Virus record (IMG/VR): IMGVR_UViG_3300033995_001164
Coordinates: 245,178-309,177 of that record
Reading direction: 5' to 3' (one strand)
DNA: 64,000 nucleotides
A program made the translations under genes and the position numbers. The notes beneath the pieces were generated by a model. The model did not search any database. It was not told where the DNA came from and saw only the letters and a list, made by a program, of their open reading frames with translations. Shown one piece after another: positions 1-64,000 of the stretch. Numbering within the stretch: the stretch's first letter is position 1; each line of letters begins with the position of its first letter.

Positions 1-743
1 TGAACGTAGGACAAGAATTTCAAAATTATTACACAAAACATTTAGGTAAACCATCTTTGGATTTACATAACTTCAACAATCACATTCAAAACTCGATGAC
101 TCCATATATTTTAGAGGAAAGAGAGATGAGAGTAACTCAAATGGATATTTTTTCTCGTTTGATGATGGATAGAATTCTTTGGGCTTCGGGTCCGGTTGAC
201 GATAGAATGGGTGATATTATACAATCACAACTTATCTTCTTAGATAATTTGGATAAGAAAAAAGATATCAATTTATATCTACAAACTCCGGGTGGTAGTG
301 TATTAAGTGGTTTAGGTATTAGAGATACTATGAACTTCATCAATGCCGATGTTGCAACCACAAATATTGGTATGTGTGCGTCCATGGGTTCGGTATTACT
401 ATCTTCAGGGGCAAAAGGTAAAAGGGAATCTTTAATTTTTTCAAAGGTTATGACTCACATGGTGTCTCACGGAACACAAGGGAATGTTCAAGACACTAGA
501 ATTGGTCAACTTGAAGCTGAAAAATATAACTACTTGTTATTTAAAATATTAGCTGAGAATTGTGGTAAAACATTTGAACAAATGTTAGAATCATCAAGAA
601 ATGACAAATGGTTTAATTCAGATGAAGCGTTAGAGTTTGGATTAATTGATAAAATTATCGGTGTTGAGAAAAATCAATCAATGACTGATATGATGATTGG
701 TTTTGATGAGTATTATGAGAAAGAAATTCTTAAAAGAAAATAA
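1..743 (+). CDS. clpP: ClpP protease subunit; frame is open to the window edge (ATG probably 1 nt before position 1)
   Basis: DIFSRLMMDRI, LQTPGGSV, GMCASMGS (catalytic Ser), VMTH (His), DKWF..EALEFGLID. Confidence 0.95.
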   Translation, partial: NVGQEFQNYYTKHLGKPSLDLHNFNNHIQNSMTPYILEEREMRVTQMDIFSRLMMDRILWASGPVDDRMGDIIQSQLIFLDNLDKKKDINLYLQTPGGSVLSGLGIRDTMNFINADVATTNIGMCASMGSVLLSSGAKGKRESLIFSKVMTHMVSHGTQGNVQDTRIGQLEAEKYNYLLFKILAENCGKTFEQMLESSRNDKWFNSDEALEFGLIDKIIGVEKNQSMTDMMIGFDEYYEKEILKRK

Positions 744-855
744 GAATAAGTGTTAAATGAAAAAAGAAGGTATTACTACCTTCTTTTTTTTTTAGATAAG
801 ATAAACACCCCCTTGTTTTTAAAAATCTAATTTATATAATAGAGTTTTATATCTA

Positions 856-1512
856 TTATGTTGTAACCACAGGTTTAATTTTATTATAAACATCTGTCGC
901 TTTTTTGTTAAAACCATTAAACATTCCACAAACTATTCCGGATAATTGATTTTCTAAACTTGAGATAAATGCGGTGTCTTTAACGGCGCCTCCCAAAGCA
1001 TTTCTTAAGAATGAATACCCTTGACCTTCAAGTCCAGCTTTTTCTCCTAACATTTGAACAACCGCCTCAGATAATGATTCAGCAATTAATTTAGTTAATT
1101 CTTTACAATCTTTAAGAGCTAAAGCTAATCTTCTTGGGTCTGAAACTATAAATGATGTTATTGCATTTGTAAAAAAATTACTTAACCCTAACTTTCCAAC
1201 TAAAGATTTAACCATTGGTTCAACAACTGTTTGAGCAATTCCACTCAAAGCATTACTCCCAAATAATTTTCCTAAAACGTCCATCAATTGTTCGTTTAAG
1301 ATTTTATTCTCACTTAAAAAATTAATCTCTTCAAGAAGAGAATAAGCAATTTTTTCTTGTTTCTTTTTAGGTAATTTATTAAAATTTTTAATATTATCTT
1401 CCGATTCAACAATCATTAATATTCTACTTCTAACTAAATTCTCTTCAATTAAAGTTTTTTCTTGATTATCTTTCGCTTCTAATATCGCTCTTTTTATTTG
1501 TTTTTCTAACAT
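856..1512 (-). CDS. hypothetical protein, possibly virion-associated
   Basis: 218-aa ORF in a minus-strand operon; several I/L-x-E motifs in the N-terminal third. Confidence 0.7.
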   Translation of the reverse strand: MLEKQIKRAILEAKDNQEKTLIEENLVRSRILMIVESEDNIKNFNKLPKKKQEKIAYSLLEEINFLSENKILNEQLMDVLGKLFGSNALSGIAQTVVEPMVKSLVGKLGLSNFFTNAITSFIVSDPRRLALALKDCKELTKLIAESLSEAVVQMLGEKAGLEGQGYSFLRNALGGAVKDTAFISSLENQLSGIVCGMFNGFNKKATDVYNKIKPVVTT

Positions 1513-1522
1513 AACTTATTGA

Positions 1523-2446
1523 TTATTTCAATCTCCATTTAGCGTCTTCACCATAAGATAATGGCCCACCCGTTCCACCTCTTAATGTTTTAATATAATT
1601 GTCAACAATACTAAAAACTCCACCCCATTTACCGTTAAATTGGTTGGCACAAGCCTGAACTTGAGATTTTAATGAATCAAATTGACTTTGAGGTATGTCT
1701 TCTCTTTTAGTTTTCCAATAATCATAATATTGTTTCACTTTATCTCGACACACTTTTTTATCTTGTTCTCCGGCAGCTGGTTTATACATGATTAAACCTC
1801 CAGGGAAATATTGTTCACTACCTTGAACATTAACTTTTTGATAAGTCCCAGATGCTAATTGTTCAGGGGTTAGTTTTTCAACATATCCTTCGTTTTTTAT
1901 CCATTGATTGATAAAAGCTTGTTGTTCCGGAGTATAACCACCTTGTTTTGCAGTATTAACCTTTAATTTATATAAATCGTATTTTGGATGTTTTTGGTAT
2001 AATTGAGAAAGTTCTGTATCTGTTACGGCAATGTCAGCTCTTTTTTTCCATCCGTATTGTTCCAATTCTCTTGCAATGTCAGTATCTACTGTTGCTTTTT
2101 GAGATGCTTGTGTCGCTTGTTGAGAATCCATTTGAGCAATCTTATCACATTTCCAATTACCACTTTTACTTCCATCTCTAAATTTATAAGTCATATCACC
2201 ATAAAAGTCGATTTCTTTACCACTTTTAGTAGTTGCACGATAAACAAATTTAGTTTTATCAGGATTTGTAAATAATTGACCATTAATTAAACATCCCGCA
2301 GCTTTAGCCTTTCTTAATATTTCTTCACCCGTGTTTGAAACTGGCGTGACAGGTACAATAGGTTGTATTTGTTCCTTCATCAATGATTTGTGCATTGATA
2401 AAATTTCATTCTTTTCGGATTCTTCTATAATATATCTTTTCTTCAT
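1523..2446 (-). CDS. hypothetical protein with 'IIEESEK..IL.MH' leader
   Basis: 307-aa ORF; leader resembles those of 4248, 5662 and 27909. Confidence 0.7.
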   Translation of the reverse strand: MKKRYIIEESEKNEILSMHKSLMKEQIQPIVPVTPVSNTGEEILRKAKAAGCLINGQLFTNPDKTKFVYRATTKSGKEIDFYGDMTYKFRDGSKSGNWKCDKIAQMDSQQATQASQKATVDTDIARELEQYGWKKRADIAVTDTELSQLYQKHPKYDLYKLKVNTAKQGGYTPEQQAFINQWIKNEGYVEKLTPEQLASGTYQKVNVQGSEQYFPGGLIMYKPAAGEQDKKVCRDKVKQYYDYWKTKREDIPQSQFDSLKSQVQACANQFNGKWGGVFSIVDNYIKTLRGGTGGPLSYGEDAKWRLK

Positions 2447-2454
2447 TTTTAAAA

Positions 2455-3519
2455 TTAAGTATTAATCAATGATAATGAATCGTCCGCATCTGCTTGAACT
2501 GAGAATTCATCTGTTTGTGGTTTAACCGGTTGTTTAGATGCACAGATTTTTGTAACATCAGCATCAGTAAATGAGGTAAACCCTTTAGATGCTAACGCGG
2601 CTTTAGTCTTTTTACCAAATTTTCCGTCAGGAGTTAATCCTAAACATCCTTGAACTTTTGCAATTGTATTTGATTTACATCCATAGGAATAAGTTCCTGA
2701 ACATGGTTTGTAAGTACTTTTACCGGGTGTTTTACCACCTGTTTTATTACCACCTCCGCCACTACTAGTGTCTTTAATAGTTAATAAAGAATCCTCAACA
2801 CAATTTCTAATTGGTCTGTATATTTGTTTCCATTCAGACTCCGAATCAATGTCGATATCTAAATCATCAAATAAATCACCACTATCGGAATGTGCGTTAT
2901 AATATTTAACTAACGCACAGAAATCAGATGCAGTACCGGATTCTAATTTTTTGAATGCTCCAAATAATTTTTCTTCATCAGTTCCTCCTTGAAATCCGTA
3001 ACTATCATTAACAATTGCGTCTTCAATATCATCAGTAATTGAACGTAAATCAGTATCTTGTAATTTTCGTTGTAATTTGGCAATTTTAATACCCTCAGAT
3101 GAACACATTTCAAACATTTTTTTCACTTTGTTCATTCCCGTATCTTTTGTTACAAACCAATAAACTAATGGTAGTAACGCAAGTCCGGCTGCTCCTCCTA
3201 CAATTGCTCCAGCTGCTGTCGCCCCAACCCCAAGAGATGATAACGCACCTACTAATCCCGTACCTTGTGACGCGGCAATTGCAGTTGCACCAGCGATTTT
3301 AGGTAACGCAACCCCCGCAGCCCCTAAAGCACCCGACGCACCTAATCCTGCTCCCGCAGCGGCTCCTAATCCAGCTCCTGCAACGGTTGGTGACACGTAT
3401 TGTTCTTCAATAATTCCAATTTCTTTTTTATTTTCGTTCAGAGTTTTTGACATATCGTAAGACATCATCAATTTAACTCTTTCTAACGCCTCCGCCGGGC
3501 TATATTTTGGTTGTACCAT
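2455..3519 (-). CDS. protein with Gly/Ala-rich hydrophobic segment and C-terminal peptidoglycan-binding-like domain
   Basis: GAGLGAAAGAGLG glycine-zipper stretch; VQGCLGLTPDGKFGKKTKAAL resembles PG_binding_1. Confidence 0.65.
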   Translation of the reverse strand: MVQPKYSPAEALERVKLMMSYDMSKTLNENKKEIGIIEEQYVSPTVAGAGLGAAAGAGLGASGALGAAGVALPKIAGATAIAASQGTGLVGALSSLGVGATAAGAIVGGAAGLALLPLVYWFVTKDTGMNKVKKMFEMCSSEGIKIAKLQRKLQDTDLRSITDDIEDAIVNDSYGFQGGTDEEKLFGAFKKLESGTASDFCALVKYYNAHSDSGDLFDDLDIDIDSESEWKQIYRPIRNCVEDSLLTIKDTSSGGGGNKTGGKTPGKSTYKPCSGTYSYGCKSNTIAKVQGCLGLTPDGKFGKKTKAALASKGFTSFTDADVTKICASKQPVKPQTDEFSVQADADDSLSLINT

Positions 3520-3552
3520 CTTTAAAGTATTTTAATTATAAATATGTTGTTA

Positions 3553-3801
3553 TTACCAAATCTGATTAGCAGCACCTCGGGTTAATCCAGTTTGCCATTT
3601 TTGACCTGATTTCATTAGTGGATTTGCTTTACCTCGAGTTAATGTATATGTATCTTCCCATTTAGGTATTGACCCTCCACCACCTCCAGATGAGGGAGTT
3701 GATGCCGCAGCATCGTCTTGTTCTTCCATTTCTTCCCTTGGTTCACTATCTGAAGTGTATTTTTTAAAGAAGTCGATAAGTGCATTAATATCTCTAACCA
3801 T
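3553..3801 (-). CDS. hypothetical protein
   Basis: 82 aa with a duplicated W-x4-L-TRG-x-AN motif. Confidence 0.65.
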   Translation of the reverse strand: MVRDINALIDFFKKYTSDSEPREEMEEQDDAAASTPSSGGGGGSIPKWEDTYTLTRGKANPLMKSGQKWQTGLTRGAANQIW

Positions 3802-3833
3802 TTTTAATATTTTTTTGTTATTTAAATAAATAG

Positions 3834-4142
3834 TTAATAAAACTCATTTTTTGGTAATTGGAGTGGGTTAATTAAATAATATTCATTTAAGAATATGATT
3901 AGTTCATCTTCATCTAATTCGATTGTCTCATGTTCAAAAATTCCCCCTTCAAAATCGTCCTCATCATCTCCGAAAAAATCGAATGTTTCTGTGACAAGGT
4001 CAAATCCGTATTCCTCAACAATACTATAATCGATTGTGTCATTTCTTAACACATCTTCTTCATCATCTATAGTTCTAAATGATACCTCAATCATATTAGT
4101 CTCTCCGTTCAAATAATATGATATAATTTCTTTAATTTCCAT
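3834..4142 (-). CDS. acidic hypothetical protein
   Basis: ORF track; likely start MEIKEII at 4142. Confidence 0.65.
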   Translation of the reverse strand: MEIKEIISYYLNGETNMIEVSFRTIDDEEDVLRNDTIDYSIVEEYGFDLVTETFDFFGDDEDDFEGGIFEHETIELDEDELIIFLNEYYLINPLQLPKNEFY

Positions 4143-4212
4143 AATAACTTTTATAAACAAATATGTTAAAATATCTCAAAAGACAATATTTTTATCACTA
4201 AATCGCATAAAA

Positions 4213-4234
4213 AACCCCTCCGGTTAGAGGGGTT
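4213..4234 (-). terminator. intrinsic terminator hairpin, identical copy at 5633-5654
   Basis: AACCCCTCCGGTTAGAGGGGTT next to an A-run (U-run on minus strand). Confidence 0.75.
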
Positions 4235-4247
4235 TATTAAATTAGTT

Positions 4248-5603
4248 TTAAAGTTTAATATCACCACCAACATTAATCATTTTTCTTATTTCGTTTTCAT
4301 TATGTTTTTTAGATAATGGTGTTTGCATAATATTTAAATTTTCTCCCACACTTTTTAATTCACCAAAAGTCTTAATTGGGCAATTTTGGATAAATAAATT
4401 TTCTACCGATTCTAATTTCCCCAAAGACTTTAAATTAAGGCAATTCATAATTCTTATATATTTTGCCGATTTTATATTACCCAAAGATTCTAAATTAGGA
4501 CAATGTTGGATATCTATCATTTCGGCGAATGTTACAACACCTAAATTTTCAATTGATGTCTCAGAAATCACTAAAATATTTACATATTTTAACATATTTA
4601 ATGATTTTAAATTAGGACAATTACGAATTTCTAACGATGTAACACTTTTTAAGTTTTCTAAAGATTTAAAATTACAATTATTTAATACAAGTCTTCCATC
4701 AACTGATGTTAAATCACCTAAAGTATTGGTTGAGTTAAGAATTAAATCTCCTTTAGACCCATCTTTAATATATTTTTGTATTTTCTTTTGTTCAGCGATT
4801 TGATGATTTTTAGAACGTTCCCCAGTCGAACGTCTTGTAACAAATATATTATTTAGGTTTAGTATAGATATAAATGTTTGAATATCTTTAGAGTTAATTT
4901 GTAAATCTGACCCATTATAACCATCTATAGTTCCATTACTAAGTACCGCCAATGCCACTACTACCATCTTTTCCCATCGGTTAGGAAATGACTCTTTTAA
5001 CTTTTCAATCATTTGTGGTGATTTTACCTTAATATAGTAAAAAGTTACGTTATTTTTATAGTAATAGTCATTAAAGTGGTCAGGCGATTTAAAAGTTGTA
5101 CACCAAGCCGAATCTTTTTTACCGTTACCACAATCTCTAAAAGAGAAGTGAGATAACCCTAATTTTCTTGACGCCTCGTGTGTATGAGGTGACATAATTA
5201 GTAAATCTTCATTATTTACTACTGTGTCATAATCCGACTCTAAACCTTTATTTGAAACACCTTCACTTGATTGGTTTAAACCATCTACCTCAGAATATAA
5301 ATCTTTAAAAGTTTTAAACTGATTAATATCTTTTGTTTTAGTTTTACCTTTATTTAAAAAAACATCGTATTCCTCAATCGTATTTCTTAATTGGTCTAAA
5401 TCTGGTTGTTCACTCATCCATATTTTAGACATCCATCCAACATATTTATTTGTTTTAGATGGGTCAATAGATATTAGTTTTTCTAATATATCTTTAGGAA
5501 GTAGGTTTAATTCAACGTATTTTCTAGCTTGTTTAACATTTTCGATTAAAATATAGGAAGATAAAATGTCTTTTTTTTCTTGTTCTGTTATAACTATTCT
5601 CAT
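4248..5603 (-). CDS. ITE-leader protein with 'WCTT' domain and C-terminal leucine-rich repeats
   Basis: Repeated NCPNLKSLGxLxxV units; N-terminal part (D.SKTNKY, WCTT) resembles 18613. Confidence 0.8.
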   Translation of the reverse strand: MRIVITEQEKKDILSSYILIENVKQARKYVELNLLPKDILEKLISIDPSKTNKYVGWMSKIWMSEQPDLDQLRNTIEEYDVFLNKGKTKTKDINQFKTFKDLYSEVDGLNQSSEGVSNKGLESDYDTVVNNEDLLIMSPHTHEASRKLGLSHFSFRDCGNGKKDSAWCTTFKSPDHFNDYYYKNNVTFYYIKVKSPQMIEKLKESFPNRWEKMVVVALAVLSNGTIDGYNGSDLQINSKDIQTFISILNLNNIFVTRRSTGERSKNHQIAEQKKIQKYIKDGSKGDLILNSTNTLGDLTSVDGRLVLNNCNFKSLENLKSVTSLEIRNCPNLKSLNMLKYVNILVISETSIENLGVVTFAEMIDIQHCPNLESLGNIKSAKYIRIMNCLNLKSLGKLESVENLFIQNCPIKTFGELKSVGENLNIMQTPLSKKHNENEIRKMINVGGDIKL

Positions 5604-5661
5604 AATTTATAAATATCTTTCAAAAAACAAACAACCCCTCCGGTTAGAGGGGTTGTTTGTT

Positions 5662-6705
5662 TTATTTAAATTTACTCATTCTGTTAAACATCTCCGAGAT
5701 TTTATTTTTTTGTGATGTGAAGTCTTCCATAATGTCTTCATCAATTTCACTCCAATCATCATCACCGGTGTGAGCTTTGATTTCTTCCCATGATTTATCT
5801 CTCGGGTCGAATTTATCAAGGTCTAAGTCAAATGAATCATCATCTTCGTCTTCGTCCTCATCACCATAATTAGCTCCTGGCCAAGTTGATGCATCATCTC
5901 CATCATAATCCATAAATTCATCTTCGTCGTCTTCATTATAACTGAATCTTTGGTATGGCCCCGCTTTACCTGGTCCTTCACTATCAAAGTCGTATGCTCT
6001 GTCCATATCTGCGTAGATTCCTTGGGAACCTGAAACATCTACTTCATCTATTTCTTCATCTGCCCACGCAGACTCCATTTTCTCATATTCAACTTCTTCC
6101 TCATCATCATATTCGTTAACCGGATAAACACTACCTGGCCCATTTGAGTCAAAATCATATGCAGGTTCAACTGAATCAACATTCATATCATCAGCGTTTC
6201 CACCTTGTTCGTCTAATTCATCTGTTTCTAATTCTTCATCTTCAAAACCATCATCATCAATAACATCGTCTTCTTTATATAGATTCTTATTTCTTCCTTT
6301 GAATGTGTCAACATTGTTTGATGAACCTTCAATGTAATCAAACCCTGCAGTTGGATTTAAATCTTCTTCATCATATATGTCATCCAAATGACCTGTTTCT
6401 TCTTCCATGTGTCCATAATTACATTCGGTACACATACCTTCAGTCATCATAGCTCCACATTCATCACAAACTTCTTTAGTTTCAACCTGTTCGTTGATTC
6501 CCATGTTTGTATATCTTTTAACTTCACCTTTATTATTGACAACAAGTCCGTGTTTATCACCTGCCGGGTCAAACACATATAATGGTTGAGTATTTGATAC
6601 TTCAGGTTGCATTGTTTGATAACCGTTGTATAAACTTTTGTGTTGGTCTAGTATGTCAGACTTTTCAGCTGCAGATAATTGACCTATTCCGTAATTTGTT
6701 CTCAT
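5662..6705 (-). CDS. highly acidic protein with zinc ribbon and internal repeats
   Basis: CDECG..CTEC; repeated AYDFDSxGPG. Confidence 0.7.
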   Translation of the reverse strand: MRTNYGIGQLSAAEKSDILDQHKSLYNGYQTMQPEVSNTQPLYVFDPAGDKHGLVVNNKGEVKRYTNMGINEQVETKEVCDECGAMMTEGMCTECNYGHMEEETGHLDDIYDEEDLNPTAGFDYIEGSSNNVDTFKGRNKNLYKEDDVIDDDGFEDEELETDELDEQGGNADDMNVDSVEPAYDFDSNGPGSVYPVNEYDDEEEVEYEKMESAWADEEIDEVDVSGSQGIYADMDRAYDFDSEGPGKAGPYQRFSYNEDDEDEFMDYDGDDASTWPGANYGDEDEDEDDDSFDLDLDKFDPRDKSWEEIKAHTGDDDWSEIDEDIMEDFTSQKNKISEMFNRMSKFK

Positions 6706-6787
6706 AAATTAGTTTTAATATAAATACACAACATTTCCTTTTTTTTATATTTGACATAACGAAAATACATAATTATATTTGTAAGAC

Positions 6788-6870
6788 ACAAGTGAGGGGG
6801 TTAATAATTCATTTGATAGTTCACTGGTAATTTACTTTTCGCCTAACATTAACCCCACTTGTTTTTTTTC
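6788..6870 (+). ncRNA. candidate small RNA or attenuator
   Basis: TATATTTG box at 6774-6781; arms 6788-6805 and 6848-6862 are complementary and followed by a T-run; no ORF. Confidence 0.4.
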
Positions 6871-6901
6871 TTCAAAATTTTTTTATTCCAATTTAATTTA
6901 A

Positions 6902-6909
6902 TATCTTTG
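6902..6909 (+). promoter_or_regulatory. Bacteroidota sigma-A -7 box (TAnnTTTG)
   Basis: TATCTTTG 4 nt before the ATG; the same box occurs at 9804, 22927, 33451, 53058, 54760, 59753, 62160 (+) and before many minus-strand genes. Confidence 0.75.
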
Positions 6910-6913
6910 CCCT

Positions 6914-7576
6914 ATGATTAAGATAGAAAAACATAGAAAAGTTTGGATTGTATCCGACACTCACTTTGGACATAAGAATATATGTCGAGGTGTAACGGCA
7001 TGGAGATTACCTGATGGGTCAATTCCTGAAAGTCAAACAAGAGATTTTGAAACTATTGGACAGATGAACGACATTATTGTGAATAACATTAATAGTGTTG
7101 TTGGTCAAGACGATGTTTTAATTCACTTGGGTGATTGGAGTTTTGGCGGCTTTGAAAATGTAAAAATTTTTAGAGATAGAATTGTATGTAAAGAGATTCA
7201 CCTTATATTAGGGAATCACGACCACCACATTGAGAACAACCGAGAGGATTGTCAAGAAATGTTTGCAAGTGTAAATCACTACACAAAATTGATGTATAAA
7301 TTCGATACTTTGGTTTTAATGCACTACCCTATTGATTCTTGGGATGGATTAAACAAAGGACACATCCACTTACACGGACATTGTCATCTACCTCAACAAA
7401 AAGTATTTGGTAAAGGAAGGAGAATGGATGTTGGAATTGATGGTAATATGTTTTTTATGCCATACTCGTTAGATAATGTTATTAAGATTGTTAAAACGAG
7501 AGAAATTCTTTCTAATATGGATGATGACCACCACACAGATGAAGTAATGACCGATGAAGGTCGAAAAAGAAAGTAA
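6914..7576 (+). CDS. calcineurin-like metallophosphoesterase
   Basis: SDTHFGH, HLGD, GNHD, HGHCH motifs. Confidence 0.9.
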   Translation: MIKIEKHRKVWIVSDTHFGHKNICRGVTAWRLPDGSIPESQTRDFETIGQMNDIIVNNINSVVGQDDVLIHLGDWSFGGFENVKIFRDRIVCKEIHLILGNHDHHIENNREDCQEMFASVNHYTKLMYKFDTLVLMHYPIDSWDGLNKGHIHLHGHCHLPQQKVFGKGRRMDVGIDGNMFFMPYSLDNVIKIVKTREILSNMDDDHHTDEVMTDEGRKRK

Positions 7577-7577
7577 T

Positions 7578-8594
7578 ATGTATAAAACAAGAATAGAAGA
7601 AAATCATTTTGATAAGGAAGGGAATTTAATTCCCAAACGAGTTATTATTGAAGTTCCATTAACTTATGAGATGATTCAGGATTGTTTTCTTTATAATGCC
7701 GTGGACGCCCCTTCAGAAATTAAATCAATGTTAATGGAAATTCTTGGTGAAACAATTGATAAAATTATTTTAGGGGAAAGACCGGATTATGTTAATGAAG
7801 AGTGGTTAATAGATAGATTAGATAAAGTTAAAATAACATGAAAGAAAAAATTTTAGAATTAATTCATAAAGAATTAGAAAATGTAGGTGGAGATAATATC
7901 TTCCACGATTGTGGTTATAGTTGGTATGATGGACCCCCCTATAAAAAAAATACTTTAGAAATTAAAAGTAATTGTGATAGTAAAGAAACAATTGATGTTG
8001 ATTTATTAGATTTTGCGTTAAAATTTGAGGATGGTGAACCAAGTATCAAAATATACACAATAACTAATTACACGGCTAAATTAGAACCATACAAGACCAA
8101 ATATTTTGGGTTTAAGAAATTTACATCAATAATCACGAGTTATATCTTTACAACAAAAATAACTTGTGGTCATATTTCATTTGATTTATCAGATGATGAA
8201 AACGCTGAGTTAATAAAATTAACTAAAGAGTCTTACTCAAAATATCTTTCATTAAAAGACAAAGCGAGAAATAAAGAAGTTTCCAAGAAAATTAAAAAAC
8301 GATTAAAAAAATATCAAAATAAATTAGGCAAGTAAATTTAAATGACTTACCTTTGTCAAACAAAAATAAAAATATATGCAAACATTAGTTTTTAACACAA
8401 ACACCAAAACAGTTAAAGTAACTGAAGGTAGAACATCAGATTCAACAATCTTATATGAATTCGATAAGGTTCCGACAGTTCGAATCGCACCGGAGGGGTA
8501 TTACGAAGTAGTACAATCAATTGAATGGGGAGACACTCGAGTTCCTGTCGCAAGATTTCCAATTGCCAACACAAACATGACAATCATCAAATAA
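7578..8594 (+). CDS. three small hypothetical proteins (7578-7841, 7838-8335, 8376-8594)
   Basis: Consecutive co-oriented ORFs. Confidence 0.6.
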
Positions 8595-8595
8595 C

Positions 8596-8907
8596 ATGAA
8601 GAGAGTCGCAATCAGTATCGGATTAATTTTATTATTTTTAATCCTATGCCAAACAACCATAATGTCATTCCATTTAATCAATCAACCGGATACTTTTTCA
8701 TTGGGGGCTGGGTTAATTTTATTCGGGTCACAAATTTTTGGAATTATCACATTGGTTAATTACACTTACAATTTAATATCAAGTTGGAATAAACAACCTG
8801 AGATTGTACCGGAAGAAATTCCAACTGAAGAGGTTCAGACAGAAACACCTAAAAAAAAGAAAAAAAGTAAAAAAGAAAAAAATTTAAAACCAAAGAAAGA
8901 TGAGTAG
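8596..8907 (+). CDS. two-TM membrane protein, likely partner of the SPFH protein
   Basis: Two hydrophobic helices and a basic tail; overlaps the next start. Confidence 0.65.
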   Translation: MKRVAISIGLILLFLILCQTTIMSFHLINQPDTFSLGAGLILFGSQIFGIITLVNYTYNLISSWNKQPEIVPEEIPTEEVQTETPKKKKKSKKEKNLKPKKDE

Positions 8908-9754
8908 AATTTTAATTATTGTAGGAGTAGTGTTATTGTTTATTGTAGGAGTTAGTTCTTGTAAAATTGCGGACTCAGCGGAAGTCGCATTAGTAGTGAA
9001 TCAGATTGGAAACGACAAGGGGGTTCCAAATATTGAAATGGCGTCGGGTCTTATTATGTATTTCCCACCAACACAAGATGTGTATATGTATCCAACATCA
9101 GTTCAACATAAAGTATGGACATCATCAGTAGATGAAGATTCACCAACAGATGAACATATTGATGTAACTTCGGGTGATGGTGCCACTTTTGGATTGGATG
9201 TTGCAATTAACCTTCAATTAAAACGAGAATCAGCGACAATGTTATTCACAAAATATCGTGTAGGTATGGAAGAATTAATTGAAACAAGAGTTCGTAATAT
9301 TGTAAGAAAAGAATTATTAGATAATGCGGTTAGTTTCGCATCCGATAGTTTACTCCAACATAGAAATGTATATGAAGCAAATGTCACAAGAACTTTGGAA
9401 AAAGCATTAGAAAAAGAAGGGTTCATATTAAATAACATCGCAGTCTTAAAAATGGATATTCCTGCGTCTTATAGAAAGGCAATTGAGACTAAAATTAAAG
9501 TAATCCAAGAAACGGCAACGATTAAATCTCAAACAATTCAAGCAGAACAAACGGCACTTAAGAAAGTTGCGTTGGCGAAAGGTAATTATGAAGCGGCATT
9601 ATACGACGCCAAAACAAAAGAGATATTATCTCAACCTAAATTGTTAGAGTTATACAGAGCAGAAACTGAAAGAGTATGGGCTGAAAAAGGTAAATCTCCT
9701 TACGGACAAAACAATGTTTTTGGTTCTACATCCGGAATACTTCTTAATAGATAA
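8900..9754 (+). CDS. SPFH/Band 7 (prohibitin-like) membrane protein
   Basis: N-terminal TM/lipobox-like segment (VSSC), Band-7-like core, AIETK..AEQ coiled coil. Confidence 0.85.
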   Translation: MSRILIIVGVVLLFIVGVSSCKIADSAEVALVVNQIGNDKGVPNIEMASGLIMYFPPTQDVYMYPTSVQHKVWTSSVDEDSPTDEHIDVTSGDGATFGLDVAINLQLKRESATMLFTKYRVGMEELIETRVRNIVRKELLDNAVSFASDSLLQHRNVYEANVTRTLEKALEKEGFILNNIAVLKMDIPASYRKAIETKIKVIQETATIKSQTIQAEQTALKKVALAKGNYEAALYDAKTKEILSQPKLLELYRAETERVWAEKGKSPYGQNNVFGSTSGILLNR

Positions 9755-9815
9755 AAAAAAAATAAAATATTTTAAAAATCCCCATTTATTGGGGATTTTT
9801 TTTTATATTTGCATC

Positions 9816-10895
9816 ATGAAAATTGATATAGAAATAATAGACAGATACGTGAGTGAAGGATTGATTGAGAAAAACCCTCATCCAACACTTCCAATTGCAA
9901 TATATAATTACTCAAGACAAACTCAGTTTGAGGGTAAATGGGATAATATTACCAAAAATTGTCGAGGACTTGTTTTGGATAATGATGGTAATGTCGTTGC
10001 CAAACCATTTGGTAAATTCTTCAATATGGAAGAACATGACCCAAGTGAAATCCCAAATGAAACTTTTGAAGTGTTTGAGAAAATGGATGGGTCGTTAGGG
10101 ATTTTGTTTTGGTATGAAGGACAATGGATTTTTGCAAGTAAGGGTTCATTCACTTCAGACCAAGCAATTAGAGGTAGAGAAATATTAAAAAAATATGACA
10201 TCCAACCAGTTCCAAAAGGGTACACCACATTAGTAGAAATAATTTACAAAGAGAATCGTATTGTTTGTGATTATGGTGATGATGAAAGTTTGGTAGTACT
10301 TACTATGATTAGTAATGTTTCAGGAAAAGAATTTGATTATTCTTCTTTGATTCAAGTTTGTGAAGTTGTTGGGTTTCCGGTTGTTAAACGATATGATGGG
10401 ATTGATGATTATAAGACCCTCAAATCAATTATCAAGGATAATCAAGAAGGTTTTGTCATAAGATTTAGAAGTGGGTTTAGAATGAAAATAAAGGGAGAAA
10501 ATTATGTTCGTCTCCATAGAATCTTAACTGGGTTTTCGAATATTAATATTTGGGAAGTGTTGAAAGATGGTAAAGATATAAATGAATATTTGGATAGTGT
10601 TCCGGATGAATTTGACAAGTGGGTTAAAAATGTTGTTAAAGATTTAAGATATTCATACTTCCAAATTGGTGAAAGGGTTGGAAAAACATTTGACTACTAT
10701 ATGTATGGTAAATACAACGACAAAGAACCGGTTACCGACAGAAAATCATTCGCCGAATGGGTGATGACACAAGATAAATTTGCTCAACCAATTTTATTTA
10801 AAATGTTTGATAAAAAAGATTATTCTTCCTATATTTGGAATCTAATACGTCCAACATATAGTAAACCATTTTGGCAAAAAGATAGTGAGTCATGA
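9816..10895 (+). CDS. T4 Rnl1-family RNA ligase
   Basis: CRGLVLD, KPFGKFFN, motif I EKMDGSLG, EGFVI, KIKG; true start 9816 follows the TATATTTG box. Confidence 0.9.
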   Translation: MKIDIEIIDRYVSEGLIEKNPHPTLPIAIYNYSRQTQFEGKWDNITKNCRGLVLDNDGNVVAKPFGKFFNMEEHDPSEIPNETFEVFEKMDGSLGILFWYEGQWIFASKGSFTSDQAIRGREILKKYDIQPVPKGYTTLVEIIYKENRIVCDYGDDESLVVLTMISNVSGKEFDYSSLIQVCEVVGFPVVKRYDGIDDYKTLKSIIKDNQEGFVIRFRSGFRMKIKGENYVRLHRILTGFSNINIWEVLKDGKDINEYLDSVPDEFDKWVKNVVKDLRYSYFQIGERVGKTFDYYMYGKYNDKEPVTDRKSFAEWVMTQDKFAQPILFKMFDKKDYSSYIWNLIRPTYSKPFWQKDSES

Positions 10896-13363
10896 AACAA
10901 AAATTAGAAGAAATTTACGAATCAAATATTGTCCATAATTCATTTTTGGACAAAGAATCCATCATTAAATCGATGGTGGATTCTTATAATTTAGGTAAAT
11001 TGAATTCTAATGGATATAATGAGGAGGAAATGATTAAATCATCCAAATATGGATATGAATATCATCAAACAACTTCATTTCCGGAAAAGGACTTTGAATC
11101 AAACTGTATGAATAATTTTAAACAATGGTTACAATCTAAACAACACAAAAAATGACAAACGAAGAATTTATTTTTAATTTACTAATGGAAGCCGAATCAT
11201 TAGGGATTAGAAAAGAGGTTTTGGACTTATCTACCAAAATTAAGGAAGAAAACAGATTAATGGATATTAATACATCCATTGAAAAAGCATTTCATTACAT
11301 GAAATCCAAATTACAAGAATATAATAACGTATGAGCAACCTAAAATTCAATATTAGATTTCTAAAATGGCACTTTCAAGTGACAACTGAATGGAAGTGTT
11401 CTTGGACATATAATGATTATCACAAAAACTTGGACCATGGATGGTTTGACATATGTGAATTTAAACCTTTTAAATAATGGGAAATTTTGAATTAAATGAA
11501 GTAGAAAAAGAGAATCAAAAAACAATAGTTGATTCAATTAAAGTATTATATGGTGATGATGTTGATTATAAAGTTCAATATCTTATCTCTCACACCGGAA
11601 TTGGACTTAATGTTGAGGTTGTAATTACAAGCCCAAAAAAAGTGTTTATGACAATAAGAAAAGACATAACAGATTATAATAGTTGGTAATATGGATATAA
11701 GAGAAAAATATATTGAGTTTATGTTGGACAATATTATTGGTTCCAACATCCGAGTTCAGTTACCTGAACCTCAAAAAGATGGTAAACTTTTTTGGAATAT
11801 GTTAGGACCAACCGTTTATATGAATGTTGAGTTGGAAGTTATTGAAAAATATACCAGGTCAGTAAAATTTAACTTCAAATTTGATAAGTATAATGTTGAG
11901 AAAATTATCTTCATACCAATTGAATCAGCACCAATGAGTATTAAAGAAAAACTTGACAATACTCTTACAAATTTAGTTAGTAAAACTTTCATCGGTGATG
12001 GTAGACAAGATGATTTGAAAAAGATATACGATGAAAGAAGAAAGACAATGTTTTCCGGATTATCTAAAATGGTGGGTAAGGTTGTTGAGATTAAAGATAA
12101 TAACTCAAATAAAATAGTTGAATAATGACATACGATGAATTAGAAATTTGGCAATCAGTCCAATACAGAATGGATGAAGAAGGTTTTGACTACTGCTTTG
12201 AAAGTTATTCCAATTGGGATGAAATTAAAGATGAGGAATTCCACAGATTAAGATTGGGGTTCTTACAACATATGAAAGAACTTCGTGAATACATTGATAA
12301 TAAAGTTGAAGAAGGTGAAAATTTTGAATTAGAGGGGGGATTTGATGATGAGTAATATAGACCCCAATATGGTTGAGACCATAGACCAAGTGTATGAATG
12401 TTATGAAGTAGAACATTCTATGGCAACCGTTCGGTGGCTTCATCCGATGTTTCAAAACGGAACGTTTAGTAAGGATAATTCCTGTCAACCACCTAATCCG
12501 GGTGAACTTCTAACAAAAGAAGAATTCTATAATGAGATGAACACAAATAGTGAATTGTATAAAGAGTGGGAGAAATCTATCACAACCCTTTATTTTTACA
12601 TATCAAAACAAAATAGAAATGAGTAGAGATGAGAGGTTATTGGTGTTAAAAAATGCTCACCAAAAATATGTCGATTGGTGGCACCCAATGGATGTCGCCG
12701 CAGGTTCAATTATGGGTGCGATGTCTTGTCACAGGTTTTGTGAAACACTATTAACGTATAATGATGAATGGTATGATAGATGGATTGAGGATTCAATACC
12801 AAAGGATAAAAAACAACCCTTTAAAGTGGATATTTTAAGATTCATAATAGGGCATTACGGAAATATAATTGATTTAAATAAAAATGAATAATAAGAAAAA
12901 AGAACATATTGAAACAATCTCCGGGGTAGAAACAAACCCATGGTTAAGGTTTGTTGGCGATATACCAATCGACCAATTGATTGAGTTATTAATCAATTCA
13001 AGAAATAATGGGGTAAATTTGGGTTATGAAAACTTAAAAGTCCTTATTAAGGAAGACACTGGGATTATTGATATTGATTTATATGGTGAAAGACCATTTA
13101 ATGATGAAGAACTTCAACAAATGGATGAAATATCAGTTATTTCTCGACAAAAATCGATTAGTAATACCGGATTAAATAGAAATGAATTATTAGAAAGAAA
13201 TACAAAAATTATGGGAAAAAAAAGTAAAAGAATTGTAAAAATACTAACACAACAAGTTAGTGAGAAAATGACAGATGAAAATTATTTAAGAGGATTATTA
13301 GATTCCAATTTAATTTCAATGGAAGAGTTTTTAAAGATTACTATGTCTGAAAATGGAAAATAA
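10892..13363 (+). CDS. run of small hypothetical proteins (10892-11155, 11152-11334, 11477-11689, 11691-12125, 12125-12355, 12342-12626, 12619-12891, 12884-13363)
   Basis: Tightly packed ORFs with overlapping start/stop codons. Confidence 0.6.
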
Positions 13364-13683
13364 TTTAGAAGTAATTGACGATGAATTGTGGGACTATTAC
13401 AGCGGATTACCAAATCCAATGTGGTATCAACAAGTTAAAGAATTAGAAGATGATACTGATGATAGTACTGATACTTCAGTTACTACTGAATAAAATAAAA
13501 CGAAAAAGAAAAAGTATATGGGATTTATAGGCACACTTTATGCGGTGTATGAAAAAGTACCAGCACACGGGAGTAAAGAACATAATGTAATCTTGGGTCC
13601 TTTCAAAACTAAAGAAGAAGCAGAACAAAGCAGAATTAAATATGGTTATAACACCGATAATTATTACGTAGATATTTTGAAAT

Positions 13684-14517
13684 ATGAATAAAGCTGATAA
13701 ATACTATAATGATAACCTCCGTAAAATTCTATCTGAAGGTTGTTTGGATGAAGACCCAAGACCAAAATATGTTGATGGAACACCGGCTCATAGTAAATTC
13801 ATCACCCAAGTTTTTGAGGAATATGATATTTCAAAAGGTGAGTTCCCAATAACAACATTACGAAACACAGCGATTAAGACCGGAATTAAAGAAATATTAT
13901 GGATTTACCAATCACAGGATAGTTCTTTGGTTACAGCAAGAGAAAAAGGTGTTTTATGGTGGGATGAATGGAATATTGGTGATGATACAATAGGTCAAAG
14001 ATATGGTGCGACGGTATCAAAATATAATTTAATGAATGATTTATTGGGTGGATTAAAAAATGACCCATTTTCAAGACGACACATCATAAATTTATATCAA
14101 TATCAAGATTTGAAAGACACCAAAGGATTACATCCTTGTGCGTATGAAACAATTTGGTCGGTTAGAAAAGTTAATGGTGTTATGTTTTTAGATATGACTC
14201 TAATCCAACGAAGTAATGATTATATTACAGCTGGTTTTATAAATAAAATCCAATATGTGTCATTTTTAATGATGGTTGCCGGACATTTGAATTATCAGGT
14301 TGGGAAGTTTTGTCATTTAACACAAAATTTACATATCTACGATAGACATTATGATGCGGCTAACGAGATATTAGATAGGGTTAATTTGGGTATTAACATC
14401 CAACCAAAAATAGAGTTAAAAGAAGTCAAAAACTTCTACAAGTATACAATTGATGATTTTATTATTTACGATAATATAGGTAAAAAAATAAATTCTCCAT
14501 TAGAATTGGCAATTTAA
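13684..14517 (+). CDS. thyA: thymidylate synthase
   Basis: IKEILW, IGQRYG, SRRHII, LHPCA (catalytic Cys), QRSND, NLHIYDRH. Confidence 0.95.
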   Translation: MNKADKYYNDNLRKILSEGCLDEDPRPKYVDGTPAHSKFITQVFEEYDISKGEFPITTLRNTAIKTGIKEILWIYQSQDSSLVTAREKGVLWWDEWNIGDDTIGQRYGATVSKYNLMNDLLGGLKNDPFSRRHIINLYQYQDLKDTKGLHPCAYETIWSVRKVNGVMFLDMTLIQRSNDYITAGFINKIQYVSFLMMVAGHLNYQVGKFCHLTQNLHIYDRHYDAANEILDRVNLGINIQPKIELKEVKNFYKYTIDDFIIYDNIGKKINSPLELAI

Positions 14518-14582
14518 TTAAAAAATATCCGTTGTTTTCTATACATTTACAAATATCGTGATATTTATATGTAAAGGACACG

Positions 14583-15332
14583 ATGGATTATATTAAAATT
14601 TATAATAAGATTACTGATAACGGAAAAGATAGATTATTAACCGGTTATACTGAAACTCATCACATAATACCTAAATGTATGGGTGGAACTAATGATAGTT
14701 GGAATTTAGTTAAATTAACCGCGAAAGAACATTTTATTTGTCATTTATTATTATGTGAGATTTATCCTAAAAACCGAAAATTAAGAATGGCGTTGTGGAA
14801 TATGTCTAATGTTAATAGAGATTATCAGGAAAGATATCAAGTATCGGGTAAATTATATGAAATTATTAGAAAAGAATACTCTGAAAGTATTAGTGGTAAA
14901 AATAATCCAAGATATGGGATAAAACTAACAGATGAGACCAAACAAAAAATAAGTAATAGTCGGATTGGTAAATATGGTGGTGATAAAAATCCATTTTTTG
15001 GTAAAACTCACACAGATGAAACAAAAGATAAATTAAGTGTTAGTAGTTCAAAAAATAAACATTCTGAAGAAACTAAAAAGAAAATGTCTTTAACCCGTAA
15101 AGGGAAACCATCAGGACGAAAAGGTAAAGTTAATTCTGAAGAACATAGAAACAAAATTAAAGAGAGTTTGAAAAAAGTAGGACACTCCAAACCATCTTCC
15201 AAAAAATGTAATATTGATGGGTTAGTTTTTAATTCGGCGGTCGAAGCTTCAAAATTTTTTAATATGCCTGATAGTAGTGTTAGAGATAGAATAAGAAATA
15301 AAAACTTCCCAACTTGGATTTGGTTGGAATAA
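14583..15332 (+). CDS. free-standing HNH homing endonuclease with NUMOD3 repeats
   Basis: ETHHIIPKCMGG..NLVKLTAKEHFICHLLL; KNPFFGKTHTDETK repeats; directly after thyA. Confidence 0.88.
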   Translation: MDYIKIYNKITDNGKDRLLTGYTETHHIIPKCMGGTNDSWNLVKLTAKEHFICHLLLCEIYPKNRKLRMALWNMSNVNRDYQERYQVSGKLYEIIRKEYSESISGKNNPRYGIKLTDETKQKISNSRIGKYGGDKNPFFGKTHTDETKDKLSVSSSKNKHSEETKKKMSLTRKGKPSGRKGKVNSEEHRNKIKESLKKVGHSKPSSKKCNIDGLVFNSAVEASKFFNMPDSSVRDRIRNKNFPTWIWLE

Positions 15333-15351
15333 ATGATATAAGTAATTAAAA

Positions 15352-15770
15352 ATGTTAATACATATTTCAACACAAGAATTAGAAAAAGATTTCATAAACC
15401 CTGTTAGAAATGGATTCGTATCCCAACCATCAATAGATTATCAAACAAATGCCGTCCATGCTCAATACGAAGGAAAAGATATTATCATCTTTAACTTCGA
15501 AAAGTATGGATGGTTAAATGACAACAGATTTAATACCTATAACCTATCATTAGGTTCCGCAGGTATAACAATTGAAATATTATTATGAGAATAGAAAAAG
15601 AAATTAAAGAGAAGTACGAAGAAATGTTGGAACATACTGAATTATTAATGGATAAAGTTAGAAATCCTGATAAATATGATGATGTAACTATTGAAAATAT
15701 TCAAGAACATATCCAAAACGAAAATGAACAACATCAAATGAATTCATTAATTAATTGGATTTTAAATTAA
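15352..15770 (+). CDS. two small hypothetical proteins (15352-15588, 15585-15770)
   Basis: ORF track. Confidence 0.55.
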
Positions 15771-15772
15771 TC

Positions 15773-16030
15773 ATGAAAAGTCCATTAACCGGAAAAGAAA
15801 TGAAACTAATGTCGGAACCATCCACATTGGATTATAAAGGTAAAACATATGATGTAATTCATCATTCTTACCTGTGTGAATTAACAAACGAAAAATTCAC
15901 AACAACAGAGTTGGATGAAATGAATTTATTAGAACTAAACAAACAAGTTAAACTTGATTTTTTAGAACAATTCATAGACACTGAAGGAAAAATTAACATT
16001 GATGCCATATTAGAAGGTAAAGATAGATAA
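15773..16030 (+). CDS. stand-alone MqsA-like antitoxin N-terminal domain
   Basis: MKSPLTGKEMKL...YLCELTNEKFTTTELDEMNL resembles Bacteroidota MqsA-family N-termini as I recall them; no HTH follows. Confidence 0.6.
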   Translation: MKSPLTGKEMKLMSEPSTLDYKGKTYDVIHHSYLCELTNEKFTTTELDEMNLLELNKQVKLDFLEQFIDTEGKINIDAILEGKDR

Positions 16031-16038
16031 ACAATAGA

Positions 16039-16236
16039 ATGAAAGAATCAACAGAATTTGAAATGATGAGGTCTCTCCACACTTTATGGATGAAAGACCT
16101 AATAACTTGGGACCAAGTTGCGGAATTATTAATCGCGAGTACTCAATTAGAACTCACCTATCTAAATGAAGTAAGATTTGAAGCGGAATCGTTAGATGGT
16201 GATGTTATATACAAAATTGAAGGAGTGAGTTTTTAA
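16039..16236 (+). CDS. hypothetical protein
   Basis: ORF track. Confidence 0.55.
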   Translation: MKESTEFEMMRSLHTLWMKDLITWDQVAELLIASTQLELTYLNEVRFEAESLDGDVIYKIEGVSF

Positions 16237-16838
16237 TAAAACTTCATATATAATTCGACTATTTTTGTAGATAATTTACGAATAACCCTATTAACAGTGT
16301 CTAATTCAATTTCCATACCTTTCGATTCCATCCATTTTATGGTTCCTCGAACCATTATGTCTTTAGCTTCTTCAGCACTATCTAACATTTCTTGGAAATT
16401 TTCATTGTCTTCATTATTTTCACCATAATATCGGTCAATCCATTCTTTACCCGAATATAAGAATGGGCCGGCTTGAAACATATTCACAGCACCGGACTTT
16501 TGGACTTTCTTAAGATATTCCCTCAAAAATTTCCAATTAAAATTTTCAAAAATCTCAGGATTTTTACTGAAAAAATCATATTCATTACTTCCGGTTTGTT
16601 CATCAAGTTGTTTTTCTTGTATTTTTTTCCAAGCATCAGTTGCACTAACCAACGATAACTTACTTCCGTTTTCCCAATTAACACTAATAATTAACGCATC
16701 ATCATCTGATTCAAATGGGTCTTTTTGAACTTTAGTTACAACCCCTTTTGTTCCCGGAGGAACACTTGTTTCATGTTCCATATGGAAACATACTATTTCA
16801 TCACCGGCTTTTAATGGCGTATTTAATGGTCCTTTCAT
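16233..16838 (-). CDS. DUF4314-like domain fused to DUF5049-like domain
   Basis: VPPGTKGVV..VNWENGSKLSLV; VQKSGAVNMF; true start MKGPLN at 16838. Confidence 0.6.
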   Translation of the reverse strand: MKGPLNTPLKAGDEIVCFHMEHETSVPPGTKGVVTKVQKDPFESDDDALIISVNWENGSKLSLVSATDAWKKIQEKQLDEQTGSNEYDFFSKNPEIFENFNWKFLREYLKKVQKSGAVNMFQAGPFLYSGKEWIDRYYGENNEDNENFQEMLDSAEEAKDIMVRGTIKWMESKGMEIELDTVNRVIRKLSTKIVELYMKFY

Positions 16839-16869
16839 ATTTATAAATATAATCAATATATTTATTATT
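16839..16869. promoter_or_regulatory. back-to-back TATTTAT boxes driving divergent genes
   Basis: A 31-bp gap holds ATAAATAT (minus sense) and ATATTTAT (plus sense), each a few nt from an ATG. Confidence 0.6.
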
Positions 16870-17490
16870 ATGGAATTTTTAATCACAGAAGCACAGTTAA
16901 AGACAATTTTAACAGAACAAGACAAATCTAAAATGACTAACGACATGAAAGAACTATATTCTTTCACTGAAAACTTAGTTAATCGTGTCAAAGCAATTTA
17001 TGGAATAAACCTTAGGATGTTATTAACTTGGGGAACTTCGGTTGGTGGTCTTATCGCACCATTAGACGAATTTATTAAAACCGGTAATTTTAATTTAACC
17101 GAGGAACAGGGGATTTTAATCCTTGCTGCGGTGGCATCAATGCTCTTTTTTGAAAATAAAAGAGGTGTTAGTAAATTGATTGAAAAAATAAAAGAAGAAG
17201 GAGTTTTACCTCAATTTGAACAAATTTTATCGAAGGGCCATGAATTAAAATCGGCGTTTGTAGGGTTTTTAAGTTCTATTAACATAACAATAGGGTCACT
17301 TATGGAAGTAGCGGCTTATAGTTTTTTAATCCCAATTATTTTTGATATTACGGCAATTGCTGAATCTTCAACAAATTTAAGACAAAGTTCATTACAAATA
17401 GTTGAACGACTATTAGCATCTGGAGTTATTGGATTAAGTGGTCAAGCTTTGACTGTCACAATCAGAAAAATACTAAAAAAACTCAAATAA
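16870..17490 (+). CDS. ITE-leader hypothetical protein with hydrophobic helices
   Basis: MEFLITEAQL leader. Confidence 0.7.
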   Translation: MEFLITEAQLKTILTEQDKSKMTNDMKELYSFTENLVNRVKAIYGINLRMLLTWGTSVGGLIAPLDEFIKTGNFNLTEEQGILILAAVASMLFFENKRGVSKLIEKIKEEGVLPQFEQILSKGHELKSAFVGFLSSINITIGSLMEVAAYSFLIPIIFDITAIAESSTNLRQSSLQIVERLLASGVIGLSGQALTVTIRKILKKLK

Positions 17491-17491
17491 C

Positions 17492-18466
17492 TTATTTTTC
17501 AGAAAGTATTTTTTGAATCACTTTTTCTTCTTGTAATGGTGTTAAATTATGTTTATGAGGATATTTTTTAAACCAATTTCGAACCAAGGTTTCCATACTA
17601 TTTTTTTCTTGCCTTGCTCTTTTTTCAAATCCGGCTCTTTGAGCCCCTATTTCATATTTGTGTGTATAATATTTAAATGGGTTAGATTGTTCTTTAACTG
17701 TTCTTCTTCCACTATCGTATTGTAAAATATGTTCAATTTCGTGTCTAACAACTTCATTCAATTCACTAACCAGTTCATTAATAATCTCATTACCTGAATT
17801 AGGATTTACTATAATTTCAATATCTATCAGATTATCTTTGTAATATAAATCACCATCAACTTCAAAAGTTTTAACATCATCACTTTGTTTAATAGATAAA
17901 TTTAAACTAAATTCAATACCTAATTGCGGGTGATTATAATATGGTTCCGTTTCTCTCAAATCATCAGGTAATTGGTATTCCCCAAATGATTTTGTTTTGT
18001 ATAATGAAATAATATCATTAACTATTCTCCTAACAATATTATCATATTTTTTTTCCATAATTAAACTTTCGTTTATGTTTTTACTTGTTTCATTTACCAC
18101 TTTGGTACACATAGCAGGATTATTTAACCCCCAATACTGTAAAAATTTTTGTAATTGTACCGTAACTCTGTTAGTTAAGATATAAAAAGTTAAGTCCCCA
18201 TTACCCACTACTTTTTCTTTTTTACCGTCCATTAACATATTGGTAAGAGCGTCCATCATAGGATTAGAACCCTTAATGAATAAAGTGTAAGTGACATATA
18301 TCATTTCATCCCCCATTCTTATCATTTTTTTAGTTCCCGTAATTTGAACTTTAACATTGGCAAATACATCAGATGGCAAATAATCCCCCATAGGGTCTTC
18401 AACTATAAAATCATGTTGAGATAAAAATTTATTAAGTCGTTCTATTGGTAATTCTAATTCTTCCAT
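17492..18466 (-). CDS. HExxH zinc-peptidase-like protein
   Basis: RHEIEHILQ..YY...EIGA. Confidence 0.6.
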   Translation of the reverse strand: MEELELPIERLNKFLSQHDFIVEDPMGDYLPSDVFANVKVQITGTKKMIRMGDEMIYVTYTLFIKGSNPMMDALTNMLMDGKKEKVVGNGDLTFYILTNRVTVQLQKFLQYWGLNNPAMCTKVVNETSKNINESLIMEKKYDNIVRRIVNDIISLYKTKSFGEYQLPDDLRETEPYYNHPQLGIEFSLNLSIKQSDDVKTFEVDGDLYYKDNLIDIEIIVNPNSGNEIINELVSELNEVVRHEIEHILQYDSGRRTVKEQSNPFKYYTHKYEIGAQRAGFEKRARQEKNSMETLVRNWFKKYPHKHNLTPLQEEKVIQKILSEK

Positions 18467-18612
18467 AATTTATAAATACTTGGTAAATGAGTTTGGTTCT
18501 TTCGTACAAATATACTATATTTAATCACACGAAAAAAATTAAAACGTTAAAATTTAATTCATTATTTGATTCGATGGAATAAAAAAATTATTATTAAAAA
18601 AAAAAATAACTT

Positions 18613-19785
18613 ATGTCAAAAATCACAGAAATTAAAAACCAATATCCTGAATTAAACATTTCAATAATTGACGTGTTTTTAAAAATGGATAATACAAAAA
18701 CAAATAAATATTTACCATTACTTTGTAAATTATTCTCTCATAGGTTTCAACCGGATAAACTATGGGGTAAAATGGACTATAAATCTGAAATAGAGCATAT
18801 TATAGAAAGAATGGAAAATTTAGGATTTGATTGTGGTAACATGTCAGATAATGAAATATATTCATATTATTTTTATACCGATGTTTTCAACAATGAAGAT
18901 ATTCGTGATGTAATTTCATTCCGTAAATATAATGAAAGAGGTTTAATTAAAAATAACGATATTACAACATATCAAACATTCGATGAAATTAGGTCGGCAG
19001 TAGGGTTGGCGTCGTTAAAAGAGGATGAAAAGATGATGAAATCCCAAATAATTAAGGAGTATGAAGATGATGTTTGGTTAGCATTAAGACCATTAACATT
19101 CGGTGCGTCATCAAAATACGGAGCCGCAACTAAATGGTGTACCACTTATCAAAATGATAAACAATATTTTGAACGATATTGGAATAGAGGTATTTTAGTT
19201 TATTTTATTAACAAAGTTACGGGATTAAAATTTGCATTATTTAAATCTCTTGATAATGAAAAAGAATTAAGTTTTTGGAACGCTGCCGATAGTAGAGTTG
19301 ATTTTTTAGAATTAGAAATTGAGGACTATATGTTTCCGATTGTTAAAAAGATTTTAAAATCGGATAAAACTAATAAAAATTTATGTTCAGTTAAAATTCA
19401 AATACAAGTTGAAATTGAATGTAGTAGGATTAGGTATAAAAAATCTCAAGTTCTTGGGGAAATATCGATGGAGGGCAATGAGGATAATATGGTAGAAGAA
19501 ATACCAATGCAGACAATGGAGATTGAAATGAACGAACCTGAGATAATAGAGAGACAAGTTATTCAATTAAGACCCAGAACGGTAAGAACAAGAGAACAAC
19601 TTGAGGAACAACTTAGAACCGAAGTTGCAATTTTGGGAGAAAATGCAGAAGTATCTCTTAGAAATCTTTATGGTGGAATCGATAGACTTGGAGAATCATT
19701 TGAGTTGGGAGTATCTACTCGAGGTAATATATCCGCCGAACCATATATTGATAATAATGAAGATTGTCAGGCCGGTGAAATATAA
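18613..19785 (+). CDS. hypothetical protein with 'YG..TKWCTT' domain
   Basis: Shares motifs with 4248 and 35227. Confidence 0.7.
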   Translation: MSKITEIKNQYPELNISIIDVFLKMDNTKTNKYLPLLCKLFSHRFQPDKLWGKMDYKSEIEHIIERMENLGFDCGNMSDNEIYSYYFYTDVFNNEDIRDVISFRKYNERGLIKNNDITTYQTFDEIRSAVGLASLKEDEKMMKSQIIKEYEDDVWLALRPLTFGASSKYGAATKWCTTYQNDKQYFERYWNRGILVYFINKVTGLKFALFKSLDNEKELSFWNAADSRVDFLELEIEDYMFPIVKKILKSDKTNKNLCSVKIQIQVEIECSRIRYKKSQVLGEISMEGNEDNMVEEIPMQTMEIEMNEPEIIERQVIQLRPRTVRTREQLEEQLRTEVAILGENAEVSLRNLYGGIDRLGESFELGVSTRGNISAEPYIDNNEDCQAGEI

Positions 19786-19823
19786 AATAAAAATACCCCG
19801 TTTGGGGTATTTTTATTTTATAT

Positions 19824-20087
19824 TTATTCTTCTATTTCGACTATTAAAGTCCCTTCCCCTTTAATTACTCTGTGCCAAGTAAATTTTGGTATGTTAAATT
19901 CTTTAGTTTCAGATAATTTGATTGGTAAAAAATTCTCCATTTGGAATGACCACCCACCGTCTTCAACCACTGTAACTTTTCGGTCTTTAAGGTCTTGATG
20001 CCATTTTAATTCATCAGATTCAATATCAGGTGTGAATACTCTAATCATTTTTCCTGATTTAATGTATTGTTGAAATGGTAAATCCAT
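19824..20087 (-). CDS. small cupin-like protein
   Basis: LKWHQD..., IPKFTWHRVIKG; true start MDLPF. Confidence 0.6.
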   Translation of the reverse strand: MDLPFQQYIKSGKMIRVFTPDIESDELKWHQDLKDRKVTVVEDGGWSFQMENFLPIKLSETKEFNIPKFTWHRVIKGEGTLIVEIEE

Positions 20088-20713
20088 TACCAAGAATTTG
20101 AAGATGAAAGACCTAATTGTTTTGCATACCTTCCGATTGAGCAACTCCAATATCCAGCAGTTGTTCTATCTTTCTTTTGGTCACATTTATGACGAGCCCG
20201 GAATGATTTTGCCGCCACTTTATTACTGTTTTTGACTTTTAAATTAGGGTCACCAAAGGTAACTTTTTTAATACCACCACCAGGTGTTTTAACATAAACC
20301 GCAAATTTCTTAGGGCCTCCGGGAGTTCTTTTAGGTTTATTTAGTTCAACCTTTTTTCCTCTATGTATTGCCTCTTTTAAAATATCCTCTTCAGTCTCAG
20401 TTTCATAGATATAAGGGGCGTCCAAATAAACATATTCTTTACCTATTTTAACTTTAACCCCTAAATCAGATTCAACCATCATTTTATCTTCCTCATTAAG
20501 GTCTATTTTACCTTCATTCCATAAATTTCTAACCTCATTAACCAAATCAAAATATTTTTGAGAATAAGCCCTAAAGACATTGTCAGTTAATGATATTTTT
20601 TCAGTAATATGATAGGATAATGATTCGGAAATCACCACATCTTCTTTCAAAACCAAAGTTTTGTCTAAATGAGACTCCAAAGTCTCTTTTATTAATTCTC
20701 TTAAATTATTCAT
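20087..20713 (-). CDS. phage protein with basic C-terminal domain
   Basis: KKFAVYVK..VTFGD..SFRARHKC..AGYWSC. Confidence 0.7.
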   Translation of the reverse strand: MNNLRELIKETLESHLDKTLVLKEDVVISESLSYHITEKISLTDNVFRAYSQKYFDLVNEVRNLWNEGKIDLNEEDKMMVESDLGVKVKIGKEYVYLDAPYIYETETEEDILKEAIHRGKKVELNKPKRTPGGPKKFAVYVKTPGGGIKKVTFGDPNLKVKNSNKVAAKSFRARHKCDQKKDRTTAGYWSCSIGRYAKQLGLSSSNSW

Positions 20714-20819
20714 ACATTCTATTTTATAATAAATACCCCCATAAAAACTAATAATCGCGCATCATTAAAAACTAATAATCACCCTGATAATATATTTATA
20801 GTTATAAAAGTAAATTATT

Positions 20820-21632
20820 ATGACATTAAAAATTGGGTCAACCGGAGAAGAAGTGAAAAAACTTCAATTAAAATTGGGTACAACAGTTGATGGGTCTTTT
20901 GGTCCCGGTACTAAAAAATTGGTTAAAGAATGGCAAACTAAAAATGGATTAACTTCTGACGGAATTGTTGGTGAAGGAACTTGGAAAAAAATGTTTAATT
21001 CTGTGATTAAAGAAGATGTAGTTATCCCGACAGGGGGGTCAATCAATTTAGAAAAATTAAAAGGACATATTCCTGAATCAATAATTGCACAGATTCCTGA
21101 AGTTATTGAAAAATTCAAAATTAACACACCATTAAGGTTGTCTCATTTCCTTTCTCAGTGTGGTCACGAATCGGGGGGGTTCAAAGTATTCCAAGAAAAT
21201 TTAAATTATTCTGCGGATGGTCTTAAAAAAATATTCCCTAAATATTTCCCTGGTAATTTATCAGAATCTTATTCAAGAAACCCTGAAAAAATTGCATCAA
21301 AAGTATATGGTGGAAGAATGGGTAATGGTGATGAATCAACAAAAGAAGGGTTCAAATTTCGTGGCCGCGGTGGTATCCAGTTGACAGGAAAAGAAAATTA
21401 TATTGCGTTTGGAAAGGCAATTAATGAAGATTTGGTTTCTAACCCTGATTTAGTCGCTACTAAGTACCCAATATTATCAGCATCTTGGTTCTTTACAAGA
21501 TGTTTACCTAAATGTGATAGTGGTTCGTCAAGAGCCGTTGTTGAAAGTGTGACTAAATGTGTAAATGGCGGGTTGAATGGAATTGAGGACCGATATAAGC
21601 ACTTTGTAGAATATTTTAAGTTATTATCATAA
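20820..21632 (+). CDS. endolysin: PG-binding domain plus glycoside hydrolase family 19
   Basis: DGSFGPGT, DGIVGEGTW; FLSQCGHESGG, FRGRGGIQLTG, VNGGLNG. Confidence 0.92.
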   Translation: MTLKIGSTGEEVKKLQLKLGTTVDGSFGPGTKKLVKEWQTKNGLTSDGIVGEGTWKKMFNSVIKEDVVIPTGGSINLEKLKGHIPESIIAQIPEVIEKFKINTPLRLSHFLSQCGHESGGFKVFQENLNYSADGLKKIFPKYFPGNLSESYSRNPEKIASKVYGGRMGNGDESTKEGFKFRGRGGIQLTGKENYIAFGKAINEDLVSNPDLVATKYPILSASWFFTRCLPKCDSGSSRAVVESVTKCVNGGLNGIEDRYKHFVEYFKLLS

Positions 21633-21682
21633 TTTTTTTATACTTTTTTATACTTTTTTACATTTCCATAATATTTATTAAT

Positions 21683-21820
21683 ATGGAAAGAAAAACTTTA
21701 ATAATTAGTAAAGAAACCCACCAAAAATTAAAGGAATATTGTAATAATAATTCTATTAAATTAAATGATTGGGTTGAAAAATTAATACTTAACGAAATAA
21801 AAAAGTATGATGGAAAATAA
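21683..21820 (+). CDS. 45-aa ribbon-helix-helix-like protein (not in the ORF track)
   Basis: MERKTLIISKETHQKLKEYC..IKLNDWVEKLI, after an ATATTTAT box. Confidence 0.6.
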   Translation: MERKTLIISKETHQKLKEYCNNNSIKLNDWVEKLILNEIKKYDGK

Positions 21821-22463
21821 TTGGTATGTTTATAGACACATTAGATTGGACAAAACTGAGCCTTTTTATATCGGTATAGGTAATAAAAAAAATCACGCAA
21901 GAGCATATCAAACCAAACCTAACAGACGTAATGAAATTTGGAGAAAAATATCTAATAAAACCGATATTGAAATTGAGATTTTATTTGAAGGTTTAACTAA
22001 AAATCAAGCGTCTGAAAAAGAAAAAGAATTTATTAAATTATATGGTAGGAAAGATTTAAACACTGGGTGTTTATGTAATATGACGGATGGTGGTGATGGT
22101 ATATGGAATTGTGTTATGTCTGAAAACACTAAAGAAAAAATGAGACAATCCAAATTAGGGGATAAAAACCCCAATTTTGGTAAATCACCATCAAAAGAAA
22201 CCATATTAAAAAGAAGTAAATCTTTAACAGGCCAAAAAAGGTCTGAGGAAGAAAAACATAAACAATCATTAAGAACAATTAAATCAGGACAGGCAAAATC
22301 CACAGATGTTTACAACTTCAATAATAATGAGTATGTTGGGAGATTTCACTCTATTTCAGAAGCGTGTAGAATTTTAGGGTTTCACAAATCAAATAGTAAG
22401 GCTTGTTTAGTGGCTAAAGGTAAACGAAATCAAACTCACGGATATGTGTTTAAGTATGTTTAA
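21807..22463 (+). CDS. GIY-YIG-type homing endonuclease with NUMOD motifs
   Basis: YVYRH..FYIGIG, EKEFIKLYG, NMTDGGDG, KNPNFGK. Confidence 0.85.
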   Translation: MMENNWYVYRHIRLDKTEPFYIGIGNKKNHARAYQTKPNRRNEIWRKISNKTDIEIEILFEGLTKNQASEKEKEFIKLYGRKDLNTGCLCNMTDGGDGIWNCVMSENTKEKMRQSKLGDKNPNFGKSPSKETILKRSKSLTGQKRSEEEKHKQSLRTIKSGQAKSTDVYNFNNNEYVGRFHSISEACRILGFHKSNSKACLVAKGKRNQTHGYVFKYV

Positions 22464-22548
22464 CCCGTTGTGTGTTGGATTAAATAAAGATTTTTAATAA
22501 AGTTAATTTTTTTATAAAAAGAATACTTATCTTTACAAAAAAAATAAA

Positions 22549-22812
22549 ATGGGGATTTCAACTAATTTAACATCAGCACTCAACGACTATAAATGGGTTG
22601 TTAGAATTTTAAATTCTTCTAAAACGAAGGAACATTTAGAATGCACTGAAAAATGTTTTAATCTTTGGGATAATAAATATTTTTCTTCTGATATCGTTGG
22701 TCTTGAAAATCGATTCTTAAGACGATTGAGAAATAATTTTTGGAGTAATTATCACCAAAAAAGAATTTCTATCACATTTAAAAAAAATTTGGTTTCCGTA
22801 GTAAAGAACTGA
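22549..22812 (+). CDS. hypothetical protein
   Basis: ORF track. Confidence 0.55.
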   Translation: MGISTNLTSALNDYKWVVRILNSSKTKEHLECTEKCFNLWDNKYFSSDIVGLENRFLRRLRNNFWSNYHQKRISITFKKNLVSVVKN

Positions 22813-22949
22813 ACTTTTTTTAAAATTTAATGTATTTATTTATTACACACCGCTCTTTGGAGTGTTCTCATATATTTTTTTTCCAAAAGACCCGATGATT
22901 TATTTTGTTGGGTCTTATTTTTTTACTATCTTTGTAAAAAATATTAAAA

Positions 22950-23585
22950 ATGGAACCGGAAAAAGACATATTTGACGAATGGGCGGATGAAAGAGCCAAG
23001 AGACCTTGGATTATTAGAAAACTACAATACATTCCATCATGGTGGTATAATGATGGTAAGTACTTACACACAACTTTCAAAAGAGGAGTTAAAAGTGTTT
23101 GGTATTGGTTACCTATAATTTGGAAAGACCGTCATTGGGATTCTCACTACATCTTTGAGGTAATGAAACATAAAATCTCAGCTCAAGCGGATTATATTGG
23201 TGGTAATGATAGACATACTCGAGCACAATTAGATGCTAAAAGAATGAGATTGTGCGTCAAATTAATGGAATTGATACAGGAGGAATTTTATTCAACTGAA
23301 TACACCGATTATCATAAAACAAAACATTGGTTTGAACCTGTACCGGATAAACCAACATTATCATCTTGGGAATCACGATTATTAGAAGAAAATTTTGATG
23401 ATTATTTCAAAAAATACCCACTTATATACAAAAGAGTAATAAATGGTGAAGGTGTTTTTGGTAGAGACGGTCGTGAGGAAGATAAACAAATAATTGCAAT
23501 GAATATTGGACACATAAATCACGATAGAGCAAGAAAATTGTTATTCAAAATAATGGAGTCGGAAATTGAAAAATGGTGGGATTAA
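22950..23585 (+). CDS. conserved phage hypothetical protein
   Basis: W.PIIWKDR.WD...WWD pattern; TATCTTTG box upstream. Confidence 0.7.
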   Translation: MEPEKDIFDEWADERAKRPWIIRKLQYIPSWWYNDGKYLHTTFKRGVKSVWYWLPIIWKDRHWDSHYIFEVMKHKISAQADYIGGNDRHTRAQLDAKRMRLCVKLMELIQEEFYSTEYTDYHKTKHWFEPVPDKPTLSSWESRLLEENFDDYFKKYPLIYKRVINGEGVFGRDGREEDKQIIAMNIGHINHDRARKLLFKIMESEIEKWWD

Positions 23586-23609
23586 ATTTAAAAAAAAAAA
23601 TAAAAAATT

Positions 23610-24311
23610 ATGAAGATTTCGCTAATCTCTGATACGCATAATAAGCACAAACAAATAACCGGAGATTTACCTGGTGGAGATTTACTACTTCATAGTGGTG
23701 ATATATCATCTATGGGATACGAACATGAAATCAGAGAGTTCTGTAAGTGGTTCAACAACATCGAAGGTTATACTCACAAGATTTTCATTGCTGGAAACCA
23801 CGATTGGGGATTCCAAGACAATGCTGATAAGGTGAAAGAAATTTTGGATTTCTACAGTGGAATTACTTATCTTCAAGATAGTGAAGTTAAAGTTAAAATT
23901 GGGGATGAAAGAGAAGTAAAAATCTATGGTAGTCCTTACCAACCAGAATTTCATGGATGGGCATTTAACTTACCTAAAAATGGAATTGAATTATCGGGTA
24001 AATGGGAAGGAATCCCTGATGACACTGATATCCTATTAACTCACGGACCTGCGTTTGGAATATTAGATACCGTTGAAGGTAGAAGACACGATAATTTGGG
24101 TTGTGAATTATTAGTTGAGAGATTACGAATTATAACCCCTAAAATTCATCTTTGTGGTCATATTCATACAGGTTATGGTTATGTTAGAAAAGGAGATACT
24201 CACCACTTCAATACTGCGGTTTTAAATGAAAGATATACTTATACTCAAAAACCAATGACCATCGATTGGAATCCTGATACTAATGAAGTTGAATTTCCTA
24301 GTATCGACTAA
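23610..24311 (+). CDS. metallophosphoesterase (MPPED-like)
   Basis: SDTH, HSGD, AGNHD, THGP, GHIH. Confidence 0.9.
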   Translation: MKISLISDTHNKHKQITGDLPGGDLLLHSGDISSMGYEHEIREFCKWFNNIEGYTHKIFIAGNHDWGFQDNADKVKEILDFYSGITYLQDSEVKVKIGDEREVKIYGSPYQPEFHGWAFNLPKNGIELSGKWEGIPDDTDILLTHGPAFGILDTVEGRRHDNLGCELLVERLRIITPKIHLCGHIHTGYGYVRKGDTHHFNTAVLNERYTYTQKPMTIDWNPDTNEVEFPSID

Positions 24312-24546
24312 ATAAAACTTGCCAAACAATCTGAGGTATTTTGGTAAATATTTCATCAGAACCTTCCTTACTTAAATTAGGGAGGTCTTTGATGTATTTT
24401 TGAAGATATTTTGGTTCCTGTCTTAATCTCGAAACAATCGAACTTTTTCGATATAATCTATCAGGATTATACTCATATTGTTCTTTTATTACCTTTTTAA
24501 TAATAAGGTTTAAATCATTCTCATTTATTTTTATTATATTTCTCAT
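24298..24546 (-). CDS. INE-leader small protein
   Basis: MRNIIKINENDL; ATAAATAC box upstream. Confidence 0.6.
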   Translation of the reverse strand: MRNIIKINENDLNLIIKKVIKEQYEYNPDRLYRKSSIVSRLRQEPKYLQKYIKDLPNLSKEGSDEIFTKIPQIVWQVLFSRY

Positions 24547-24566
24547 AACAATAAATACCAAACAAA

Positions 24567-25529
24567 ATGAAAAACAAAAAAGATTTACTAATTTGTAGTT
24601 GTCATTCAACTGACCATCAATTAATTATACTATATGAAGAAGACGAATTAGACAATGGTGTAACATATCCTATGTGCTATTTTCACATACATCTAAAGAA
24701 ACGACCATTTTGGGAACGAGTTAAATATGGTGTTCAATACATATTTGGTAGGCAATGTAATTACGGGGCGTTCGATGAATTCATATTTAATCCGGATGAT
24801 GCCGATAAATTACAAGGATTAGTTGATTACTTAAAAAATCAAAAAAGTAGAATTAAAGGTGGTGAATAACCACCTTTTGTTATATTTATTAATATGGCAA
24901 ACCAAAGTAACTTTTCGAGATTCCCAAAAAAACAATTAGTTTTTATCGCTAATAAACTTATTGAAGACGGATTTGAATGGGATGATATCACTCATAATTA
25001 TCAGGACATATATGATGATAATGAAGATATACTTAAACAAGTATCCTCGTATTTTAACGAATCAGTGGTCGAAGAGGATGTTCAGTTTTTTATTAAGTTT
25101 TTAGAAATTAATAGTGGTTTACTTTCTCGAATATCTAATGATGATAAGTCGATGATAGAACATCTTATAATCCCACAACCTAAAGATTATTTAGTTGAAT
25201 ATACCACCCAAGGTAGCTGTACATTTATCGAATATTATGAAACTCGTTTCTCATCTTACGATAAAGATTGGGTGATAGATTCTTTAAATATGCAAAGAAA
25301 CGATGGTAATTGGGATGTTTATTCCGGTGTTCTAAAAAATACCGAATATGATAATTGGGAAATGAATGATTGGGAAGTTGATGAGGTTAAAGAAGCTCCA
25401 AAAAATGTACAAGAATCTCGTAACCCACGAAAATTATTGGAGAATACCGAAAAACTTATCCCTAAATTAGATAAAGATACTCTTGTTAGTCTAAAATTTC
25501 TTATAGACAAACAATTAAGAAACCTTTGA
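24567..25529 (+). CDS. two hypothetical proteins (24567-24869, 24894-25529)
   Basis: ORF track. Confidence 0.6.
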
Positions 25530-25739
25530 TTTCCTTGTTATTTTTTTCGTTTCTTTAGTTAATTCCCCTAATGTTTTTTTCTTTGACGGGTCAGACCATT
25601 CATACCCCTTTTTATATCTAATTTCGACCTCTATGGGACCAAATGTTGATATAGATGAATCGTACTTCCAAATGGTTGTTGTTTCCTCGTCTTCGTAGAC
25701 TATTTGTCTTTTTGTGTTTTTTATAACTTCTATTGCCAT
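25515..25739 (-). CDS. hypothetical protein
   Basis: ORF track; TATATTTG box upstream on the minus strand. Confidence 0.55.
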   Translation of the reverse strand: MAIEVIKNTKRQIVYEDEETTTIWKYDSSISTFGPIEVEIRYKKGYEWSDPSKKKTLGELTKETKKITRKSKVS

Positions 25740-25801
25740 GACGCAAATATATAAAAAATTTTATTAAATAAAAAACCCCTCGTTTAGGAGGGGTAGTTAA
25801 T

Positions 25802-26053
25802 TTACTCTTCAGTTTCTTTACTTTTGTTTTTATTAATCCATTTGTCTACCGAACCGATACCAAATGACCCTAAAACTAACCATGTAAAGGCGTTGAAAAT
25901 GAACTCGTTTATCATTAGGTTTTGACCTAAATAACCTGTGATAATATCCGCAACTGCGAAAGCTATCATCATGATGAAAGCTAAAAAGCCAACAACACTT
26001 TTCTCATTGATTGAGTTATCGTCATTGAATAACTCTCTAAAAAATTTTTTCAT
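25802..26053 (-). CDS. two-TM holin-like membrane protein
   Basis: Two hydrophobic helices with charged termini. Confidence 0.5.
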   Translation of the reverse strand: MKKFFRELFNDDNSINEKSVVGFLAFIMMIAFAVADIITGYLGQNLMINEFIFNAFTWLVLGSFGIGSVDKWINKNKSKETEE

Positions 26054-26118
26054 AGTATTTGGTAATTTACTTAATTATAAATATCAAAAAAACTACTATT
26101 TATTTGAAAAATCATAAC

Positions 26119-26268
26119 ATGGCAAAATCAAATACAAGTTCAAATTCATCTGTTAAATTAACCACTTCAAAAGTTAGTCGTCCGGGTGTTCATTCAAAAA
26201 AATCATCTAATATAAAGTCAAGTAAAAATTACAAAAAGCGTTATGCAGGTCAAGGAAGACGTAGGTAA
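26119..26268 (+). CDS. small very basic protein
   Basis: HSKK..SKNYKKRYAGQGRRR. Confidence 0.6.
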   Translation: MAKSNTSSNSSVKLTTSKVSRPGVHSKKSSNIKSSKNYKKRYAGQGRRR

Positions 26269-26272
26269 CTTT

Positions 26273-26524
26273 TATGTCTATGTACATAAAAGATAGGACA
26301 ATGATAAAATTTTTTATGTAGGTAAAGGTAAAAATAACCCGCAATACGGTAAAAAAAGAGTGCACACTAAAGAAACTTTACGTAAATTAAGACAAAGTAA
26401 TGGTACGTTAGTATGTGATACATATATGGGGATATTTTATAATTCTATGACTGAAATGTCAAATTCATTAGGTATTGAGAGAAAAACTATCGAATTTAAA
26501 AATAGAGTTCAAAGAATTACTTAA
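26273..26524 (+). pseudogene. decayed GIY-YIG/NUMOD homing endonuclease
   Basis: YVYVHKR*DNDKIFYVGKG joined directly to KNNPQYGK; in-frame TAG at 26294; no start codon. Confidence 0.75.
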
Positions 26525-26576
26525 AAAAAAAATTCAAGGGGTGAGATAACATTTTTTTTTTATTATATTTCTTATT

Positions 26577-26864
26577 ATGATAGATAAGAAACGCAGATTC
26601 TTTCGCTTAATCGAAAGTTACATCAATGATTTCCGTGGAGACGCGGTACAAGAGTTCTATGGTGACAAAGCAAGAATTAAAGTTCACTCGATGAATACCG
26701 GTGTGAAAGATAATTCTATTATGTTAGAGGTAGTTATTATTTTAGGGGATTCGATTAATGAAGACGTTATGAATGACGCACTAGCACATGTCCTAATCCA
26801 AGATTCTATGGTATATTTTTTTCCGGAATCTAAAATATTAACTTATACCAGATTCGATGTTTAA
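26577..26864 (+). CDS. hypothetical protein
   Basis: ORF track. Confidence 0.55.
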   Translation: MIDKKRRFFRLIESYINDFRGDAVQEFYGDKARIKVHSMNTGVKDNSIMLEVVIILGDSINEDVMNDALAHVLIQDSMVYFFPESKILTYTRFDV

Positions 26865-27172
26865 TGAATCCTCGCCAATTTTAATGATTCATGAAGTTCA
26901 TTATTCTCTTTTTGTAAAAATTCAACTTTAATCGCTAATTGAGCCACAGATTCGGTTAATTTTAAAATAGTGTCTCTCATTGAGTCTTTTTCTTTACTAC
27001 TTTCCTGTAGTAAAACTTCTAATTTACCAATCCTATCTCTACAATCATGACGAACAAAATCTTCATCTTTTTCTTTTCTTACTGCTCTTTTTTCGTAATA
27101 TCTCCAAGCACTTGCAGAACCTAATACGGTTAATGCTGTGATTATAACTGTCCAAACTGATTCCTGAGGCAT
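26861..27172 (-). CDS. N-terminal TM plus coiled-coil protein
   Basis: WTVIITALTVLGSASAW followed by heptad repeats. Confidence 0.6.
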   Translation of the reverse strand: MPQESVWTVIITALTVLGSASAWRYYEKRAVRKEKDEDFVRHDCRDRIGKLEVLLQESSKEKDSMRDTILKLTESVAQLAIKVEFLQKENNELHESLKLARIH

Positions 27173-27246
27173 ATTTTTAACTATTTTACAATAAATACAT
27201 AATTATTAATAAAATGTTACAAAAAATAAGAATAAAATTAAACTAT

Positions 27247-27483
27247 TTAAAGAAAATCTACACAACATTCAAGTCCTATATACGCTTCTAATGTTGATTG
27301 TATATTTTTTGGGAACTCTGATGTTTTTACTTGAATAAATAAAGTGAACGAATTAGGGACCCATTTAAATAATTCATCATCATATTTAAATGTTGGAGTC
27401 ATATCAAACTCGGTTATGGTCACCCCACTATATGATGTTTCTAATATCGTTTTACACAGTCGTTTTACTCTATCTTTATCCAT
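27247..27483 (-). CDS. hypothetical protein
   Basis: Likely start MDKDRV. Confidence 0.5.
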   Translation of the reverse strand: MDKDRVKRLCKTILETSYSGVTITEFDMTPTFKYDDELFKWVPNSFTLFIQVKTSEFPKNIQSTLEAYIGLECCVDFL

Positions 27484-27848
27484 ATCATATCGGAATTTAA
27501 AGTAACTGAATAGATGTGTTTTTGTTTCCATGAGTTCGGTTCTATTAATGATAAGAACTTTCCACCTTTAATATTCTCATATAGGTGGTAAATTTGACCA
27601 ATAACGGGTTCAAAACGATAAGATGACTCATAGACCTCTTGGTTAATAATAAATGAATTATAAAGGTTCTCTGCGTCTCGCATTAATTCTTTATATTTCG
27701 TGTCATAAATTTTGTTCGCTTTATCAGTCCCATTTCTTTTAAATGATGATAAATCGATTGATTCTATTTTTGGTGACCCGACATGAGATGGATACGAAAG
27801 TAAATTCGCCCTCAATTCTACCTTATCGATGTGTGACTGTGTTGACAT
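27465..27848 (-). CDS. DUF2452-like protein
   Basis: YPSHVGSPKI, FEPVIGQIYHLYE, FLSLIEPNSW. Confidence 0.7.
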   Translation of the reverse strand: MSTQSHIDKVELRANLLSYPSHVGSPKIESIDLSSFKRNGTDKANKIYDTKYKELMRDAENLYNSFIINQEVYESSYRFEPVIGQIYHLYENIKGGKFLSLIEPNSWKQKHIYSVTLNSDMIWIKIE

Positions 27849-27908
27849 AAAAAAAAAAGTGTCCCTAATGGAACACTAATTATAAAAGATATTTTTTAAA
27901 AGTTCAAC

Positions 27909-29625
27909 TTAACGACCTTTAATCATTGAAATCCCGTGTTTTAAGAATTCTTTTGCCCGCGGGGACACATGATTCATTAAATAAACCTTTTCAATGTCTT
28001 TAACTAATTCCTCCCCATGCTCATTTTCTTTATAAAGTTCAATAATTTTATCCATCGCTTTATTACATTCTTTTTTTGTTTCGTCAAAATAGTTGTAAGG
28101 TTTGAATGATTTAAGATGGTTCATGATTTCTGATGCCAGATGTTCACCACCATCAGAAACTTTTGGATGCAATCTAAGTGTTTTCAATAGTTCTAATCTA
28201 TCAACTAAACCATTAATACCGTTTTTCCTAATTGACACTCCCTCAATATAATCTTCCGCGTCGTCATCTCCCATAATCTCGTCTAATGACCTAACATTTC
28301 CACCATGGCAGAATTTTCTATCTTCTTTTTCTTCAGATTGTTCCATCATGTAAAGTTTTTTGATGGATTTAATTTCTGATTCTGTAATTGTAAATCTTTT
28401 AGTTCCCATATCTATAAATATAATGATAAATATATCGTTACTTCGTAAGTTTAAAATTAAAATAAAATAACTCCTTGTTGGAGAGGTTATCTTTTAATAT
28501 AATTTTTGAGAATCATTGAAAAGTCTTTTCATTTTAGATTCAATTAAATTTATTTTTTCTTGGTCCGAGTCGGAAACTTCAAAATTCTCCGCCTTAATTT
28601 GTCTCACTTCTTCTTGCATTCTTTGATATCTCATTATCATATCATTATACAATCTTGCCTTTTCGTCTTGGGTTAAATTTGCCATAGTTTTGTGTTTTTT
28701 TATAAATGTATAATTATTTCTTAAATTGTAATTAGTTATTCTCTTTTTTATGTTTTTTCCATTCTAACCAAAACGCAACCATAACTAAAATATTCATTCC
28801 ACAAGATGCAATAATTTCATAAATGTCTTTATATAGATTCATTGTTAGATGAACGTGACCAACAACCCAAAATGGAACTGCCAAATTGGAACCTACCCAA
28901 ACAATAAGATATTTAAGGAATCTTATATTGTTATTTATCATTTCGTTCAATTATATTAAAGTCAGTATCATACATTCTGTACCTAAAACCAGTATTGTCG
29001 TTATTGATACCAATATAAGGTAATAATTTTCTAATATGATGGTCAATTAAATAATATTGGTCTAATTGAAATTTATCCCAATAATTATCTCTATTTACTT
29101 CAGGGTCATTCAAATAAATGTCTAAAATTAACCAATCACTTGTAATACTACTTTCACTTTCAAAATAATGAACATCTATATTTCCAATAACAGGATATAT
29201 GTTTTTTATAATATCACTATTGAGTAGTTTTTGTAATGATTTTCTTTGATTTATATCTATCATATGTAATATTCTATTGTGTTAACAGGTATCTTGAAAG
29301 TTTCAACAAACCATTCTTTAAATCCTTCTTTCCAATTATCATTAAAATAACCTTCTAATGAGTTAAGAAGTCCTTGGTCTTCAACATACAACATTGGACT
29401 TAATGGTTTTCGGTAATCTGATGCTCCGGTCCAATAGTCTTCACCATATAACCTGAACAATGTTTCATCATCCATATAATCACCTAAATAAAATTCAATT
29501 GCGTCTTGTTCCTGACCCCAATCATCAGTTAAACGAGTCCAATTAATATTTTCAATATCCAAAGTGTTGTTTAGGTAATTTTTAACCGTTTGATTTAATT
29601 TACTTTCTGTTATAATGTATTTCAT
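27909..29625 (-). CDS. five small genes (27909-28409, 28494-28685, 28732-28950 membrane, 28931-29263, 29260-29625); first and last carry ITE leaders
   Basis: ORF track; MGTKRFTITESE and MKYIITESKL. Confidence 0.6.
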
Positions 29626-29634
29626 AATTTACTT

Positions 29635-29852
29635 AATTTGTATTGTTCCTCCACCAGACTTTTTTTTCCGAAATAAATCAATGTGGGTTGTTGTCACCTC
29701 CAATTTGTAATGTTCCTCCACCTTTTTCCTTTTTCGATGTAACGCAAAAGCGTTGTTGTCACCTCCAATTTGTAATGTTCCTCCACCAATAAACACGGCT
29801 CAAATATTCATCAATAGTTGTTGTCACCTCCAATTTGTAATGTTCCTCCACC
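29635..29852 (-). CRISPR. CRISPR-like array beginning inside the 3' end of gene 29759-30106
   Basis: Three identical 36-bp repeats GTTGTTGTCACCTCCAATTTGTAATGTTCCTCCACC (29687-29722, 29752-29787, 29817-29852) plus a partial copy at 29635-29655; unique spacers of 31, 29 and 29 nt. Confidence 0.85.
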
Positions 29853-30106
29853 CACGCTTTCGTTAGGTCTTCTATTTCCTCATTATTTAACTCAAAAAAG
29901 GATTTCAAAAATGACCAAATATGAGTATAAGAGACATGAGCAACCCCATTTTTTTCATTATAGTCAAACATAACTTCACCATCTTTCATAAAGAATATGT
30001 GGTTAGGGTATTCGTCTGTTTTATATGGTTTCAAATCACCATATTCGGTGTTAAGGTATTTGAGAATACCTCGATTTTTTTGACTTTCTGTTATAATGTA
30101 TTTCAT
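29759..30106 (-). CDS. ITE-leader protein whose C-terminus is encoded by repeat plus spacer
   Basis: ...WVEEHYKLEVTTT (repeat) IDEYLSRVY (spacer) WWRNITNWR* (next repeat, shifted frame). Confidence 0.8.
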   Translation of the reverse strand: MKYIITESQKNRGILKYLNTEYGDLKPYKTDEYPNHIFFMKDGEVMFDYNEKNGVAHVSYTHIWSFLKSFFELNNEEIEDLTKAWVEEHYKLEVTTTIDEYLSRVYWWRNITNWR

Positions 30107-30107
30107 T

Positions 30108-30377
30108 TTAATCTTCTAATAATTCCCAAGTCACACCTAACCAATAGTCGCGACCTTCTTTTAATCCGGTATATCCGGTAACCAATTCAATTATATTTTC
30201 CATATCGTATAGGTGGTTATAATTGTTTGCCTCATATACTAATTCAAAATAAGGATAATCACCATCATAGGTTGACCTCATTTCTTTTAAAATTCTAATC
30301 ACGGGATAAGGATGAACTGATGAATGTCCAAAAAAAGCATCTAATAATGATTCAACTTTTTTACTATCCTTATTCAT
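30108..30377 (-). CDS. hypothetical protein
   Basis: ORF track. Confidence 0.55.
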   Translation of the reverse strand: MNKDSKKVESLLDAFFGHSSVHPYPVIRILKEMRSTYDGDYPYFELVYEANNYNHLYDMENIIELVTGYTGLKEGRDYWLGVTWELLED

Positions 30378-30378
30378 A

Positions 30379-31077
30379 TTACGCTAAACCTGTTTGTCCT
30401 TTATCTCCTAATGATGCATAAATTGGTTGGGACATCTGACTAACTTGTGAGGATATTTTTTTAACCATATTTTCGTAGTCTTTACTTGACGCATATCTTT
30501 GACCTTTCACATTCACAAAATTATCAATTAGGTCTGAAGCGTTTTTCCCACCTGATAAATAATTTTTAGCCATTAAATCATAATATGATTGAATCCCACT
30601 TTGAACCGACCCATGACTAATATTAGGGCCTTTGTCTACATTACCAACATTAAATGGATTCTTTGTTCTAATTGGTCTTGCCTTTGGATTATTAGAAAAT
30701 CCTCCTTCCGCAGACAATTGGGATAATGCCAGTTCTGGTGGAACATATGATTTAAATTTATTATATGATTGTTTTGCTGCGTTTGCTAACATTTCACCGT
30801 TAATACCTAATAAGTTTGATGGTCTAGTATTTATAAATTTATCAGAAATATTTTTATATGCTTTAAACCCTTCAGGCGTGTTTAAATTTAATTCTGTGAA
30901 TTTATCACCTGAACTTAAAATAGGGTTTGTTAAGTCCCCATTACTTTTCGAAGTGTCTTTAGGTTTACCGGATAACATACCTTTCAAAATATCCATACTA
31001 TCCTGTCCGGACAATTGTTTTGTAATTAAATCTATTAGTTCTTGTTCGGTTAAACGAACTTTAATTTTCTTTCCCAT
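30379..31077 (-). CDS. lysozyme-fold (glucosaminidase-like) hydrolase with LTE leader
   Basis: LALSQLSAEGG, KNPFNVGN, RYASSKDYE. Confidence 0.65.
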   Translation of the reverse strand: MGKKIKVRLTEQELIDLITKQLSGQDSMDILKGMLSGKPKDTSKSNGDLTNPILSSGDKFTELNLNTPEGFKAYKNISDKFINTRPSNLLGINGEMLANAAKQSYNKFKSYVPPELALSQLSAEGGFSNNPKARPIRTKNPFNVGNVDKGPNISHGSVQSGIQSYYDLMAKNYLSGGKNASDLIDNFVNVKGQRYASSKDYENMVKKISSQVSQMSQPIYASLGDKGQTGLA

Positions 31078-31157
31078 GATGATAAATACTTGTATTAAAT
31101 AAATACAACAAAAAACCCCCATAGATGGGGGTTTATATTACAATCTACACATTATTA

Positions 31158-31592
31158 TTAATCAATTATTGAGATTGAGTTTATTTTATCACCGGCACTG
31201 ATTGCGTCGATTACCTCTAACCCTTCATTAACTTTACCAAAACAAGTGTGATTACCATCTAAATGTTGGGTTCCTTGTCTGTTATGGCAAATGAAGAATT
31301 GTGACCCTCCTGTGTTACGTCCTGCGTGTGCAATTGACAATACCCCTCTATCGTGAAATTGTTTAGGGGCGGTAACTTCACATGGGATATTATATCCCGG
31401 ACCACCGGAACCTGTACCATTTGGACACCCACCTTGAATTACAAAATTAGGAATAACTCTATGAAAATTTAATCCGTCATAGAATTTTTTACCGATTAAG
31501 TCTTTGAAGTTGTTTACTGCGATTGGAGTCTCGTTGTCGTATAGTTCGGCAATCATATCTCCCTTGTCTGTAGAAATTTTTACTTTAGTCAT
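31158..31592 (-). CDS. cyclophilin-type peptidyl-prolyl isomerase
   Basis: FYDGLNFHRVIPNFVIQGGCP, GGSQFFI, HLDGNHTCFGKV. Confidence 0.95.
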   Translation of the reverse strand: MTKVKISTDKGDMIAELYDNETPIAVNNFKDLIGKKFYDGLNFHRVIPNFVIQGGCPNGTGSGGPGYNIPCEVTAPKQFHDRGVLSIAHAGRNTGGSQFFICHNRQGTQHLDGNHTCFGKVNEGLEVIDAISAGDKINSISIID

Positions 31593-31637
31593 ATTTTATC
31601 TTTTGAGAAGTATATGAAAAGTATCTTATATTGTCAA

Positions 31638-32323
31638 TTAAGAATCAATATCTGATTTCTCCATCATTATAACTTCAACATCTAAACCAATATAATTTTT
31701 TATTTTATTACGAATTAACGATTCATATTTTGCCCTTACCTTACTCATTAAATAATTTTTTAATGGAATTAAAACATATGTAGCACCAGTCGATGAAAAT
31801 ACAACATCGACTTTTATTGATAATGGGACTTTAATATCTTCGACTATTTCTTTAATTGCTGATTTTAATCTATCTTCTTGATTTTCACTAATAATTACCT
31901 TCATTCTAATCTGACTTTAATATTGTCAGTCATTTTTTTATTAAACTCAATACCATGTCTTTCCTTGAAATTATTTACAAGTAATTCAATTGGTTTATCA
32001 TATCCTTTATCTTGTAATAAAATATAGGCACCCAAATCAGCTTCTATCTCATCTTGTTCATTTCTTGGTCCATCATGACCTAATAATACATGAGTGACCT
32101 CATGAGCTTCAATAAATTTTAAAATGTCTTTGGCATCTGGCAGCCCAACTAATATTTCTCCATCAATTATAATTAAATTACTACCCGGAACCATAAACCC
32201 AAAACCATACTCATTAAAATAGTCTTTAACTTGTTCATATAGTGGGTCGTCTTCAAATACAACCACAACGGTAACACCATCCAAAAATTCACTTACGTAT
32301 TCTAATTGAGTTTTATTTATCAT
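31638..32323 (-). CDS. ISE-leader protein (31638-31904) and HExxH peptidase-like protein (31901-32323)
   Basis: MKVIISENQ; AHEVTHVLLGH..EIEAD. Confidence 0.6.
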
Positions 32324-32392
32324 AAAAAATTAATTATTGGACAAAGATACGTAAAAAATATTATTTTGGCGACTTATTTTATAAATACTTAA

Positions 32393-33421
32393 TCAATCAA
32401 CATTATTTTTTAAATATTTTTCAACAAATTTTTCTTCATATCTTTTTGTAAAAATAATTTGTTTTGTTTCATACAATTCTTTTAATTTTTTAGACGATAA
32501 ATTAGGTGTATCTCTTAATTTGTATGTAAGATTATTTTCATCACAAAATTTAATTGCCGATATTTTTTTTCTAACCACCGAATCACTATACCAAAGTTTT
32601 TTTGGCTTAATTTCTATTAAATATTTGTTTTTTAATATAAAATCAGCGGTATAAGTTCTGTTATTACCTTTATAATCAGTATAATTTATCTGATACATAT
32701 TAGATTCTGCATTAATCCACTCAATGTTATTTTTTTCAATAACATTAATCATGTATGATAATTCTTTAATACTTCTAAAAAACCAATTATTATACCATCC
32801 TGACCAACCATTACCGGAACCAACAGGACTTGGTTTTCCAAACATTGGGTTATTCTCTCCCGAACTATTTTTAGATTGTTTTATTTTTAATTGTTCTAAT
32901 TTAACATTAGCAATTTCGGTTCCATATTTTTCAACCCAAACATCATAGACAGATTTTCCAAACATAGGGTTATTCTCTCCTGAAGTATTTTTAGATTGTT
33001 TTATTTTTAATTTTTTCATTTTTTCTTCCGCAACTTCAACTCCATATTTATCAACCCAATAATAATAATAAGTAGAGTCCCCAAACATAGTGACATTACT
33101 TAATGATAAAATTCTCATTTTTTCCCTAAATTCTTCTGTTTTATATACTGAAAAATCTTTTTTTTCTCTCATTTTTTGTTTGGTGTCTTCAGTATGTTTT
33201 TTATTAAAAAATGGATTTAACTCACCAAATTTTCCAAACATAGGGTTATTGTCGCCAAGAACTCGTTGTTTCATACGTTCTCTCCTATCTTCGGTTATAG
33301 TTAATTTTAACCCACAACTTTTACAATTACTATTTTTGTTATCCGCTTTTATCATATTGTATTTGTTAGTGTAACTTATTGTTACACCACAAATAGGGCA
33401 TTTTCTTGTGAGATTTGACAT
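32393..33421 (-). CDS. homing endonuclease: zinc finger, NUMOD3 repeats and TnsA-like PD-(D/E)xK nuclease
   Basis: CPICG..CKSC; GENNPMFGK repeats; FRSIKEL, YTADF, IEIKP. Confidence 0.8.
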   Translation of the reverse strand: MSNLTRKCPICGVTISYTNKYNMIKADNKNSNCKSCGLKLTITEDRRERMKQRVLGDNNPMFGKFGELNPFFNKKHTEDTKQKMREKKDFSVYKTEEFREKMRILSLSNVTMFGDSTYYYYWVDKYGVEVAEEKMKKLKIKQSKNTSGENNPMFGKSVYDVWVEKYGTEIANVKLEQLKIKQSKNSSGENNPMFGKPSPVGSGNGWSGWYNNWFFRSIKELSYMINVIEKNNIEWINAESNMYQINYTDYKGNNRTYTADFILKNKYLIEIKPKKLWYSDSVVRKKISAIKFCDENNLTYKLRDTPNLSSKKLKELYETKQIIFTKRYEEKFVEKYLKNNVD

Positions 33422-33521
33422 TATTATTTTTTTTAATTAAAATTAATTATTATATTTGTCCCCTAATTAAGGGGAACCTCTTAATATAAATACACTAAAA
33501 AATAAAAAAAAAACATAAAAT

Positions 33522-33949
33522 ATGGATAATTTAGTTAAAAAAGTGAGCCCCCTGAAGGAACTATTCCTTTTAAGGGGGCTCCCGTAATACCAGGAAGTGG
33601 TAAAACAACATTAGCAGAATCACTAGGTGGAGTTCATTACGAAGCCGATATGTTTTTTATTAATCCGGAGACTGGTGTATATGAGTTTGTTCCATCCAAC
33701 ATTAAACACGCCCACGAGTGGTGTAAAATTAATGTAAGATATGAGATGGCTCACGACACGGAAAGAATTGTTATTTCCAATACATTCACCCAAGAGTGGG
33801 AAATGACGGAATATAATGAGATGGCGGAATACTTCGGATATAGAGTTTACTCTTTAGTTGTTGAAAATAGACACGGGGGAGTCAATGAACACGGAGTTCC
33901 TGAAGATAAATTGGAAATAATGAAGAATCGTTTTGAAATTTCACTTTAA
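33522..33949 (+). CDS. P-loop (polynucleotide-kinase-like, AAA_33) protein interrupted inside Walker A; recoded gene or pseudogene
   Basis: 33522-33587 encodes ...LFLLRGLP*; the 33590 frame continues PGSGKTTLAESLGG..EADMFF..SNTFTQEWE..HGVPEDK. Confidence 0.75.
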
Positions 33950-33966
33950 TTCCATACTTTTGTAGT

Positions 33967-34326
33967 ATGAAATTATTTTTAGACGACAATAGAACCCCTT
34001 ATGATGTATTTAAGAACACAATTGACCCCATTTATGAGGAAAATGATACTTGGGTAGTTGTAAGGGATTTTTATCAGTTTATTAACCTTATTCAACGATT
34101 TGGTATCCCGAAACTAGTGTCCTTTGACCATGACTTATCTCAAAACCACTATTTAACTGAAAATCAATCAAATATTGACTATAAAATGTTAAATGGTAAC
34201 ACCGGTTATGATGCTGCTCAATGGTTAATTAATTATTGTGAGAATAAAGAGGTAAAATTACCCGAAATTAGGGTACATTCATTAAATTTAGAAGGAAAAC
34301 AGAATATTGAGGAATTATTTCTCTGA
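33967..34326 (+). CDS. cyclic-phosphate-processing Receiver-like domain protein
   Basis: LFLDDNR, SFDHDL, TGYDAAQWL, VHSLN. Confidence 0.75.
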   Translation: MKLFLDDNRTPYDVFKNTIDPIYEENDTWVVVRDFYQFINLIQRFGIPKLVSFDHDLSQNHYLTENQSNIDYKMLNGNTGYDAAQWLINYCENKEVKLPEIRVHSLNLEGKQNIEELFL

Positions 34327-34902
34327 AACAAAAGCCCTAATCTTAACTTTATCCCAATTTTTGAGGTCTTCACCGTTATCACCAAGTTTTAATGATGACA
34401 TAGTTCTATGCCAACCTTCAACTAATTCATATTTACCATTTTTATGTTTAATTACGATAATTGGTTCATTTTTACCTGTTGAAGAGGCTAATTCTCGTTG
34501 AATATCCATTCTTTCCTTATCATTAGGAACCATATAGGCATCAACATTCCCAAATTCTCTTTCAATAAAAGCATTTATCGTATTTTCGGTAAAATCTTCG
34601 GGATTTACTTGAATTATTTGTAGTTTCCATGGACCTTTCAGGTAATTATATAACATTTTTCCAAGAAATGGTATTGGGTCACCAAAAAATTGATTCATTA
34701 CATCGTGAAATACTTCTTTATTACCACATAAAATATTTGTAGTAAATTCTCTTAAAATATATTCAGGAGTTTTTGGGAATTCACGTTTAAGCCTATCGTA
34801 GAATTTCTTACATTGTGACGATTTTGGGTTTGAAATTGGTATTGAGGTCACTATTTCATTTAAATAGTTTTTTAGTATGTTCCTAATTTGTTCTTTCATC
34901 AT
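34315..34902 (-). CDS. ParB/Srx-like domain protein
   Basis: EPIIVI..KYELVEGWHRT. Confidence 0.65.
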   Translation of the reverse strand: MMKEQIRNILKNYLNEIVTSIPISNPKSSQCKKFYDRLKREFPKTPEYILREFTTNILCGNKEVFHDVMNQFFGDPIPFLGKMLYNYLKGPWKLQIIQVNPEDFTENTINAFIEREFGNVDAYMVPNDKERMDIQRELASSTGKNEPIIVIKHKNGKYELVEGWHRTMSSLKLGDNGEDLKNWDKVKIRAFVSEK

Positions 34903-37816
34903 TACATTATTGCTATCCCCACTTGAGAGGTAAATCCAAAATATGGAAGATATTGTTCTAAATCTTTTTCAATATCTTGTTTCTTTGGTTGGTTTTTCCA
35001 ACTCACCATTACAGTGGAATTAAACGGATGACCAATTTTAATGAAAATATTATATTTCCCTCCTGCGTATAAACTTTCACCGGCACCGGTAATTGTTTGG
35101 ATATCATCTAACTTAAACCAAATATCGTCTGAATATCGATGAGCAATCTCGAGACCTTTATCGGATTGTAGAAATTTCTCAAACATTTTGAGTGATTGGT
35201 TTACTTCTTCTCTTGTCATAAACGTATTATTTTAATGTATTATATTCTAAATAATCATCCATTATTTTAATAATTTTGGGTGTCATATTGGGAACATTAC
35301 TAATATCGTACCCAAAACTTCGTAAGTAGTTATCACCTGAATCATAAATGTCGTTATCATTCCCGTAATATACGGAGTTCAAACCAAAATTATTTATATC
35401 ATTAATTAATTCCTCGTAATACTCCAAAGCAATCTCATCAGATTCAAAATTATAATTCAAAACATCATTAACATATTCCAAATCATCGTATTCGTTTCTT
35501 AATCTATGTAATGAATATATTTCATAAAAAGTTGGATTACCTGTAATACCTTTTTTAATTGGTATTGGGTGTCTTTGAACAATCACCATAGATGTTCCCT
35601 GATGATGTTGTTCCCACTCATGGACATCTCTAATAATACACCATTGACAATATGTGGCGTATTTACGTAACGCTCGATGTGTTAATGGGATAACGACCAC
35701 AACGTCCTCATTTCTATATAACTCAATTCGTTCTTCTCTTGGAACTCTAACTTCCATTAACAACTTATTTTGTTTTTCTGTAATAATATATTTCATAATA
35801 ATAAATATGATGATGAACAAAAAACCCACCTGTCGGTGGGTTCTATTATTTTTCAGGATAATACTTTTTACCTTCAAATAAGATAAATTTGGTTCCAATG
35901 GTGTTTATCAAAGATTTGGATTCTTCCCAAATTTCTTCTTCACCCTCAAAAGGTTTTAATATAATCTTGTCTACTTCTACTAAAATTGTTCCTACAGTAT
36001 CTTTCATATGTAATTATAAACATTCTTATAGAATAATGAATGGTTGATTATCGAATTCCTCTCATAACTCTATTAGTTTGTTGTTTATAAGTTTCATTAA
36101 ACCATTGTAGTAATTCTTCTTTAAAATTCCCTATATAATTTTCTAATGACTCATATAAACTTGAATTGACATATAATCTAATACCTTCGTAAAGAGGTTT
36201 TGTTTCACCACCTTTCACATGATAAACCGGACCACCACTAACAACATGGAATAACACATCATTAGTTTTTGGGTTGAAAAATTTATATCCGTGGCCTAAA
36301 GTCATATTTCTAGTTTGTCTTTTTCTTAGTCTACCCATTTCAGGGAATTTTGTCTCCATGAAGGTTTGAACCAAATTTTTTCGTTGTTCAATTAATTTAC
36401 CATATTGAGATTCTGTTATAATATATTTCATATTTATTCCATCACCTTTTTAAGAACAGAATTTACATTTTCATTATAAGTTCTGTTAAACCACCCCATT
36501 AAATCATATTCAAAATTCATCCCGTATTTTTTAATATATGCGTATATTTTTGGGGATACATATAGACGAATAAACTCATCTGAGTCAGAAGCACCAACAC
36601 CCGATTCCCAACTTGGTACTGTTTTAAAAACAACTCTAAAATAAAGTTCATTATTTTCCGGATTAATATATCTACGATGTGGACCTGAAACTACATTATT
36701 ACTTCTTTCCATTTTTAAATCGTTAATCTTTGGGAATCGTTTTGTTAGATAAGATTCAAAATCATTATCTTTATCTTCCGTCAATCTTTTGAATTGAGAT
36801 TCTGTTATTACATATTTCATATTTATAAATAGATTTATAATGAAAAAACCCTCATTCGTGAGGGTTATTTTTTGGTTTGATTAAATTTTGGTTTTTCTGA
36901 TTTTTTTTCTTTCGGTAATTCAATCTCAGAACAAAGATTAGATTCCATTATAACCCCTAACGCTCTACGTAGATAATCGTCATACATTGAAGTATTATAA
37001 TAATTTGATAACTCTTCAACCAATTCTGCGAAATTTTCTTCTCTCATATTTATTTTTTTTTGTTATTATTAATTTACCAAAAAATTGGTGTTATTTCTTC
37101 TCTATTTTCTGTCAATTCTAAAATAAGTTCATGTTCCATCGTATATGTCATATATTCCCAATATATCCCACAAAAATCTGAAATTGTTTTTATATCCTCA
37201 AAAAATTCACTACCCCTACTAATTTCAAGTCTCCAAATACATTTGTTGTCCCGAATATATTGTGAATACGCAAAATTATTACTTTCTACGGTTAAAGATA
37301 ATCTTGACCTTTGTTTATATGACGGTACAAGACATTTTAAAATATATTCAAATTGTTCCCACTTATTCATATTTAAATGTTTTCAATCATTACAAATCCA
37401 ACAAGACCTTCAATGTATTTTACAATTTCTTCGTTCGTGCAGGAAATAAGGGGTTTGAATTCGATTGTATTTTCATCGTCATTTGTGAATGGAATAAATC
37501 TTAAATCTTCTAATGACTTTCTATTGTTTATTTCGATTCGGTCTTTTTCCATCGTCGGGTCCAAGATAACATCAATATTACTAATAAGTTTTTTTCTATG
37601 GTCATCATAAGAATCAGGATGTAATAATATCTCAAGGTCGGGATGAAGAATTATTGTATCAGCACCACCTCGTCTTGATGATTGATGTATTTTATTTGAT
37701 ATCAACATTATTTTACTAAGGAGAGTCTTATTCCACTCTCGTTGTGCGTACGGTGTTGGTTCCTCAACTCCCATCCACCCTCTTAAATCCCATTCTACAA
37801 TATGTGAGTTTTCCAT
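34902..37816 (-). CDS. seven small genes (34902-35219, 35227-35796, 36048-36431, 36434-36820, 36865-37047, 37074-37370, 37373-37816); three carry MKYIITE/MKYVITE leaders
   Basis: ORF track; 36048 and 36434 are tandem paralogues. Confidence 0.65.
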
Positions 37817-37891
37817 GAATTATCTTTTGGGTAAAGATATAAAATATTTTTCAAATAAAAAACCCTTCGAGGTGAAGGGTTATATTTTTTT

Positions 37892-39307
37892 TTAACATTC
37901 TGATTTTACTCTGTGGATTGCTGTCGAGACTTCGAACATATTATAAATCTCATCCCATGTATCATCAACTAAATCATCTGAATCATCTTGAGTGTGAGGT
38001 TCATTTTGATTAACCCAAATTCTAATTAAGTATTCATCGTTATTTACAAGTCGAACAACTTGTGCTTTACAAATAAGTTTATTTCCCGGAACTAATACAT
38101 TATCTAAATATTTTTGAATTAATTTAACTTTTCTCCCATCGTCATCGGTGTTAAGTTCACTCTCAATTACAATTGGTGTATTTTTTATTTTATGATATAA
38201 ATCCCAATTAATTATTGATTCATTTGTTTCTTTGTTCTTATCCAAAATAGAGTATAGTTTATGAATTTTTTTTATTAAATCATATGATGTTCGTTTAAAC
38301 ATTTTTTCTTCGTTTCTAAAGAAGTCATCAGTATTATCATATTTTTGAATTTTTTTAACGTAATTTCTAAATACTTCTTCTTTTTTACCTGAAAATCCCA
38401 TCATCTCCTCAAAAAAATTAGTGGTCAAATCTTGTTTTAATACGGTTCCTTTACCATTTACCAAATTAATCCTAAGTAAATCTAAAACAGTGTTAACTAA
38501 TTCTTCATTATCCTCCGGAATAATATCTATTCCACTTTGTTCTAATCTCTCTCGAATTATATTCACATGATTTAGTAATTCTTTTTTGAGTCCCTCATAT
38601 GTAAAACTATTAATCTCTTTTAATTTTTTATAAACTCGATTATTTTTTAAAAACACTAAAAATCCTTCTTTGTTAATACTACCTGATTTTAAATCCGCAG
38701 CAATTTCACTTGGTCTCACAATATTCTCAATTGAATGAATAAAATATAAATTATGTAAAAAGTCGTCAATTGGGTCAATACCAAATCTAATATTTTTATA
38801 AGCTTCATAATCAGCTCTTTGTGATGGATTTGATATCGGTTTTTTAAATTTATCATAAGAGTGCATTAACTCATGACTAAGAGAACTAATAGACATTTCT
38901 TTTTCGTTTTCGAGTTCCTGAACCACGGAATTTAAATCCCCATCTTCCGGAATAGCAACTGATACTGATAATTCAATTTTCTTTTTAGTTGGTTGGTGAA
39001 TTACTTTAAAGGTATTATTATCCAATCTCGATTTAAAGTTAAACGACATTCCCACAAGCGTTCCTTTATCTACTTGGTCTGTTCGTATAATTTCTAAGGT
39101 TAAATCGATTTTTTTAAATTTGTAATCTGATATTTGATAATCACCATTTAAACGAAAATGAAGTTTCTCATCGTCTTCACTTATCGAATTGAGAGACTTA
39201 AGTTCACTCATTAATTGACCGTAAACCAATTCAGCAGTTTCAACAATCCCTTCAGGAATGCCAACAGCCTCCCTTAATACTTTCTTTATGATTTTATTTA
39301 ATTCCAT
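37892..39307 (-). CDS. HExxH-containing protein, possibly virion-associated
   Basis: SHELMHSYD; GTATTTAT box upstream. Confidence 0.65.
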   Translation of the reverse strand: MELNKIIKKVLREAVGIPEGIVETAELVYGQLMSELKSLNSISEDDEKLHFRLNGDYQISDYKFKKIDLTLEIIRTDQVDKGTLVGMSFNFKSRLDNNTFKVIHQPTKKKIELSVSVAIPEDGDLNSVVQELENEKEMSISSLSHELMHSYDKFKKPISNPSQRADYEAYKNIRFGIDPIDDFLHNLYFIHSIENIVRPSEIAADLKSGSINKEGFLVFLKNNRVYKKLKEINSFTYEGLKKELLNHVNIIRERLEQSGIDIIPEDNEELVNTVLDLLRINLVNGKGTVLKQDLTTNFFEEMMGFSGKKEEVFRNYVKKIQKYDNTDDFFRNEEKMFKRTSYDLIKKIHKLYSILDKNKETNESIINWDLYHKIKNTPIVIESELNTDDDGRKVKLIQKYLDNVLVPGNKLICKAQVVRLVNNDEYLIRIWVNQNEPHTQDDSDDLVDDTWDEIYNMFEVSTAIHRVKSEC

Positions 39308-39327
39308 ATGTTATAAATACCAAGAAA

Positions 39328-42300
39328 TTAAATAACTTCCTTTACATTATATTTGTTACTAATCTTAAACCATTTTGAAATAAGATTGAAATAATTATTC
39401 TCAATAAATTTTGCGCCGAACCGTTTCCCTAATTCAAGTTTAACTTTATCCGAACTATAAATTGTTTCTGTCTTAATATCAAACAGAAAATAATTATTAG
39501 TCCAAGTTTGCTCCGCCTTATCGTATGTCATGTAGGGATAACCATATTTATCCTCAATCATTTTTACAATTTCTTTTTCAATTTTTGTCATCTAATATGA
39601 ATGAATTTATTTTTACTTGTCTAAACTCTCCTTTGGTTAACGTGCTATTAAATTGATATTCATCAGTTATTACATCATAAAACATTTTCCCTAAACTTCT
39701 TATCTCTTCAACAAGTAAATCTTCGGGGTCCGGGTTGGGATAAAATAAATTACCAAGTCTCCAAAATTCATTCCAATTATTATCTACTTTTTGTTTAAAA
39801 CATTTTTCAAGTTTTAACTTACTCATTATCAATTTAATTGTAAATAATGTTGAATATTCTTCAAAATCTCCAATATTAGGAGACGCTCCGATAATATAAG
39901 GGTATTCTTTACTTAAAATTTTAACCATCATATCTAACCCTTTTTGTTGGTCTTCAGTTAATCCCATTATTATTTATTTTTCACAAAGATATGGAATTGA
40001 ATTATTATTTACAAAAAAAAATAGGAAATAATGTGGTATTTATTATTATGGAACAAGAATTAAAAATCGTGCGTAAATTATTAGATAACTTCATACTTCC
40101 CAAATTTGAAGATGTTGTTGAATACGAATTAAAACATCGAAAAGACATTAACGGAGATAAAGTTCAAATTGAATTTTTAATGGACGGAACCGAACAAGAT
40201 ATTGAAGAGGAAATAGTTGAGGAATGTTATAACCTTTTAAAATATTATGATTTACCAAATCTCCGACTCGGTCTTAGATTTACAACCGATGGTGAGAATT
40301 TTTACGAATACAATTAAAAAAACCCTATCAATTATGATAAGGTTTTTTTATTAAAGTTCTTTTTTTAAACGACTAAGAATTTCATTGTTCTTATTCATTC
40401 TTTTTAAATCTTTTAGAGTGTTTGCTCTGTTCTTTTTTGGTTTCCCGGGTTTTCTTGATTTTGACATGATTAGTATTTGACAATAAATACCATTAAGGTA
40501 CAATTAATTCTCTACTTCCCATATCTTCATGAATCTCACGACAAATACTAATAATCTCTTTTGTATTGAGTCCCAAATAAGTAAATAGGTTAAACATTTT
40601 ATCGGAGGTACCCATAACACGAGAATAATAACCATATTCTCTATCTATTAAAAGTCTGATGGGTAATTTATCCATAAATTTGTTCCTCTCCGTGGGGTTC
40701 AATATTAACTGAATTTTATCGATGTTTCGGTATTTAATACCAATAATGGTGGCACTCTCCACTTCAAAAAAGGTTAAAAATAATTCTTTATTTGTCATAT
40801 CCAATTTCTTTACCGAATCTTTTGATAAACCAATCATGTATGACCCGATAATAATTACCAGGGCCAAACCAAGCAAATAAATCCGACTCAACATCAATAT
40901 ACCATCTTAATTCTTTTTCCAATATATTATAATCAAATAAATCATTAAGGATATAATCATTTCGTTTCTTAGTTAGAGATAAACTACCATACTTATCTTC
41001 CAAATATTTTTCTATTAAATCTATATTCATGGGACAAAGATAGAAAAAAAAATCCCACCGGCAATGGGTGGGATGAATATTTTTTTATTAATATTGTTGG
41101 GGGTCGTAAAAAAAAGTGTTTTCTAACCATTCATTTTTACCTAAAACATATTTTGATAAATTCTTAATTTTATCTTTTAATATGTTTTCGTCAGTTTTAT
41201 TAAGATTTAGTAAATCGTTATGTTTCATACCAATACCTACCCGATATACAATAAAATCACCAAGGTCAGATGGTTCTACTACAATATCTTTAATCTGAGG
41301 ATATTCATCCTTCAACATTGTAAGTAATAATTTTTTTAACGAAGTTTCAATCATATATATAAATACCGTTAATTGGATTAATCTTCATCAATTGTCAAGC
41401 AAAGTATTACAAATAGATATCCTAAAAATAATAATCTAAAAAACATTTTTGTTGGTCCATCTATTGGACTATCATTTCCTTTAGGAACACTCCAAGTCAC
41501 AAAAATAGTGCCTAAATAAAGAATTAGTAATAGAAACCCAATGATTAAGAACCCTCCAATAAAATTACGGATGTATCGATACATGAAAGTTTCCTTTATA
41601 TTTTCAAATGATATATTATCAAATGGGAACATTGAGGACGTTACCGATTCAAATACGGTTTTTACAGTTTTTTTACTGGTGTCAATCACTTTTTTTTCCT
41701 CAGGAGTCCATCCTTTTTTATAAGTCGCCATAGATTATTTTTTGACAAATATATGAAAAAGTTTTTATATAAAAAAATTCAATCAATATTTATCAGTATG
41801 ACAGTAGAAGAAGCAAAATATTATTTAAGTAATATGGGTTTATCATCTTGTTCCTGTGGATATGGTGGAGTTCAAGAGATGATTGAAGTTGCTATTCTAT
41901 TGAGAGATGGGGATAAAAAAACCCACCTTTAATGGGTGGGATTTAGATTATTTTTTCTTAGATTTTTCTTCCACTAATGGTTTTGAATCTCCAAGTTTTG
42001 AATTAATCAATTTAGAGAAATTCTCGGTCATGACTTTCATTCCTCCGGTGTGTTGTTCAAGGATACTATTTTTCTCCTCAGCAGATAAATTATTTAATAT
42101 GTGTTTCATTTGTTATTTTATTATAAGTATCTTGTTATAATGGAAAATATTTGCTCAGTGTCTGGTTATAATAGAAAATAAAGGACAATTATACTTAATT
42201 TTCTCTTTTTAGTGGAAAATATAGACTTATGAGAAACGCTCAATTCTAAATCGAATAACTTTTTGATTATATTTTTCATTAAACCATTTCATCACAAGAC

Positions 42301-44321
42301 CACTAATTATTCCTTCTTTTTCTATTCCAAATAAATCTATCATAGAATTAAAAAGTTTCTCAGTCATAATTAGATTCTCCGAATTTGGGCTGACAGAAAA
42401 AATAACGGTTATGTCGTCTTCAGATGGGACATATAATCTATATCCACCCATAACCGCACTTACCAAATTACCGTAATTATCACTCAACCAATTTTCAATT
42501 ATTGAGGTTAATCTACTTTCAGTTATAATGTATCTCATGATTCACAAGGTAATGGACTTACATAATGTCCAACAAACATATAAATTCCCAAATAATTGTT
42601 TATTTTTTCTTTAAGTTCCTTTGCATATTTACGAATTTTAGCGTTTTTTAAATCTTTTTCAATAGGGTTTTTAGTATACCAATCCTTATCGATAATTAAA
42701 TAACAATGAAAATTGTTATCTTCCTCGTCATATCCAACATCTAACTCACAAATACCTTCCATATCCATGGAATTATAGAATTTTCGCACCATTCTGATAA
42801 TGGAACCGGGGTTATTTGTCTGAATTGTGGAGAATTGAGACTCTGTTATAATATATTCCATAATTATTTATTTTTTAATGAATTATAAATTGGTGACCTC
42901 AATATGACTGTTGAATCAAATTTATCCGCGGCATATTCTTTACATATGTTTGCAAACTCTGAAGTAGTGAATCCTAACATATTCAATGCAGTATAAAAAT
43001 CCTTATTATTAAAATTTAATATTTGAGTAGAAGTATCGAATTTAAATGCGACATTACCATCCTCATTTTTATATTCAAATAAAACATTTGGTGACTCCAT
43101 GGTTACCGGTCTACGCATGTGTTTTTTATAATCGGAATATATCATATCAAAATATTTAAATACCAATCGTTTCTTTTTATTCATAATGATAAATACTTAA
43201 AAGGTTAAAAAGAGTAATTATAAAACCATCGAAACCGGTAATTGATACCGGTGTTCAAACCACTCACCCAAAAGTTCTCTAAATTCAGTTCTACCAACAC
43301 TAAACATCGAATAGATGTTATGTTGTAGTAATTCGTTATAAAAAATCTGATTACACTCTGTTGAATACCCGAAAGCGTCCGAAAGGTTATCGGGTTTAAG
43401 CCAATTTTTGTGTTCTACATCCTCACACAGTTCCCCGTAACAAAAAGTATCAAAATATTTAAATACCAAATTTTTCATCCAACAAAGATAATAAAAAAAC
43501 CCTACCGATTAGAGTAGGGTTGTTATTTTATTAAGTTAATATAGTAAAAATTAAAGAAACCAATAAACCCGAAAGAAATCCAACTAATACCCCAACAAAA
43601 AAACCATAATTTTTAGTCGGTTCCGGTATAATCTCAATAGTTTTTGGTTTATTATATTTCTTTCGATAGTAAGGTTTTTTCTTTTTAACCGGTTTAGGTT
43701 CAACATTTTCTTGTAATTTTACTCTTTGTTCAGGAAACACAGTTGGTATATCCCTTTTTTCTTTATCGAAGAGCTCATCTTCGATGTGTTTGCTTAATTT
43801 TCTTGTCATCATTTATTTTAATTTCTTTTTATTTTTCACATTTACACACACCATCACCACCTTTATCGGGGTCACATACACATTCCTGTTTTGGGGTTCC
43901 AGTTTTTAAAGTGTAATCGGGGAATAATGACATTATTGATTTAATCTCATCAACTTTACCCGCACTATCAAAAATTGTAATAGTTTTTTCTTCTTTATTA
44001 ATTTTATATTCCATAATATTTTTTTTTTATTTAACCAATAATGAATAGTCTATTAAATTCTTTATCGTGTATTGACATGTAATATTTTATAAAGTCTTTT
44101 AATGTTTCTTCATTTAAACCAAATAGTGAAACAAGATAATCTATCATTATTGAACTAACTCGTAGTTCACCATTAGGAATTAATCTCATTCTTGCGGCAT
44201 ATCCATCATACCAGACCCAATGATTATCATTGGTATATTCAATACTGTATTTGTCATCCAAGAGATTTGAAATTATCTTAAATAATCTTTCTTGTTGGGT
44301 TTCTGTTATTATTATCTTCAT
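39328..44321 (-). CDS. cluster of small accessory genes (39328, 39578, 40493, 40788, 41088, 41378, 41948-42109, 42227, 42535, 42864, 43218, 43531, 43829, 44031 on minus; 40048-40317 on plus)
   Basis: Many share a ~90-aa domain ending in 'FG/FS...WF...Y/F'; several have their own promoter and terminator. Confidence 0.6.
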
Positions 44322-44361
44322 TCCAATAAATATTCATGAATCGGAGTTTCCTTAGGTAGGT

Positions 44362-45315
44362 CTAATTAATTTTAACACCCTTCTCAAGTGTTTCCTCAAG
44401 ATAATCTATAAAAGCTTTTGTTCTATCTTCTTTACCGTGATAATAATTACCATAACCTATTAGTTCTCCACTTTGGTCTGGTAATGGTTTTATTTCTTTT
44501 ACACCATTCTCAATTATATCACCAATCCAATCAACAACGACCTCATTCAATTTTTTTGTTTTTTTAACTCCATTTTTAATCACACCATCAATTCTTCCTT
44601 TGTGTTGATATACATCATAGTAAGTTTCATTAACACCCTTGTCAATCACCTTATCAATTATGTCTTCTCCCACATATTGTCGTGGGTTAGAACTTTTAAC
44701 ACCATTTTCAAGTGCATCATCAATGTCTCCGGTATATTCACGAGATTCTAATTTTGAAGTCATTTTCACTCCATCTTGTATGACAATTTCAATAACACAA
44801 GAACCATCCATTTGTAATGATTTGTTGGTTAGTTTCACCCCTTTAGTTTTCTTCACACCATCTTGTATGATGTCATCAACCTCACCTTCAGTAATGTTCA
44901 TTTCCAAACAGGTTTCTTTTACTCCGCCTTTAATAACATTTTCAACCCAACTTGTATTATCTTCCGGGTTCCAACAAGTTTCTTTAATCCCATTCTCAAA
45001 AACCTCCATCAGATTATATGATGGTGTTTGAGATGGTGACGCGGTATTCTTAGAACCATTCATTACATTATCTTCTACCCATTTTGTGATGAGGTGTTGG
45101 TTTTGAACAACCTCCAATGAGGCATACCCAAAAAGATTTTTAAAGAAATTAAAATTATACCACAGGGTTTTACTTTCAGTTAATTCTATCACCCATTGTT
45201 TGGACTCCGTAAAGATTAACCAAGTGGAACCATTATGATTATATGTGTCAACACCTTGGACAGAAGAATTAATTAAGGTGTTTATTATTTTTCCCATAAT
45301 CTTTTTATTAGACAT
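44362..45315 (-). CDS. homologue of the 62683 family with about 9 degenerate ~22-aa C-terminal repeats
   Basis: N-terminal WLIF..KQWVIEL..LWYN domain, then [V/I]xxxxxxG[V/I]KxT plus ~10 variable residues. Confidence 0.75.
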   Translation of the reverse strand: MSNKKIMGKIINTLINSSVQGVDTYNHNGSTWLIFTESKQWVIELTESKTLWYNFNFFKNLFGYASLEVVQNQHLITKWVEDNVMNGSKNTASPSQTPSYNLMEVFENGIKETCWNPEDNTSWVENVIKGGVKETCLEMNITEGEVDDIIQDGVKKTKGVKLTNKSLQMDGSCVIEIVIQDGVKMTSKLESREYTGDIDDALENGVKSSNPRQYVGEDIIDKVIDKGVNETYYDVYQHKGRIDGVIKNGVKKTKKLNEVVVDWIGDIIENGVKEIKPLPDQSGELIGYGNYYHGKEDRTKAFIDYLEETLEKGVKIN

Positions 45316-46127
45316 TATTTTTAAATATATTTGGTTGAATCTCAGCATCTTCAAAAGATTCTGTGGATACAAACTCACTTTTCAAATAATTAATTACATG
45401 TTCCATCATCTCGTAATCTTTAAAATCTCCGTTTTTATGTCCAGCCTTCATTAATAAAGACATACCCGCAGCCAACATCATTGTTGATTCCTTAACAGAT
45501 AATGCCTCTTGGTCTTTTGGGAATCCAATGTCAAAGTAGTTTCTATCGTTTTCACGTCTCCACGTTACACCAATTGTTAATCCATCCATTTGTTTCTTTT
45601 TTATTTGACAAAGATACGAATATTATTTTATATTTCCAAAAAAGTATGAGCAATAAAAAACCCACTGATTTGTGATAGGATTAATAATCCAATAAGATTC
45701 TTTGTATTCATAGCACACAAATCCCTCAATGGAATTATTTAGAACTTTATTAATTAACTTTTTCAAACAGTTCAAAGAATTTATCCTTATTGTTTTTTTC
45801 AGGGGGGAATATAAATGACTGAACATGGAATGATACAAATCCCATCTCACTACCGTAAGTCATTTTAAAATAATCATTAATCTCCGTACTATATTCATGT
45901 TTACTTTTCTTCATTCCATTGTGGTTATCAAAATGGATGTCAACTCCAACCAAATATTTATATATCGGGGAGAAGTTTATTGGGTCATATATAATTTGTT
46001 CCCTATATCCTGTGGAAACAACATCAATAATCTCGGGGCACATCTTCAGTATGACAACCTTTAATGTATCGGGGACTTCAATTTTCTTATCGTTCGGGGA
46101 TGGAAATAAAGTATCTTCATTTTTCAT
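45308..46127 (-). CDS. three hypothetical proteins (45308-45589, 45623-45850, 45750-46127)
   Basis: ORF track. Confidence 0.5.
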
Positions 46128-46177
46128 ATACTACTTTTTTACAAAGATATAACAAAGATTCCACATAACCAAAAAAA

Positions 46178-46240
46178 GGGTTGGGATTCCATCGAACGAA
46201 GTGAGTGACCGGACGAAGTGAGTGACCGGACGAAGTGAGA
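46178..46240 (-). repeat. dispersed intergenic element, copy 1 of 5, with an internal 17-bp tandem repeat
   Basis: GGGATTCCATCGAACGAAGTGAG core; other copies at 48545-48585, 49996-50030, 50579-50620, 51362-51402. Confidence 0.9.
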
Positions 46241-46648
46241 CTACTCCCGCCCCCACCCATAATGAACCACCTCCCCATCAATATATTCCTTCCAAGTTTT
46301 ATTCCATGGACCGGAAAACAATACGGTCATACATCCGTTACTATTAGAAATCCGGTGATATGAATCCCGGGGAAAATAAACCAAGACTTTCTCCCTACGA
46401 ACAATACGATATTCTCCACTAACCTCATCATCCAAGATTTGTTCATCATACTCACCAAACAGTTTCACAGACCACGCATTAAAAGCGTGGGTATGAAACC
46501 GGTCCTGACTACCAAGAGATTTATGAAAATAAAAAAAGATGATGGAGAATAACCACTTACACTCAAAGACCACGAATTGACTAACGACCTGTTCCCCGAA
46601 CTCGAACTTATTGTATTTTAGAAATGAAATTGTTTTTGTTTTTACCAT
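46241..46648 (-). CDS. cupin-like protein
   Basis: RFHTHAFNAWS..GEYDE..YHRI. Confidence 0.6.
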   Translation of the reverse strand: MVKTKTISFLKYNKFEFGEQVVSQFVVFECKWLFSIIFFYFHKSLGSQDRFHTHAFNAWSVKLFGEYDEQILDDEVSGEYRIVRREKVLVYFPRDSYHRISNSNGCMTVLFSGPWNKTWKEYIDGEVVHYGWGRE

Positions 46649-46773
46649 AATGAATATACCTTATGGAATAAAAGTATAATTCTAATTTATGGTTATGTCA
46701 AATAAAAAACCCCAAATCTAATTAAAGAAATGGGGTATGTTTAAAAACATATTGGTAACATTTTTTTTTTGTG

Positions 46774-47058
46774 TTTAAATTGTAATGATTCCCAACTTGC
46801 TCCCCTGTTAGAGTTAAAATGTTATGTTGTGACTATCTTTCAAATTGTGATGATTCCCAACTTTGAATTTCGTTGAGGCTAACTTACAGCGGTTGCGACT
46901 ACCTTTCAAATTGTGATGATTCCCAACTCAAAATGTTATTCAATTGGGGATTTTATGTTGTAACTACCTTTCAAATTGTGATGATTCCCAACCCTATTAA
47001 CGAGGTTTATATCGGTGTCCTCGTTGTGACTACCTTTAAAATCGAGACACATCCCAAT
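46774..47058 (-). CRISPR. CRISPR array associated with the TnpB/Cas12-like gene
   Basis: Consensus (+) GTTGTGACTACCTTTCAAATTGTGATGATTCCCAAC at 46826-46861, 46892-46927, 46957-46992; half-degenerate copies at 47023-47058 and 46774-46796; spacers 29, 30, 29 and 30 nt. Confidence 0.92.
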
Positions 47059-47255
47059 AATGGCTTTTCAAATGAAATTGTGATAGTCTATCCGTTCTCG
47101 GATAATGAGGTTTTGAGACCCCTAGCCGCCTAACCGTTCCGGCAATCACACGTTGACCGTGTTCTTTTACCCGGGTTATATCTGCATACAGTGTTTTAAC
47201 CTTTTAACGTGTTACACACACGCGAGTTACCAATATGTTTAAGAACTTTTTTATT
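47059..47255 (-). ncRNA. putative omegaRNA/tracrRNA-like scaffold
   Basis: Non-coding and GC-richer; hairpin 47089-47104; 47141-47150 reads UGUGAUUGCC on minus and can pair with repeat GGUAGUCACA. Confidence 0.7.
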
Positions 47256-47261
47256 ATGATA

Positions 47262-47269
47262 CAAAGATA
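47262..47269 (-). promoter_or_regulatory. TATCTTTG box driving the scaffold and array
   Basis: 5 nt after the nuclease stop codon, pointing into the non-coding region. Confidence 0.7.
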
Positions 47270-47274
47270 AGTAA

Positions 47275-48477
47275 TTATTCTCTAACTAACAAACTTTCTC
47301 TGATATTTTTTGCTGCGTTTATATCTCTATCGTGGTGTTCCTCACAAGACTTACAGGTCCATTCCCTTTGGGATAACTTTAACTCAGTATTTATATCCCC
47401 ACAGTTAGAACAAGTCTTACTTGTATTACGGGGGTCAATCCTATTAAATTCAATTCCTTTTGAATTACAAACACTTCCCAAATAATCGACAAATGAACGA
47501 ATCCCGATTCTTGCAGTGGATTTAGCCATATGTTTATTCTGTAACATAAATGACAAACGAATATCCTCAACTTGTATTTTAGAAAACTTACCTTTAGTTA
47601 AAACACCAACAACATATCTGTGATATTCTTTTCTAATATTATTTAATTCATTCTGTAATCTACCCTTCTTCTCAATTACTCTCCAATAATTTTTGGATTT
47701 AGGTTTACCCTTGTTTAATCTGTTCTTACGAGATATACTCTTTTGAATAATTGAAATCTTATCTTCCAATTTTTTAATCCTCTCAATTGGTACCTGATAT
47801 TTAAGTCCTTCGGATGTAATTGCCATATCTTTAATACCTACATCAATTCCCAATGATTTACCCGAACTATTAATCTTAACAATTTCAGTATCCTTTAAAT
47901 CCAATGTTAAAGATAAATACCAATTACCATCAGACTTCCTATGGATTGACATTAACTTTGGTGTAGACCCTTTGAATTGTTTATGAAACTTACATTTTAT
48001 AATTGGATTTATCCCAACTTTTTTAAGTAAAGTAGGAGCAAACCTAATTTCATTATTATCCCAATCCAAACTTAAACTTCCACGACTAATACTATTTGAA
48101 TTAGTCGTTAATTTCAATATATTCGTTTTTTTCTTATACGAAGGTTTTCTTGATTTTGGTTTTTTTCTGAAATTTTTAATTGATGTGACCAAAGATTCAG
48201 AAACATATTCCCTAAATATTGATGGAACATTATCAAACCAATTAATCGTTGAAAGATAATTAGAGAAAAGAGATTTACTCTTTAAGTTCGGAGCAGGAAA
48301 GTCCTTAAAATCTTTCCCATCAATAAATTCACTAACCAAAAGATTATATCCCCCTCTTAATTTATTACCAATATCAAATAACCATCTCTTTTGTTTATCA
48401 TCCGGGTATATCCTATACTCAACTGATACTCCAACATAAGATGGACCCTTTTTTCTTTCAACCAAAAAATGATTCAT
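47275..48477 (-). CDS. tnpB: TnpB/Cas12f-like RNA-guided nuclease, 400 aa
   Basis: YRIYP N-terminus, RuvC-I GIDVG, RuvC-II VED, zinc finger CSNC/CKSC, RuvC-III DRDINAAKNI; start 48477 follows TATATTTG at 48497-48504. Confidence 0.93.
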   Translation of the reverse strand: MNHFLVERKKGPSYVGVSVEYRIYPDDKQKRWLFDIGNKLRGGYNLLVSEFIDGKDFKDFPAPNLKSKSLFSNYLSTINWFDNVPSIFREYVSESLVTSIKNFRKKPKSRKPSYKKKTNILKLTTNSNSISRGSLSLDWDNNEIRFAPTLLKKVGINPIIKCKFHKQFKGSTPKLMSIHRKSDGNWYLSLTLDLKDTEIVKINSSGKSLGIDVGIKDMAITSEGLKYQVPIERIKKLEDKISIIQKSISRKNRLNKGKPKSKNYWRVIEKKGRLQNELNNIRKEYHRYVVGVLTKGKFSKIQVEDIRLSFMLQNKHMAKSTARIGIRSFVDYLGSVCNSKGIEFNRIDPRNTSKTCSNCGDINTELKLSQREWTCKSCEEHHDRDINAAKNIRESLLVRE

Positions 48478-48598
48478 ATATAATTTATTTAGAAAGCAAA
48501 TATAAAACAAAGAATTCAAATCACCAAATATATAATGAAAAAAAGGAATGGGATTCCCTCGAACGAAGTGAGAAACCGGACGAAGAGCACTATACGAA

Positions 48599-49929
48599 TT
48601 ACTCATCAGCAGGGATATTATTTAACCAATTATTAAAATATTGTGAAGTATCCACATGATTTAATCCAAATAGTTTTCTTATACTATTGTATAACTCAGA
48701 CTTCATAGATATTTTACTAACACTATGTGGTCTCGAACCAACCTTAACTCCATTCACAATATAATAATAACTAAACATCTTAAACGCCCTCTCAAAATGG
48801 TTACTCTCTTTCGATACCGATAAGGTGGGGTTATCACCAACAATAGAATTAAGATATTCATGAACCAATTTTTCCATTATGTTGTTTCATTAATATCGGA
48901 CATCACATAACCTTCAGGTGGAAAATGAACCAAACATCTTCCACTCTCTTTATAACAAGTACAATCCAATTCATCATCAATCTCAAATGAAGCACTGCTC
49001 ACCTTATCTTCGTAATTTGTGAAGAAATCATTAAAGATTCCCGTAATGGTCATTTTCTTTTTCACCTTACTTATTTTTTGAATAGTGAAACCCTTTGAGG
49101 GTCTATTGTTATCACAATGTTATTACTTGAATCCGCATACGAAGCAATGTCATCATCCAATAACATTTTATGGATATTATCATCATAATAAATCACCACA
49201 TCATTGTATGAGTAATGTGGGTAATGATTTTTGATTGGTTCCAATAGAACAACATCAGTACATTGACTAATGGCACCGTCCATAATGGATTTAATTAGTT
49301 CATAATAATATTGATTTCGGTTTTTCTTATACTCGTTCAATATATCAATTCGAGATAAGGGTTCAGTTGTTTTTGGTTTGGAGTTCCACATCATTTTTTA
49401 CTATTTCTATTAATTTTTTAAGACATTACATATTAAAGCTAACAATGGTAATGATAAGAGTAATAATGAAATTACTAACCCCCAATAATCTTTTATTTTT
49501 TGCATATTTCTATTAATTTTTTAAGTTTTGCTTCTTAACAATTTCTATCAACTTGACCAAACATTCAAGTTCTGCTTCTTCGTAAGTTTGAAAAAAAGTA
49601 TCCCATATTAATCCGCCTATTCTAAAATCACTATTATATTCAGTGATATTATCTTGGATATACCAACAATAAGGTTGTTGATATTTGTTTTCTTTAGTAA
49701 TCCAACTATCTAAATTATACTTCTCTCTAAACCATCTAAATGCTTGTTGGTAAAGTGGTGCTACAAATGTTGTTTTAGATTCTAATCTAAATTGAAAAGG
49801 AGCAGATATAGTTTCATTTGATATATAAACCTCTCTATCTTTACCTACATAATATCCTAAACAAGGTTCATCAAATCCTAATTCTTTTAAAGCTAATGCT
49901 TGTTCGTAAGGTATAAATTCTTTTTCCAT
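48599..49929 (-). CDS. four hypothetical proteins (48599-48877, 48877-49065, 49071-49394, 49513-49929)
   Basis: ORF track; 49513 has LKELGFDEPC..APLYQQAFRWFREKY..YEEAE. Confidence 0.6.
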
Positions 49930-50081
49930 AATTTTTTATTTAGAAAGCAAAGATATAATAAATTTTTTATTCCACCAAATATATAATAAAAAAAAGGGTT
50001 GGGATTCCATCGAACGAAGTGAGTCCGAACTGGGAGAGACCATAATTTGTTAATCCCAAAATTATTCCATATATTTAACCC

Positions 50082-50564
50082 ATGAATTTATATGAACAAT
50101 ACGAGAACTCGAAAACGGAGGGGATAGATGATAAAATTAAAACTATCACTAACCTTATAACCGAATATCCAAAAATCACGGATTACCTTTATAATAGAAT
50201 TGACACTTGTTTCGGGAAACACATCGTATATGTTGTTCATATGAAAGTGGATGGTATAGACATGATTAAAATTGGTTATACCAAAAACTCAGTAACCGGA
50301 AGATTCTCAGAAAAAAGATGGACCGACCACCATAAGATAGAAATAATCGAAGTTCTAAGAGGAAACACATTACAAGCAAAAGGAGCGGTGGATTTCGAAA
50401 AACAACTTAAATCAGTATGTTCAATCTTTACAATAGAGTCCAACCTAAAACTCCCGGGAAAAAATGAATTTATGAATATCAAGAATCTTAATGAGATACT
50501 AATCCAATACGATACCTTATTCCCAAAATATCAAAACATCATAGGTCTTAAATCACCTAATTAG
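50082..50564 (+). CDS. GIY-YIG/T5orf172-like nuclease domain protein
   Basis: VYVV..IKIGYTK..R..E...GKNEF. Confidence 0.6.
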   Translation: MNLYEQYENSKTEGIDDKIKTITNLITEYPKITDYLYNRIDTCFGKHIVYVVHMKVDGIDMIKIGYTKNSVTGRFSEKRWTDHHKIEIIEVLRGNTLQAKGAVDFEKQLKSVCSIFTIESNLKLPGKNEFMNIKNLNEILIQYDTLFPKYQNIIGLKSPN

Positions 50565-50738
50565 ATTCTAAAAAAAAAGGGGATGGGATTCCATCGAACG
50601 AAGTGAGTCCGGACTGGAAGGTATACGAATATCCCCTCCAATTAAAATATTAATCAAATCACCTTCAGTAAGTCTAACAATATTCCCCATATTAAATTTA
50701 TTTATTATAAATACTCAACAATTAGGGTATTTATTAAT

Positions 50739-51050
50739 ATGGAAATAATATTAACAGAGATTCAATATAAAAAATTACTATCAAATAAACCTCCAATAGA
50801 TTTATTACGAAGATTTGATTTAATAAAATCAACAATACCAAAAGTTATTAAGTATTATGATGTTGATGAATACAATAGAGAGGATTTTATTGATGAGGTT
50901 CTTCATCAACTATACGACGAAATTGATTATTATGGTATCGACAATTTTTTTGATTATGTTAAACCATTATTCTATGATGATATTGGGAACATATATGATA
51001 GGAAAGTGGGTTATAGATTAAAAAGAAGAAAACAAAAAACCCCACCTTAA
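50739..51050 (+). CDS. LTE-leader small protein
   Basis: MEIILTEIQY after a GTATTTAT box. Confidence 0.6.
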   Translation: MEIILTEIQYKKLLSNKPPIDLLRRFDLIKSTIPKVIKYYDVDEYNREDFIDEVLHQLYDEIDYYGIDNFFDYVKPLFYDDIGNIYDRKVGYRLKRRKQKTPP

Positions 51051-51061
51051 GGGTGGGGGTC

Positions 51062-51334
51062 TTATTCTATTCCGTCAATTCTTATATCAGGAAATTTCTC
51101 CCTTAAATAAGAAAGTAATAATTCATCAGTAAGTTCCCCAAACATTTGATTCAAAGTATACTCCGTTGAATAATCAACATAGTCAAATTGATAATATAAT
51201 ATCATAAACCCAAATATATCCCCGTTCTTATCCACAAACTCCCGAGGTGAACTATCATATGTTAAATCATATTGGGAGTCCATATAATTATTAAACATTC
51301 TTTCTAATCTACTTTCACTTATAACATATCTCAT
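51062..51334 (-). CDS. ISE-leader small protein
   Basis: MRYVISESRL. Confidence 0.6.
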   Translation of the reverse strand: MRYVISESRLERMFNNYMDSQYDLTYDSSPREFVDKNGDIFGFMILYYQFDYVDYSTEYTLNQMFGELTDELLLSYLREKFPDIRIDGIE

Positions 51335-51431
51335 ATTGATAAATACTTGACTATCAAAAAAGGGCTGGGATTCCATCGAACGAAGTGAGTCCGGACTGGA
51401 AGGTATATGAATAACCCCGCCCATTATAATA

Positions 51432-52052
51432 TTAATCAAATCGAATTATTCGATATTCATTAGTGTTAGGATAGAATTCCACATTCTCATCATATTGTTC
51501 CTGAGTCAATTCCCGACACTTATCCAATATGTCCTTTATCCCACCATTACAGATGGTATATCCTTTCTGTATATATTTCTGAACTCTTCTCAAAGAATCA
51601 AAGACAAATAATGGTTCAAGATGATTTATAATAATCCTCTTATGGTAAACATCCAATAAACCGGAGGGGTTACATATAACCTTCTCCCCATCAAACATAA
51701 ACTGACATACCGTAAAATCAAATGAATCAATAATATCCGTTAATTTATCATATTCCCTATATATAATCTGAACCTTAATCTTACCCTTTCTATAAGTCCT
51801 CAAGTTCTCATTGAAATAAACCAATTTATAACCATTACCCTTAGATAGATTCAACTTAACAAATAAATCCAAATCCTCTTTAGTTAATCCAAAGATGTCT
51901 ATATCACTATACTCATCCCCAAATAAACTATCCCGGACGGCTCCACCGGCAATTACAACATTCATCCTGTCCTTTTTCTCATCATCCCTAATAAAATTGA
52001 AATTAGGTAATTTAGTTAATAAAGAATCTTTCGGTAATTCACAATACTCCAT
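51432..52052 (-). CDS. nucleotidyltransferase (CCA-adding/poly(A) polymerase head-like)
   Basis: IAGGAVRD..SDIDIF, FDFTVCQ. Confidence 0.8.
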   Translation of the reverse strand: MEYCELPKDSLLTKLPNFNFIRDDEKKDRMNVVIAGGAVRDSLFGDEYSDIDIFGLTKEDLDLFVKLNLSKGNGYKLVYFNENLRTYRKGKIKVQIIYREYDKLTDIIDSFDFTVCQFMFDGEKVICNPSGLLDVYHKRIIINHLEPLFVFDSLRRVQKYIQKGYTICNGGIKDILDKCRELTQEQYDENVEFYPNTNEYRIIRFD

Positions 52053-52524
52053 AAGTTATTTTTCTACAAAGATATAACATTTCCTAATTCCTCACAAATT
52101 TTCCAAAAATTTTTTTTATCGTTGAAGGGACATTTAAAAAAGAAGGGGTCGTGTTTACGGAACGATAGTGTAGTACGTGTTCCCCCGTCAATACCCCACC
52201 CATTAGGTAGGGTTAAGATAAGTTCTAATTTCCGGACAGAGTTATTCCCCCATTAAAGGGTGGGGGATTTATTCCCCCGACCATCTAACCGGAGGGGTAA
52301 ATTTTTCCCCAAAAATTATTTTATTTGATTTAGGGGATTATCCCCCCTATATGACATTCTGACAGTATAGTAAGGGGGGATACCGCAGGGAGGGGGGGTG
52401 TACCCCGCCCCACGAGGGAGTATGGACCCCACCCATAAGTTATTAACATGACACCTCCCCTCCTTGTTAATAAAAAACCCCCACCATTCATAACAGTATG
52501 TTATGGTGATGTGAGGGTTATATG

Positions 52525-52977
52525 TTAGTAAGTATCTTCTTCAATGTCTTCATCCGGTTCAGGTTCCGGGACAGTCAAACCTTTTACAGTAAAAAAACTT
52601 CCTACCGTGAATCTTGCTTCAGGCATTCTCATCTCGGGTGGAATGGCGGGGGACTGTTGTACATCTTCAATGGTTGTGTTAACATCATTCTTTAGTTCCC
52701 TCATATCTTCAGTTGACCCCACAAAGAATAATGATAAGGACGTGGACTCATATTGTTCCCCTTGTTCTACTGACCTATCAATCCACCGGGCCACATCCCA
52801 CTCCTGTTCTTTCCCCAACTCATATGGGTCAATGAATATGTCCAAGAAGATAACATAAGTAAAGTTCTCTAATCTTGGGACATCTAATTGGACATCCTTT
52901 ATCCATGGGTACTCTCTCATTAGTACCTTCCTAACTATCTTGTAGGTATAATTGTTTTCTACTTCTTCCTGTGTCAT
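52525..52977 (-). CDS. hypothetical protein, paralogue of 39578 (EYP.I family)
   Basis: LMREYPWIKDV; ATATTTAT box upstream. Confidence 0.65.
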   Translation of the reverse strand: MTQEEVENNYTYKIVRKVLMREYPWIKDVQLDVPRLENFTYVIFLDIFIDPYELGKEQEWDVARWIDRSVEQGEQYESTSLSLFFVGSTEDMRELKNDVNTTIEDVQQSPAIPPEMRMPEARFTVGSFFTVKGLTVPEPEPDEDIEEDTY

Positions 52978-53069
52978 GATAATAAATATATAATCTTATG
53001 TTAAATACGTCAGAGAATATTTTTAATATTCCGTTTGGCGGGGTTATTATAATGTTGTATCTTTGTACC

Positions 53070-53382
53070 ACTGAATCGGTAATCAACCCGACAGGGGGCG
53101 CAACAAGGGTTGGGGAGAGTGGACGGAGCAGCGCTCATACTTGACCTTTAGGTTAAGTTATATTTTTATATAAACCCCGCCCATTTGGTGATGACCGGAA
53201 ACAAAAAATTCCCACACGTAATGGACACGACAGAGAAGATTTTTAATCTTCCATTTGGTCCGGGTGTCGTAGACCGACACGCTAGTGGAGTAGGATAATG
53301 AATAGTTATATGTGGTTGTCTATAATTCCAAACTTTACGTCCCTAAGGTACTGAGTGGTTAATCCCCTACTGTGGGGGACAA
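53070..53382 (+). ncRNA. candidate ~310-nt structured RNA
   Basis: TATCTTTG at 53058-53065; no ORF; several perfect hairpins; terminal TCCCC..GGGGA stem. Confidence 0.45.
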
Positions 53383-53519
53383 TCATATTCCATTATAAAT
53401 ATAGTTGATTATATGTAAAATCAAATATTAATCATTATCTTTGTGGTTAATTAAATAATCATATGAGAACATTACTAAAATTCTTATTCCTTGGGTGGTT
53501 AGTCACCATAATATATAAC

Positions 53520-53786
53520 CTATTTACCGGTGGGGACAAACGAAGATATTAGTTCCTGACACTTGTTTAAGATGTCGAGTGAGGAATAATCCCCTCCCAT
53601 CTCATATAGTCCTTCTATCTTGGCGTCCACACACGCCCAAGAGTTCATGCTTATTGGTTTCCTATTAAACCCCGCCTTTACCTTCTCGAAGTATAGAACC
53701 CCTTTCTGATTCACATTGTTGTCTGAGATGACCACTCGAATCACCTTCTCATCTATATAATCTATGTTGAATATTAAATCTTCCAT
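53520..53786 (-). CDS. hypothetical protein
   Basis: ORF track. Confidence 0.5.
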   Translation of the reverse strand: MEDLIFNIDYIDEKVIRVVISDNNVNQKGVLYFEKVKAGFNRKPISMNSWACVDAKIEGLYEMGGDYSSLDILNKCQELISSFVPTGK

Positions 53787-54772
53787 TGTTTTCTTGTCCG
53801 GATAATACCGTATACAGTTAAATATAGTTATGGAACATATAAAAATAAAGTTATTAACAGGCGGGGAATGGTCCTGACGCTATGTCAGTTGATAAAAAAA
53901 AGTGTAGTTGTTGATAAGTTTGGGGGTAAATTATTAGGATTTGTCAAAATGTCAGTCGAGGTTTCGATAAGGGATAATCCCTTTCCCCGCCTTTGAGGTG
54001 TTAACAAGTGGGTAGTCCTCCCACATTTTACCACCATATCCTGTGTGGTTATAGTGTAAAGACCACTTTTTCCCCTCTCACGACCCCTACAGGACCAGTT
54101 TTTTACTATATATAAAACCTGGCAAAAACAGTAGTGAGTAGTACAAGAGGCGGGGAGTTCCCTTTAGGGAACCTATAATAGGACATTTATAACCTCAACG
54201 AGGGAACCGATACCCCTTAGTGAACCATTCTACGCCCCTGTCGGTAGACCGACCAAAGGGAGTTCGAAGGAAGACAAGTCGTAGGTGGTTATGTAATAAC
54301 CCCGACCATCGGGAGGTGGTAAGTCGTTAAAAGTTACTATTCATATCACTCATGTGAGTTTTAAACTGACTACACTGATACAAAACATAACTTATTATAC
54401 GGTTATGGATGGATTATACCTTAAGGGGTGTAATTGTTTACCGAAGGTATTGTCTTATACCCTAATAGGTATAATCCCCTCATTAACTACTAATACCACC
54501 TCATCATTGTCTTGTCGTTAGGTGGGGACAATACATTCAGGCGGGGAATTGTATATATTGTGAGTAAAACAATTATTATCGGGTTATTGGTAGTAATAAG
54601 GTTATGGACCGATAATGATTATAAGAAATAGTGAAGAATGAAACTATGAGTGAATCCGGAGTGGAGAGAGAACTGACCGACAGGGAAGTGGAACGGAACA
54701 TAGGTATGAACGAATGGTTTTAGTCTTTAGTATTTCTTTGTTATGTAAATCTTTATTATTATCTTTGTGATT

Positions 54773-55825
54773 ATGAATAAACCCACCCATCCTGAAATTA
54801 TTGAGAAAGTATTGCTTCGTCTTATTAGAACGGAGTATCCTTCCGTGGAGGGAACAAGGATTGTTCATATATTTGGTAAGGGCTACAGTAAATATCATGT
54901 TTATGTTGGGGTGAGTTATACGGATGTTATTAGAAATAATTACTCTGAGTTTATACCATATGTTAATAACTTAGGTAAATACATTTTACCTCATCCGGAT
55001 ATTATTAAAGTCGTGGGATTTTATACTATATCTGAGTAATCTATTATATGGTCCGGGGCGTTAATCCCCAACCCCTTATATTTATTTAGTATGAAATATA
55101 TTATACCCGAAGAAAAACTTAAGAAACTAATTAAGTCATACATTATGTCTCGTTACAATTCAGTTAGTAAGGTTTACTTTACAAAAAGAAATGTTCATAC
55201 ACCGAGTTTTTTTGAAGGTAATCCCGTTCGAAACATTACTTTAACAATTATTAATATTGAGTTTAATTCCGGTGAGATGGTTCACGGTTATTTAAGTGCA
55301 TCACCATCCCGAACTTTAAGAACAATTCAAAACGATATTAATTCCATGTTTAATCTTGGTATTGGTGACGGCCCCTATTCTTTATGGGATGTTGATGGAA
55401 CTGTGGTTCATTAATCTATTATATGGTCCGAGGCGTTAATCCCCAACCCCTTATATTTATTTAGTATGAAATACATTATAACAGAAAACCAATTAGATAG
55501 ATTCATTAGTAAATGGTTATCCAAGGAATATGCAGATTTGGAAATTTATGACCACGATAATCAACTTTGGTGTTTATATGTTGATAAAGATGGTGAGGTA
55601 ATATTTCTTTATCATACCAAAGACAATGAGTTGTATGTCTCAAAGGATGTTATGAAATTTTTAATCGATATGTTTTCCATTGATGTCGAACAGACTAAGG
55701 ACATACTTAGAGAATGGTTTGAAAAGTACACCGGTTTGAATTCTTATAAGGTTTTATCTTGGGATTTTTTTGATGCGGATTGGAAAAAAATTGTTAGATG
55801 GGAAACAAAAAAACGATTATCTTAA
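54773..55825 (+). CDS. three small genes (54773-55039, 55091-55414, 55466-55825); last two with MKYII leaders
   Basis: ORF track and promoter boxes. Confidence 0.65.
55037..55098 (+). repeat. 62-bp promoter module duplicated at 55412-55473; related copy at 59697-59725
   Basis: TAATCTATTATATGGTCCGRGGCGTTAATCCCCAACCCCTTATATTTATTTAGTATGAAATA, one mismatch between copies. Confidence 0.9.
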
Positions 55826-55864
55826 ATTAAAAACCCCCACCGTTAAGTGAGGATTTTCTTTTTG

Positions 55865-57486
55865 TTACAAACAATCTTTACAATATTTCCATTCTATAAC
55901 TCTCTCACCATCCTCAAAAGTTTTACTACCATTATATGAACACCATTTGTCGTCAGCATAATAAACAACCTCATACCATTCAGAAACACCTAAATCATTT
56001 ATATGAGTTATTTTAGCCAAAACAGAATCTAATTCAGTAGGTGTTTCTTGTTTCCCAACGTGAGTAATTGTAATACCTCTTTCAAGCTCTTGTTTAGGTT
56101 CTTCTTTTGGAATGATGATTTTGTATATCCAAGTGTGATATATGGTTTTATAACTATCAATCTTAACCATCTCACAACTTGGATTTTTAACAAACCATTC
56201 TAAAAACTCATTATCAATAGCTTGTACACCATCATTGATTAATTCTTGGTCTGTTGTTAGGATGATTTTTTTGGCACCATTAAATTTTGTAAAAATTTTA
56301 TCAGTTTCTTGTTTATAAACAACATTATGTTTATCAATACACCAATCTCCATATTTAATATCTTCATCAGAAGTGATGTAGATGTGTTGTCTATTAGATA
56401 AATTATAAATATCAGAACAAAATGTTAGTTCTTCTTTTGATGTAGATTTTGATAACCTACTTGGTTTATCTGTTGGTATTACGTGTATGTTTTTCATAAC
56501 TTTATTTTCTTTTTAAATTGTTCAAACCATTTTTTCAAAGTTACAAATGTCATAATACTTTTTTCATCTTCTTTGATATATTCCATTGCATTTTGATTGA
56601 AATTTTGTAGTAATTCTAATACTTCTTCCTCACTATAACTTCTTTTTTCAAGTTCAGAAATATATCTCAATACACTGATTGGAACTTTCATATAATCTTC
56701 TTCGGCATTAGCTCTGTAATATGTTAAATCTTTAGTTTCTTCAAAATCTTCCAAATTCCATTTAGAAGTGTTAATTACAAATTCTCTTTTAACTCCAATA
56801 CCTTTTTTTAAAGATTTATTTAAGAAATCAACTTCTGTTAATTGTTGCATATCCTTAAAAGGTTTAGGTTCTTGTTTAGGTTTCACTAACTTGTTTGCAG
56901 TTTCTCTTACTTTTTGTTTAATAGATTCAGGTGTTTCATAAAGGATTCTATCTTTAGTTGATTGTTTAGGTTTACCAACTACCATATCTATTTTACCTTT
57001 AGGTATTCCTCTTAATTCCTTTTTATGTTCGCATTTATCACAACCATAGAAGGCACCACAACATTTCCATTCTTCTTTTGGAATGATGATTTTGTAATCA
57101 TATAATTCTGAAGTAAAATGTTTGTATTCTTTTTCAATTTCAACCTCCTCACAATTTGGATTCTTAACAAACCATTCTAAAAAATCATTTGGAATAGGTT
57201 GTACACCATCTTTAATAAGGTCTTGGTCTGTTGTAAGAATGATTGAAAAATAATTAGTATATACAGGAGTTCTCATTTTCATAAATTCTCTGTATTTGTA
57301 AACTTTACCTTCCCAAAAAACATAACCTTCTTCTTTAATTTCTTCATCAGAAGTGATGTAGATGTTTACATTATTTCCTAATGCTTCTTTGATAGGTTTT
57401 ATATCGTGACATCTTGTTAGATTACCTAATTTAGTCATCCAAAACCTACTTGGTTTATCTGTTGGTATTAAGTGTATGTTTTTCAT
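55865..57486 (-). CDS. two tandem mosaic paralogues (55865-56497, 56494-57486)
   Basis: Shared blocks MKNIHxIPTDKPSR, IYITSDE, IILTTDQ..DGVQ..FLEWFVKNP, YKIIIPKEE. Confidence 0.75.
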
Positions 57487-57589
57487 AACCTTATTTTTTT
57501 TACAAAGATACAATTATTTTTCACCCCACCAAACAATTAATAACTTTTTTATAATTAAAAACCCCCACCGTTAAGTGAGGGTTGTTATA

Positions 57590-58153
57590 TTAATAGAATG
57601 TTTTTAATTTCATGTATGGTTCCAAATTATATTTGTCTATAATCTGCTTGAAGATTTGTTGTCTGTTTCTTAAACCCAATATGTTTTTTTTACTAATAAA
57701 TCCATAACCGAATCCTGAATCACCACTTAACCCCACAACTTTATAATATGTTTGGTCATGAAGGTTTGTCGGATATAATCTTGCTGTAAACTTGTAAATC
57801 ATATTGTCTTTTGACCCGAATCTAAAATCCCCTAATTCTTTTTCATCACGATGTAGTGGTCGTGAATTATTGTTTAGTCCAAGTTTTTCAACCAACGCGT
57901 CATGTATATATAACGCCATTTTGTCTGTCGACATATAAACAAGTGGTGTGTGAGTATCCTCACTAAACCCCATAATATCACCATCATAAAGAACCTTTAT
58001 TAAATTATCAATCCCGCCCATTAGTTTGGATGTAACCGCCATCCCTGATTGTTTTAACATGGATTTTAGCGCATCTTTTTTTAATTCGGACTGTTCGTTA
58101 ATAACCCCGCCCATTATCTCGTGTATCCTATGTATGTTCTCTTGTAAGTTCAT
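57590..58153 (-). CDS. 'LQENIHRI' leader protein
   Basis: MNLQENIHRIHEIMGGVINE. Confidence 0.65.
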   Translation of the reverse strand: MNLQENIHRIHEIMGGVINEQSELKKDALKSMLKQSGMAVTSKLMGGIDNLIKVLYDGDIMGFSEDTHTPLVYMSTDKMALYIHDALVEKLGLNNNSRPLHRDEKELGDFRFGSKDNMIYKFTARLYPTNLHDQTYYKVVGLSGDSGFGYGFISKKNILGLRNRQQIFKQIIDKYNLEPYMKLKTFY

Positions 58154-58159
58154 ATTATC

Positions 58160-58247
58160 TTAATTTGTAATGTTCCTCCACCTAATTAAAACGGTATAAA
58201 ATCCATAGTTTGTTTCCGTTACCCTTAAATTATAATGTTCCTCTATC
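58160..58247 (-). CRISPR. single-spacer CRISPR-like unit at a gene 3' end
   Basis: 36-bp repeat 58212-58247, 29-nt spacer 58183-58211, partial repeat 58160-58182 matching the 29.7-kb repeat. Confidence 0.65.
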
Positions 58248-59515
58248 CATTCCTTTGTTAGGTCCCGAATTTGTTTCCATTCCATACCAAACATTGATTG
58301 TAAATATGACCAAATCTCATCATAACTAACATAAACCTCCCCATTTTTTTTATTGTAGTCAAAAACTACTTCATCACCTTTTCTATAATAAATAAAATTG
58401 CGATGTTTTTTAGTTTCAAATGGTATTAAATCACCATACTTATCGTTTAACCATTTCTTGGCAATGTTATTTAATTTACTTTCGTTAATAACCCCCATCA
58501 TCGATTGGATTCTATGTATATTCTCTTGTAAACCCGGTTGTTTTAAATGATTGAATTTAAACTCTATCTTCGCCCCTTTTGGGTCTTGTGGTGTCCATCT
58601 AAATCTCTTACCGATATAATCTTTTAATTCACCCCTCATTTTGATTTTGATTGCGTCTTCCACCTTGGTTGGATTAAGATTAGGGATTTCCCCCTTTAAG
58701 TAGTTCTGTGGTGTATATACCTGTGTGTTGTTTTCTCTTTTAAATACATCATACACATCTATATTAACAATGGCGTTATCATCACCCACCTCTATATTCC
58801 TTACTTTGAACTTTATGTTTGTGTTTGGAACCATTTGTTCCGGGTCTTGATTCCAATAATTGTATGTCTTGGCTGTCTTCTTTCTCTTTGTTAAATCAGG
58901 TTCGATTGTTTTTAATTTCTTTACCTTATTCTTCATTATATCATCATGACTATATCCCCGCTCCAATAGTTTCATCTCATCAGGAGTTAATGTATATACA
59001 CTATCGAATGTATCATCACCCCATCCCACAGGATTGGCATTACTTATTTGTCTACTTGTGGATGAAGAATAATTTTTTGTTACCTCATACCATTTATCAT
59101 CTTTGAATATGTAAATAGGGTACCACCCGTATGATACAACTTTATAGTATGGAGTTCCTTTTGGGTCTTCGGACCAATATCCCTCTAAATTTGAACCTCT
59201 GAATGGTAATTGAGCTATTGTGTATAGTTTCGCCTTTGGATTTGATATAACCTTCCCACTTTGTTTTCTTGGGTCAACAAAGTTTTCCTTCGTTAAGTTT
59301 GAGTAGTCCCCATCTTTTCTAAAGTTTAATACATACAACTCCAAAATATATTGCTCGAATCCTTTAGGTATTCCCATATATGGCGCAAAATTCTTGATGG
59401 CTTCTAATAAAGATGCTCTTGTTCTATTCTTTTTCTTCTCCACATCTAACAACTTGAATAATTTGGAAATTACTCTTAGTGATGGCTCATTGGATTGTTC
59501 TGCTAATCTTATCAT
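58160..59515 (-). CDS. fusion protein ending in a 29759-like domain with one repeat-spacer unit
   Basis: Internal LQENIHRIQSMMGVINES; C-terminus WIEEHYNLRVTET-NYGFYTVLI-RWRNITN*. Confidence 0.75.
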   Translation of the reverse strand: MIRLAEQSNEPSLRVISKLFKLLDVEKKKNRTRASLLEAIKNFAPYMGIPKGFEQYILELYVLNFRKDGDYSNLTKENFVDPRKQSGKVISNPKAKLYTIAQLPFRGSNLEGYWSEDPKGTPYYKVVSYGWYPIYIFKDDKWYEVTKNYSSSTSRQISNANPVGWGDDTFDSVYTLTPDEMKLLERGYSHDDIMKNKVKKLKTIEPDLTKRKKTAKTYNYWNQDPEQMVPNTNIKFKVRNIEVGDDNAIVNIDVYDVFKRENNTQVYTPQNYLKGEIPNLNPTKVEDAIKIKMRGELKDYIGKRFRWTPQDPKGAKIEFKFNHLKQPGLQENIHRIQSMMGVINESKLNNIAKKWLNDKYGDLIPFETKKHRNFIYYRKGDEVVFDYNKKNGEVYVSYDEIWSYLQSMFGMEWKQIRDLTKEWIEEHYNLRVTETNYGFYTVLIRWRNITN

Positions 59516-59777
59516 TATTGATAAATATATGGTCAATAGAAAACCTCCTCGTCGATAATAAGGTTCCGGACTTATATTGTGGGTTTATAAGTCTCAGGAC
59601 TTATATGGTTTTTATCATATAATGAGGAATATATGTCTTTTATCATATATTACACATTTTGGTAATATTATGAAGAACACTTATTATAATCTATCATATG
59701 GTCCGGGGCGTCAATCCCCTACCCCTTTTTTTGTTTATTCATTTCTTTTTTATATCTTTGCCGACAAATATAATACT

Positions 59778-60080
59778 ATGGATGACGTCTCTATTGATAA
59801 AATGATGAAACCTTATTGGGATAGTAAGTTTAATGATACATATATCGGTAGTAAGATATTAGGCGATATTCCTTGGAGTGGTCTTATGATGGATTACGGT
59901 AATGGTAATAAAGATATAGTCATTGGCCATACTGATAATGATAGATATGATTGGTATTATGATGGTGAAGTGTTTGATAATCATTTTAGTTACTTTAATG
60001 TTACTCTTTCGGAATTTAATCATTCCATGAAACGATATTTGATTAAAACATATCATCTTGAGATTGAATCCATTATTTAA
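59778..60080 (+). CDS. hypothetical protein
   Basis: Start MDDVSID after the TATCTTTG box. Confidence 0.6.
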   Translation: MDDVSIDKMMKPYWDSKFNDTYIGSKILGDIPWSGLMMDYGNGNKDIVIGHTDNDRYDWYYDGEVFDNHFSYFNVTLSEFNHSMKRYLIKTYHLEIESII

Positions 60081-60092
60081 TCTCACCCACTT

Positions 60093-60641
60093 ATGACAGA
60101 TAAACTAAAGCATAGAATCATTAACTACCTAAATAAAGAATATTCCGGGATTGTTGATTATGAAACGGATGATTGGAAAGAGCATATATTCTTTATGAAA
60201 GACGGGAAAGTTCTTAATTATTACAGTAAAATAAATGGGGTTGTTTATATCTCTTATTCTAAAATTTGGTCATTATTAGAAACCTTTTTTGGATTAAATT
60301 ATCAGGAAGTACAAGACCTAACAAAAATATGGGTGGAGGGGCATCACAGATTTAAGGTAACAACAACGGTCGAAGAAAGAGGAGAATTGATTGACTTGGT
60401 GGAGGAACATCACAGATTAAACGTAACAACAATCGTGCCGAATTGCTTTGTTCACTGGGACAAGGTGGAGGAACATCACAGATTAAACGTAACAACAACA
60501 AGACATGACCGTTATGGAAATGTTACACCGGAGGAACTTCACAAATTAAAGTCAACAACAACCTTCGGTTGTTTTATCGTTGATTTACCTTTGGTAGAAA
60601 ACCATTACAAATTAAACTACCCCGCTAACGGTGAAATATGA
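60093..60641 (+). CDS. 29759-family protein with a translated repeat-spacer tail
   Basis: Units VEEHHRLNVTTT plus 9-10 variable residues. Confidence 0.8.
   Translation: MTDKLKHRIINYLNKEYSGIVDYETDDWKEHIFFMKDGKVLNYYSKINGVVYISYSKIWSLLETFFGLNYQEVQDLTKIWVEGHHRFKVTTTVEERGELIDLVEEHHRLNVTTIVPNCFVHWDKVEEHHRLNVTTTRHDRYGNVTPEELHKLKSTTTFGCFIVDLPLVENHYKLNYPANGEI
60332..60617 (+). CRISPR. in-frame CRISPR-like array
   Basis: 36-bp repeats at 60332, 60398, 60464, 60527 and a partial at 60593; spacers 30, 30, 27 and 30 nt. Confidence 0.75.
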
Positions 60642-60725
60642 TTATTAAGTGAGTAAATCTTTGCCATTAGTACCTTTTAATGGTACTTTGAGCATAAATT
60701 TACTCTTAATGATTTCTTTGTATTT

Positions 60726-61430
60726 ATGGATATGATAAAAAACAAATTAACTATTGTAATCCCCTCTAAGAATGAGAGTGAGATTATAGACAAAACACTT
60801 ACATTAATTAATAAACAATTTGGTATTTATAAAACTCGTGTGATTATTGCTGATTGTTCTGATGATAATACCCGGGACATTATACTATCAGGTAAATACC
60901 CAAGATTAAGGATTGAAATCATTGATGGTGGACTACCGAGTGTTGCAAGGAATAACGGAGCTGAATTAGTTAAAACTCCTTATGTTTTATTCTTGGATGC
61001 TGATATCTTTTTAATGTCCCCATTCATAATATCTAACACATTTAACACCATTAAAAGTAAAGACCTATATCTTCTTACCACTAAGTTTAGAGTTGAAGGA
61101 GTTTATTCATTTGTCTTCCCGGTGTTTGAGTTCTTTAGGGATTTAACAATTAAGACATCCCCTTGCGCTATTGGTGGATTTATGTTATTTAAAATGTCTG
61201 AATTTAATCTTCTTGGTGGTTTTAATAATGATGATAAGTTTGCTGAAGATTTTCATCTTAGTATGAAAGTTAATCCCCTCCGGTTTGGCGTGTCTAATGA
61301 GAAAGTATATACAACCGATAGACGATTTAAAAAGAAAGGATTATGGTATATGATTAAAATGGCGTATCTCTCTAATAAAAATAAACATAACCCCGACTTC
61401 TTTAAAGATGACCACAACTATTGGATATAA
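60726..61430 (+). CDS. family 2 glycosyltransferase
   Basis: IVIPSKNE, SDDNT, ARNNGA, LFLDAD, AEDF. Confidence 0.9.
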   Translation: MDMIKNKLTIVIPSKNESEIIDKTLTLINKQFGIYKTRVIIADCSDDNTRDIILSGKYPRLRIEIIDGGLPSVARNNGAELVKTPYVLFLDADIFLMSPFIISNTFNTIKSKDLYLLTTKFRVEGVYSFVFPVFEFFRDLTIKTSPCAIGGFMLFKMSEFNLLGGFNNDDKFAEDFHLSMKVNPLRFGVSNEKVYTTDRRFKKKGLWYMIKMAYLSNKNKHNPDFFKDDHNYWI

Positions 61431-62127
61431 ATGCGTTGTACTATCCGACTTACATTTAGGTATGGTCGATAGTAAACCTAAAAAGATTCTTGAGTTCCTT
61501 GAGTCTATTGAAACTGACCTTCTTATCCTTAACGGAGATATTGTTGATATTGATGCCATTAATCGTGGGAGTAAATGGAAGAATAAACATATGAAGGTAA
61601 TCATTAAACTATTGGATATGTCCCGCAATACCGAGATTATCTATATTAGAGGGAACCACGATAATGATGTAAAAGACCTATATTCTTCCGGACTTGGGAA
61701 CATTAAGTTTATGGATGAATATATCTATAGTGTTGAAGATAAAAAGTATCTTGTCTTTCACGGTGATAAAATTGATATCACAACCAAATATAAATTTCTT
61801 ACACAGATTGGTTCCATTGGATATGACTTCGCTCTTCGTCTTAATACTTGGTACAACAAGTATAGAGAACTCACCGGAAAACCATACTATAGTATCTCTA
61901 AAGTAATTAAAGAAAACTTTAAGAAAGCTCTGTCATTTATAAATGACTTTGAGATTAATGCCTGTGATTATGCAAGTACTCTTAATTGTGATGGTGTCAT
62001 CTGTGGTCATATTCATATCCCGGGCATTAAAGAAATAAACGGAATCAAATATTATAACTCCGGTGATTGGGTTGAGAACTTCTCCGCTCTTGTTCTTACT
62101 AAGGACAATGAATGGAAATTAATCTAA
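61408..62127 (+). CDS. LpxH-like (UDP-2,3-diacylglucosamine hydrolase family) metallophosphoesterase
   Basis: SDLHLG, NGDIVD, GNHD, FHGD, CGHIH, NSGDWVE. Confidence 0.85.
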   Translation: MTTTIGYKCVVLSDLHLGMVDSKPKKILEFLESIETDLLILNGDIVDIDAINRGSKWKNKHMKVIIKLLDMSRNTEIIYIRGNHDNDVKDLYSSGLGNIKFMDEYIYSVEDKKYLVFHGDKIDITTKYKFLTQIGSIGYDFALRLNTWYNKYRELTGKPYYSISKVIKENFKKALSFINDFEINACDYASTLNCDGVICGHIHIPGIKEINGIKYYNSGDWVENFSALVLTKDNEWKLI

Positions 62128-62171
62128 TAGTATTTCTTTGTATTATAAATTATTCTTTATATCTTTGCCTC

Positions 62172-62696
62172 ATGGAAATAGATTTATCAAAATATAGTAT
62201 TGGGGAACTTATTGAATTACAGGACAAGATTGATAATACAATACATAACTACAAGGATGGTTATTTGTATATCTGTAATGTTCGTTCATATGGTCACAAT
62301 TGGAGAGACAATTGTATTCATAACATTCATACTCTTCAGCGACTTTGTCATAAGTATGGTGGTGAGGATGGTATTGTTGATGTCTATTCTAATAACCCCG
62401 ACCTTTCTATGATTGAGAACTATGGTGACCTTATGTATATCGTCTCCGAGTCCGACTATACTAAGTGGAAAGATTATGAATATCTTAAAGGTTTTATCCC
62501 CACCATTTCTAAACGATTGGATGAATGGGAGAATAGAGATAATATTCCTTTTCACTCTCGACCATCGTTTGCTCCGATGTATAGTAGAGAAGAGTTAAAT
62601 AATATGGTGGAAAAACTTGCTCACTATGATATGTCTTTTGTTGCTCCCACCCCTTATAAACCGAATGAAAATTTAGACACAGATGATTACAGATAA
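62172..62696 (+). CDS. hypothetical protein
   Basis: Start MEIDLS after the TATCTTTG box. Confidence 0.6.
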   Translation: MEIDLSKYSIGELIELQDKIDNTIHNYKDGYLYICNVRSYGHNWRDNCIHNIHTLQRLCHKYGGEDGIVDVYSNNPDLSMIENYGDLMYIVSESDYTKWKDYEYLKGFIPTISKRLDEWENRDNIPFHSRPSFAPMYSREELNNMVEKLAHYDMSFVAPTPYKPNENLDTDDYR

Positions 62697-63207
62697 ATTT
62701 AAAAGAACAATTTTTGATAAATTAACCGATGACCTATCTCATGTGGAATTGATTTTCTACAATGACTCCCTTTGGTTTATTAACCGAGAAAAGAAGTATT
62801 GGTATTTGGAATTAGAAAAATCAGGTAAATTATATTGGAGATGGCAATTCTTTACTAATTTTTTCTCTCCATTCACAATGGAACGAAATGAATATGAACC
62901 ACTTATAAAAGAATGGGTAGAGTCAGCATTAAATTGCGGGGTTACAACAACAGTAAACAAGGATTCAATCGCCGGATGGACGGTAGAGTCAGCATTAAAT
63001 TGCGGGGTCACAACAACTCAAATAGGCACCATCAAAAAACTGAAATGGGTAGAGTCAGCATTAAATTGTGGGGTGACAACAACGTTGTTGATGAAATTCC
63101 ACCAAAAACTATTGGTAGAGTCAGCATTAAATTGTGGGGTGACAACAACAGTACCATCTAAGTTATCCGTTGCAATAAAGGTGGAGTCAGTATTAAATGG
63201 ATTATAA
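62683..63207 (+). CDS. protein with a translated repeat-spacer tail
   Basis: Four units of VESALNCGVTTT plus 10 variable residues. Confidence 0.85.
   Translation: MITDKFKRTIFDKLTDDLSHVELIFYNDSLWFINREKKYWYLELEKSGKLYWRWQFFTNFFSPFTMERNEYEPLIKEWVESALNCGVTTTVNKDSIAGWTVESALNCGVTTTQIGTIKKLKWVESALNCGVTTTLLMKFHQKLLVESALNCGVTTTVPSKLSVAIKVESVLNGL
62916..63200 (+). CRISPR. in-frame CRISPR-like array
   Basis: GGTAGAGTCAGCATTAAATTGYGGGGTBACAACAAC at 62916, 62982, 63048, 63114 and a partial at 63180; four unique 30-nt spacers. Confidence 0.85.
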
Positions 63208-63272
63208 TCTCTTATTTATCCCGAGGAGTTATATCCCCACCCCTTATAAACCGAATGAAAATTTAGATACAG

Positions 63273-63734
63273 ATGATTACAGATAAATTTAAAAGAACAA
63301 TTTTTGATAAATTGAGTGAAGATTTATCCCATGTTGAGATAATATCATACCGTGATTCCTTTTGGTTTATTAACCGAGAGAAAAAATATTGGTATTTGGA
63401 ATTTAAATCTTCAGGCGAACTATATTGGAGATGGCAATTCTTTATTGAATTTTTTGAATTATTCACGATGGAGAGAAACCAATTCGAGCCAATCATATTA
63501 GAATGGGTAGAGAAAGTATTAAACCATGAGTTAATAACAACTGAAATCAATATTGGTAATCATGTAGGTATCGAAGAAGTCCTAAATGGCGGAGTGAAAA
63601 CATCGTATAGAGCAAATAAAGACGGATTTTTGGTGAGTTATATATTAAAGAAAGGTGTCACGGCAACCATTAGTAATCATATACGTGGTCTCAAATGTGT
63701 GGAGGAAATATTAAATAATGGAACAACAATATGA
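63273..63734 (+). CDS. paralogue of 62683 with decayed 21-22-aa repeats
   Basis: Near-identical N-terminus; VEKVLNHELITT, IEEVLNGGVKTS, VSYILKKGVTAT, VEEILNNG. Confidence 0.8.
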   Translation: MITDKFKRTIFDKLSEDLSHVEIISYRDSFWFINREKKYWYLEFKSSGELYWRWQFFIEFFELFTMERNQFEPIILEWVEKVLNHELITTEINIGNHVGIEEVLNGGVKTSYRANKDGFLVSYILKKGVTATISNHIRGLKCVEEILNNGTTI

Positions 63735-64000
63735 TTACAGATAAACTAAAACAATTTATTTTTAATAAATTAACCGATGACCTATCTCATGTGGAATTGA
63801 TTTCATATGAAGATTCCTTTTGGTTCATAGATAGAGAAAACAAATATTGGTATTTGGAATTTCAAAAGTCCGGCAGATTATATTGGAGATGGGGATTTTT
63901 TTCCAATTTTTTCCAATTATTTTGTATGGAAAGAGATGAATATGAACCACTTATCACCGAATGGGTGGAGTCAGTCCTAAATGGTGGGGTAACAACAACA
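63731..64000 (+). CDS. third paralogue, truncated by the window end; first repeat at 63964-63999
   Basis: MITDKLKQFIFNKL...EWVESVLNGGVTTT. Confidence 0.8.
   Translation, partial: MITDKLKQFIFNKLTDDLSHVELISYEDSFWFIDRENKYWYLEFQKSGRLYWRWGFFSNFFQLFCMERDEYEPLITEWVESVLNGGVTTT

Follow-up and report, generated by a model that had tools for sequence, protein, structure and literature searches.

A 36-bp repeat on the minus strand of a jumbo-phage contig recurs, with unrelated inserts of about 30 nt, from the 3' end of a small gene onwards, and this locus raises the question of whether it is a protein tail with internal repeats or an array of the CRISPR type growing out of a coding sequence. The analysis was conducted within a window of 64,000 nucleotides at the end of the 309-kb contig. 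Read in the minus sense, the array (29620-29852) consists of repeat 1 (29817-29852, 36 nt), spacer 1 (29788-29816, 29 nt), repeat 2 (29752-29787), spacer 2 (29723-29751, 29 nt), repeat 3 (29687-29722), spacer 3 (29656-29686, 31 nt) and a truncated terminal repeat (29620-29655). Repeats 2 and 3 are exact copies of repeat 1 at a spacing of 65 nt, an arrangement matched in 0 of 100 dinucleotide-preserving shuffles, and the spacers are near-constant in length and show no similarity to one another, in agreement with the original prediction. The earlier count of three full copies was correct and left a fourth, truncated copy unnamed; this terminal repeat is repeat-like only in its first 21 nt or so (29635-29655, identical at 20 of 21 positions), the remainder is unrelated, and it continues into the start codon of the gene that comes next on the minus strand (ATG, 29623-29625), which accounts for the start of the array having been placed at 29635. 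The array therefore has what is generically expected of CRISPR repeats, namely at least three near-identical direct repeats of 23-47 bp at regular spacing. A non-coding AT-rich leader is not present, as the array's variable end adjoins and overlaps conserved coding sequence.

The gene at this end (29759-30106, minus strand) belongs to a large, multi-copy family of phage paralogues, and its codons 1-97 (29815-30106) encode a conserved alpha/beta domain that was modelled by AF2 with a pLDDT of 95. The 36-bp repeat and the final 12 codons of this domain are one and the same stretch of DNA: repeat 1 is translated as VEEHYKLEVTT(T), ending …AW VEEHYKLEVTTT, and forms the end of helix 3 and the C-terminal tail of the 97-aa domain. 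Spacer 1 then shifts the frame, and the last 18 codons of the ORF (…IDEYLSRVYWWRNITNWR, then the stop codon) are spacer 1 and repeat 2 read out of frame, with the stop codon inside repeat 2. Both the coding of the domain end by repeat 1 and the breaking of the frame by the 29-nt spacer had been anticipated, and the ORF translation agrees with them; only repeat 1 is in its proper frame, and 134 nt are left untranslated. The downstream gene (29260-29625, minus strand; N-terminus MKYIITES…, C-terminus …EWFVETFKIPV…) starts directly after the terminal repeat and is a distant paralogue without an array. No Pfam match was obtained for any of the 92 homologues of the array-bearing gene, a protein search of INPHARED with the gene family returned nothing, and the modelled N-terminal domain had no relative in the PDB, the fold searches returning only uncharacterised phage proteins.

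The association between gene end and array is conserved. The combination of a gene-end repeat and a truncated terminal repeat is kept in about 90 homologues, and the array architecture was seen again in more than 20 relatives and in four further arrays of the window. Moreover, synonymous positions are frozen at either end of the repeat among 22 diverged genes, in which the repeat encodes Val by GTG (21/21) and Glu by GAG (20/21), whereas GAA predominates elsewhere in the gene; the ACA-ACA codons of the repeat are likewise frozen, whereas the first spacer base takes all four values. The description of the sequence as a pseudo-repeat was thus right in that the repeat is coding, and wrong in suggesting a one-off accident, since about 90 homologues conserve the architecture with nucleotide-level constraint on the repeat ends. 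These observations bear on a neutral explanation, in which a host Cas1-Cas2 ectopically integrates spacers into repeat-like phage coding sequence and the resulting units are functionless. Ectopic integration at repeat-like sites is known in E. coli, which gives this explanation a precedent, and the broken frame with its untranslated remainder is compatible with it, as is the fact that the use of the units by an effector is something that we infer. Scars of this kind would not be expected to freeze synonymous sites against the codon preference of the gene, to retain the truncated terminal repeat in so many homologues, to occur on at least five paralogues in the window and in many phages, or to show spacer turnover that is fast relative to flank divergence, and we regard the neutral explanation as improbable.

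This turnover was observed by comparing alleles. In addition to the window, two alleles of the locus were found in NCBI and Logan assemblies, giving the series s3, sX-s3 and s1-s2-s3, in which the gene-distal spacer is common and the gene side differs. First, L133 has flanks that are 100.000% identical over 1,452 and 3,094 nt, and is without exactly the two gene-proximal units. Second, L146 carries a different proximal spacer together with the same distal 31-nt spacer. The flanks are otherwise identical or nearly so among the three alleles, and spacer 3, which all of them share, is the oldest, with spacer 1 the newest. Third, the same polarity was observed at other arrays: L014 and L016 have two distal spacers in common and differ in carrying one and three proximal spacers, respectively; L144 equals L134 minus one gene-proximal 66-nt unit, with 0 mismatches in 6.6 kb; and the protein series P0113/P0103/P0099, P0131/P0117 and P0100/P0098/P0094 differ in steps of 22 aa. 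Spacer turnover is therefore fast relative to flank divergence in the comparisons with L133, L144 and L146, and the addition of units is polarised, as in CRISPR arrays. An assembly artefact, named at the outset as one of the findings that would overturn the prediction, was rejected, as four independent IMG/VR assemblies carry the same array and other alleles occur in k141 MEGAHIT, NCBI and Logan assemblies, with the caveat that L133 is a k=31 Logan contig spanning exact repeats of 36 nt. These results show that new units, each a repeat copy plus about 29-31 bp of foreign DNA, enter at the gene-proximal repeat (repeat 1), that the old units remain distal, and that the gene body stands in the place of the leader.

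The origin of at least one spacer could be traced. Spacer 1 matches, at 29 of 29 positions, the sense strand of L046 (3420-3448), within a putative small-terminase (TerS) gene of an unrelated phage of about 30 kb; the target is a 132-aa ORF overlapping the start of the large-terminase gene, and spacer 1 has the same sense as the target mRNA. The match was found in 6 contigs from 6 samples, including an ENA series (ERZ272720xx) and JGI sample 3300042465, in both of which the jumbo phage or a relative is also present, and the target gene is a mosaic module confined to that lineage of small phages. The results therefore show that a competing phage was the source of at least one spacer, in accordance with the foreign origin expected of CRISPR spacers. 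The protospacer search that had been suggested for all three spacers thus gave a perfect match for spacer 1, and limited searches gave no match for spacers 2 and 3. Searches for protospacers found none for spacer 2, spacer 1 of the array at 62.9 kb or two spacers of the array adjoining the TnpB-derived nuclease. An exact-match scan of IMG/VR with three other spacers found none, nor did a comparison of two spacers with JGI contigs, a collection that does not contain the jumbo phage. About 75 spacers gave nothing against approximately 1.3 Mb of fetched loci, no collected spacer matched anywhere in 0.9 Mb of sequence from the target phage's relatives, and DNA searches of INPHARED with the window, the array and the TnpB-adjacent array returned nothing. 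In the single protospacer, the flanks are 5' …GTAGAAC and 3' TAGAAATAAA…; apart from an offset of 1 nt, the latter is similar to F. columnare's N5-TAAA motif, a likeness that in one case might be due to chance. The positional base bias at spacer ends was computed and was uninformative.

The prediction of a recent, DNA-level addition of a repeat and an insert of about 30 nt at a coding repeat is consequently supported by the allelic series, the protospacer, the polarised gain elsewhere and the relationship of the repeat to that of the TnpB-adjacent array. An ordinary protein tandem repeat, growing by duplication with fast-evolving linkers and without spacer capture, would account for the in-frame translation of sister arrays at a period of 22 aa and for the protein motif kept in old units. 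In such a repeat, core and linker are expected to duplicate and diverge together. At this locus, by contrast, the repeats are identical at 36 of 36 positions and the linkers are mutually dissimilar, flank-identical strains differ by whole units with unrelated inserts, one insert is a perfect copy of another phage's gene, and the array is out of frame. The plain protein repeat was rejected on these grounds, and we give it almost no credence.

The sister arrays show that the behaviour of the reading frame differs within the family. On the minus strand, a 451-aa protein with a C-terminal domain of this family ends in a mini-array (58160-58247), in which a degenerate repeat 1 (58212-58247) is followed by a 29-nt spacer (58183-58211) and by an out-of-frame terminal repeat. 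On the plus strand, the array at 60332-60620, inside the ORF 60093-60641, is built of four complete repeats and a truncated fifth one, the spacers measuring 30, 30, 27 and 30 nt; the array at 62916-63207, inside the ORF 62683-63207, is made of VESALNCGVTTT units with four 30-nt spacers and a truncated terminal repeat, and only its distal spacer is common with a 92%-identical strain. Both are in frame. Immediately beyond lie a paralogue with a degenerate-array tail (63273-63734, plus strand), still in frame with a 22-aa periodicity, and a third paralogue (63731-64000, plus strand), which the end of the window cuts at its first repeat (from 63964) and whose full array is present in L134; this is the array that is shorter by one gene-proximal 66-nt unit in L144. 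A 328-aa paralogue (44362-45348, minus strand) carries about 10 old units of the form [VI][ED]xx[IL]xxGVKxT joined by linkers of about 10 aa, in which the motif is kept while the codons vary synonymously. The array had been called frame-blind; this is true of the array at 29620-29852 and its class, and it does not extend to the arrays at 60.3, 62.9 and 63.96 kb, which are strictly in frame and stop-free. In the in-frame sister arrays, all 39 spacers are 27, 30 or 33 nt long with zero stops, and units are gained with the same polarity as in the frame-broken ones. In an AF2 model of a 174-aa in-frame family protein, the tail was of low confidence (pLDDT of about 50).

The idea that spacers are systematically taken as in-frame pieces of genes arose because spacer 1 keeps the strand and frame of its source. 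It was rejected, as the codon-usage score of the 39 in-frame spacers (0.082 ± 0.022) lies between those of random stop-free segments (0.033) and of true in-frame segments (0.159), and this intermediate value fits random capture followed by a filter. The in-frame, stop-free upkeep of the sister arrays is not explained by a purely RNA-level function, nor is the protein motif with synonymous variation in very old units. A further, more unusual reading is that one 36-nt sequence has two roles, as CRISPR repeat and as structural motif of a protein, with spacers kept, in a large part of the family, only if they extend the frame, such that foreign DNA is turned into 22-aa modules that are possibly also guides. 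In this reading the repeat is homologous to the native C-terminus of array-less paralogues, the family may document the birth of a CRISPR repeat from coding sequence, and the TnpB-derived nuclease may have taken its array from the gene-end pool, a TnpB-to-Cas12 route inside a phage. We put this reading forward tentatively, as one that is possible and well short of probable.

The candidate effector is a TnpB-derived or Cas12f-like RuvC nuclease (47275-48606, minus strand; its true start is probably downstream of 48606), which was identified by Pfam (PF07282 at 2.5e-20, and PF01385), phrog_506 (1.7e-68) and PADLOC (Cas12f, 1.7e-31). Its solved relatives include TnpB (8iaz/8h1j) and LaTranC (9jfo), and the RuvC motifs GIDVG, VEDI and DRDINAAKN are intact. 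The gene is followed on the same strand (46775-47274) by a conserved scaffold of about 215 nt (47059-47274) and then by an array comprising a degenerate repeat (47023-47058), four spacers of 29-30 nt, three full 36-nt repeats and a truncated terminal repeat (approximately 46775-46796). An 85%-identical orthologue of the nuclease in L042 has the same scaffold with another repeat and other spacers, and in both orthologues the last 13-19 nt of the scaffold equal the 3' end of the array repeat. The TnpB-adjacent and gene-end arrays agree in period and in the way their last repeat is truncated, and their repeats are significantly similar (z 6-7). The similarity between the repeat at 29620-29852 and that of the array at 46775-47058, noticed from the start, is significant (gapped score z = 6.0-6.5 in the sense orientation, p <= 0.0005 against shuffles), and its orientation is ambiguous: as reverse complements, the gene-end repeats fit better to the TnpB-array repeat of a second phage and to a type VI-B repeat (25/36, z up to 9.6), and the anatomy of this strand also suits spacer-then-repeat systems. 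The array at 29620-29852 lies about 17.5 kb from the nuclease, and adjacency and the scaffold-end match are features of the array at 46775-47058 and not of this one. The gene-end repeats fold weakly by themselves, and the energies computed for duplexes of the gene-end repeat with the nuclease scaffold were uninformative.

The remaining component is an integrase. A search for cas1, cas2 and cas4, which had been advised for the rest of the genome, covered the 95 ORFs of the 64-kb window by PADLOC and Pfam and found none. Herein, we propose that the locus is a genuine CRISPR-type mini-array on a jumbo phage of about 310 kb, whose hosts are probably Bacteroidota, and that it is extended by an integrase acting in trans and supplies guides to the phage's own TnpB-derived nuclease against rival phages; we consider this proposal rather more probable than all of its alternatives, with ample room for doubt. 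First, a Cas1-Cas2-type integrase would insert the units, most likely that of the host, because the repeats belong to the 36-nt GTTG…ACAAC family of Bacteroidota type VI-B arrays. Second, the array would be transcribed with its operon and cut into guides consisting of the 3' part of a repeat and a spacer. Third, these guides would be used by an RNA-guided nuclease, the type V effector at 47.3-48.6 kb being the most likely one, to cut the DNA of co-infecting rival phages, a form of inter-phage competition. The DNA-level insertion of units made of a repeat and an unrelated insert is supported by the data above; the integrase, the effector and the transcribed strand of the array are what we infer from them.

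The same array might instead serve an effector of the host, if it were read in antisense or on both strands to give guides for Cas13b (type VI-B) or a type II-C Cas9. Bacteroidota type VI-B arrays have this layout of 36 + 30 nt and such GTTG…CAAC-like ends, and the TnpB-array repeat is identical at 29 of 36 positions to the Cas13b-array repeat of Sphingobacterium hungaricum. Against this VI-B repeat, the repeat at 29620-29852 scored z = 1.1 in sense and z = 4.0 as a reverse complement (relatives up to 6.7), and gene-end repeats in general scored about 1-2 and 4-6.7, respectively, a likeness that is weak in sense and moderate as a reverse complement. In antisense, moreover, a full repeat follows every spacer, as Cas13b and Cas9 crRNAs need, spacer 1 would read as the complement of the target mRNA, and viral mini-arrays that use host Cas proteins are established, including archaeal ones (PMC11656645). 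However, a degenerate pattern of the gene-end repeat had 0 matches in 185,579 bacterial and archaeal species genomes, a sample that possibly does not include the host, whereas the repeats of known mini-arrays are identical to those of their hosts. Neither cas13b nor cas9 was found in the 64-kb window by PADLOC; the array lies within an operon on the sense strand, and a promoter and terminator scan, which covered sigma-70-type sites only and was otherwise uninformative, revealed no antisense promoter. The newest spacer would be 3'-most in antisense, opposite to the leader-first transcription of type VI-B (PMC8092290), and the phage owns an RNA-guided nuclease with a related array. Service to a host effector is therefore unlikely in our judgement, and still the most serious of the functional alternatives.

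The family likeness to VI-B repeats could also be read as that of RNA anti-CRISPR decoys, Racr-like repeats in abundant phage mRNAs that sequester a host Cas protein and in which the spacers are irrelevant; solitary repeats and mini-arrays of phages can act in this way (PMC11656645). A decoy is expected to mimic the host repeat, and no sampled host repeat among the 185,579 genomes is close to the gene-end repeats; nor does a decoy need polarised spacer gain or a perfect match to a rival phage. The array at 29620-29852 thus resembles RNA anti-CRISPRs and solitary repeat units (PMC10651486) in having repeat-like sequences on a phage, and differs from them in its spacer turnover and matching protospacer, and we consider the decoy highly improbable. 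No Rfam family, CRISPR-DR or other, and no tRNAs were found.

Several known systems share features with the CRISPR-type mini-array proposed here. The viral mini-arrays of the Saccharolobus portogloboviruses SPV1 and SPV2 and of prophages likewise have one to few spacers, a degenerate last repeat and a spacer matching another virus, with a presumed role in inter-virus competition (PMC11656645). However, those arrays are intergenic, have host-identical repeats and target related viruses. At the present locus a conserved phage gene has the repeat as its 3' end, and the single target identified is a small phage that co-occurs with the jumbo phage and is unrelated to it. The jumbo phage also has its own candidate effector and several sister arrays that are translated in frame. 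A second likeness is to Cas12r of the Thermus (Lalka) phages, which is TnpB-derived, without adaptation genes, and shows polar spacer addition and host-repeat mimicry (bioRxiv 10.64898/2026.04.20.719267), and to TranC (LaTranC, PDB 9jfo). As in these systems, a small RuvC nuclease of the TnpB clade is followed by a short array, there is no cas1 or cas2 nearby, new spacers enter at one end while strains have the last spacer in common, the repeats resemble a host repeat family, suggesting host adaptation in trans, and, in the TnpB-adjacent array, the end of a scaffold or omega-like RNA region equals the repeat 3' end. In contrast, Cas12r and TranC arrays adjoin their effector and are non-coding, whereas the array at 29620-29852 terminates a gene unrelated to the nuclease and belongs to a set of five or more gene-end arrays that are spread over 35 kb and whose use by the nuclease is presumed.

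The type VI-B arrays of Flavobacterium columnare, whose adaptation occurs in trans, likewise have 36-nt repeats, spacers of about 30 nt (a period that the present array fits), ends of the GTTG…ACAAC type and polarised acquisition, and, as here in the 64-kb window, bring no adaptation genes themselves (PMC8092290). Apart from the absence of cas13b from the window, the differences are that the sense anatomy, a full repeat, a spacer and a repeat without its 3' half, would yield no Cas13b crRNA for the last or only spacer, and that spacer 1 is sense-identical to the target mRNA. A further parallel is found in transposons. The omega-RNA of TnpB (IS200/IS605) overlaps the 3' end of the tnpB ORF, and here too the 3' end of a coding gene would double as the end of a guide-RNA scaffold with the guide directly after it; the gene in the present case, however, is not the nuclease, and its guide region consists of captured spacers in an array that can expand, where that of TnpB is flanking DNA.

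Thus, CRISPR repeats overprinted on coding sequence constitute a new form of viral mini-array; a literature search of incomplete coverage returned no prior account of such gene-end arrays, which does not by itself prove novelty. CRISPR arrays are usually regarded as non-coding loci with a non-coding leader, and array finders usually drop regularly spaced repeats within ORFs as protein repeats. The ORF-embedded repeat described herein bears three hallmarks of CRISPR, namely polarised unit gain, a common trailer spacer and a perfect protospacer in a rival phage. As spacer 1 perfectly matches part of a putative packaging gene in a rival phage, the results support the conclusion that coding-overlapped arrays do capture foreign DNA. 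If the proposal is correct, virus-borne arrays have been under-counted, because ORF-embedded arrays are filtered out, and coding sequence can act as leader and repeat for an integrase. It would also bear on the origins of arrays and on how TnpB nucleases gained arrays en route to Cas12. The in-frame sister arrays would be a natural case of captured DNA under selection for translation. Moreover, the locus would provide a case, in jumbo phages from freshwater, in which guided interference of one phage against another can be tested.

Three complete copies of a 36-nt repeat lie on the minus strand at 29817-29852, 29752-29787 and 29687-29722, separated from one another by 29-nt spacers and followed by a 31-nt spacer and a fourth copy ending at 29620, of which the first ~21 nt are kept (20/21 identical) before the ATG of the next gene. 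The predicted arrangement of three identical repeats with spacers of 29, 29 and 31 nt was confirmed: the full copies are identical at 36/36 positions, and no match to the 36-nt repeats arose in 100 shuffles of the window sequence. The array is base-identical in four separately assembled IMG/VR contigs of 97-309 kb, which speaks against the assembly artefact that had been considered. The largest of these contigs is 309,177 nt long, and the window makes up its final 64 kb. The jumbo phage carrying the array has a G+C content of 30% and numerous small paralogous genes, also encodes a Clp protease, thymidylate synthase, Rnl1-type RNA ligase, lysin and homing endonucleases, and has no close relative among deposited phage genomes. 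Three paralogous ORFs were noted at 14583-15332, 21807-22463 and 32393-33421; NUMOD3 homing-endonuclease motifs were found on two of them, each scanned singly, and ORF 14583-15332 has an additional I-TevI-type DNA-binding domain. Matches to PADLOC PDC-S10 were obtained for three window ORFs.

Several comparisons between strains revealed how such arrays change. First, more than 20 distinct loci have 2-8 units with a 65/66-nt period and, at the DNA level, the same truncated last repeat. Second, another allele of the locus (L133) matches the window with 100.000% identity across 1,452 + 3,094 nt; the 31-nt distal spacer is retained, and exactly the two units nearest the gene are absent. In an allele from a 91-99% identical strain (L146), the window's distal spacer is preceded by a single, different proximal one. 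Third, the relatives' loci L014 and L016 have two distal spacers in common, with one versus three proximal spacers, and L144/L145 (7 contigs) correspond to L134 (24 contigs) minus one proximal 66-nt unit, with 0 mismatches in 6.6 kb. Several protein series likewise differ by exact 22-residue steps and have their C-terminal units in common. This polarised unit content is the signature of leader-end CRISPR acquisition, with the gene body replacing the leader. We are thus highly confident that this is a CRISPR-type array in which growth is polarised, each insertion adding a repeat and captured DNA; the original prediction of spacer acquisition at a coding repeat was borne out by the alleles L133 and L146, which differ at the gene-proximal side only.

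The repeat is part of a gene. Repeat 1 is read as the peptide …AW-VEEHYKLEVTTT, and, as had been proposed, the reading frame is lost past the first 29-nt spacer, with ORF 29759-30106 stopping within repeat 2. The 92 detectable homologues of this gene are all metagenomic, with no match to Pfam or PHROG among them. The AF2 model shows a 97-residue alpha/beta domain (pLDDT 95), in which the repeat contributes the C-terminal tail together with the final turn of helix 3, and fold searches returned uncharacterised phage proteins only. Because window paralogues without an array end in a homologous C-terminal segment (…EWFEHRYQLPVSMVL, …EWFVETFKIPV…), the repeat is native coding sequence and not grafted. 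In the homologue alignment, conservation extends through …WVEEHYKLxVTTT and the subsequent 9-10 residues are unrelated, after which the tails read WRNITN* (next repeat out of frame), VEEHYKLK* (in frame) or more full units. Small genes with minus-strand starts at 29625, 30106, 35803, 36438, 36827, 42538, 42868, 51334 and 58501 encode proteins that begin with MKYIITES… and have a W-[FV]-x-E-x-Y helix near the C-terminus; this superfamily of ~100-130-aa proteins is large, and arrays are present on some members only. A further intergenic repeat of ~46 nt contains a GGGG…CCCC hairpin and may be a promoter or terminator cassette (55037-55082, 55412-55457, 59687-59732 and 63205-63250); three of its four copies precede family genes by 9-23 nt.

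When 22 distinct family genes were aligned by codon, synonymous sites proved to be frozen at both ends of the repeat. The repeat-end Val is GTG in 21/21 genes, the repeat-end Glu is GAG in 20/21 while nearly all GAA in the rest of the gene, and the two repeat-end Thr codons are ACA in 14/15 and 18/18. Mid-repeat codons (His, Tyr, Leu, Val) vary freely, and any of the four bases can stand at the third position of the final Thr codon, where the spacer begins. Thus, the repeat ends are constrained as nucleotides beyond the protein constraint, as expected if they are recognised by an integrase or an RNA-guided protein.

The origin of one spacer was revealed by scanning IMG/VR for exact matches to the core of spacer 1, which retrieved the four self contigs and one other contig. 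On the latter, the entire spacer (29788-29816) is matched at 29/29 positions (L046:3420-3448), within an ORF of 132 aa; because this ORF overlaps the beginning of a large-terminase gene, it is a putative small terminase. The target contig represents a widespread family of ~30-kb phages that has no relation to the jumbo phage. Six contigs, from six samples, carry the exact protospacer, including an ENA series (ERZ272720xx accessions) in which the jumbo phage is also present and JGI sample 3300042465, home of a jumbo relative. By our own estimate, not a computed value, the expectation of a chance 23-mer match in IMG/VR is well below 0.01. There is little doubt that at least one spacer was derived from a rival phage. 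The expectation of protospacers held for spacer 1; searches with the remaining spacers yielded none, the exact-match IMG/VR scan covering three more of them, the JGI contig collection being without this phage. Spacer 1 has the same sense and reading frame as its target gene (IDEYLSRVY in both), which is either a one-in-six coincidence or a hint; the codon usage of other spacers speaks against frame-keeping capture as a general rule.

Four further arrays of this kind are present in the window. The one at 58.2 kb is out of frame, like the array at 29620-29852, whereas those at 60332-60620 and 62916-63207 are in frame to the ORF end, as is that at 63964-64000 (63.96 kb), which is cut by the window end (compare L134:10001-10672, a relative's locus). 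The in-frame arrays have exact repeats and mutually unrelated spacers. The 23 spacers of the out-of-frame class are 29, 30 or 31 nt long and the ORFs stop early; stops occur in 4/23 spacers in frame and in 6-14/23 in each of the other five frames. The 39 spacers of the in-frame class are 27, 30 or 33 nt long, and none has an in-frame stop, compared with 13-22/39 in each of the other five frames; given stops in roughly 45% of spacers in other frames, the chance of 0/39 is about 1e-10. Lengths are multiples of three in 39/39 versus 13/23 spacers (p = 1e-5). In-frame arrays also gain gene-proximal units between otherwise identical genomes, with the same polarity, and by codon usage their spacers are unlike systematic in-frame gene pieces. 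Read most simply, capture is random and variants that break the frame are lost afterwards. In the in-frame state, the terminal-repeat TGA overlaps the ATG of the next gene, and translation through the array might be selected via this coupling or because the repeated tail itself has a real function. The motif [VI][ED]xx[IL]xxGVKxT persists in the oldest array (44362-45348) despite synonymous variation in the Gly, Val, Lys and Thr codons, which points to selection on the peptide. The product of this gene, a 328-aa paralogue on the minus strand, ends in about ten old units of 22 aa, which look like a former array turned into a protein repeat. A degenerate array lies at 63273-63734. For the repeated tail of an in-frame protein, AF2 gave no confident fold.

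A candidate effector is encoded on the minus strand at 47275-48606 (Pfam PF07282/PF01385; PADLOC Cas12f, 1.7e-31). Among solved structures, TnpB and LaTranC are closest to the protein, which has intact RuvC motifs. Behind the gene come a ~215-nt scaffold and then an array, its 36-nt repeats alternating with spacers of 29-30 nt; the first repeat is the 3' part only and the last the 5' part only. Another phage has an orthologue of 85% identity (L042), on one contig with the gene-end array L016; there the scaffold is the same, with a different repeat and different spacers. The scaffold terminates in the 3' end of the own phage's repeat in both phages; therefore, the array belongs to the nuclease, with the guide after the repeat, as in type V systems. 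This module (46775-48606) and L042 resemble the TranC transposon-to-CRISPR intermediates and Cas12r. Copies of a ~54-nt direct repeat (…GGGATTCCATCGAACGAAGTGAG…), without a match in Rfam, lie at 46165-46218, 48532-48585, 49983-50036, 50567-50620 and 51349-51402; two bracket the module plus one gene, and the remainder adjoin small genes and homing-endonuclease-like ORFs.

The proposed likeness between the gene-end repeat and the TnpB-array repeat proved significant in the sense orientation (z 5-7), and the reverse complement of gene-end repeats is more similar to the second phage's TnpB-array repeat (25/36, z up to 9.6). Among 185,579 species genomes, the gene-end repeat type was not found, and the TnpB-array type occurs at one locus, the Cas13b (type VI-B) array of Sphingobacterium hungaricum KB22 (NZ_MU158698.1), whose repeat is identical to those at 46826-46992 at 29/36 positions. 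This resemblance points to a putative Bacteroidota host and repeat mimicry. The pairing of a type V-like effector with a VI-B-like repeat is unusual. An Rnl1-type RNA ligase and three metallophosphoesterases (9714-10895, 6914-7576, 23610-24311 and 61408-62127, all plus strand) were also noted, with a Csx1/CARF-like or cREC_REC match on one window ORF; this set may have RNA-repair or signal-degrading roles and could possibly counter an RNA-targeting host defence such as Cas13b.

No cas1, cas2, cas4 or cas13 was found in the 64-kb window. In two published cases, type VI-B arrays are filled in trans by another system's Cas1-Cas2 (PMC8092290), and Thermus-phage Cas12r arrays lack adaptation genes and mimic host repeats (bioRxiv 10.64898/2026.04.20.719267); borrowed host adaptation is therefore a reasonable inference, and by this analogy a Cas1-Cas2-type integrase acting in trans probably builds the array. 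We tentatively hypothesize that the phage's own TnpB-derived nuclease would use guides from the array to attack the DNA of co-infecting phages. The main alternative, that a host effector reads the opposite strand, seems rather unlikely. The sense strand fits repeat-then-guide, with every spacer preceded by a full repeat and spacer 1 in the target-mRNA sense; the reverse strand suits a guide-then-repeat logic equally well. In its workings, the array resembles a viral mini-array or a type V array of phages. However, known viral mini-arrays are intergenic, have host-identical repeats and target related viruses, none of which applies here, and a type V locus is defined by effector adjacency, which this array lacks. 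Our literature search found no description of coding-repeat, translatable CRISPR-type arrays. This jumbo phage carries a CRISPR-type array in which coding sequence takes the place of both repeat and leader, and many such arrays are kept translatable.

What the first reader, a model, noticed from the sequence alone, without database searches (positions are those of the whole stretch)
44480..45080. Fossil array: about nine decayed 22-aa units suggest a repeat protein born from spacer arrays
Seen: the same N-terminal domain as 62683, followed from the same 'WVE' position by units such as VENVIKGGVKET + CLEMNITEGE. Most have period 22 and are diverged at DNA level. Gene 63273-63734 is an intermediate stage. 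Inference: an age series from perfect arrays (29.7 kb) to a domesticated repeat protein. The reverse direction, a coding repeat giving rise to the CRISPR repeat, is also possible.
Basis: inference. Interest (0 to 1): 0.65.

Follow-up and report, generated by a model that had tools for sequence, protein, structure and literature searches.

The report
Phage repeat protein from CRISPR-like arrays
A lake jumbo-phage gene encodes a folded head domain followed by nine 22-residue units, and its sister genes carry the same layout as live, in-frame CRISPR-style repeat-spacer arrays, so this protein family probably grew out of such arrays.

Summary
ORF 44362-45315(-) has a ~90-aa N-domain and then ten 12-aa cores. 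Six of the nine intervals between cores are exactly 22 aa, and conservation is at protein level only.

It belongs to a large unnamed family: 1711 hits, no Pfam, modal period 22 aa, with conserved and collinear linker cassettes.

Its paralogues (62683, 60093, 29759 and 50 IMG/VR loci) carry 36-nt repeats with 30-nt unrelated inserts, starting at the same WVE codon.
- The DNA unit is offset one base from the codon frame.
- Inserts are either identical or unrelated, lack phage codon bias, and are added at the N-domain end.
- The sense frame has 0 stops in 970 insert codons.

The repeats are related to a mini-array beside a TnpB gene (46761-47058). That array's repeat is 32/36 identical to Chryseobacterium type VI-B (Cas13b) repeats. 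The phage has no Cas1, Cas2 or Cas13b.

The N-domain tree places the finding's family inside the array-bearing clade.

Best reading: a domesticated, formerly growing in-frame CRISPR-like array, probably built by host Cas1-Cas2 acting in trans. The direction of descent and the protein's function remain inferred. No prior description was found.

The parts
44362..45315 (-). The gene of the finding (P0001, 317-318 aa): N-domain plus repeat region.
   Evidence: ORF and translation. An identical protein P0005 occurs on 39 contigs, and there are 1711 relatives.
45043..45315 (-). N-domain of about 90 aa (helix, four strands, two helices). Its last helix runs into the first core.
   Evidence: AF2 pLDDT 78-91 for residues 1-89 and 83-91 in P0122. 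HMM hit 1.5e-38. No PDB fold match: Foldseek E at least 0.4, VIA Z under 5.
44365..45078 (-). Repeat region: ten 12-aa cores (pattern h-x-D/E-x-I-x-N-G-V-K-E-T) separated by linkers. Core starts at aa 81, 103, 125, 147, 176, 199, 221, 243, 265 and 307.
   Evidence: Periods are 22, 22, 22, 29, 23, 22, 22, 22 and 42 aa. Core DNA identity is 59%, lowest at third codon positions.
62683..63207 (+). Paralogue P0002: N-domain, then four near-identical 36-nt repeats with 30-nt unrelated inserts, read in frame. The array spans about 62916-63200.
   Evidence: Relatives share the distal units but differ at the N-domain end.
63273..63734 (+). Paralogue P0003: N-domain plus four degenerate cores (an old array with no young units).
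   Evidence: P0147 shares its last linker and terminal core.
63731..64000 (+). A third clade-B paralogue, cut by the end of the window. Its array continues beyond the window.
   Evidence: table 5c. P0130 and P0132.
60093..60641 (+). Clade-A N-domain gene with an in-frame array. Repeats at 60332, 60398, 60464 and 60527, with periods 66, 66 and 63.
29620..30106 (-). Clade-A N-domain gene (29759-30106) running into three perfect 36-nt repeats plus one degenerate repeat. Periods are 65-67 nt, so the frame is lost after the first unit.
46761..47058 (-). Non-coding mini-array: three near-identical repeats, with one degenerate copy at the TnpB-proximal end and one truncated copy at the far end. Spacers are 29-30 nt. 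The repeat is of type VI-B kind.
   Evidence: The repeat is 32/36 identical to the Chryseobacterium sp. repeat that follows cas13b. It folds with a GUUG/CAAC closing stem. A terminator follows at about 46700-46735.
47059..48606 (-). TnpB-family gene (47275-48606) and a conserved ~215-nt non-coding stretch (47059-47274) that leads into the mini-array.
   Evidence: Pfam Cas12f1-like_TNB 2.5e-20. NCBIfam guided_TnpB 3.6e-54. The non-coding stretch is highly conserved, in long invariant runs, in L014, whose array has a different repeat.
44031..44321 (-). Stand-alone N-domain paralogue (clade A), directly downstream of the finding's gene.
45623..45850 (-). Short ORF holding only the first half of an N-domain (a truncated paralogue).
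   Evidence: E 2.5e-4.

Best explanation
**What the gene encodes.** Gene 44362-45315(-) encodes a phage protein with a folded ~90-aa N-domain. A string of nine further copies of that domain's last 12 residues follows, each trailed by a linker of about 10 residues.

**Proposed origin (inferred).** The string most likely began as an in-frame CRISPR-like array.
1. In this phage lineage, the 36 nt that encode the end of the N-domain resemble a Flavobacteriales type VI-B/II-C CRISPR repeat, including its leader-distal ACAAC end.
2. The host's Cas1-Cas2 is known to serve Cas1-less VI-B arrays in trans. I propose that it inserts 30-bp fragments there and duplicates the 36-bp segment, adding 22 codons per event next to the N-domain.
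3. Only insertions that keep the frame open to the gene's C-terminal end persist.
4. Old units lose DNA identity and come under protein-level selection.
5. The finding's family is that end state: a conserved protein whose cores probably form beta-hairpins with an N-G turn, displaying unrelated loops.

**Shown versus inferred.**
- Shown: the homology, the DNA-level nature of the repeats, polar growth of the young arrays, the open frame, and the link to VI-B repeats.
- Inferred: the enzyme responsible, the descent of this particular gene from a growing array, and the function. My guess at function is a loop-display scaffold among early or host-takeover genes.
For: **Homology and position**
- The N-domain is homologous and the cores start at the same W-V-E codon.

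**Paralogous arrays in 50 loci found through the N-domain alone**
- 116 of 118 periods are exactly 66 nt.
- The repeat unit is offset one base from the codon frame. The base before the first codon is G in 102 of 112 cases, and the last codon's third base is free.
- Third codon positions are conserved across 20 distinct arrays.
- Young repeats show no amino-acid constraint: 23 synonymous against 73 non-synonymous polymorphic sites.

**Inserts**
- Insert-to-insert identity is bimodal: random-like, or 27-30 of 30.
- Insert GC is 41%, with 43/38/42% at codon positions 1/2/3. The N-domain has 34/28/30%.
- Amino-acid composition is close to random.
- There are 0 stops in 970 sense-frame codons, against 4-9% in the other five frames. 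Only 1 of 47 arrays continues past its ORF.

**Polarity**
- In young arrays, unshared units number 72 on the N-domain side, 4 internal and 3 distal. Examples are P0130 = P0132 plus one unit, and P0128 versus P0002.

**Link to CRISPR**
- A weight matrix built from the coding repeats scores the TnpB-side repeats at 1 in 100,000 shuffles, in the sense orientation only.
- That repeat is 32/36 identical to a Chryseobacterium repeat lying next to cas13b.
- Bacteria with such arrays encode Cas1 at a different locus.
- In-trans VI-B adaptation and the shared ACAAC (GTTGT) motif are reported in PMC8092290.

**The finding's own family**
- It is nested in the array-bearing clade, with 100/100 support for the family itself.
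- Its modal period is 22 aa.
- Its cassettes are collinear, with 9.6% minority-order pairs, and mutually unrelated.
Against: - No DNA-level relic of a 36-nt repeat is left in this gene.
- Its linkers are conserved, widely shared cassettes, and many are 11-30 aa rather than 10 aa.
- The tree node is a polytomy with a long branch and only a midpoint root.
- No source (protospacer) was found for any insert, whether in the phage, in the fetched loci, or in IMG/VR for two spacers.
- The phage encodes no Cas1, Cas2 or Cas13b.
- The host is only inferred.
- The coding repeats lack the GUUG/CAAC stem of VI-B repeats, and no bacterial array with the coding-type repeat was found in 401 Flavobacteriales genomes.
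- Four lake runs from 2020-2024 show the same array without new units, although contigs hide rare variants.
Confidence: 0.55

Rival explanations
1. This is an ordinary protein tandem repeat. The 22-aa unit (a C-terminal hairpin plus loop) was duplicated inside the gene by slippage or unequal crossing-over, and the loops then diverged under selection. The likeness to the arrays reflects only the shared N-domain end.
For: - Conservation is strongly at protein level, with saturated third positions.
- AF2 predicts a beta-hairpin per unit in the regular family member P0122.
- Cassettes are conserved across hundreds of proteins.
- A few cassettes are related to each other: 25 pairs share 4-5 of 10 identical positions, against 4 expected.
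- Unit gain and loss with preserved order fits unequal recombination.
Against: - Nearly all cassettes are mutually unrelated, while the cores stay alike.
- The modal period equals 36+30 nt exactly, the unit that sister genes add by a DNA-level process.
- The family nests among array-bearing genes.
- Paralogues without arrays carry just one core.
Confidence: 0.25
2. The direction is reversed. A protein with 22-aa repeats like this one is ancestral, and the repeat-spacer genes arose later, when an integrase began to use the already repeated coding motif as a target.
For: - The finding's family is far larger in the word search (1711 hits against 63).
- The tree does not resolve the order of branching within clade B.
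Against: - Clade A, the other half of the family, consists mostly of single-core stand-alone genes, with young arrays on only a few. A single core is therefore the simpler ancestral state.
- The two searches cover different length windows, so the hit counts are not comparable.
Confidence: 0.12
3. The region is itself a working CRISPR array that yields guide RNAs, and the ORF is incidental.
For: The unit size is right, and related repeats in the same genome (46761-47058) look like working VI-B repeats.
Against: - The cores are only 59% identical at DNA level and have no conserved stem.
- Linker lengths vary from 10 to 30 aa.
- The ORF is conserved as a protein in 1711 relatives.
Confidence: 0.02

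Closest known systems
Type VI-B (Cas13b) CRISPR arrays of Flavobacteriales, which gain spacers in trans through type II-C Cas1-Cas2 (PMC8092290)
   Same: - 36-nt repeats with spacers of 29-31 nt.
- The same leader-distal ACAAC end.
- Growth at the leader end.
- The phage mini-array repeat at 46761-47058 is 32/36 identical to a Chryseobacterium repeat next to cas13b.
   Different: - The arrays lie in a phage that has no cas genes.
- Most start inside a protein-coding gene, are kept open in one frame, and lack the repeat's closing stem.
- The finding's own units are no longer DNA repeats at all.
Orphan mini-arrays and solitary repeat units (RNA anti-CRISPRs) on phages and plasmids (PMC10651486; PMC11656645)
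   Same: These are phage-borne copies of host-type CRISPR repeats without cas genes, and they may compete for host Cas proteins.
   Different: - That survey masked predicted ORFs and found no type VI case.
- Here the repeats are coding and translated through, and they grow to as many as 10 units.
Off-target ('neo-CRISPR') spacer integration by Cas1-Cas2 at repeat-like genomic sites. I cite Nivala et al. 2018 from my own knowledge; only its title phrase and the term 'neo-CRISPR' occurred in papers listed, which I did not open.
   Same: A repeat-like sequence outside a CRISPR locus is duplicated and receives a spacer. This seeds a new array.
   Different: That work was done in E. coli in the laboratory. 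Here the inferred events are natural, recurrent, located in a virus and inside genes, and their products appear to be retained as protein.
Beta-hairpin repeat proteins with units of about 20 aa (choline-binding and cell-wall-binding repeats, clostridial CROPs), cited from my own knowledge
   Same: The AF2 model of P0122 has one hairpin per short unit, stacked in series.
   Different: There is no sequence or Pfam match and no significant fold match. The model's confidence is low (pLDDT 45-57).
Multi-core peptide precursors with identical flanks and hypervariable cassettes (for example cyanobactin PatE-type genes), cited from my own knowledge
   Same: Constant segments alternate with unrelated short variable segments behind a leader-like N-terminal part.
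   Different: No processing enzymes were looked for or seen nearby. The variable parts here look like random DNA filtered only for the absence of stops, and the unit is set at DNA level.

Membership tests
CRISPR array (generic definition) | Near-identical direct repeats of 23-55 bp. | tested here: not met
   For the finding's gene, core DNAs are 59% identical. The feature is met for paralogues 62683, 60093 and 29759 and for the mini-array at 46761-47058.
CRISPR array (generic definition) | Unique spacers of constant length between the repeats. | tested here: inconclusive
   In the finding's gene the linkers are mutually unrelated, but they are 10-30 aa long and are conserved cassettes. In the paralogous arrays 116 of 118 spacers are exactly 30 nt, and they are either identical or unrelated.
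CRISPR array (generic definition) | Polar gain of new units at one (leader) end. | tested here: inconclusive
   Met in young paralogous arrays, where unshared units number 72 proximal, 4 internal and 3 distal. Degenerate arrays show no polarity (101/35/126). For the finding's family, only collinearity was shown.
CRISPR array (generic definition) | Adjacent or co-resident cas genes. | tested here: not met
   The 309-kb genome has no Cas1 above threshold, no Cas2 and no Cas13b. There is only a TnpB-family gene, next to the mini-array.
CRISPR array (generic definition) | Spacers that match foreign DNA (protospacers). | tested here: not met
   No match outside arrays in the phage's own genome or in the fetched loci. 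Two spacers scanned in IMG/VR hit only the phage's own arrays. The INPHARED search was blank. Bacterial genomes and metagenomes were not searched for spacers.
CRISPR array (generic definition) | Transcription and processing into guide RNAs. | not testable with these tools
   No run recorded as RNA holds the phage.
Type VI-B repeat family | A 36-nt repeat with a GUUG...CAAC closing stem, found next to cas13b in bacteria. | tested here: not met
   This is for the coding repeats and the finding's cores. They are related by weight matrix (1 in 100,000 shuffles) and keep the ACAAC end, but they form no closing stem. The feature is met for the mini-array repeat at 46761-47058 (32/36 identity plus the stem).
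Known repeat-protein families (Pfam, PHROGs) | A significant profile match to a curated repeat or domain family. | tested here: not met
   Pfam has nothing above its cut-offs (best hit IpaB_EvcA, 19 bits against a cut-off of 29.9). PHROGs has nothing below E 0.002. There is no PDB fold match, and the ESM Atlas search returned nothing useful.
The unnamed 'N-domain plus NGVKET-unit' protein family | The N-domain, then at least 7 cores with a modal 22-aa period, then a conserved C-terminal cassette ending G-V-K-I-N/K. | tested here: met
   There are 1711 hits. The top hits are 46-57% identical over 85-98% of the query. Cassette maps are shared.

The most novel reading that the evidence does not exclude
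The 3' ends of these phage genes act as decoy leader-repeat sites. They capture integration events of the host's CRISPR adaptation complex. The captured 30-bp fragments are translated as 10-residue loops, and over time they are fixed as parts of a new, widespread protein family. On this reading, CRISPR adaptation machinery would be a generator of new coding sequence in viruses, and possibly a sink that diverts spacer uptake away from the host's own arrays.
Probability: 0.35. Interest if true: 0.92.

Novelty: categorically new. Interest (0 to 1): 0.85.

Why it matters
If correct, this is a route to new proteins that has not been described. A ruler-type DNA integrase would add 22 codons at a time, made of a constant 12-codon segment and 10 codons of unrelated sequence, to a viral gene. 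Selection then keeps the reading frame open, and old units become a conserved repeat protein found in more than a thousand metagenomic sequences.

It would also add three things to what is known about CRISPR and phages:
- Phage-borne type VI-B-like repeats. A dedicated survey found no solitary type VI repeat units on viruses or plasmids, and it masked ORFs by design.
- A possible anti-adaptation decoy.
- A natural record of integration events in lake phage populations.

The idea is directly testable with Flavobacterium columnare-type hosts, in which in-trans VI-B adaptation can already be followed in the laboratory.

Tried and rejected
- **Family and fold searches.** Pfam and PHROGs scans of six family members found nothing significant. 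tblastn of the protein against INPHARED phages found no match. Rfam found no family, and no CRISPR-DR model, for the window or the mini-array. The ESM Atlas search returned nothing usable.
- **A diversity-generating retroelement as the source of the variable parts.** Rejected, because the inserts share no template-like positions.
- **Non-coding arrays whose ORFs are gene-caller artefacts.** Rejected. Loci found through the N-domain alone are open through up to 10 units, with 0 stops in 970 codons.
- **Amino-acid-level purifying selection as what keeps the constant segments identical in young arrays.** Rejected. The three synonymous-only differences in gene 62683 do not generalise: overall there are 23 synonymous against 73 non-synonymous sites.
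- **Self-derived spacers.** No match in the phage genome. Host-array spacers from four bacterial loci do not match the phage.
- **TnpB-linked arrays as a general rule.** Two distant TnpB loci (L015, L016) have no array. The putative guide after the conserved non-coding stretch has no second site in the genome.
- **Bacterial arrays with the coding-type repeat, or N-domain genes in bacteria.** In 401 Flavobacteriales genomes there were only single, chance-level pattern hits and two marginal protein hits.
- **New units in four lake runs.** None was seen, but Logan contigs break at the repeats and drop rare variants.
- **High weight-matrix hits at window 20119 and 27413.** Their ORFs are not N-domain genes.
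- **Literature.** Four searches found no description of in-frame or translated CRISPR-like arrays.
- **Not done or not applicable.** The large profile search of protein representatives was not run, because the word search already found the family.

Full report
**Setting.** The window is the last 64 kb of a 309,177-bp IMG/VR virus record, rated 100% complete by CheckV. The virus is a T4-like jumbo myovirus with about 30% GC.
- It encodes portal, sheath, major head and DNA polymerase proteins.
- Its major head protein is 42-46% identical to those of Microcystis phage Mel-JY01, Flavobacterium phage immuto and uncultured huge phages.
- Near-identical sequence is held by at least 24 lake-water metagenome runs from 2020-2024.

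**The observation.** ORF 44362-45315(-) encodes 317-318 aa.
- Residues 1 to about 90 are homologous to the N-terminus of gene 62683-63207: E 3.8e-13 by search of the phage's own genome and 1.5e-38 by a family HMM.
- From the shared W-V-E position onward I count ten 12-aa cores. Their window coordinates are listed under 'parts'. The intervals are 22, 22, 22, 29, 23, 22, 22, 22 and 42 aa.
- The core DNAs are 59% identical on average. Identity is highest at second codon positions and lowest at third (7.2, 9.2 and 4.9 of 12), so the repeat is conserved as protein only.

**The family of the finding.** The word-based protein search returned 1711 proteins at E up to 1e-3. They are 281-550 aa long, carry no Pfam domain, and are unnamed apart from a few automatic labels. 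That search sees only proteins of 0.55-1.75 times the query length.
- All have the same N-domain, 7-18 cores with consensus close to V-E-D-T-I-E-N-G-V-K-E-T, and a conserved C-terminal cassette.
- Of about 1320 core-to-core intervals, 697 are exactly 22 aa. Another 147 are 23 aa and 108 are 24 aa.
- The linkers fall into 254 clusters of conserved cassettes. Cassettes appear in largely the same order in different proteins, with presence or absence differences; only 9.6% of cassette pairs occur in the minority order.
- The 74 recurrent 10-aa cassettes are mutually unrelated. Their pairwise identity histogram matches shuffled sequences, apart from a small excess at 4-5 identities.

**Structure.**
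- AF2 folds the N-domain with confidence (pLDDT 78-91) as a helix, four strands and two helices. The repeat region of the finding's protein scores only 30-48.
- For the most regular member, P0122, AF2 draws one beta-hairpin per 22-aa unit, with the N-G pair at the turn, at pLDDT 45-57.
- Neither model has a significant PDB match.

**The paralogues are in-frame repeat-spacer arrays.**
- Gene 62683-63207 has four copies of a 36-nt segment separated by 30 nt of unrelated sequence, all in frame.
- Gene 60093-60641 has the same layout with another repeat.
- Gene 29759-30106 runs into three perfect 36-nt repeats with 29-nt inserts, which breaks the frame.

I collected 50 loci from IMG/VR using the N-domain alone, so the sample is not biased toward long ORFs.
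- The ORFs run through up to 10 units.
- 116 of 118 periods are exactly 66 nt.
- Only 1 of 47 arrays has further repeats beyond its stop codon.

**The repeat is defined at DNA level.**
- The base before the first codon of each later repeat is G in 102 of 112 cases.
- The third base of the last codon varies freely.
- The 36-nt unit is therefore shifted one base from the codon frame.
- Across 20 distinct arrays, several third codon positions are nearly invariant (GTG 18/20, AAG 19/20, xCA 20/20), although these codons are not the preferred ones in an AT-rich genome.
- Among young repeats, polymorphic sites are spread over codon positions 35/23/38, and 73 of 96 change the amino acid. Identity is thus kept by copying, not by selection on the peptide.

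**The inserts behave like spacers.**
- Pairwise identity is bimodal. It is either random-like (mode 8 of 30) or 27-30 of 30, with nothing in between.
- GC is 41% and flat over codon positions (43/38/42%), whereas the N-domain has 34/28/30%.
- Amino-acid composition is close to that of random DNA of the same composition.
- Yet the sense frame has 0 stops in 970 codons, against 3.9-9.2% per codon in the other five frames. About half of random 30-mers would be expected to be open.

Translation to the end of the gene is therefore under strong selection, while the peptide sequences themselves are not.

**Growth is polar.**
- P0130 equals P0132 plus one unit placed directly after the N-domain.
- P0128 shares the N-domain and the last unit with the window's gene, but its proximal units differ.
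- P0126 shares only the distal end.
- In pairs of young arrays that share a unit, the unshared units number 72 on the N-domain side, 4 internal and 3 distal. Fourteen of 15 pairs differ only on the N-domain side. These pairs are not independent of each other.
- Degenerate arrays show no such polarity.
- Within one gene, L024, two perfect proximal units precede degenerate distal units that are conserved in L053 and P0177. For that distal part pN/pS is 0.49, against 0.20 for the N-domain.

**Link to real CRISPR.**
- Downstream of a TnpB-family gene (47275-48606) lie a ~215-nt non-coding stretch, a mini-array (46761-47058, spacers 29-30 nt) and a terminator.
- A related phage, L014, has TnpB at 83% identity. 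It keeps the non-coding stretch in long invariant runs and keeps the distal flank, but its array has a different 36-nt repeat and different spacers.
- A weight matrix built from the coding repeats scores both of these repeats at 1 in 100,000 shuffles, and only in the sense orientation.
- A pattern derived from the mini-array repeat found genuine arrays in Flavobacterium columnare and F. covae (25/36 identity), Chryseobacterium ureilyticum (31/36) and Chryseobacterium sp. IT-36CA2 (32/36). Their spacers are 29-31 nt.
- In the last of these, the array directly follows a Cas13b gene (NCBIfam VI_Cas13b, E 3.6e-256).
- Those bacteria encode Cas1 at a different locus.
- According to PMC8092290, the F. 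columnare VI-B array gains spacers through the II-C Cas1-Cas2 in trans, is transcribed from the leader end, and shares with II-C repeats only the leader-distal GTTGT motif. That motif is the reverse complement of the ACAAC end, which is almost invariant in the phage's coding repeats.
- The phage itself has no Cas1, Cas2 or Cas13b.
- Host VI-B repeats and the mini-array repeat fold with a GUUG/CAAC closing stem. The coding repeats do not. They may therefore still be integration targets without being good Cas13b guides.

**Phylogeny.** An N-domain tree of 47 sequences splits into two clades (97/88 support).
- Clade A holds mostly stand-alone genes of about 95-130 aa with a single core. It also holds the two array genes at 29759 and 60093.
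- Clade B holds only array-bearing genes.
- The finding's family forms a long-branched group (100/100) inside the clade-B polytomy.
- The root is at the midpoint only, and many forks are unresolved.

**Interpretation.**
- What is shown: the finding's repeat is homologous, in position and motif, to 36-nt DNA repeats. Those repeats grow by polar insertion of unrelated 30-nt fragments, are kept open for translation, and are related to type VI-B CRISPR repeats of likely hosts.
- What is inferred: host Cas1-Cas2 does the inserting, the finding's gene once grew this way, and its present role is that of a loop-displaying hairpin scaffold.
- Alternatives: plain tandem duplication, or the reverse order of events. 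These cannot be excluded with the present tree.

**What is known.** A survey of solitary CRISPR repeats in viruses masked ORFs and found no type VI case. Four literature searches gave no description of translated repeat-spacer arrays. I therefore rate the phenomenon as new, while the descent of this one gene remains a well-motivated inference.

**Limits.**
- No protospacer was found.
- There is no expression data.
- The four lake runs show a stable array, but only as contigs.
- The host assignment rests on repeat similarity alone.

Noticed in passing
window 46700-48606 (-); L014:2525-4300: There is a conserved module here: a TnpB-family gene, a ~215-nt non-coding stretch, a CRISPR-type mini-array and a terminator. 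In a phage whose TnpB is 83% identical, the flanks show long invariant runs, but the array has a different 36-nt repeat and different spacers. Conservation of the non-coding stretch ends where a TnpB guide would begin, and repeat-like sequence follows. The element may therefore have inserted into, or may target, such arrays.
   Followed up: partly
window 46745-46759 and 47226-47240: A perfect 15-nt inverted repeat brackets the non-coding stretch plus the mini-array, with 466 nt between its arms. It is also conserved in L014. It might form a long-range RNA stem or mark the ends of an element.
   Followed up: no
window 46196-46239: A perfect 17-nt tandem repeat (2.6 copies) spans the stop codon of ORF 46241-46648, about 0.5 kb beyond the mini-array. 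A 16-nt stretch next to it (46174-46189) is 88% complementary to the start of the mini-array repeat.
   Followed up: no
window 29620-29852 (-): The array behind gene 29759-30106 has perfect repeats but 29-nt inserts (period 65). The protein therefore ends 19 codons after the first unit. This is a rare frame-broken case among otherwise open arrays.
   Followed up: partly
L084 (CALRTD020000104.1, labelled as a Synechococcus sp. UW140 MAG), about 1900-2300: An array of at least six VI-B-type repeats (29/36 identical to the phage mini-array repeat), with GC-rich spacers, lies next to a tyrosine integrase and an HTH gene on a 10.5-kb contig. It may be a mobile element, or a contig binned with the wrong genome.
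   Followed up: no
window 32834-33059, in ORF 32393-33421 (-): A 120-nt tandem duplication (1.9 copies, 83% matches) lies inside an ORF that carries a NUMOD3 motif, which suggests a homing-endonuclease-like protein.
   Followed up: no
window 42227-45850 and 55466-59536: There are many stand-alone paralogues of the N-domain: 42227-42538, 43218-43478, 44031-44321, 55466-55825 and a half-domain at 45623-45850. One copy forms the C-terminus of the 458-aa ORF 58160-59536. Across the whole genome, 16 ORFs match the family HMM at E below 0.01.
   Followed up: partly
genome 202754-205570 (L068), outside the window: The portal protein ORF (939 aa) carries an HNH-endonuclease-like segment at residues 195-283, ahead of the portal domain.
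   Followed up: no
genome 81291-81454 and 164452-164540, outside the window: Two large ORFs contain long Pro/Thr-rich low-complexity runs with 54-66-nt periodicity. My repeat screen picked them up, but they are unrelated to the arrays.
   Followed up: no
window 9714-10895 (+): This ORF is a T4 Rnl1-type RNA ligase (Pfam RNA_lig_T4_1, E 1.2e-19). It may be of interest because the likely hosts use an RNA-cutting CRISPR system.
   Followed up: no

What the first reader, a model, noticed from the sequence alone, without database searches (positions are those of the whole stretch)
46178..59725. Mirror-oriented GTCCGG...AATCCC(C)AACCC elements on both sides of the non-coding centre
Seen: five left-arm copies (46178, 48545, 49996, 50579, 51362) read, on the minus strand, approximately GTCCGGACTCACTTCGTTCGATGGAATCCCAACCC-T-run. 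Right-arm copies (55048, 55423, 59697, decayed 63220) read GTCCGGGGCGTTAATCCCCAACCCC on the plus strand. All point away from 52-54.7 kb, most sit just upstream of a promoter box, and I saw none in the first 46 kb. Inference: polar protein-binding sites tied to origin or terminus function (early transcription, DNA entry or replication).
Basis: partly seen in the sequence, partly recalled or inferred. Interest (0 to 1): 0.6.

Follow-up and report, generated by a model that had tools for sequence, protein, structure and literature searches.

The report
Gene-cassette boundary repeats in a jumbo phage
The mirrored GC-rich repeats are real, phage-specific intergenic modules of about 70 bases that sit between the end of one small gene and the promoter of the next in a T4-like jumbo phage, and they mark the points where single genes are swapped between related phages; nothing ties them to a replication origin or terminus.

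Summary
The window is the last 64 kb of a 309-kb T4-like jumbo phage from lake water. It carries five "left-type" modules, all on the minus strand, and four "right-type" copies on the plus strand. One more right-type copy lies on the minus strand at 52257-52298. None occurs elsewhere in the genome.

Every copy points the same way as its flanking genes. The mirror image therefore reflects divergent transcription away from a conserved centre.

I collected about 150 distinct left-type copies from related viral and freshwater contigs. All are intergenic. Each has an invariant 13-nt core, a C-rich block and a run of 6-8 T, followed by a host-type promoter or a TATTTAT box.

They are not canonical hairpin terminators. 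The C-block is no more base-paired than in shuffled controls.

The strongest signal is mosaicism. Across a module, the neighbouring gene is conserved in 1-5% of orthologous comparisons, against 29-59% at junctions without a module. Homology switches inside the module, and orthologous sites exist both with and without it.

The best reading is a PeSL-like regulatory and recombination cassette boundary, a new variant of a known kind. What recognises the invariant core is unknown. The origin/terminus interpretation is not supported.

The parts
46171..46239 (-). Left-type module L1: T-run 46171-46177, C-block 46178-46185, core CTCACTTCGTTCG 46193-46205, plus two extra 17-nt tandem core-like units up to 46239
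   Evidence: One 17-nt unit is missing in contigs of 2 of 4 lake runs.
48538..48602 (-). Left-type module L2 (core 48560-48572, T-run 48538-48544), between a 92-aa ORF and the TnpB/CRISPR cassette
49988..50053 (-). Left-type module L3 (core 50011-50023, T-run 49988-49995)
50570..50637 (-). Left-type module L4 (core 50595-50607, T-run 50570-50578). It is the only window copy that a simple terminator scan calls.
51356..51419 (-). Left-type module L5 (core 51377-51389, T-run 51356-51361), 12 nt after the stop of the nucleotidyltransferase-like gene. It is followed by TATTTAT at 51339-51345 and ATG at 51334.
52257..52298 (-). Right-type copy on the minus strand, at the left edge of the centre, upstream of the first leftward promoter
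55034..55075 (+). Right-type module R1. Its first bases TAA are the stop of the upstream gene. TATTTAT at 55079-55085, ATG at 55091.
55409..55450 (+). Right-type module R2. TATTTAT at 55454-55460, ATG at 55466.
59684..59725 (+). Right-type module R3, followed by a T-run and the host-type promoter at 59730-59760
63206..63243 (+). Decayed right-type copy R4
46142..46173 (-). Host-type promoter (TTTG-N-TATCTTTG) whose -33 TTTG is the end of the T-run of L1
48497..48528 (-). Host-type promoter after L2 (drives the TnpB-like gene)
49948..49979 (-). Host-type promoter after L3
59730..59760 (+). Host-type promoter after R3
52053..54772 (.). Conserved, largely non-coding centre from which the two arms are transcribed outwards (promoters 52067-52098 minus, 54737-54767 plus). 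It is conserved in many related contigs.

Best explanation
The elements are composite intergenic boundary modules of about 70 nt. They lie in the variable (hyperplastic) early region of a T4-like jumbo phage that most likely infects Bacteroidota.

Each module sits after the stop codon, or after the true hairpin terminator, of one small accessory gene and immediately before the promoter of the next. It has a CCG-rich 5' half, an invariant 13-nt core (CTCACTTCGTTCG) that can form a tiny hairpin, a C-rich block and a T6-8 tract. In a subset the T tract supplies the -33 TTTG of a host-type promoter. Otherwise it lies 10-12 nt before a TATTTAT box.

The modules are co-oriented with transcription, and the two arms are transcribed away from a conserved centre. 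That is why they look mirror-oriented.

Shown: they are the shared patches of homology at which single-gene cassettes are gained, lost and exchanged among related phages.

Inferred: the exchange happens by homologous recombination between copies, as for the PeSL cassettes of T4-type phages.

Inferred: they also have a transcriptional role, insulating or controlling each cassette. The strict conservation of the core suggests a sequence-specific factor acting on DNA or RNA. They are not ordinary hairpin terminators.
For: 1. Distribution and specificity. The modules are confined to one region and are polar. There are 5 left and 4+1 right copies in 309 kb, with the same clustering in four related records. 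They are phage-specific: 14 viral and 98 metagenome stretches carry them. The 185,579-species prokaryote genome collection gives only chance-level hits, 8 against roughly 4 expected, none in Bacteroidota.

2. Position. Copies are always intergenic and co-oriented with the flanking ORFs.

3. Promoter context. The Bacteroidota-type composite promoter is enriched three-fold genome-wide (61 against 20 in the control) and follows L1, L2, L3 and R3. Of 143 family copies, 100 have TATTTAT downstream. In 90 of 97 of these the T-run ends 10-12 nt before it.

4. Mosaic boundaries. I compared pairs of loci sharing a gene at 60-97% amino-acid identity. The neighbour across a module is conserved in 1/66 and 3/61 comparisons. 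At junctions without a module the figures are 29-59%, including when the controls are restricted to gaps of at least 100 nt.

5. Breakpoint location. Ends of homology blocks are four-fold enriched within 60 nt of a module. Identity profiles switch from 'shared' to background inside positions -30 to +40 of the module.

6. Filled and empty sites. Orthologous gene pairs occur both with and without the module.

7. Lineage and precedent. The phage has a Gp23-type capsid gene at 206.8 bits. PeSL cassettes with the same logic are documented in T4-type phages (PMC2839356, PMC4122927).

8. No dedicated recombinase. No tyrosine recombinase, serine recombinase or Y1 transposase is detectable in the genome. 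That favours general recombination.
Against: - The defining stem-loop of PeSLs is missing in most copies. RNAalifold finds no consensus fold. The C-block pairs strongly with upstream sequence in only 27-37% of copies, with no own-versus-other specificity (p = 0.77). Its pairing probability is 0.40 against 0.44 for shuffled controls.
- The conserved part is not itself a recognisable promoter.
- There are no expression data, because all the sequencing runs found are DNA. Any transcriptional role is therefore inferred.
- The adjacency statistics come from contigs that were selected for carrying the element, from heuristic ORF calls, and from non-independent pairs. They are descriptive, not formal P-values.
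- A RecA/UvsX-type recombinase was not detected with PF00154. This is not conclusive, because UvsX is divergent.
- Such strict conservation of 13 nt is more than passive recombination patches need.
Confidence: 0.6

Rival explanations
1. The modules are sites of a dedicated cassette-exchange or miniature mobile-element system, comparable to integron attC sites, MITEs/PATEs or REP elements. An unidentified phage enzyme recognises the invariant core (perhaps as a small DNA hairpin) and inserts or excises the module or whole cassettes.
For: - The module is a clean present-or-absent polymorphism between orthologous genes and carries its own T-run.
- The core is invariant and shows one compensatory pair, A:T (139 copies) to C:G (17 copies), with a single intermediate. 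The variable positions lie in the 3-nt loop. One variant has a perfect 7-bp hairpin in the same register.
- On the opposite strand the loop reads C-GAA-G. From my own knowledge, not tested here, this is the core of a very stable DNA mini-hairpin.
- Cassette arrays lie next to a conserved platform-like centre.
Against: - No tyrosine recombinase, serine recombinase or Y1 transposase is detectable.
- The helix shows no extension by covariation.
- There are no target-site duplications or inverted terminal repeats. An empty site without any T-run shows that the flanking T-runs are not duplications.
- The two conserved proteins of the centre give no family or look-alike hits.
Confidence: 0.15
2. The modules are purely transcriptional signals: factor-dependent terminators or rut-like sites, antitermination sites of the nut/put kind, or binding sites of a phage activator for the downstream TATTTAT promoters. 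The mosaicism is only a by-product of their being conserved patches.
For: - They are strictly co-oriented with transcription.
- The T-run is at a fixed distance from TATTTAT.
- The sense strand is C-rich and unstructured.
- The phage encodes its own sigma-70-family protein.
- Own-genome sites carry true hairpin terminators in exactly the same slot before T-run-N10-12-TATTTAT.
Against: - Empty orthologous sites keep the TATTTAT box without the module, so the module is not required for that box.
- Spacing to host-type promoters is variable.
- Many copies sit directly after a complete hairpin terminator, so little transcription would reach them.
- There are no RNA data.
Confidence: 0.15
3. One reading: polar protein-binding sites that serve a replication origin or terminus, or DNA entry, centred on 52-54.7 kb.
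For: - The arrangement around a conserved, GC-richer, largely non-coding centre is mirrored, and it recurs in related phages.
Against: - Polarity equals gene direction in every case.
- Copy number and position vary freely between close relatives.
- The two arms carry different families.
- GC skew tracks the coding strand, with no switch at the centre.
- The centre contains promoters and at least one candidate small-RNA gene rather than iterons.
Confidence: 0.04
4. They are ordinary rho-independent terminators that happen to be similar.
For: - They lie in the 3' UTR and a T-run follows.
- About a third of copies can close a long stem between an upstream G-run and the C-block.
- L4 is called by the simple scan.
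Against: - Pairing of the C-block is no better than in shuffled controls.
- There is no covariation with the copy's own upstream sequence.
- There is no consensus fold.
- Many copies follow a genuine terminator.
- Two right-type copies have no T-run.
Confidence: 0.06

Closest known systems
PeSL (promoter-early stem-loop) mobile regulatory cassettes of T4-type phages (Arbiol et al. 2010, PMC2839356; Comeau et al. 2014, PMC4122927)
   Same: - Both are repeated composite intergenic motifs in hyperplastic regions of T4-type genomes.
- Both lie between the stop of one small orphan gene and the start of the next, are GC-rich with an AT/T-rich tract, and are associated with an early host-type promoter.
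- Both are the points where genes are inserted, deleted or replaced between related phages.
   Different: - There is no sequence relation to PeSLs.
- In PeSLs the conserved part is the sigma-70 promoter plus a polyG/polyC stem-loop. Here it is a non-palindromic core of about 35 nt that is neither.
- The host promoter type is TTTG/TAnnTTTG, and most copies precede a TATTTAT box instead.
- Terminator activity and mini-circle formation are untested here.
Integron attC sites and cassette arrays
   Same: Both involve single-gene cassettes, all in one orientation, each bounded by a conserved repeat and lying next to a conserved platform.
   Different: - No integrase is present.
- There is no imperfect-palindrome hairpin.
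- Each cassette has its own promoter.
- The system sits in a lytic T4-like phage.
Lambda nutL/nutR and HK022 putL/putR
   Same: Both are polar elements in mirror orientation on the two transcripts that leave a central control region.
   Different: - Those occur once per operon, downstream of pL and pR. These recur at every cassette boundary, often behind a terminator.
- No boxB-like helix is supported beyond 2 base pairs, and no N-like factor was identified.
REP/BIME elements and IS200/IS605-derived PATEs
   Same: Both are short, conserved, extragenic repeats in 3' UTRs.
   Different: - These are not palindromic.
- The genome has no RAYT or Y1 transposase.
- They are absent from prokaryote genomes.

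Membership tests
PeSL cassettes of T4-type phages | Carried by a T4-type myovirus | tested here: met
   Gp23 (PF07068) scores 206.8 bits at genome 197.0-198.8 kb.
PeSL cassettes of T4-type phages | Repeated intergenic motif between the stop of one small gene and the start of the next, concentrated in a variable region | tested here: met
PeSL cassettes of T4-type phages | The conserved motif contains a host-consensus early promoter | tested here: inconclusive
   The host-type TTTG-N-TAnnTTTG follows 4 of 9 window copies and 25 of 143 family copies. The T-run can supply the -33 element. However, the conserved core is not a promoter, and 100 of 143 copies precede TATTTAT.
PeSL cassettes of T4-type phages | Stable polyG/polyC stem-loop acting as terminator or attenuator | tested here: not met
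   There is no consensus fold. Pairing of the C-block equals the shuffled control. There is no own-versus-other specificity. Only 1 of 5 window copies is called by a terminator scan.
PeSL cassettes of T4-type phages | Sites of insertion, deletion or replacement of genes between related phages | tested here: met
PeSL cassettes of T4-type phages | Recombination between copies gives cassette mini-circles | not testable with these tools
   This needs inverse PCR on phage DNA.
Intrinsic (rho-independent) terminator | GC-rich hairpin ending within about 2 nt of a U-tract | tested here: not met
   The U-tract is present in all left-type copies. The hairpin is absent in most.
Integron attC / cassette array | Folded imperfect inverted repeat plus an adjacent IntI tyrosine recombinase | tested here: not met
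   No fold is found. PF00589 is absent from the genome, and the control genomes all gave hits.
REP/RAYT or IS200/IS605 ends (PATE) | Palindromic hairpin ends and a Y1 transposase | tested here: not met
   PF01797 is absent. The only IS605-related gene is a single TnpB, which is itself a cassette with a CRISPR array.
nut/put-type antitermination sites | Structured RNA element in the nascent early transcript, recognised by N or by RNA polymerase | tested here: inconclusive
   Only a 2-bp mini-hairpin with one compensatory pair is supported. No RNA data are available.
   Orientation equals gene direction in all copies. There is no skew switch at the centre. Copies vary freely among relatives.

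The most novel reading that the evidence does not exclude
The invariant core, with its mini-hairpin, is the recognition site of an as yet unidentified phage factor that actively drives cassette exchange. That would be an integron-like gene-capture system in lytic T4-like jumbo phages. The conserved non-coding-rich centre would act as its platform, and it would be able to pick up cargo such as the TnpB-CRISPR cassette found between two modules here.
Probability: 0.15. Interest if true: 0.8.

Novelty: new variant of a known kind. Interest (0 to 1): 0.5.

Why it matters
PeSL-type cassettes are the only documented mechanism for how large lytic phages keep shuffling their orphan genes, and they have been described only in T4-type phages of Proteobacteria. 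This finding shows the same genome logic, with an unrelated and unusually strictly conserved module, in an uncultivated freshwater jumbo-phage lineage that uses Bacteroidota-type promoters.

About 150 natural copies are in hand, so breakpoints can be mapped statistically. The core gives a simple sequence tag for finding the variable regions of this phage group in metagenomes. It also marks the boundaries of their cargo genes, including a miniature TnpB-CRISPR system. In addition it poses a concrete question: what recognises a 13-nt invariant core that is neither a promoter nor a terminator hairpin?

Tried and rejected
- Rfam, at gathering and at permissive thresholds: no family.
- tRNA or tmRNA: none. 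The hits in prokaryote genomes are not tRNAs.
- Megablast against the phage collection: no match.
- Long outer-stem terminator model: suggested by the five window copies but rejected on 143 copies.
- Consensus RNA fold: none. An extended helix around the one covarying pair is not supported.
- T7-like promoter idea (shared GACTCACT): no single-subunit RNA polymerase was found. The control genomes were also silent, so this is uninformative. Spacing to GGG differs. Dropped.
- Multisubunit phage RNA polymerase: none.
- Pairing of the centre's candidate small RNA with the C-block: no own-versus-other difference, and only about 1 sd better than shuffled.
- IS200/IS605 end hypothesis: there is a single TnpB and no TnpA. 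The TnpB gene uses the same module-plus-promoter as its neighbours.
- Look-alike searches for the two conserved centre proteins: nothing usable.
- CRISPR spacer targets: none found in IMG/VR by exact 22-mers or in the held loci.
- RNA evidence: all 24 sequencing runs found are DNA. The laid contigs only show that assemblies break at the repeats, plus a 17-nt unit indel.
- RecA/UvsX by PF00154: not detected; inconclusive.
- The 326-kb metagenome contig behind L085 could not be searched whole because it is not held.
Full report
**Context.** The window is the last 64 kb (245178-309177) of a 309,177-bp IMG/VR virus record with about 30% G+C. The record encodes a Gp23-type major capsid protein (206.8 bits), so it is a T4-like jumbo phage. 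Near-identical DNA is present in 24 lake-water metagenome runs, and none of them is RNA. The composite Bacteroidota-type promoter TTTG-N18-21-TAnnTTTG occurs 61 times, against 20 in a reversed-sequence control. TATCTTTG occurs 63 times against 20. The host is therefore probably a member of the Bacteroidota; this is an inference. The phage has a sigma-70-family gene of its own. It has no detectable RNA polymerase beta subunit.

**The observation.**
- The left motif TCACTTCGTTCGAnGGAATCCC occurs exactly five times in the whole genome, always on the minus strand, and each copy is followed by 6-9 T.
- The right motif AATCTATyATATGGTCCGrGGCGTyAATCCCCnACCCC occurs three times on the plus strand, with a decayed fourth copy. 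I found one further copy on the minus strand at 52257-52298.
- Chance expectation for the combined pattern is zero.
- A profile of the left type finds only the five left copies significantly. It touches the right-type copies only over the shared 3' block. The two arms therefore carry two families that share GTCCGG and AATCCC(C)A(A/G)CCC(C).
- Every copy is co-oriented with its flanking ORFs.
- In four related phage records the left-type copies are again clustered in 2-5 kb and all lie on one strand.
- In L011 and L024 the left type lies on one side of the homologous centre and the right type on the other.

**A large family.** Exact-pattern scans found the left-type core in 14 viral and 98 metagenome stretches, mostly freshwater. 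In one genome from each of 185,579 prokaryote species there were only 8 hits. That is about the number expected by chance for 19 fixed bases in 596 Gb, and the hits fall in unrelated taxa and unrelated contexts. The element is therefore phage-specific.

After removing duplicates I had 143-158 distinct copies. They are always intergenic and co-oriented with both neighbours. The module is built as follows:
- Upstream there is often a true hairpin terminator, or a G-run followed by a T-rich stretch.
- The 5' half reads (T)ATTCGTATACCGCGTCGTCCGGA.
- The core is CTCACTTCGTTCG.
- The 3' part reads nnGnAAnCCC(C)A(G/A/T)CCC(C), followed by T6-8.

Even in pairs of copies that share neither neighbouring gene, similarity extends from about -30 to +40 relative to the core. 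The module is thus about 70 nt long.

**What lies downstream.**
- Of the 143 copies, 100 have TATTTAT. In 90 of 97 the T-run ends 10-12 nt before it (sd 1.07). In 58 of 97 an ATG follows 4-5 nt after it.
- Twenty-five copies have a TAnnTTTG box. In the common arrangement the final TTTG of the T-run is the -33 element with a spacer of about 20 nt.
- In the window, L1, L2, L3 and R3 are followed by host-type promoters. L5, R1 and R2 are followed by TATTTAT.
- The genome also has T-run-N10-13-TATTTAT-ATG sites where an ordinary hairpin terminator occupies the slot of the module.

**Not a hairpin terminator, not a known RNA.** The five window copies suggested a long outer stem with apparent covariation (GGGUU/AACCC, GGGGAU/AUCCCC, GGGC/GCCC). 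That idea did not survive the larger sample.
- Only 27-37% of the 143 copies pair the C-block strongly with upstream sequence. A copy's own upstream sequence pairs no better than another copy's (permutation p = 0.77).
- The pairing probability of the last 8 nt before the T-run is 0.40, against 0.44 after shuffling the upstream part.
- RNAalifold finds essentially no consensus structure.
- A simple terminator scan calls only L4.
- Rfam has no match.

Inside the core there is one clean compensatory pair: A3:T9 in 139 copies, C3:G9 in 17, and one intermediate. The rare variable positions fall in the 3-nt loop. One divergent copy has a perfect 7-bp hairpin in the same register. The helix is not supported beyond that. 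A tiny hairpin, in RNA or in single-stranded DNA, is therefore plausible but weakly supported. The strict conservation of the primary sequence points to a sequence-specific factor; this is an inference.

**Cassette boundaries.** This is the strongest result. I called ORFs on all the loci and clustered the proteins, giving 765 proteins in 325 families. I then classified 527 same-strand gene junctions by whether a module lies in the gap; 121 of them carry one.

| Comparison (pairs of loci sharing a gene at 60-97% aa identity) | Junctions with a module | Junctions without a module |
|---|---|---|
| Upstream gene shared: is the downstream neighbour conserved? | 1/66 | 37-40% |
| Downstream gene shared: is the upstream neighbour conserved? 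| 3/61 | 29-59% |

The ranges for junctions without a module cover controls with any non-overlapping gap and controls restricted to gaps of at least 60 or 100 nt. Further support:
- Ends of nucleotide homology blocks lie within 60 nt of a module in 24.7% of cases, against 5.9% for random positions.
- Pairs sharing only the upstream gene are similar up to the core and fall to background by +40. Pairs sharing only the downstream gene rise from background at about -40.
- Orthologous gene pairs occur with and without the module. The inserted segment is the element with its own T-run and about 10 nt, placed between the stop or terminator and the TATTTAT box.
- The 121 junctions involve 59 upstream and 66 downstream gene families.

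Caveats: the contigs were selected for carrying the element, the ORF calling is heuristic, and the pairs are not independent.

**Mechanism.** The genome has no tyrosine recombinase, serine recombinase or Y1 transposase. The simplest mechanism is therefore homologous recombination between modules during replication or co-infection. This was shown experimentally for the PeSL cassettes of T4-type phages, which combine an early promoter with a GC-rich stem-loop and flank orphan genes (PMC2839356, PMC4122927). The modules here work like PeSLs in position and in evolutionary effect. They fail one defining feature, the stem-loop, and they are unrelated in sequence. I therefore class them as a new variant of that kind, not as members. 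Whether they terminate, insulate or activate transcription is unknown.

The polarity and the link to early transcription are supported. A role in origin, terminus or DNA-entry function is not.
- Orientation always equals gene direction.
- Copy number varies among close relatives.
- GC skew follows the coding strand.
- The centre holds divergent promoters and conserved non-coding blocks. One of these is a candidate small-RNA gene with a promoter and, in this genome, a terminator-like hairpin.

**Population data.** Contigs of four lake runs end at the modules, as expected for repeats. In two of the four runs a contig lacks one 17-nt tandem unit of L1. Joints near 49.4-49.9 kb reflect a highly abundant gene family and cannot be assigned to this phage.

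**Side finding.** One cassette lies between L2 and the 135-aa gene before L1. It encodes a 419-aa TnpB-family protein (NF040570, 184.8 bits; its nearest solved relatives are TnpB proteins). Behind that gene come a promoter, a GC-rich stretch of about 200 nt and a CRISPR array of five 36-nt repeats with four spacers. A related phage (L009) lacks this 1.83-kb segment at the same module.

Noticed in passing
window 46761-48534 (minus strand): A miniature type V-like CRISPR system sits inside one cassette. It comprises a 419-aa TnpB-family/Cas12f-like gene (47275-48534), a host-type promoter at 47262-47293, a GC-rich tracr/omega-like stretch of about 200 nt, and five 36-nt repeats (GTTGGGAATCATCACAATTTGAAAGGTAGTCACAAC; the first and last are degenerate) with four spacers of 29-30 nt at 46761-47058. 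The related phage L009 lacks the whole 1.83-kb segment. No protospacers were found.
   Followed up: partly
window 53034-53165 (plus strand): Candidate small-RNA gene in the centre. A host-type promoter at 53034-53065 is followed by a GC-rich body of about 95 nt. The promoter and body are conserved in 11 related contigs. In this genome the body is followed by a terminator-like hairpin at 53139-53158, but that 3' end differs in the relatives. Two of the 20 predicted base pairs show compensatory changes. There is no Rfam match.
   Followed up: partly
window 52291-52484, 53787-54230, 54316-54399, 54563-54754: Further non-coding blocks of the centre are conserved at 78-97% identity in many related contigs, and they are GC-richer than the genome. 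They are probably structured RNAs or regulatory DNA. I did not analyse them.
   Followed up: no
family-wide; in the window 51332-51361, 55076-55093, 55451-55468: The arrangement T-run, 10-12 nt, TATTTAT, 4-5 nt, ATG is tightly spaced. It could be a phage-specific promoter class giving nearly leaderless mRNAs, or a translation signal. The own genome has 8 such sites against 2 in a control. The gp23 homologue instead has a T4-late-like ATAAATA upstream.
   Followed up: partly
genome 55126-55332 (outside the window), locus L131: A phage-encoded sigma-70-family protein (Sigma70_r2, 64.4 bits, in a 266-aa open frame). No RNA polymerase beta subunit was found.
   Followed up: no
window 46196-46239: L1 carries three tandem 17-nt core-like units (TCACTCACTTCGTCCGG). 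Contigs from two of four lake runs lack one unit, so the copy number is polymorphic in the population.
   Followed up: partly
window 55091-55414, 55466-55825; genome 280.9 and 282.0 kb; many related loci: A family of small paralogous proteins starting MKYII(T/P)E... is the commonest cargo downstream of modules. They have no Pfam or NCBIfam hit.
   Followed up: no
window 46673-46701 (minus strand): A near-consensus E. coli-type promoter (TTGACA-17-TATACT, 11 of 12 matches) lies upstream of the 135-aa cysteine-dioxygenase-like gene and is conserved in L009 and L101. This is odd in a genome that otherwise uses TTTG/TAnnTTTG boxes. Sigma-70-like matches as a whole are not enriched (63 found against 80.6 in shuffles).
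   Followed up: no

What the first reader, a model, noticed from the sequence alone, without database searches (positions are those of the whole stretch)
46826..46992. Array repeat looks borrowed from a Bacteroidota type VI-B (Cas13b) system
The minus-sense repeat has GTTG...CAAC ends, 36-nt length and ~30-nt spacers. From memory it is close to Cas13b direct repeats such as Riemerella GTTGGGACTGCTCTCACTTTGAAGGGTATTCACAAC (29/36 identical if my recall is right). Inference: the nuclease captured a host-type array, so host Cas1-Cas2 can update it. The transcripts, including those of the gene-embedded arrays, might also load or decoy host Cas13b/Cas9.
Basis: partly seen in the sequence, partly recalled or inferred. 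Interest (0 to 1): 0.65.

Follow-up and report, generated by a model that had tools for sequence, protein, structure and literature searches.

The report
Phage TnpB nuclease array with Cas13b-type repeats
A 309-kb lake phage carries a small CRISPR array whose repeats are of the kind used by the Cas13b systems of Bacteroidota, yet the array is wired to the phage's own TnpB-family DNA nuclease, which suggests that a virus shares CRISPR parts with its host.

Summary
Window 46761-47058 (minus sense) is a five-unit array. It has three intact 36-nt GTTG...CAAC repeats, two degenerate end units and four spacers of 29-30 nt.

Tested against real data, the repeat belongs to the type VI-B family. It is 32/36 identical to repeats beside confirmed cas13b genes in Chryseobacterium and 33/36 to one copy in a metagenomic array. 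It is closer to these than to the repeats of sister phages (21-29/36).

The array is not free-standing. Directly upstream lies a TnpB-family RuvC nuclease (about 400 aa, catalytic motifs intact), then a scaffold of about 190 nt. The scaffold tail is an anti-repeat to repeat positions 25-31. This module recurs in relatives down to 40% protein identity, and the anti-repeat covaries with the repeat. Two lake metatranscriptomes hold whole contigs of 151 and 170 nt that match only the scaffold.

The phage has no cas1, cas2 or cas13b. The nearest host genome has a II-C Cas9-Cas1-Cas2 locus whose repeat has the same ends and 30-nt spacers.

Best reading: a phage-borne TranC / type V-U-like system that adopted host VI-B repeats. 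Updating by host Cas1-Cas2 and loading or decoying of Cas13b remain plausible but unshown. The spacers' targets are unknown.

The parts
46826..46992 (-). The stretch in the finding: three intact 36-nt repeats (46957-46992, 46892-46927, 46826-46861) and two spacers (46928-46956, 46862-46891)
   Evidence: 3 matches within 1 mismatch of the consensus, 0 in shuffles. The three copies differ only at minus-sense positions 26, 31 and 32. The changes at positions 26 and 31 still pair with the scaffold anti-repeat (as G.U or A-U, and G-C or G.U). Position 32 lies outside that duplex.
46761..47058 (-). The full array: unit R0 at 47023-47058 (5' half degenerate, 3' half intact), three intact repeats, terminal unit at 46761-46796 (3' half decayed into poly-A); spacers 46993-47022, 46928-46956, 46862-46891, 46797-46825
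   Evidence: The array is the same in three further IMG/VR records of this phage.
47059..47240 (-). Scaffold RNA (omega-RNA / tracrRNA-like) between the nuclease gene and the array, with conserved hairpins
   Evidence: The consensus fold of 8 lineages has 22 of 42 pairs with compensatory changes. Whole contigs from two metatranscriptome libraries cover only 47072-47222 and 47063-47232. Their two changes at paired positions turn U.G into C-G in the minus sense. No Rfam family matches.
47082..47088 (-). Anti-repeat GACUAUC, directly after the hairpin with the GAGAAC loop (47091-47102); it pairs with repeat positions 25-31 (GGUAGUC or GAUAGUC)
   Evidence: Helix at columns 211-217:281-287 of alignment A1 has no broken pair apart from two gaps, and two pairs are fully compensatory (AU/GC and CG/UA). 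Duplex energies are -9.7 to -14.5 kcal/mol for each tail with its own repeat (-7.4 to -16.2 within a class) and -3.8 to -8.8 across the two main classes.
47262..47269 (-). TATCTTTG, a match to the Bacteroidota -7 promoter box TAnnTTTG, 6-13 nt downstream of the nuclease stop codon (47275-47277)
   Evidence: Present at the same place in all relatives read (alignment). The promoter consensus is from my own knowledge of Bacteroidota promoters. Function not tested.
47226..47240 (-). 5' arm of a long-range closing helix (AAACAUAUUGGUAAC) that brackets scaffold plus array
   Evidence: Perfect 15-bp complement of 46745-46759. In other lineages both arms change together.
46745..46759 (-). 3' arm of the closing helix (GUUACCAAUAUGUUU), just after the poly-A that ends the array
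   Evidence: duplex -19.6 to -27.5 kcal/mol in 6 lineages
46700..46736 (-). Terminator-like hairpin (CCCCA...UGGGG) followed by a U tract, closing the minus-strand unit
   Evidence: Read from the sequence. Relatives have clean GC hairpins plus a T run at the same place. The consensus scanner missed it because the loop is long.
47275..48477 (-). TnpB-family RuvC nuclease, about 400 aa if it starts at M44 like all called relatives (the open frame runs up to 48606)
   Evidence: NF040570 guided_TnpB 3.6e-54; phrog_506. PDB matches: 8iaz 4e-29, ISDra2 TnpB 8h1j/8exa 1.6e-20, LaTranC 9jfo 3.7e-19. The GIDVG / VED / DRD motifs and the CxxC...CxxC zinc finger are present. Single copy in the phage.

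Best explanation
The repeats are the CRISPR array of a compact, phage-borne system built around a TnpB-family DNA nuclease, of the kind called TranC or type V-U.

Inferred mechanism: a promoter at the end of the nuclease gene drives one minus-strand transcript made of scaffold, array and terminator. The scaffold of about 170-190 nt ends in an anti-repeat that pairs with the 3' half of each repeat. The 29-30-nt spacer downstream of that repeat is thereby presented as the guide for RuvC cleavage of matching DNA, probably next to a T-rich motif.

The repeat sequence itself is of the Bacteroidota type VI-B (Cas13b) family. It most likely came from, or is kept in step with, the arrays of a Chryseobacterium-like host.

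Shown: the array, the repeat family, the conserved synteny, the covariation between anti-repeat and repeat, and the presence of scaffold-only contigs in RNA libraries.

Inferred: the direction of transfer, the guide architecture, DNA targeting, and any use of host Cas1-Cas2 or Cas13b.
For: 1. Nuclease. The adjacent ORF is a TnpB-family protein with an intact RuvC triad.

2. Synteny. Relatives at 86% down to 40% protein identity were read in lineages L010, L013, L015, L021, L149, L151 and L152. All have gene, scaffold of about 200 nt, then 36-nt repeats with spacers of about 30 nt that differ between lineages. Where the contig reaches the end of the array there are 3-6 repeat units, then poly-A, the closing-helix arm and a terminator.

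3. Anti-repeat. The consensus fold puts a 7-bp helix between the scaffold tail and repeat positions 25-31. It has no broken pair, and two pairs are fully compensatory. Own-class duplexes are much stronger than cross-class ones.

4. Pattern of decay. The first unit keeps only its 3' half and the last unit keeps only its 5' half. This fits guides made of repeat 3' half plus downstream spacer.

5. Expression. Two independent metatranscriptome libraries contain whole contigs of 151 and 170 nt that cover only the scaffold, not the gene or the array. The two changes at paired positions improve U.G to C-G in the minus sense.

6. Repeat family. The repeat is 32/36 identical to Cas13b-adjacent repeats of Chryseobacterium and 33/36 to a metagenomic copy. 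It is closer to these than to sister phage repeats. The L149 repeat is likewise 32/36 to the repeat of a Dysgonomonas array that lies on the same contig as the genome's stop-interrupted cas13b hit. The L152 repeat is 31/36 to a Tenacibaculum array, where the one large neighbouring ORF tested gave no Cas13b hit.

7. Candidate target. Low-depth contigs in the same lake samples match only spacer 46862-46891, with 1-2 mismatches and unrelated flanks. The 5' flank in guide sense is TTTTC or TTTTA.
Against: No cleavage, RNA-end or strand data exist. Contigs from RNA libraries cannot show strand or exact ends, and such libraries can contain DNA. Their ends may also be assembly breaks at the repeats and at the inverted repeat.

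No protospacer was found in IMG/VR, INPHARED or the held JGI metagenome contigs.

Among the three intact repeats the 5' 25 nt are invariant. This is not what a constraint on the 3' half alone predicts, and it fits some extra constraint, such as host Cas13b or Cas1-Cas2 recognition.

The repeats track host variants rather than the nuclease's own phylogeny. This argues that a host factor also matters.

The anti-repeat helix is only 7 bp in this phage (-9.8 kcal/mol).
Confidence: 0.6

Rival explanations
1. The array mainly serves the host's Cas13b. On this reading it is a phage mini-array that is processed and loaded by host Cas13b to cut the transcripts of rival phages, and the neighbouring TnpB locus is a separate or secondary matter.
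For: The repeat is 32-33/36 identical to Chryseobacterium VI-B repeats over its whole length, including the 5' half that a type V-like guide would not need. The 5' 25 nt are invariant among the three copies. The repeats of different phage lineages match different host VI-B variants. The phage has no Cas13b of its own.
Against: The gene-scaffold-array synteny is conserved down to 40% protein identity, and the anti-repeat covaries with the repeat. The L010/L013/L015 repeats have drifted from the VI-B consensus (GATGTAACC in place of GGGTA...), with a compensating change in the scaffold. The last spacer is followed by a repeat that lacks its 3' half, which would spoil a Cas13b crRNA. From established knowledge of Cas13b processing, cutting at the repeat-spacer junction would separate each repeat from the downstream spacer.
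Confidence: 0.15
2. The repeats act as an RNA decoy (an RNA anti-CRISPR). Repeat-bearing transcripts would soak up host Cas13b, or disturb Cas9/tracrRNA, and so blunt host immunity.
For: The repeats are close to host VI-B repeats and share their ends with the host II-C repeat. RNA-based anti-CRISPRs made of repeat mimics are known in phages (my knowledge of Camara-Wilpert et al. 2023; not read here).
Against: Spacer length is held at 29-30 nt and spacer content differs between lineages, which a decoy does not need. The array is coupled to a nuclease and a scaffold. No tracrRNA-like anti-repeat for Cas9 was looked for or seen.
Confidence: 0.1
3. There was no borrowing. The repeats arose by duplication of the 3' end of the TnpB omega RNA, and they resemble VI-B repeats through old common ancestry or convergence.
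For: In L010, L013 and L015 the scaffold itself ends in ...GTAACCACAAC (...ATAACTACAAC in L015) followed by a first guide, as in an omega RNA. Array birth by serial duplication of omega-RNA segments is one of the two routes proposed for Cas12 origins (PMC10691335). The 3' half (TTTGAAAGGTAGTTACAAC) is shared across most of the clade.
Against: The variable 5' half of this phage's repeat matches Chryseobacterium VI-B repeats at 13 of 16 free positions, but matches close sister phages at only 5 of 16. The same holds for L149 against its nearest bacterial repeat. This pattern needs exchange with, or tracking of, host arrays.
Confidence: 0.1

Closest known systems
TranC (transposon-CRISPR intermediates) and type V-U candidates, including the phage-encoded CauTranC9
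   Same: A TnpB-sized RuvC nuclease with a short CRISPR array, and a guide RNA split into a scaffold (tracr part) and a repeat-spacer part. There is no adaptation genes beside it. Arrays have 3-20 repeats of 32-38 bp, and some systems sit in Caudoviricetes genomes (bioRxiv 10.64898/2026.03.27.714800; PMC13565253; PMC12669027). LaTranC is among the PDB matches.
   Different: Here the repeat belongs to the VI-B (Cas13b) family and follows host variants. The scaffold is fused directly to the first repeat unit, and a covarying long-range helix brackets scaffold and array. Membership of a named TranC clade was not tested.
Type VI-B CRISPR arrays of Bacteroidota (Cas13b), for example Chryseobacterium spp., Bergeyella zoohelcum, Flavobacterium columnare
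   Same: A 36-nt repeat with GTTG...CAAC ends, a T-tract plus the G-R-R-GGTA core, and 30-nt spacers. Identity to Chryseobacterium copies is 32-33/36.
   Different: There is no cas13b in the 309-kb phage. The array sits behind a TnpB-family gene and its scaffold, and it has only four spacers with degenerate units at both ends.
IS200/IS605 TnpB with omega RNA (ISDra2 type)
   Same: The protein family and size, a scaffold RNA placed just after the gene, and a guide 3' of the scaffold.
   Different: It is single-copy. No neighbour in the relatives' contigs is listed with a transposase Pfam family. It carries several guides in an array instead of one guide set by a transposon end.
Cas12f (type V-F) with tracrRNA
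   Same: A small RuvC effector, a tracrRNA anti-repeat pairing with the repeat, and repeats of 36-37 nt with GTTG...CAAC ends in some members (the last point from my memory of Un1Cas12f1, not tested).
   Different: The match to the Cas12f models is weak (NF049972 7e-12 against a cut-off of 450 bits). The protein is closer to TnpB.
Trans use of II-C adaptation genes by VI-B arrays (Flavobacterium columnare; my knowledge of Hoikkala et al. 2021, not read here)
   Same: The nearest host genome has II-C Cas9-Cas1-Cas2. Its 47-nt repeat shares both ends with the VI-B repeat and with the phage repeat, and its spacers are 30 nt.
   Different: Whether such machinery writes into a phage array is untested.

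Membership tests
Type VI-B (Cas13b) repeat family | 36-nt repeat with GTTG...CAAC ends and spacers of about 30 nt | tested here: met
Type VI-B (Cas13b) repeat family | The nearest repeats in genomes lie beside cas13b | tested here: met
   The pattern scan returned Bacteroidota arrays. The top hit scores 32/36, several others 31/36 and the remaining Chryseobacterium hits 29-31/36. The neighbouring large ORFs in L093, L047, L144, L092, L086 and L046 hit NF038190 at 1e-139 to 1e-273. The scan pattern fixed 17 bases and limited 3 more to purines, so the informative figure is 13 of the 16 free positions.
Type VI-B CRISPR-Cas system | cas13b in the same genome or locus | tested here: not met
   No NF038190 match in the 309-kb phage record. 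The model does find Cas13b in four bacterial genomes.
Type VI-B CRISPR-Cas system | The repeat is bound and processed by Cas13b | not testable with these tools
   Needs biochemistry or small-RNA sequencing.
TranC / type V-U (TnpB-derived CRISPR system) | TnpB/Cas12-family RuvC nuclease with intact catalytic residues | tested here: met
TranC / type V-U (TnpB-derived CRISPR system) | A co-oriented CRISPR array conserved next to the nuclease across relatives | tested here: met
   8 lineages, 40-100% protein identity
TranC / type V-U (TnpB-derived CRISPR system) | A scaffold or tracr RNA whose anti-repeat pairs with the repeat | tested here: met
   Covarying 7-bp helix and the duplex energy matrix. 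This is in silico only.
TranC / type V-U (TnpB-derived CRISPR system) | The scaffold RNA is expressed | tested here: inconclusive
   Scaffold-only contigs occur in two RNA libraries. Strand, ends and DNA carry-over cannot be judged from contigs.
TranC / type V-U (TnpB-derived CRISPR system) | RNA-guided DNA cleavage next to a TAM/PAM | not testable with these tools
   There is only a lead: a TTTTC/TTTTA 5' flank on candidate protospacer contigs.
Mobile IS200/IS605 element | TnpA or transposon ends, several copies, a single guide | tested here: not met
   One copy in the phage. No transposase Pfam family is listed for the neighbours in the relatives' contigs. An array replaces the single guide. 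Transposon ends were not searched for directly.
Solitary phage mini-array / RNA anti-CRISPR | Host-like repeats with no cognate effector in the phage | tested here: inconclusive
   The repeats are host-like and the phage has no Cas13b. But a different effector (TnpB family) with a matching anti-repeat is adjacent.

The most novel reading that the evidence does not exclude
The phage nuclease's anti-repeat is tuned to the host's VI-B repeat. It pairs as well with the repeat of Chryseobacterium sp. IT-36CA2 as with its own (-9.7 against -9.8 kcal/mol). The phage TnpB-family enzyme could therefore load guides from the host's own Cas13b array transcripts. It would then turn the host's RNA-targeting immune memory into DNA cleavage of rival phages. 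In the other direction, the host's II-C Cas1-Cas2 could write new spacers into the phage array. That would be two-way sharing of CRISPR parts between a virus and its host, across CRISPR types V, VI and II.
Probability: 0.15. Interest if true: 0.85.

Novelty: new variant of a known kind. Interest (0 to 1): 0.66.

Why it matters
About 50 independent unions of TnpB with CRISPR arrays have been inferred. Capture of a pre-existing array is one of the two proposed routes from TnpB to Cas12 (PMC12669027, PMC10691335). This locus looks like that route caught in the act, in a phage: a TnpB-sized nuclease whose scaffold has evolved an anti-repeat to a repeat family belonging to a different CRISPR type, the RNA-targeting VI-B.

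Because the repeats follow host variants more closely than they follow the nuclease's phylogeny, the locus makes several questions directly testable:
- Do arrays move between host and virus?
- Can a DNA nuclease and an RNA nuclease draw on one repeat type?
- Can host adaptation genes feed a viral array?

It also offers a 400-aa nuclease with a defined natural guide scaffold.

Tried and rejected
1. Protospacers. Exact cores of all four spacers were scanned in IMG/VR. They found only the array itself in three other IMG/VR records of this phage. One spacer was scanned in the JGI metagenome contigs, with no hit. The whole locus was searched against INPHARED phages and gave only chance hits. The candidate protospacer flank and half-spacer were scanned in IMG/VR and INPHARED. 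The ten flank hits lack the protospacer, and nothing else was found.

2. Self-targets. No spacer of any lineage matches the phage genome or any held locus within 5 mismatches, apart from the arrays themselves.

3. Host link through host spacers. None of 745 spacers from the 120 bacterial arrays matches the phage beyond 17 nt.

4. A closer host repeat. None within 3 mismatches in 401 genomes of the family of the best hit.

5. Rfam. No family matches the scaffold.

6. The sigma-70 promoter and terminator scanner gave nothing useful for this AT-rich Bacteroidota-type phage.

7. An anti-repeat elsewhere in the scaffold (the GTGTGATTGCCGGAAC region) was rejected. That region is conserved in lineages whose repeats differ.

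8. Chance resemblance was rejected on the free-position counts.

9. Literature. The TranC paper itself and the type V variants paper (PMC12171694) are not held. I therefore could not check whether this clade, or its repeat type, has already been described.

10. Not used: structure prediction and complex prediction were not needed for the question.

Full report
**What is in the sequence.** The window is the last 64 kb of a 309,177-bp IMG/VR virus record (about 30% G+C, rated complete by CheckV). At 46826-46992 there are three 36-nt repeats, each within one mismatch of their consensus. No shuffle of the window gives a match. The array is larger than the finding says. A unit with a degenerate 5' half lies at 47023-47058, and a unit whose 3' half decays into poly-A lies at 46761-46796. 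This gives four spacers of 29-30 nt. In the minus sense the repeat reads GTTGGGAATCATCACAATTTGAAAGGTAGTCACAAC. The whole phage has only four such arrays, all inside this window. It has no cas1, cas2 or cas13b.

**Is the repeat of the Cas13b kind?** I tested this on genomes rather than from memory. I made a pattern from the repeat's ends and core: GTTG, 13 free bases, TTTG, three purines, GGTA, three free bases, ACAAC. Nearly all are Bacteroidota, and they include the reference Cas13b strains Bergeyella zoohelcum ATCC 43767, Segatella buccae ATCC 33574 and Flavobacterium columnare ATCC 23463.
- The closest repeats are from Chryseobacterium: sp. IT-36CA2 at 32/36; C. phosphatilyticum and C. ureilyticum at 31/36; spp. 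CH25 and KCF3-3 at 30/36.
- The large ORFs next to six tested arrays, including the two best with an adjacent large ORF, are Cas13b by the NCBIfam equivalog model (E 1e-139 to 1e-273).
- A metagenomic array of the same type holds one copy at 33/36.
- The pattern fixes 17 bases outright and limits three more to purines, so the fair measure is the 16 free positions. The best hit shares 13 of them, whereas most bacterial repeats share 2-7.
- No closer copy (3 or fewer mismatches) exists in 401 sampled genomes of that family.

The observation and the label 'VI-B type' therefore stand.

**The array has an owner in the phage.** Directly upstream on the same strand is a TnpB-family gene (NF040570, 3.6e-54). 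Its best solved relatives are TnpB proteins and LaTranC. It has the GIDVG, VED and DRD RuvC motifs and a CxxC...CxxC zinc finger. Relatives are all called at about 400 aa, so the gene probably starts at M44 (47275-48477). I read the loci of relatives at 86% down to 40% protein identity, taken from many metagenomes. Every one has the same layout:
- the gene;
- a conserved non-coding stretch of about 200 nt;
- 36-nt repeats with spacers of about 30 nt that differ between lineages;
- where the contig reaches the end of the array: 3-6 repeat units, then poly-A, a short conserved motif and a terminator hairpin.

This is not a chance neighbour or a passing insertion element. The gene is single-copy in the phage, and no transposase Pfam family is listed for the neighbours in the relatives' contigs.

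**How scaffold and repeat fit together.** A consensus fold of eight lineages finds several hairpins with compensatory changes; 22 of 42 pairs show them. Straight after a hairpin with an invariant GAGAAC loop it finds a 7-bp helix between the scaffold tail and repeat positions 25-31. In this phage the tail is GACUAUC and the repeat is GGUAGUC or GAUAGUC. In the L010/L013/L015 lineages (about 83% protein identity) the tail is GGUUAUC and the repeat is GUAACC. Two pairs have thus changed on both sides, and no pair is broken. Each tail pairs with its own repeat at -9.7 to -14.5 kcal/mol. Pairs within a class give -7.4 to -16.2, and pairs across the two main classes give -3.8 to -8.8. The differences among this phage's own three repeats at positions 26 and 31 also keep this pairing; position 32 lies outside the duplex. 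The first unit keeps only its 3' half and the last only its 5' half. That is what guides made of repeat 3' half plus downstream spacer would allow. Beginning 6 nt after the stop codon, all relatives have TAnnTTTG, which matches the Bacteroidota -7 promoter box (a consensus I know from the literature, not tested here). A 15-17-bp helix, whose two arms change together between lineages, brackets scaffold and array.

**Expression and habitat.**
- The locus is present with all sampled 31-nt words in 18 lake-water metagenome runs from 2020-2024. This is a freshwater phage with a stable array.
- Two metatranscriptome libraries from other studies each contain one short contig (151 and 170 nt, the whole contig) that covers only 47072-47222 and 47063-47232. 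That is the scaffold, and neither the gene nor the array.
- These contigs differ from the window at 4 and 8 places. The two changes at paired positions turn U.G into C-G in the minus sense; in the plus sense those pairs would be A.C mismatches in the window. The other seven changes lie in unpaired positions.
- This fits an abundant, structured minus-strand RNA. However, contigs cannot show strand or true ends, and RNA libraries can contain DNA.

**Targets.** No protospacer was found in the collections I could scan. In two of the lake DNA runs, extra low-depth contigs (160-674 nt) match only 46861-46892. That is spacer 46862-46891 plus one base on each side, with 1-2 mismatches and unrelated flanks. 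In guide sense their 5' flank is TTTTC or TTTTA, whereas the array has ACAAC at that place. This is a lead to a real target with a T-rich motif and no more than that. I could not retrieve the contigs or find them elsewhere.

**Was the repeat borrowed, and who else uses it?** This phage's repeat is closer to Chryseobacterium VI-B repeats (32-33/36) than to any sister phage repeat (21-29/36). Its closest protein relatives have the most different repeats (5 of 16 free positions). The L149 repeat is likewise 32/36 to a Dysgonomonas array, which lies on the same contig as that genome's stop-interrupted cas13b hit. The L152 repeat is 31/36 to a Tenacibaculum array, where the one large neighbouring ORF tested gave no Cas13b hit. 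Vertical descent of repeat with nuclease does not explain this. Exchange with host arrays, or tracking of them, does.

It also means that some host factor probably constrains the repeat. The nearest host genome has a II-C Cas9-Cas1-Cas2 locus with 47-nt repeats and 30-nt spacers. The phage repeat aligns to that repeat with 30 of 36 identical columns and an insertion of about 11 nt, and it shares both ends. Host Cas1-Cas2 could therefore plausibly recognise it. Related loci show turnover:
- identical proteins with different first spacers (L149 against L150);
- a scaffold-proximal unit present or absent (L021 against L028);
- an internal unit present or absent (L015 against L018).

In this phage, though, the array is frozen and its first unit is degenerate. 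Loading or decoying of Cas13b remains possible and untested. From what is known of Cas13b processing, cutting at the repeat-spacer junction would destroy guides of the type V kind, so the two uses would compete.

**Comparison with what is known.** TnpB-sized nucleases with short arrays and a split guide RNA are known as TranC or V-U candidates. About 50 independent unions of TnpB with arrays have been inferred. Capture of an existing array is one proposed route, and at least one such system is phage-encoded and targets phages. The kind is therefore known. What appears new is threefold:
- the repeat belongs to the family of a different CRISPR type, VI-B, and follows host variants;
- the nuclease's scaffold carries a covarying anti-repeat to it;
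- that anti-repeat pairs equally well with the host's own VI-B repeat.

I could not read the TranC paper or the recent type V survey, so prior description of this clade cannot be excluded.

**Verdict.** The best reading is a phage TranC-like system with host VI-B-type repeats (confidence about 0.6). I rate it a new variant of a known kind, with interest about 0.66.

Noticed in passing
window 29644-29852 (minus), 60327-60561 (plus), 62913-63149 (plus): The phage's three other arrays each begin inside the 3' end of a paralogous small gene (P0125, P0123, P0124). The last 12 codons (VEEHYKLEVTTT or similar) are the first 36-nt repeat. Further copies follow, separated by 27-30-nt spacers. In-frame copies read as repeated peptides and out-of-frame copies read as WWRNITN. 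The gene family is widespread in phage contigs (92 hits), and their variable tails show that the same thing happens elsewhere. The repeats are related to the VI-B type (22-27 identical columns).
   Followed up: partly
window 46745-46759 and 47226-47240; same places in L010, L013, L015, L021, L151: A perfect inverted repeat of 15-17 bp brackets the scaffold and the whole array, and both arms change together between lineages. It could be an RNase III processing stem or a way to hold the transcript ends together. Its function is unknown.
   Followed up: partly
window 48478-48606; G000 295112-295201 and 291318-291395: The 43-codon extension upstream of the likely nuclease start is about 60-67% similar, as translated, to two other places in the phage. 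It is probably a repeated intergenic or promoter element rather than coding sequence.
   Followed up: no
window 46196-46239: A perfect 17-nt tandem repeat (ACGAAGTGAGTGACCGG, 2.6 copies) sits just downstream of the cysteine-dioxygenase-like gene at 46241-46648.
   Followed up: no
window 32834-33059: A 120-nt tandem duplication (83% identical) lies inside the 342-aa ORF at 32393-33421.
   Followed up: no
L030 (Sphingobacterium alkalisoli), L057 (Dysgonomonas termitidis), L100: Some bacterial arrays of the VI-B repeat type lack a working partner. No Cas13b hit was found in the S. alkalisoli genome, and the D. termitidis cas13b hit is interrupted by stop codons. One VI-B-like repeat sits on a contig binned as Synechococcus, which is probably a binning error.
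   Followed up: no
L158 7634-8917 and L093 3334-4028 (Chryseobacterium sp. IT-36CA2): Within one host genome, the 47-nt II-C repeat and the 36-nt VI-B repeat are clearly homologous. They share both ends and differ by a block of about 11 nt in the middle (28 of 36 columns identical).
   Followed up: partly
window 47247-47279: In the lake DNA runs, short low-depth contigs match only this stretch of about 31 nt. It spans the promoter box and the stop codon, with unrelated flanks. This suggests a promoter element shared with other genomes in the lake.
   Followed up: no
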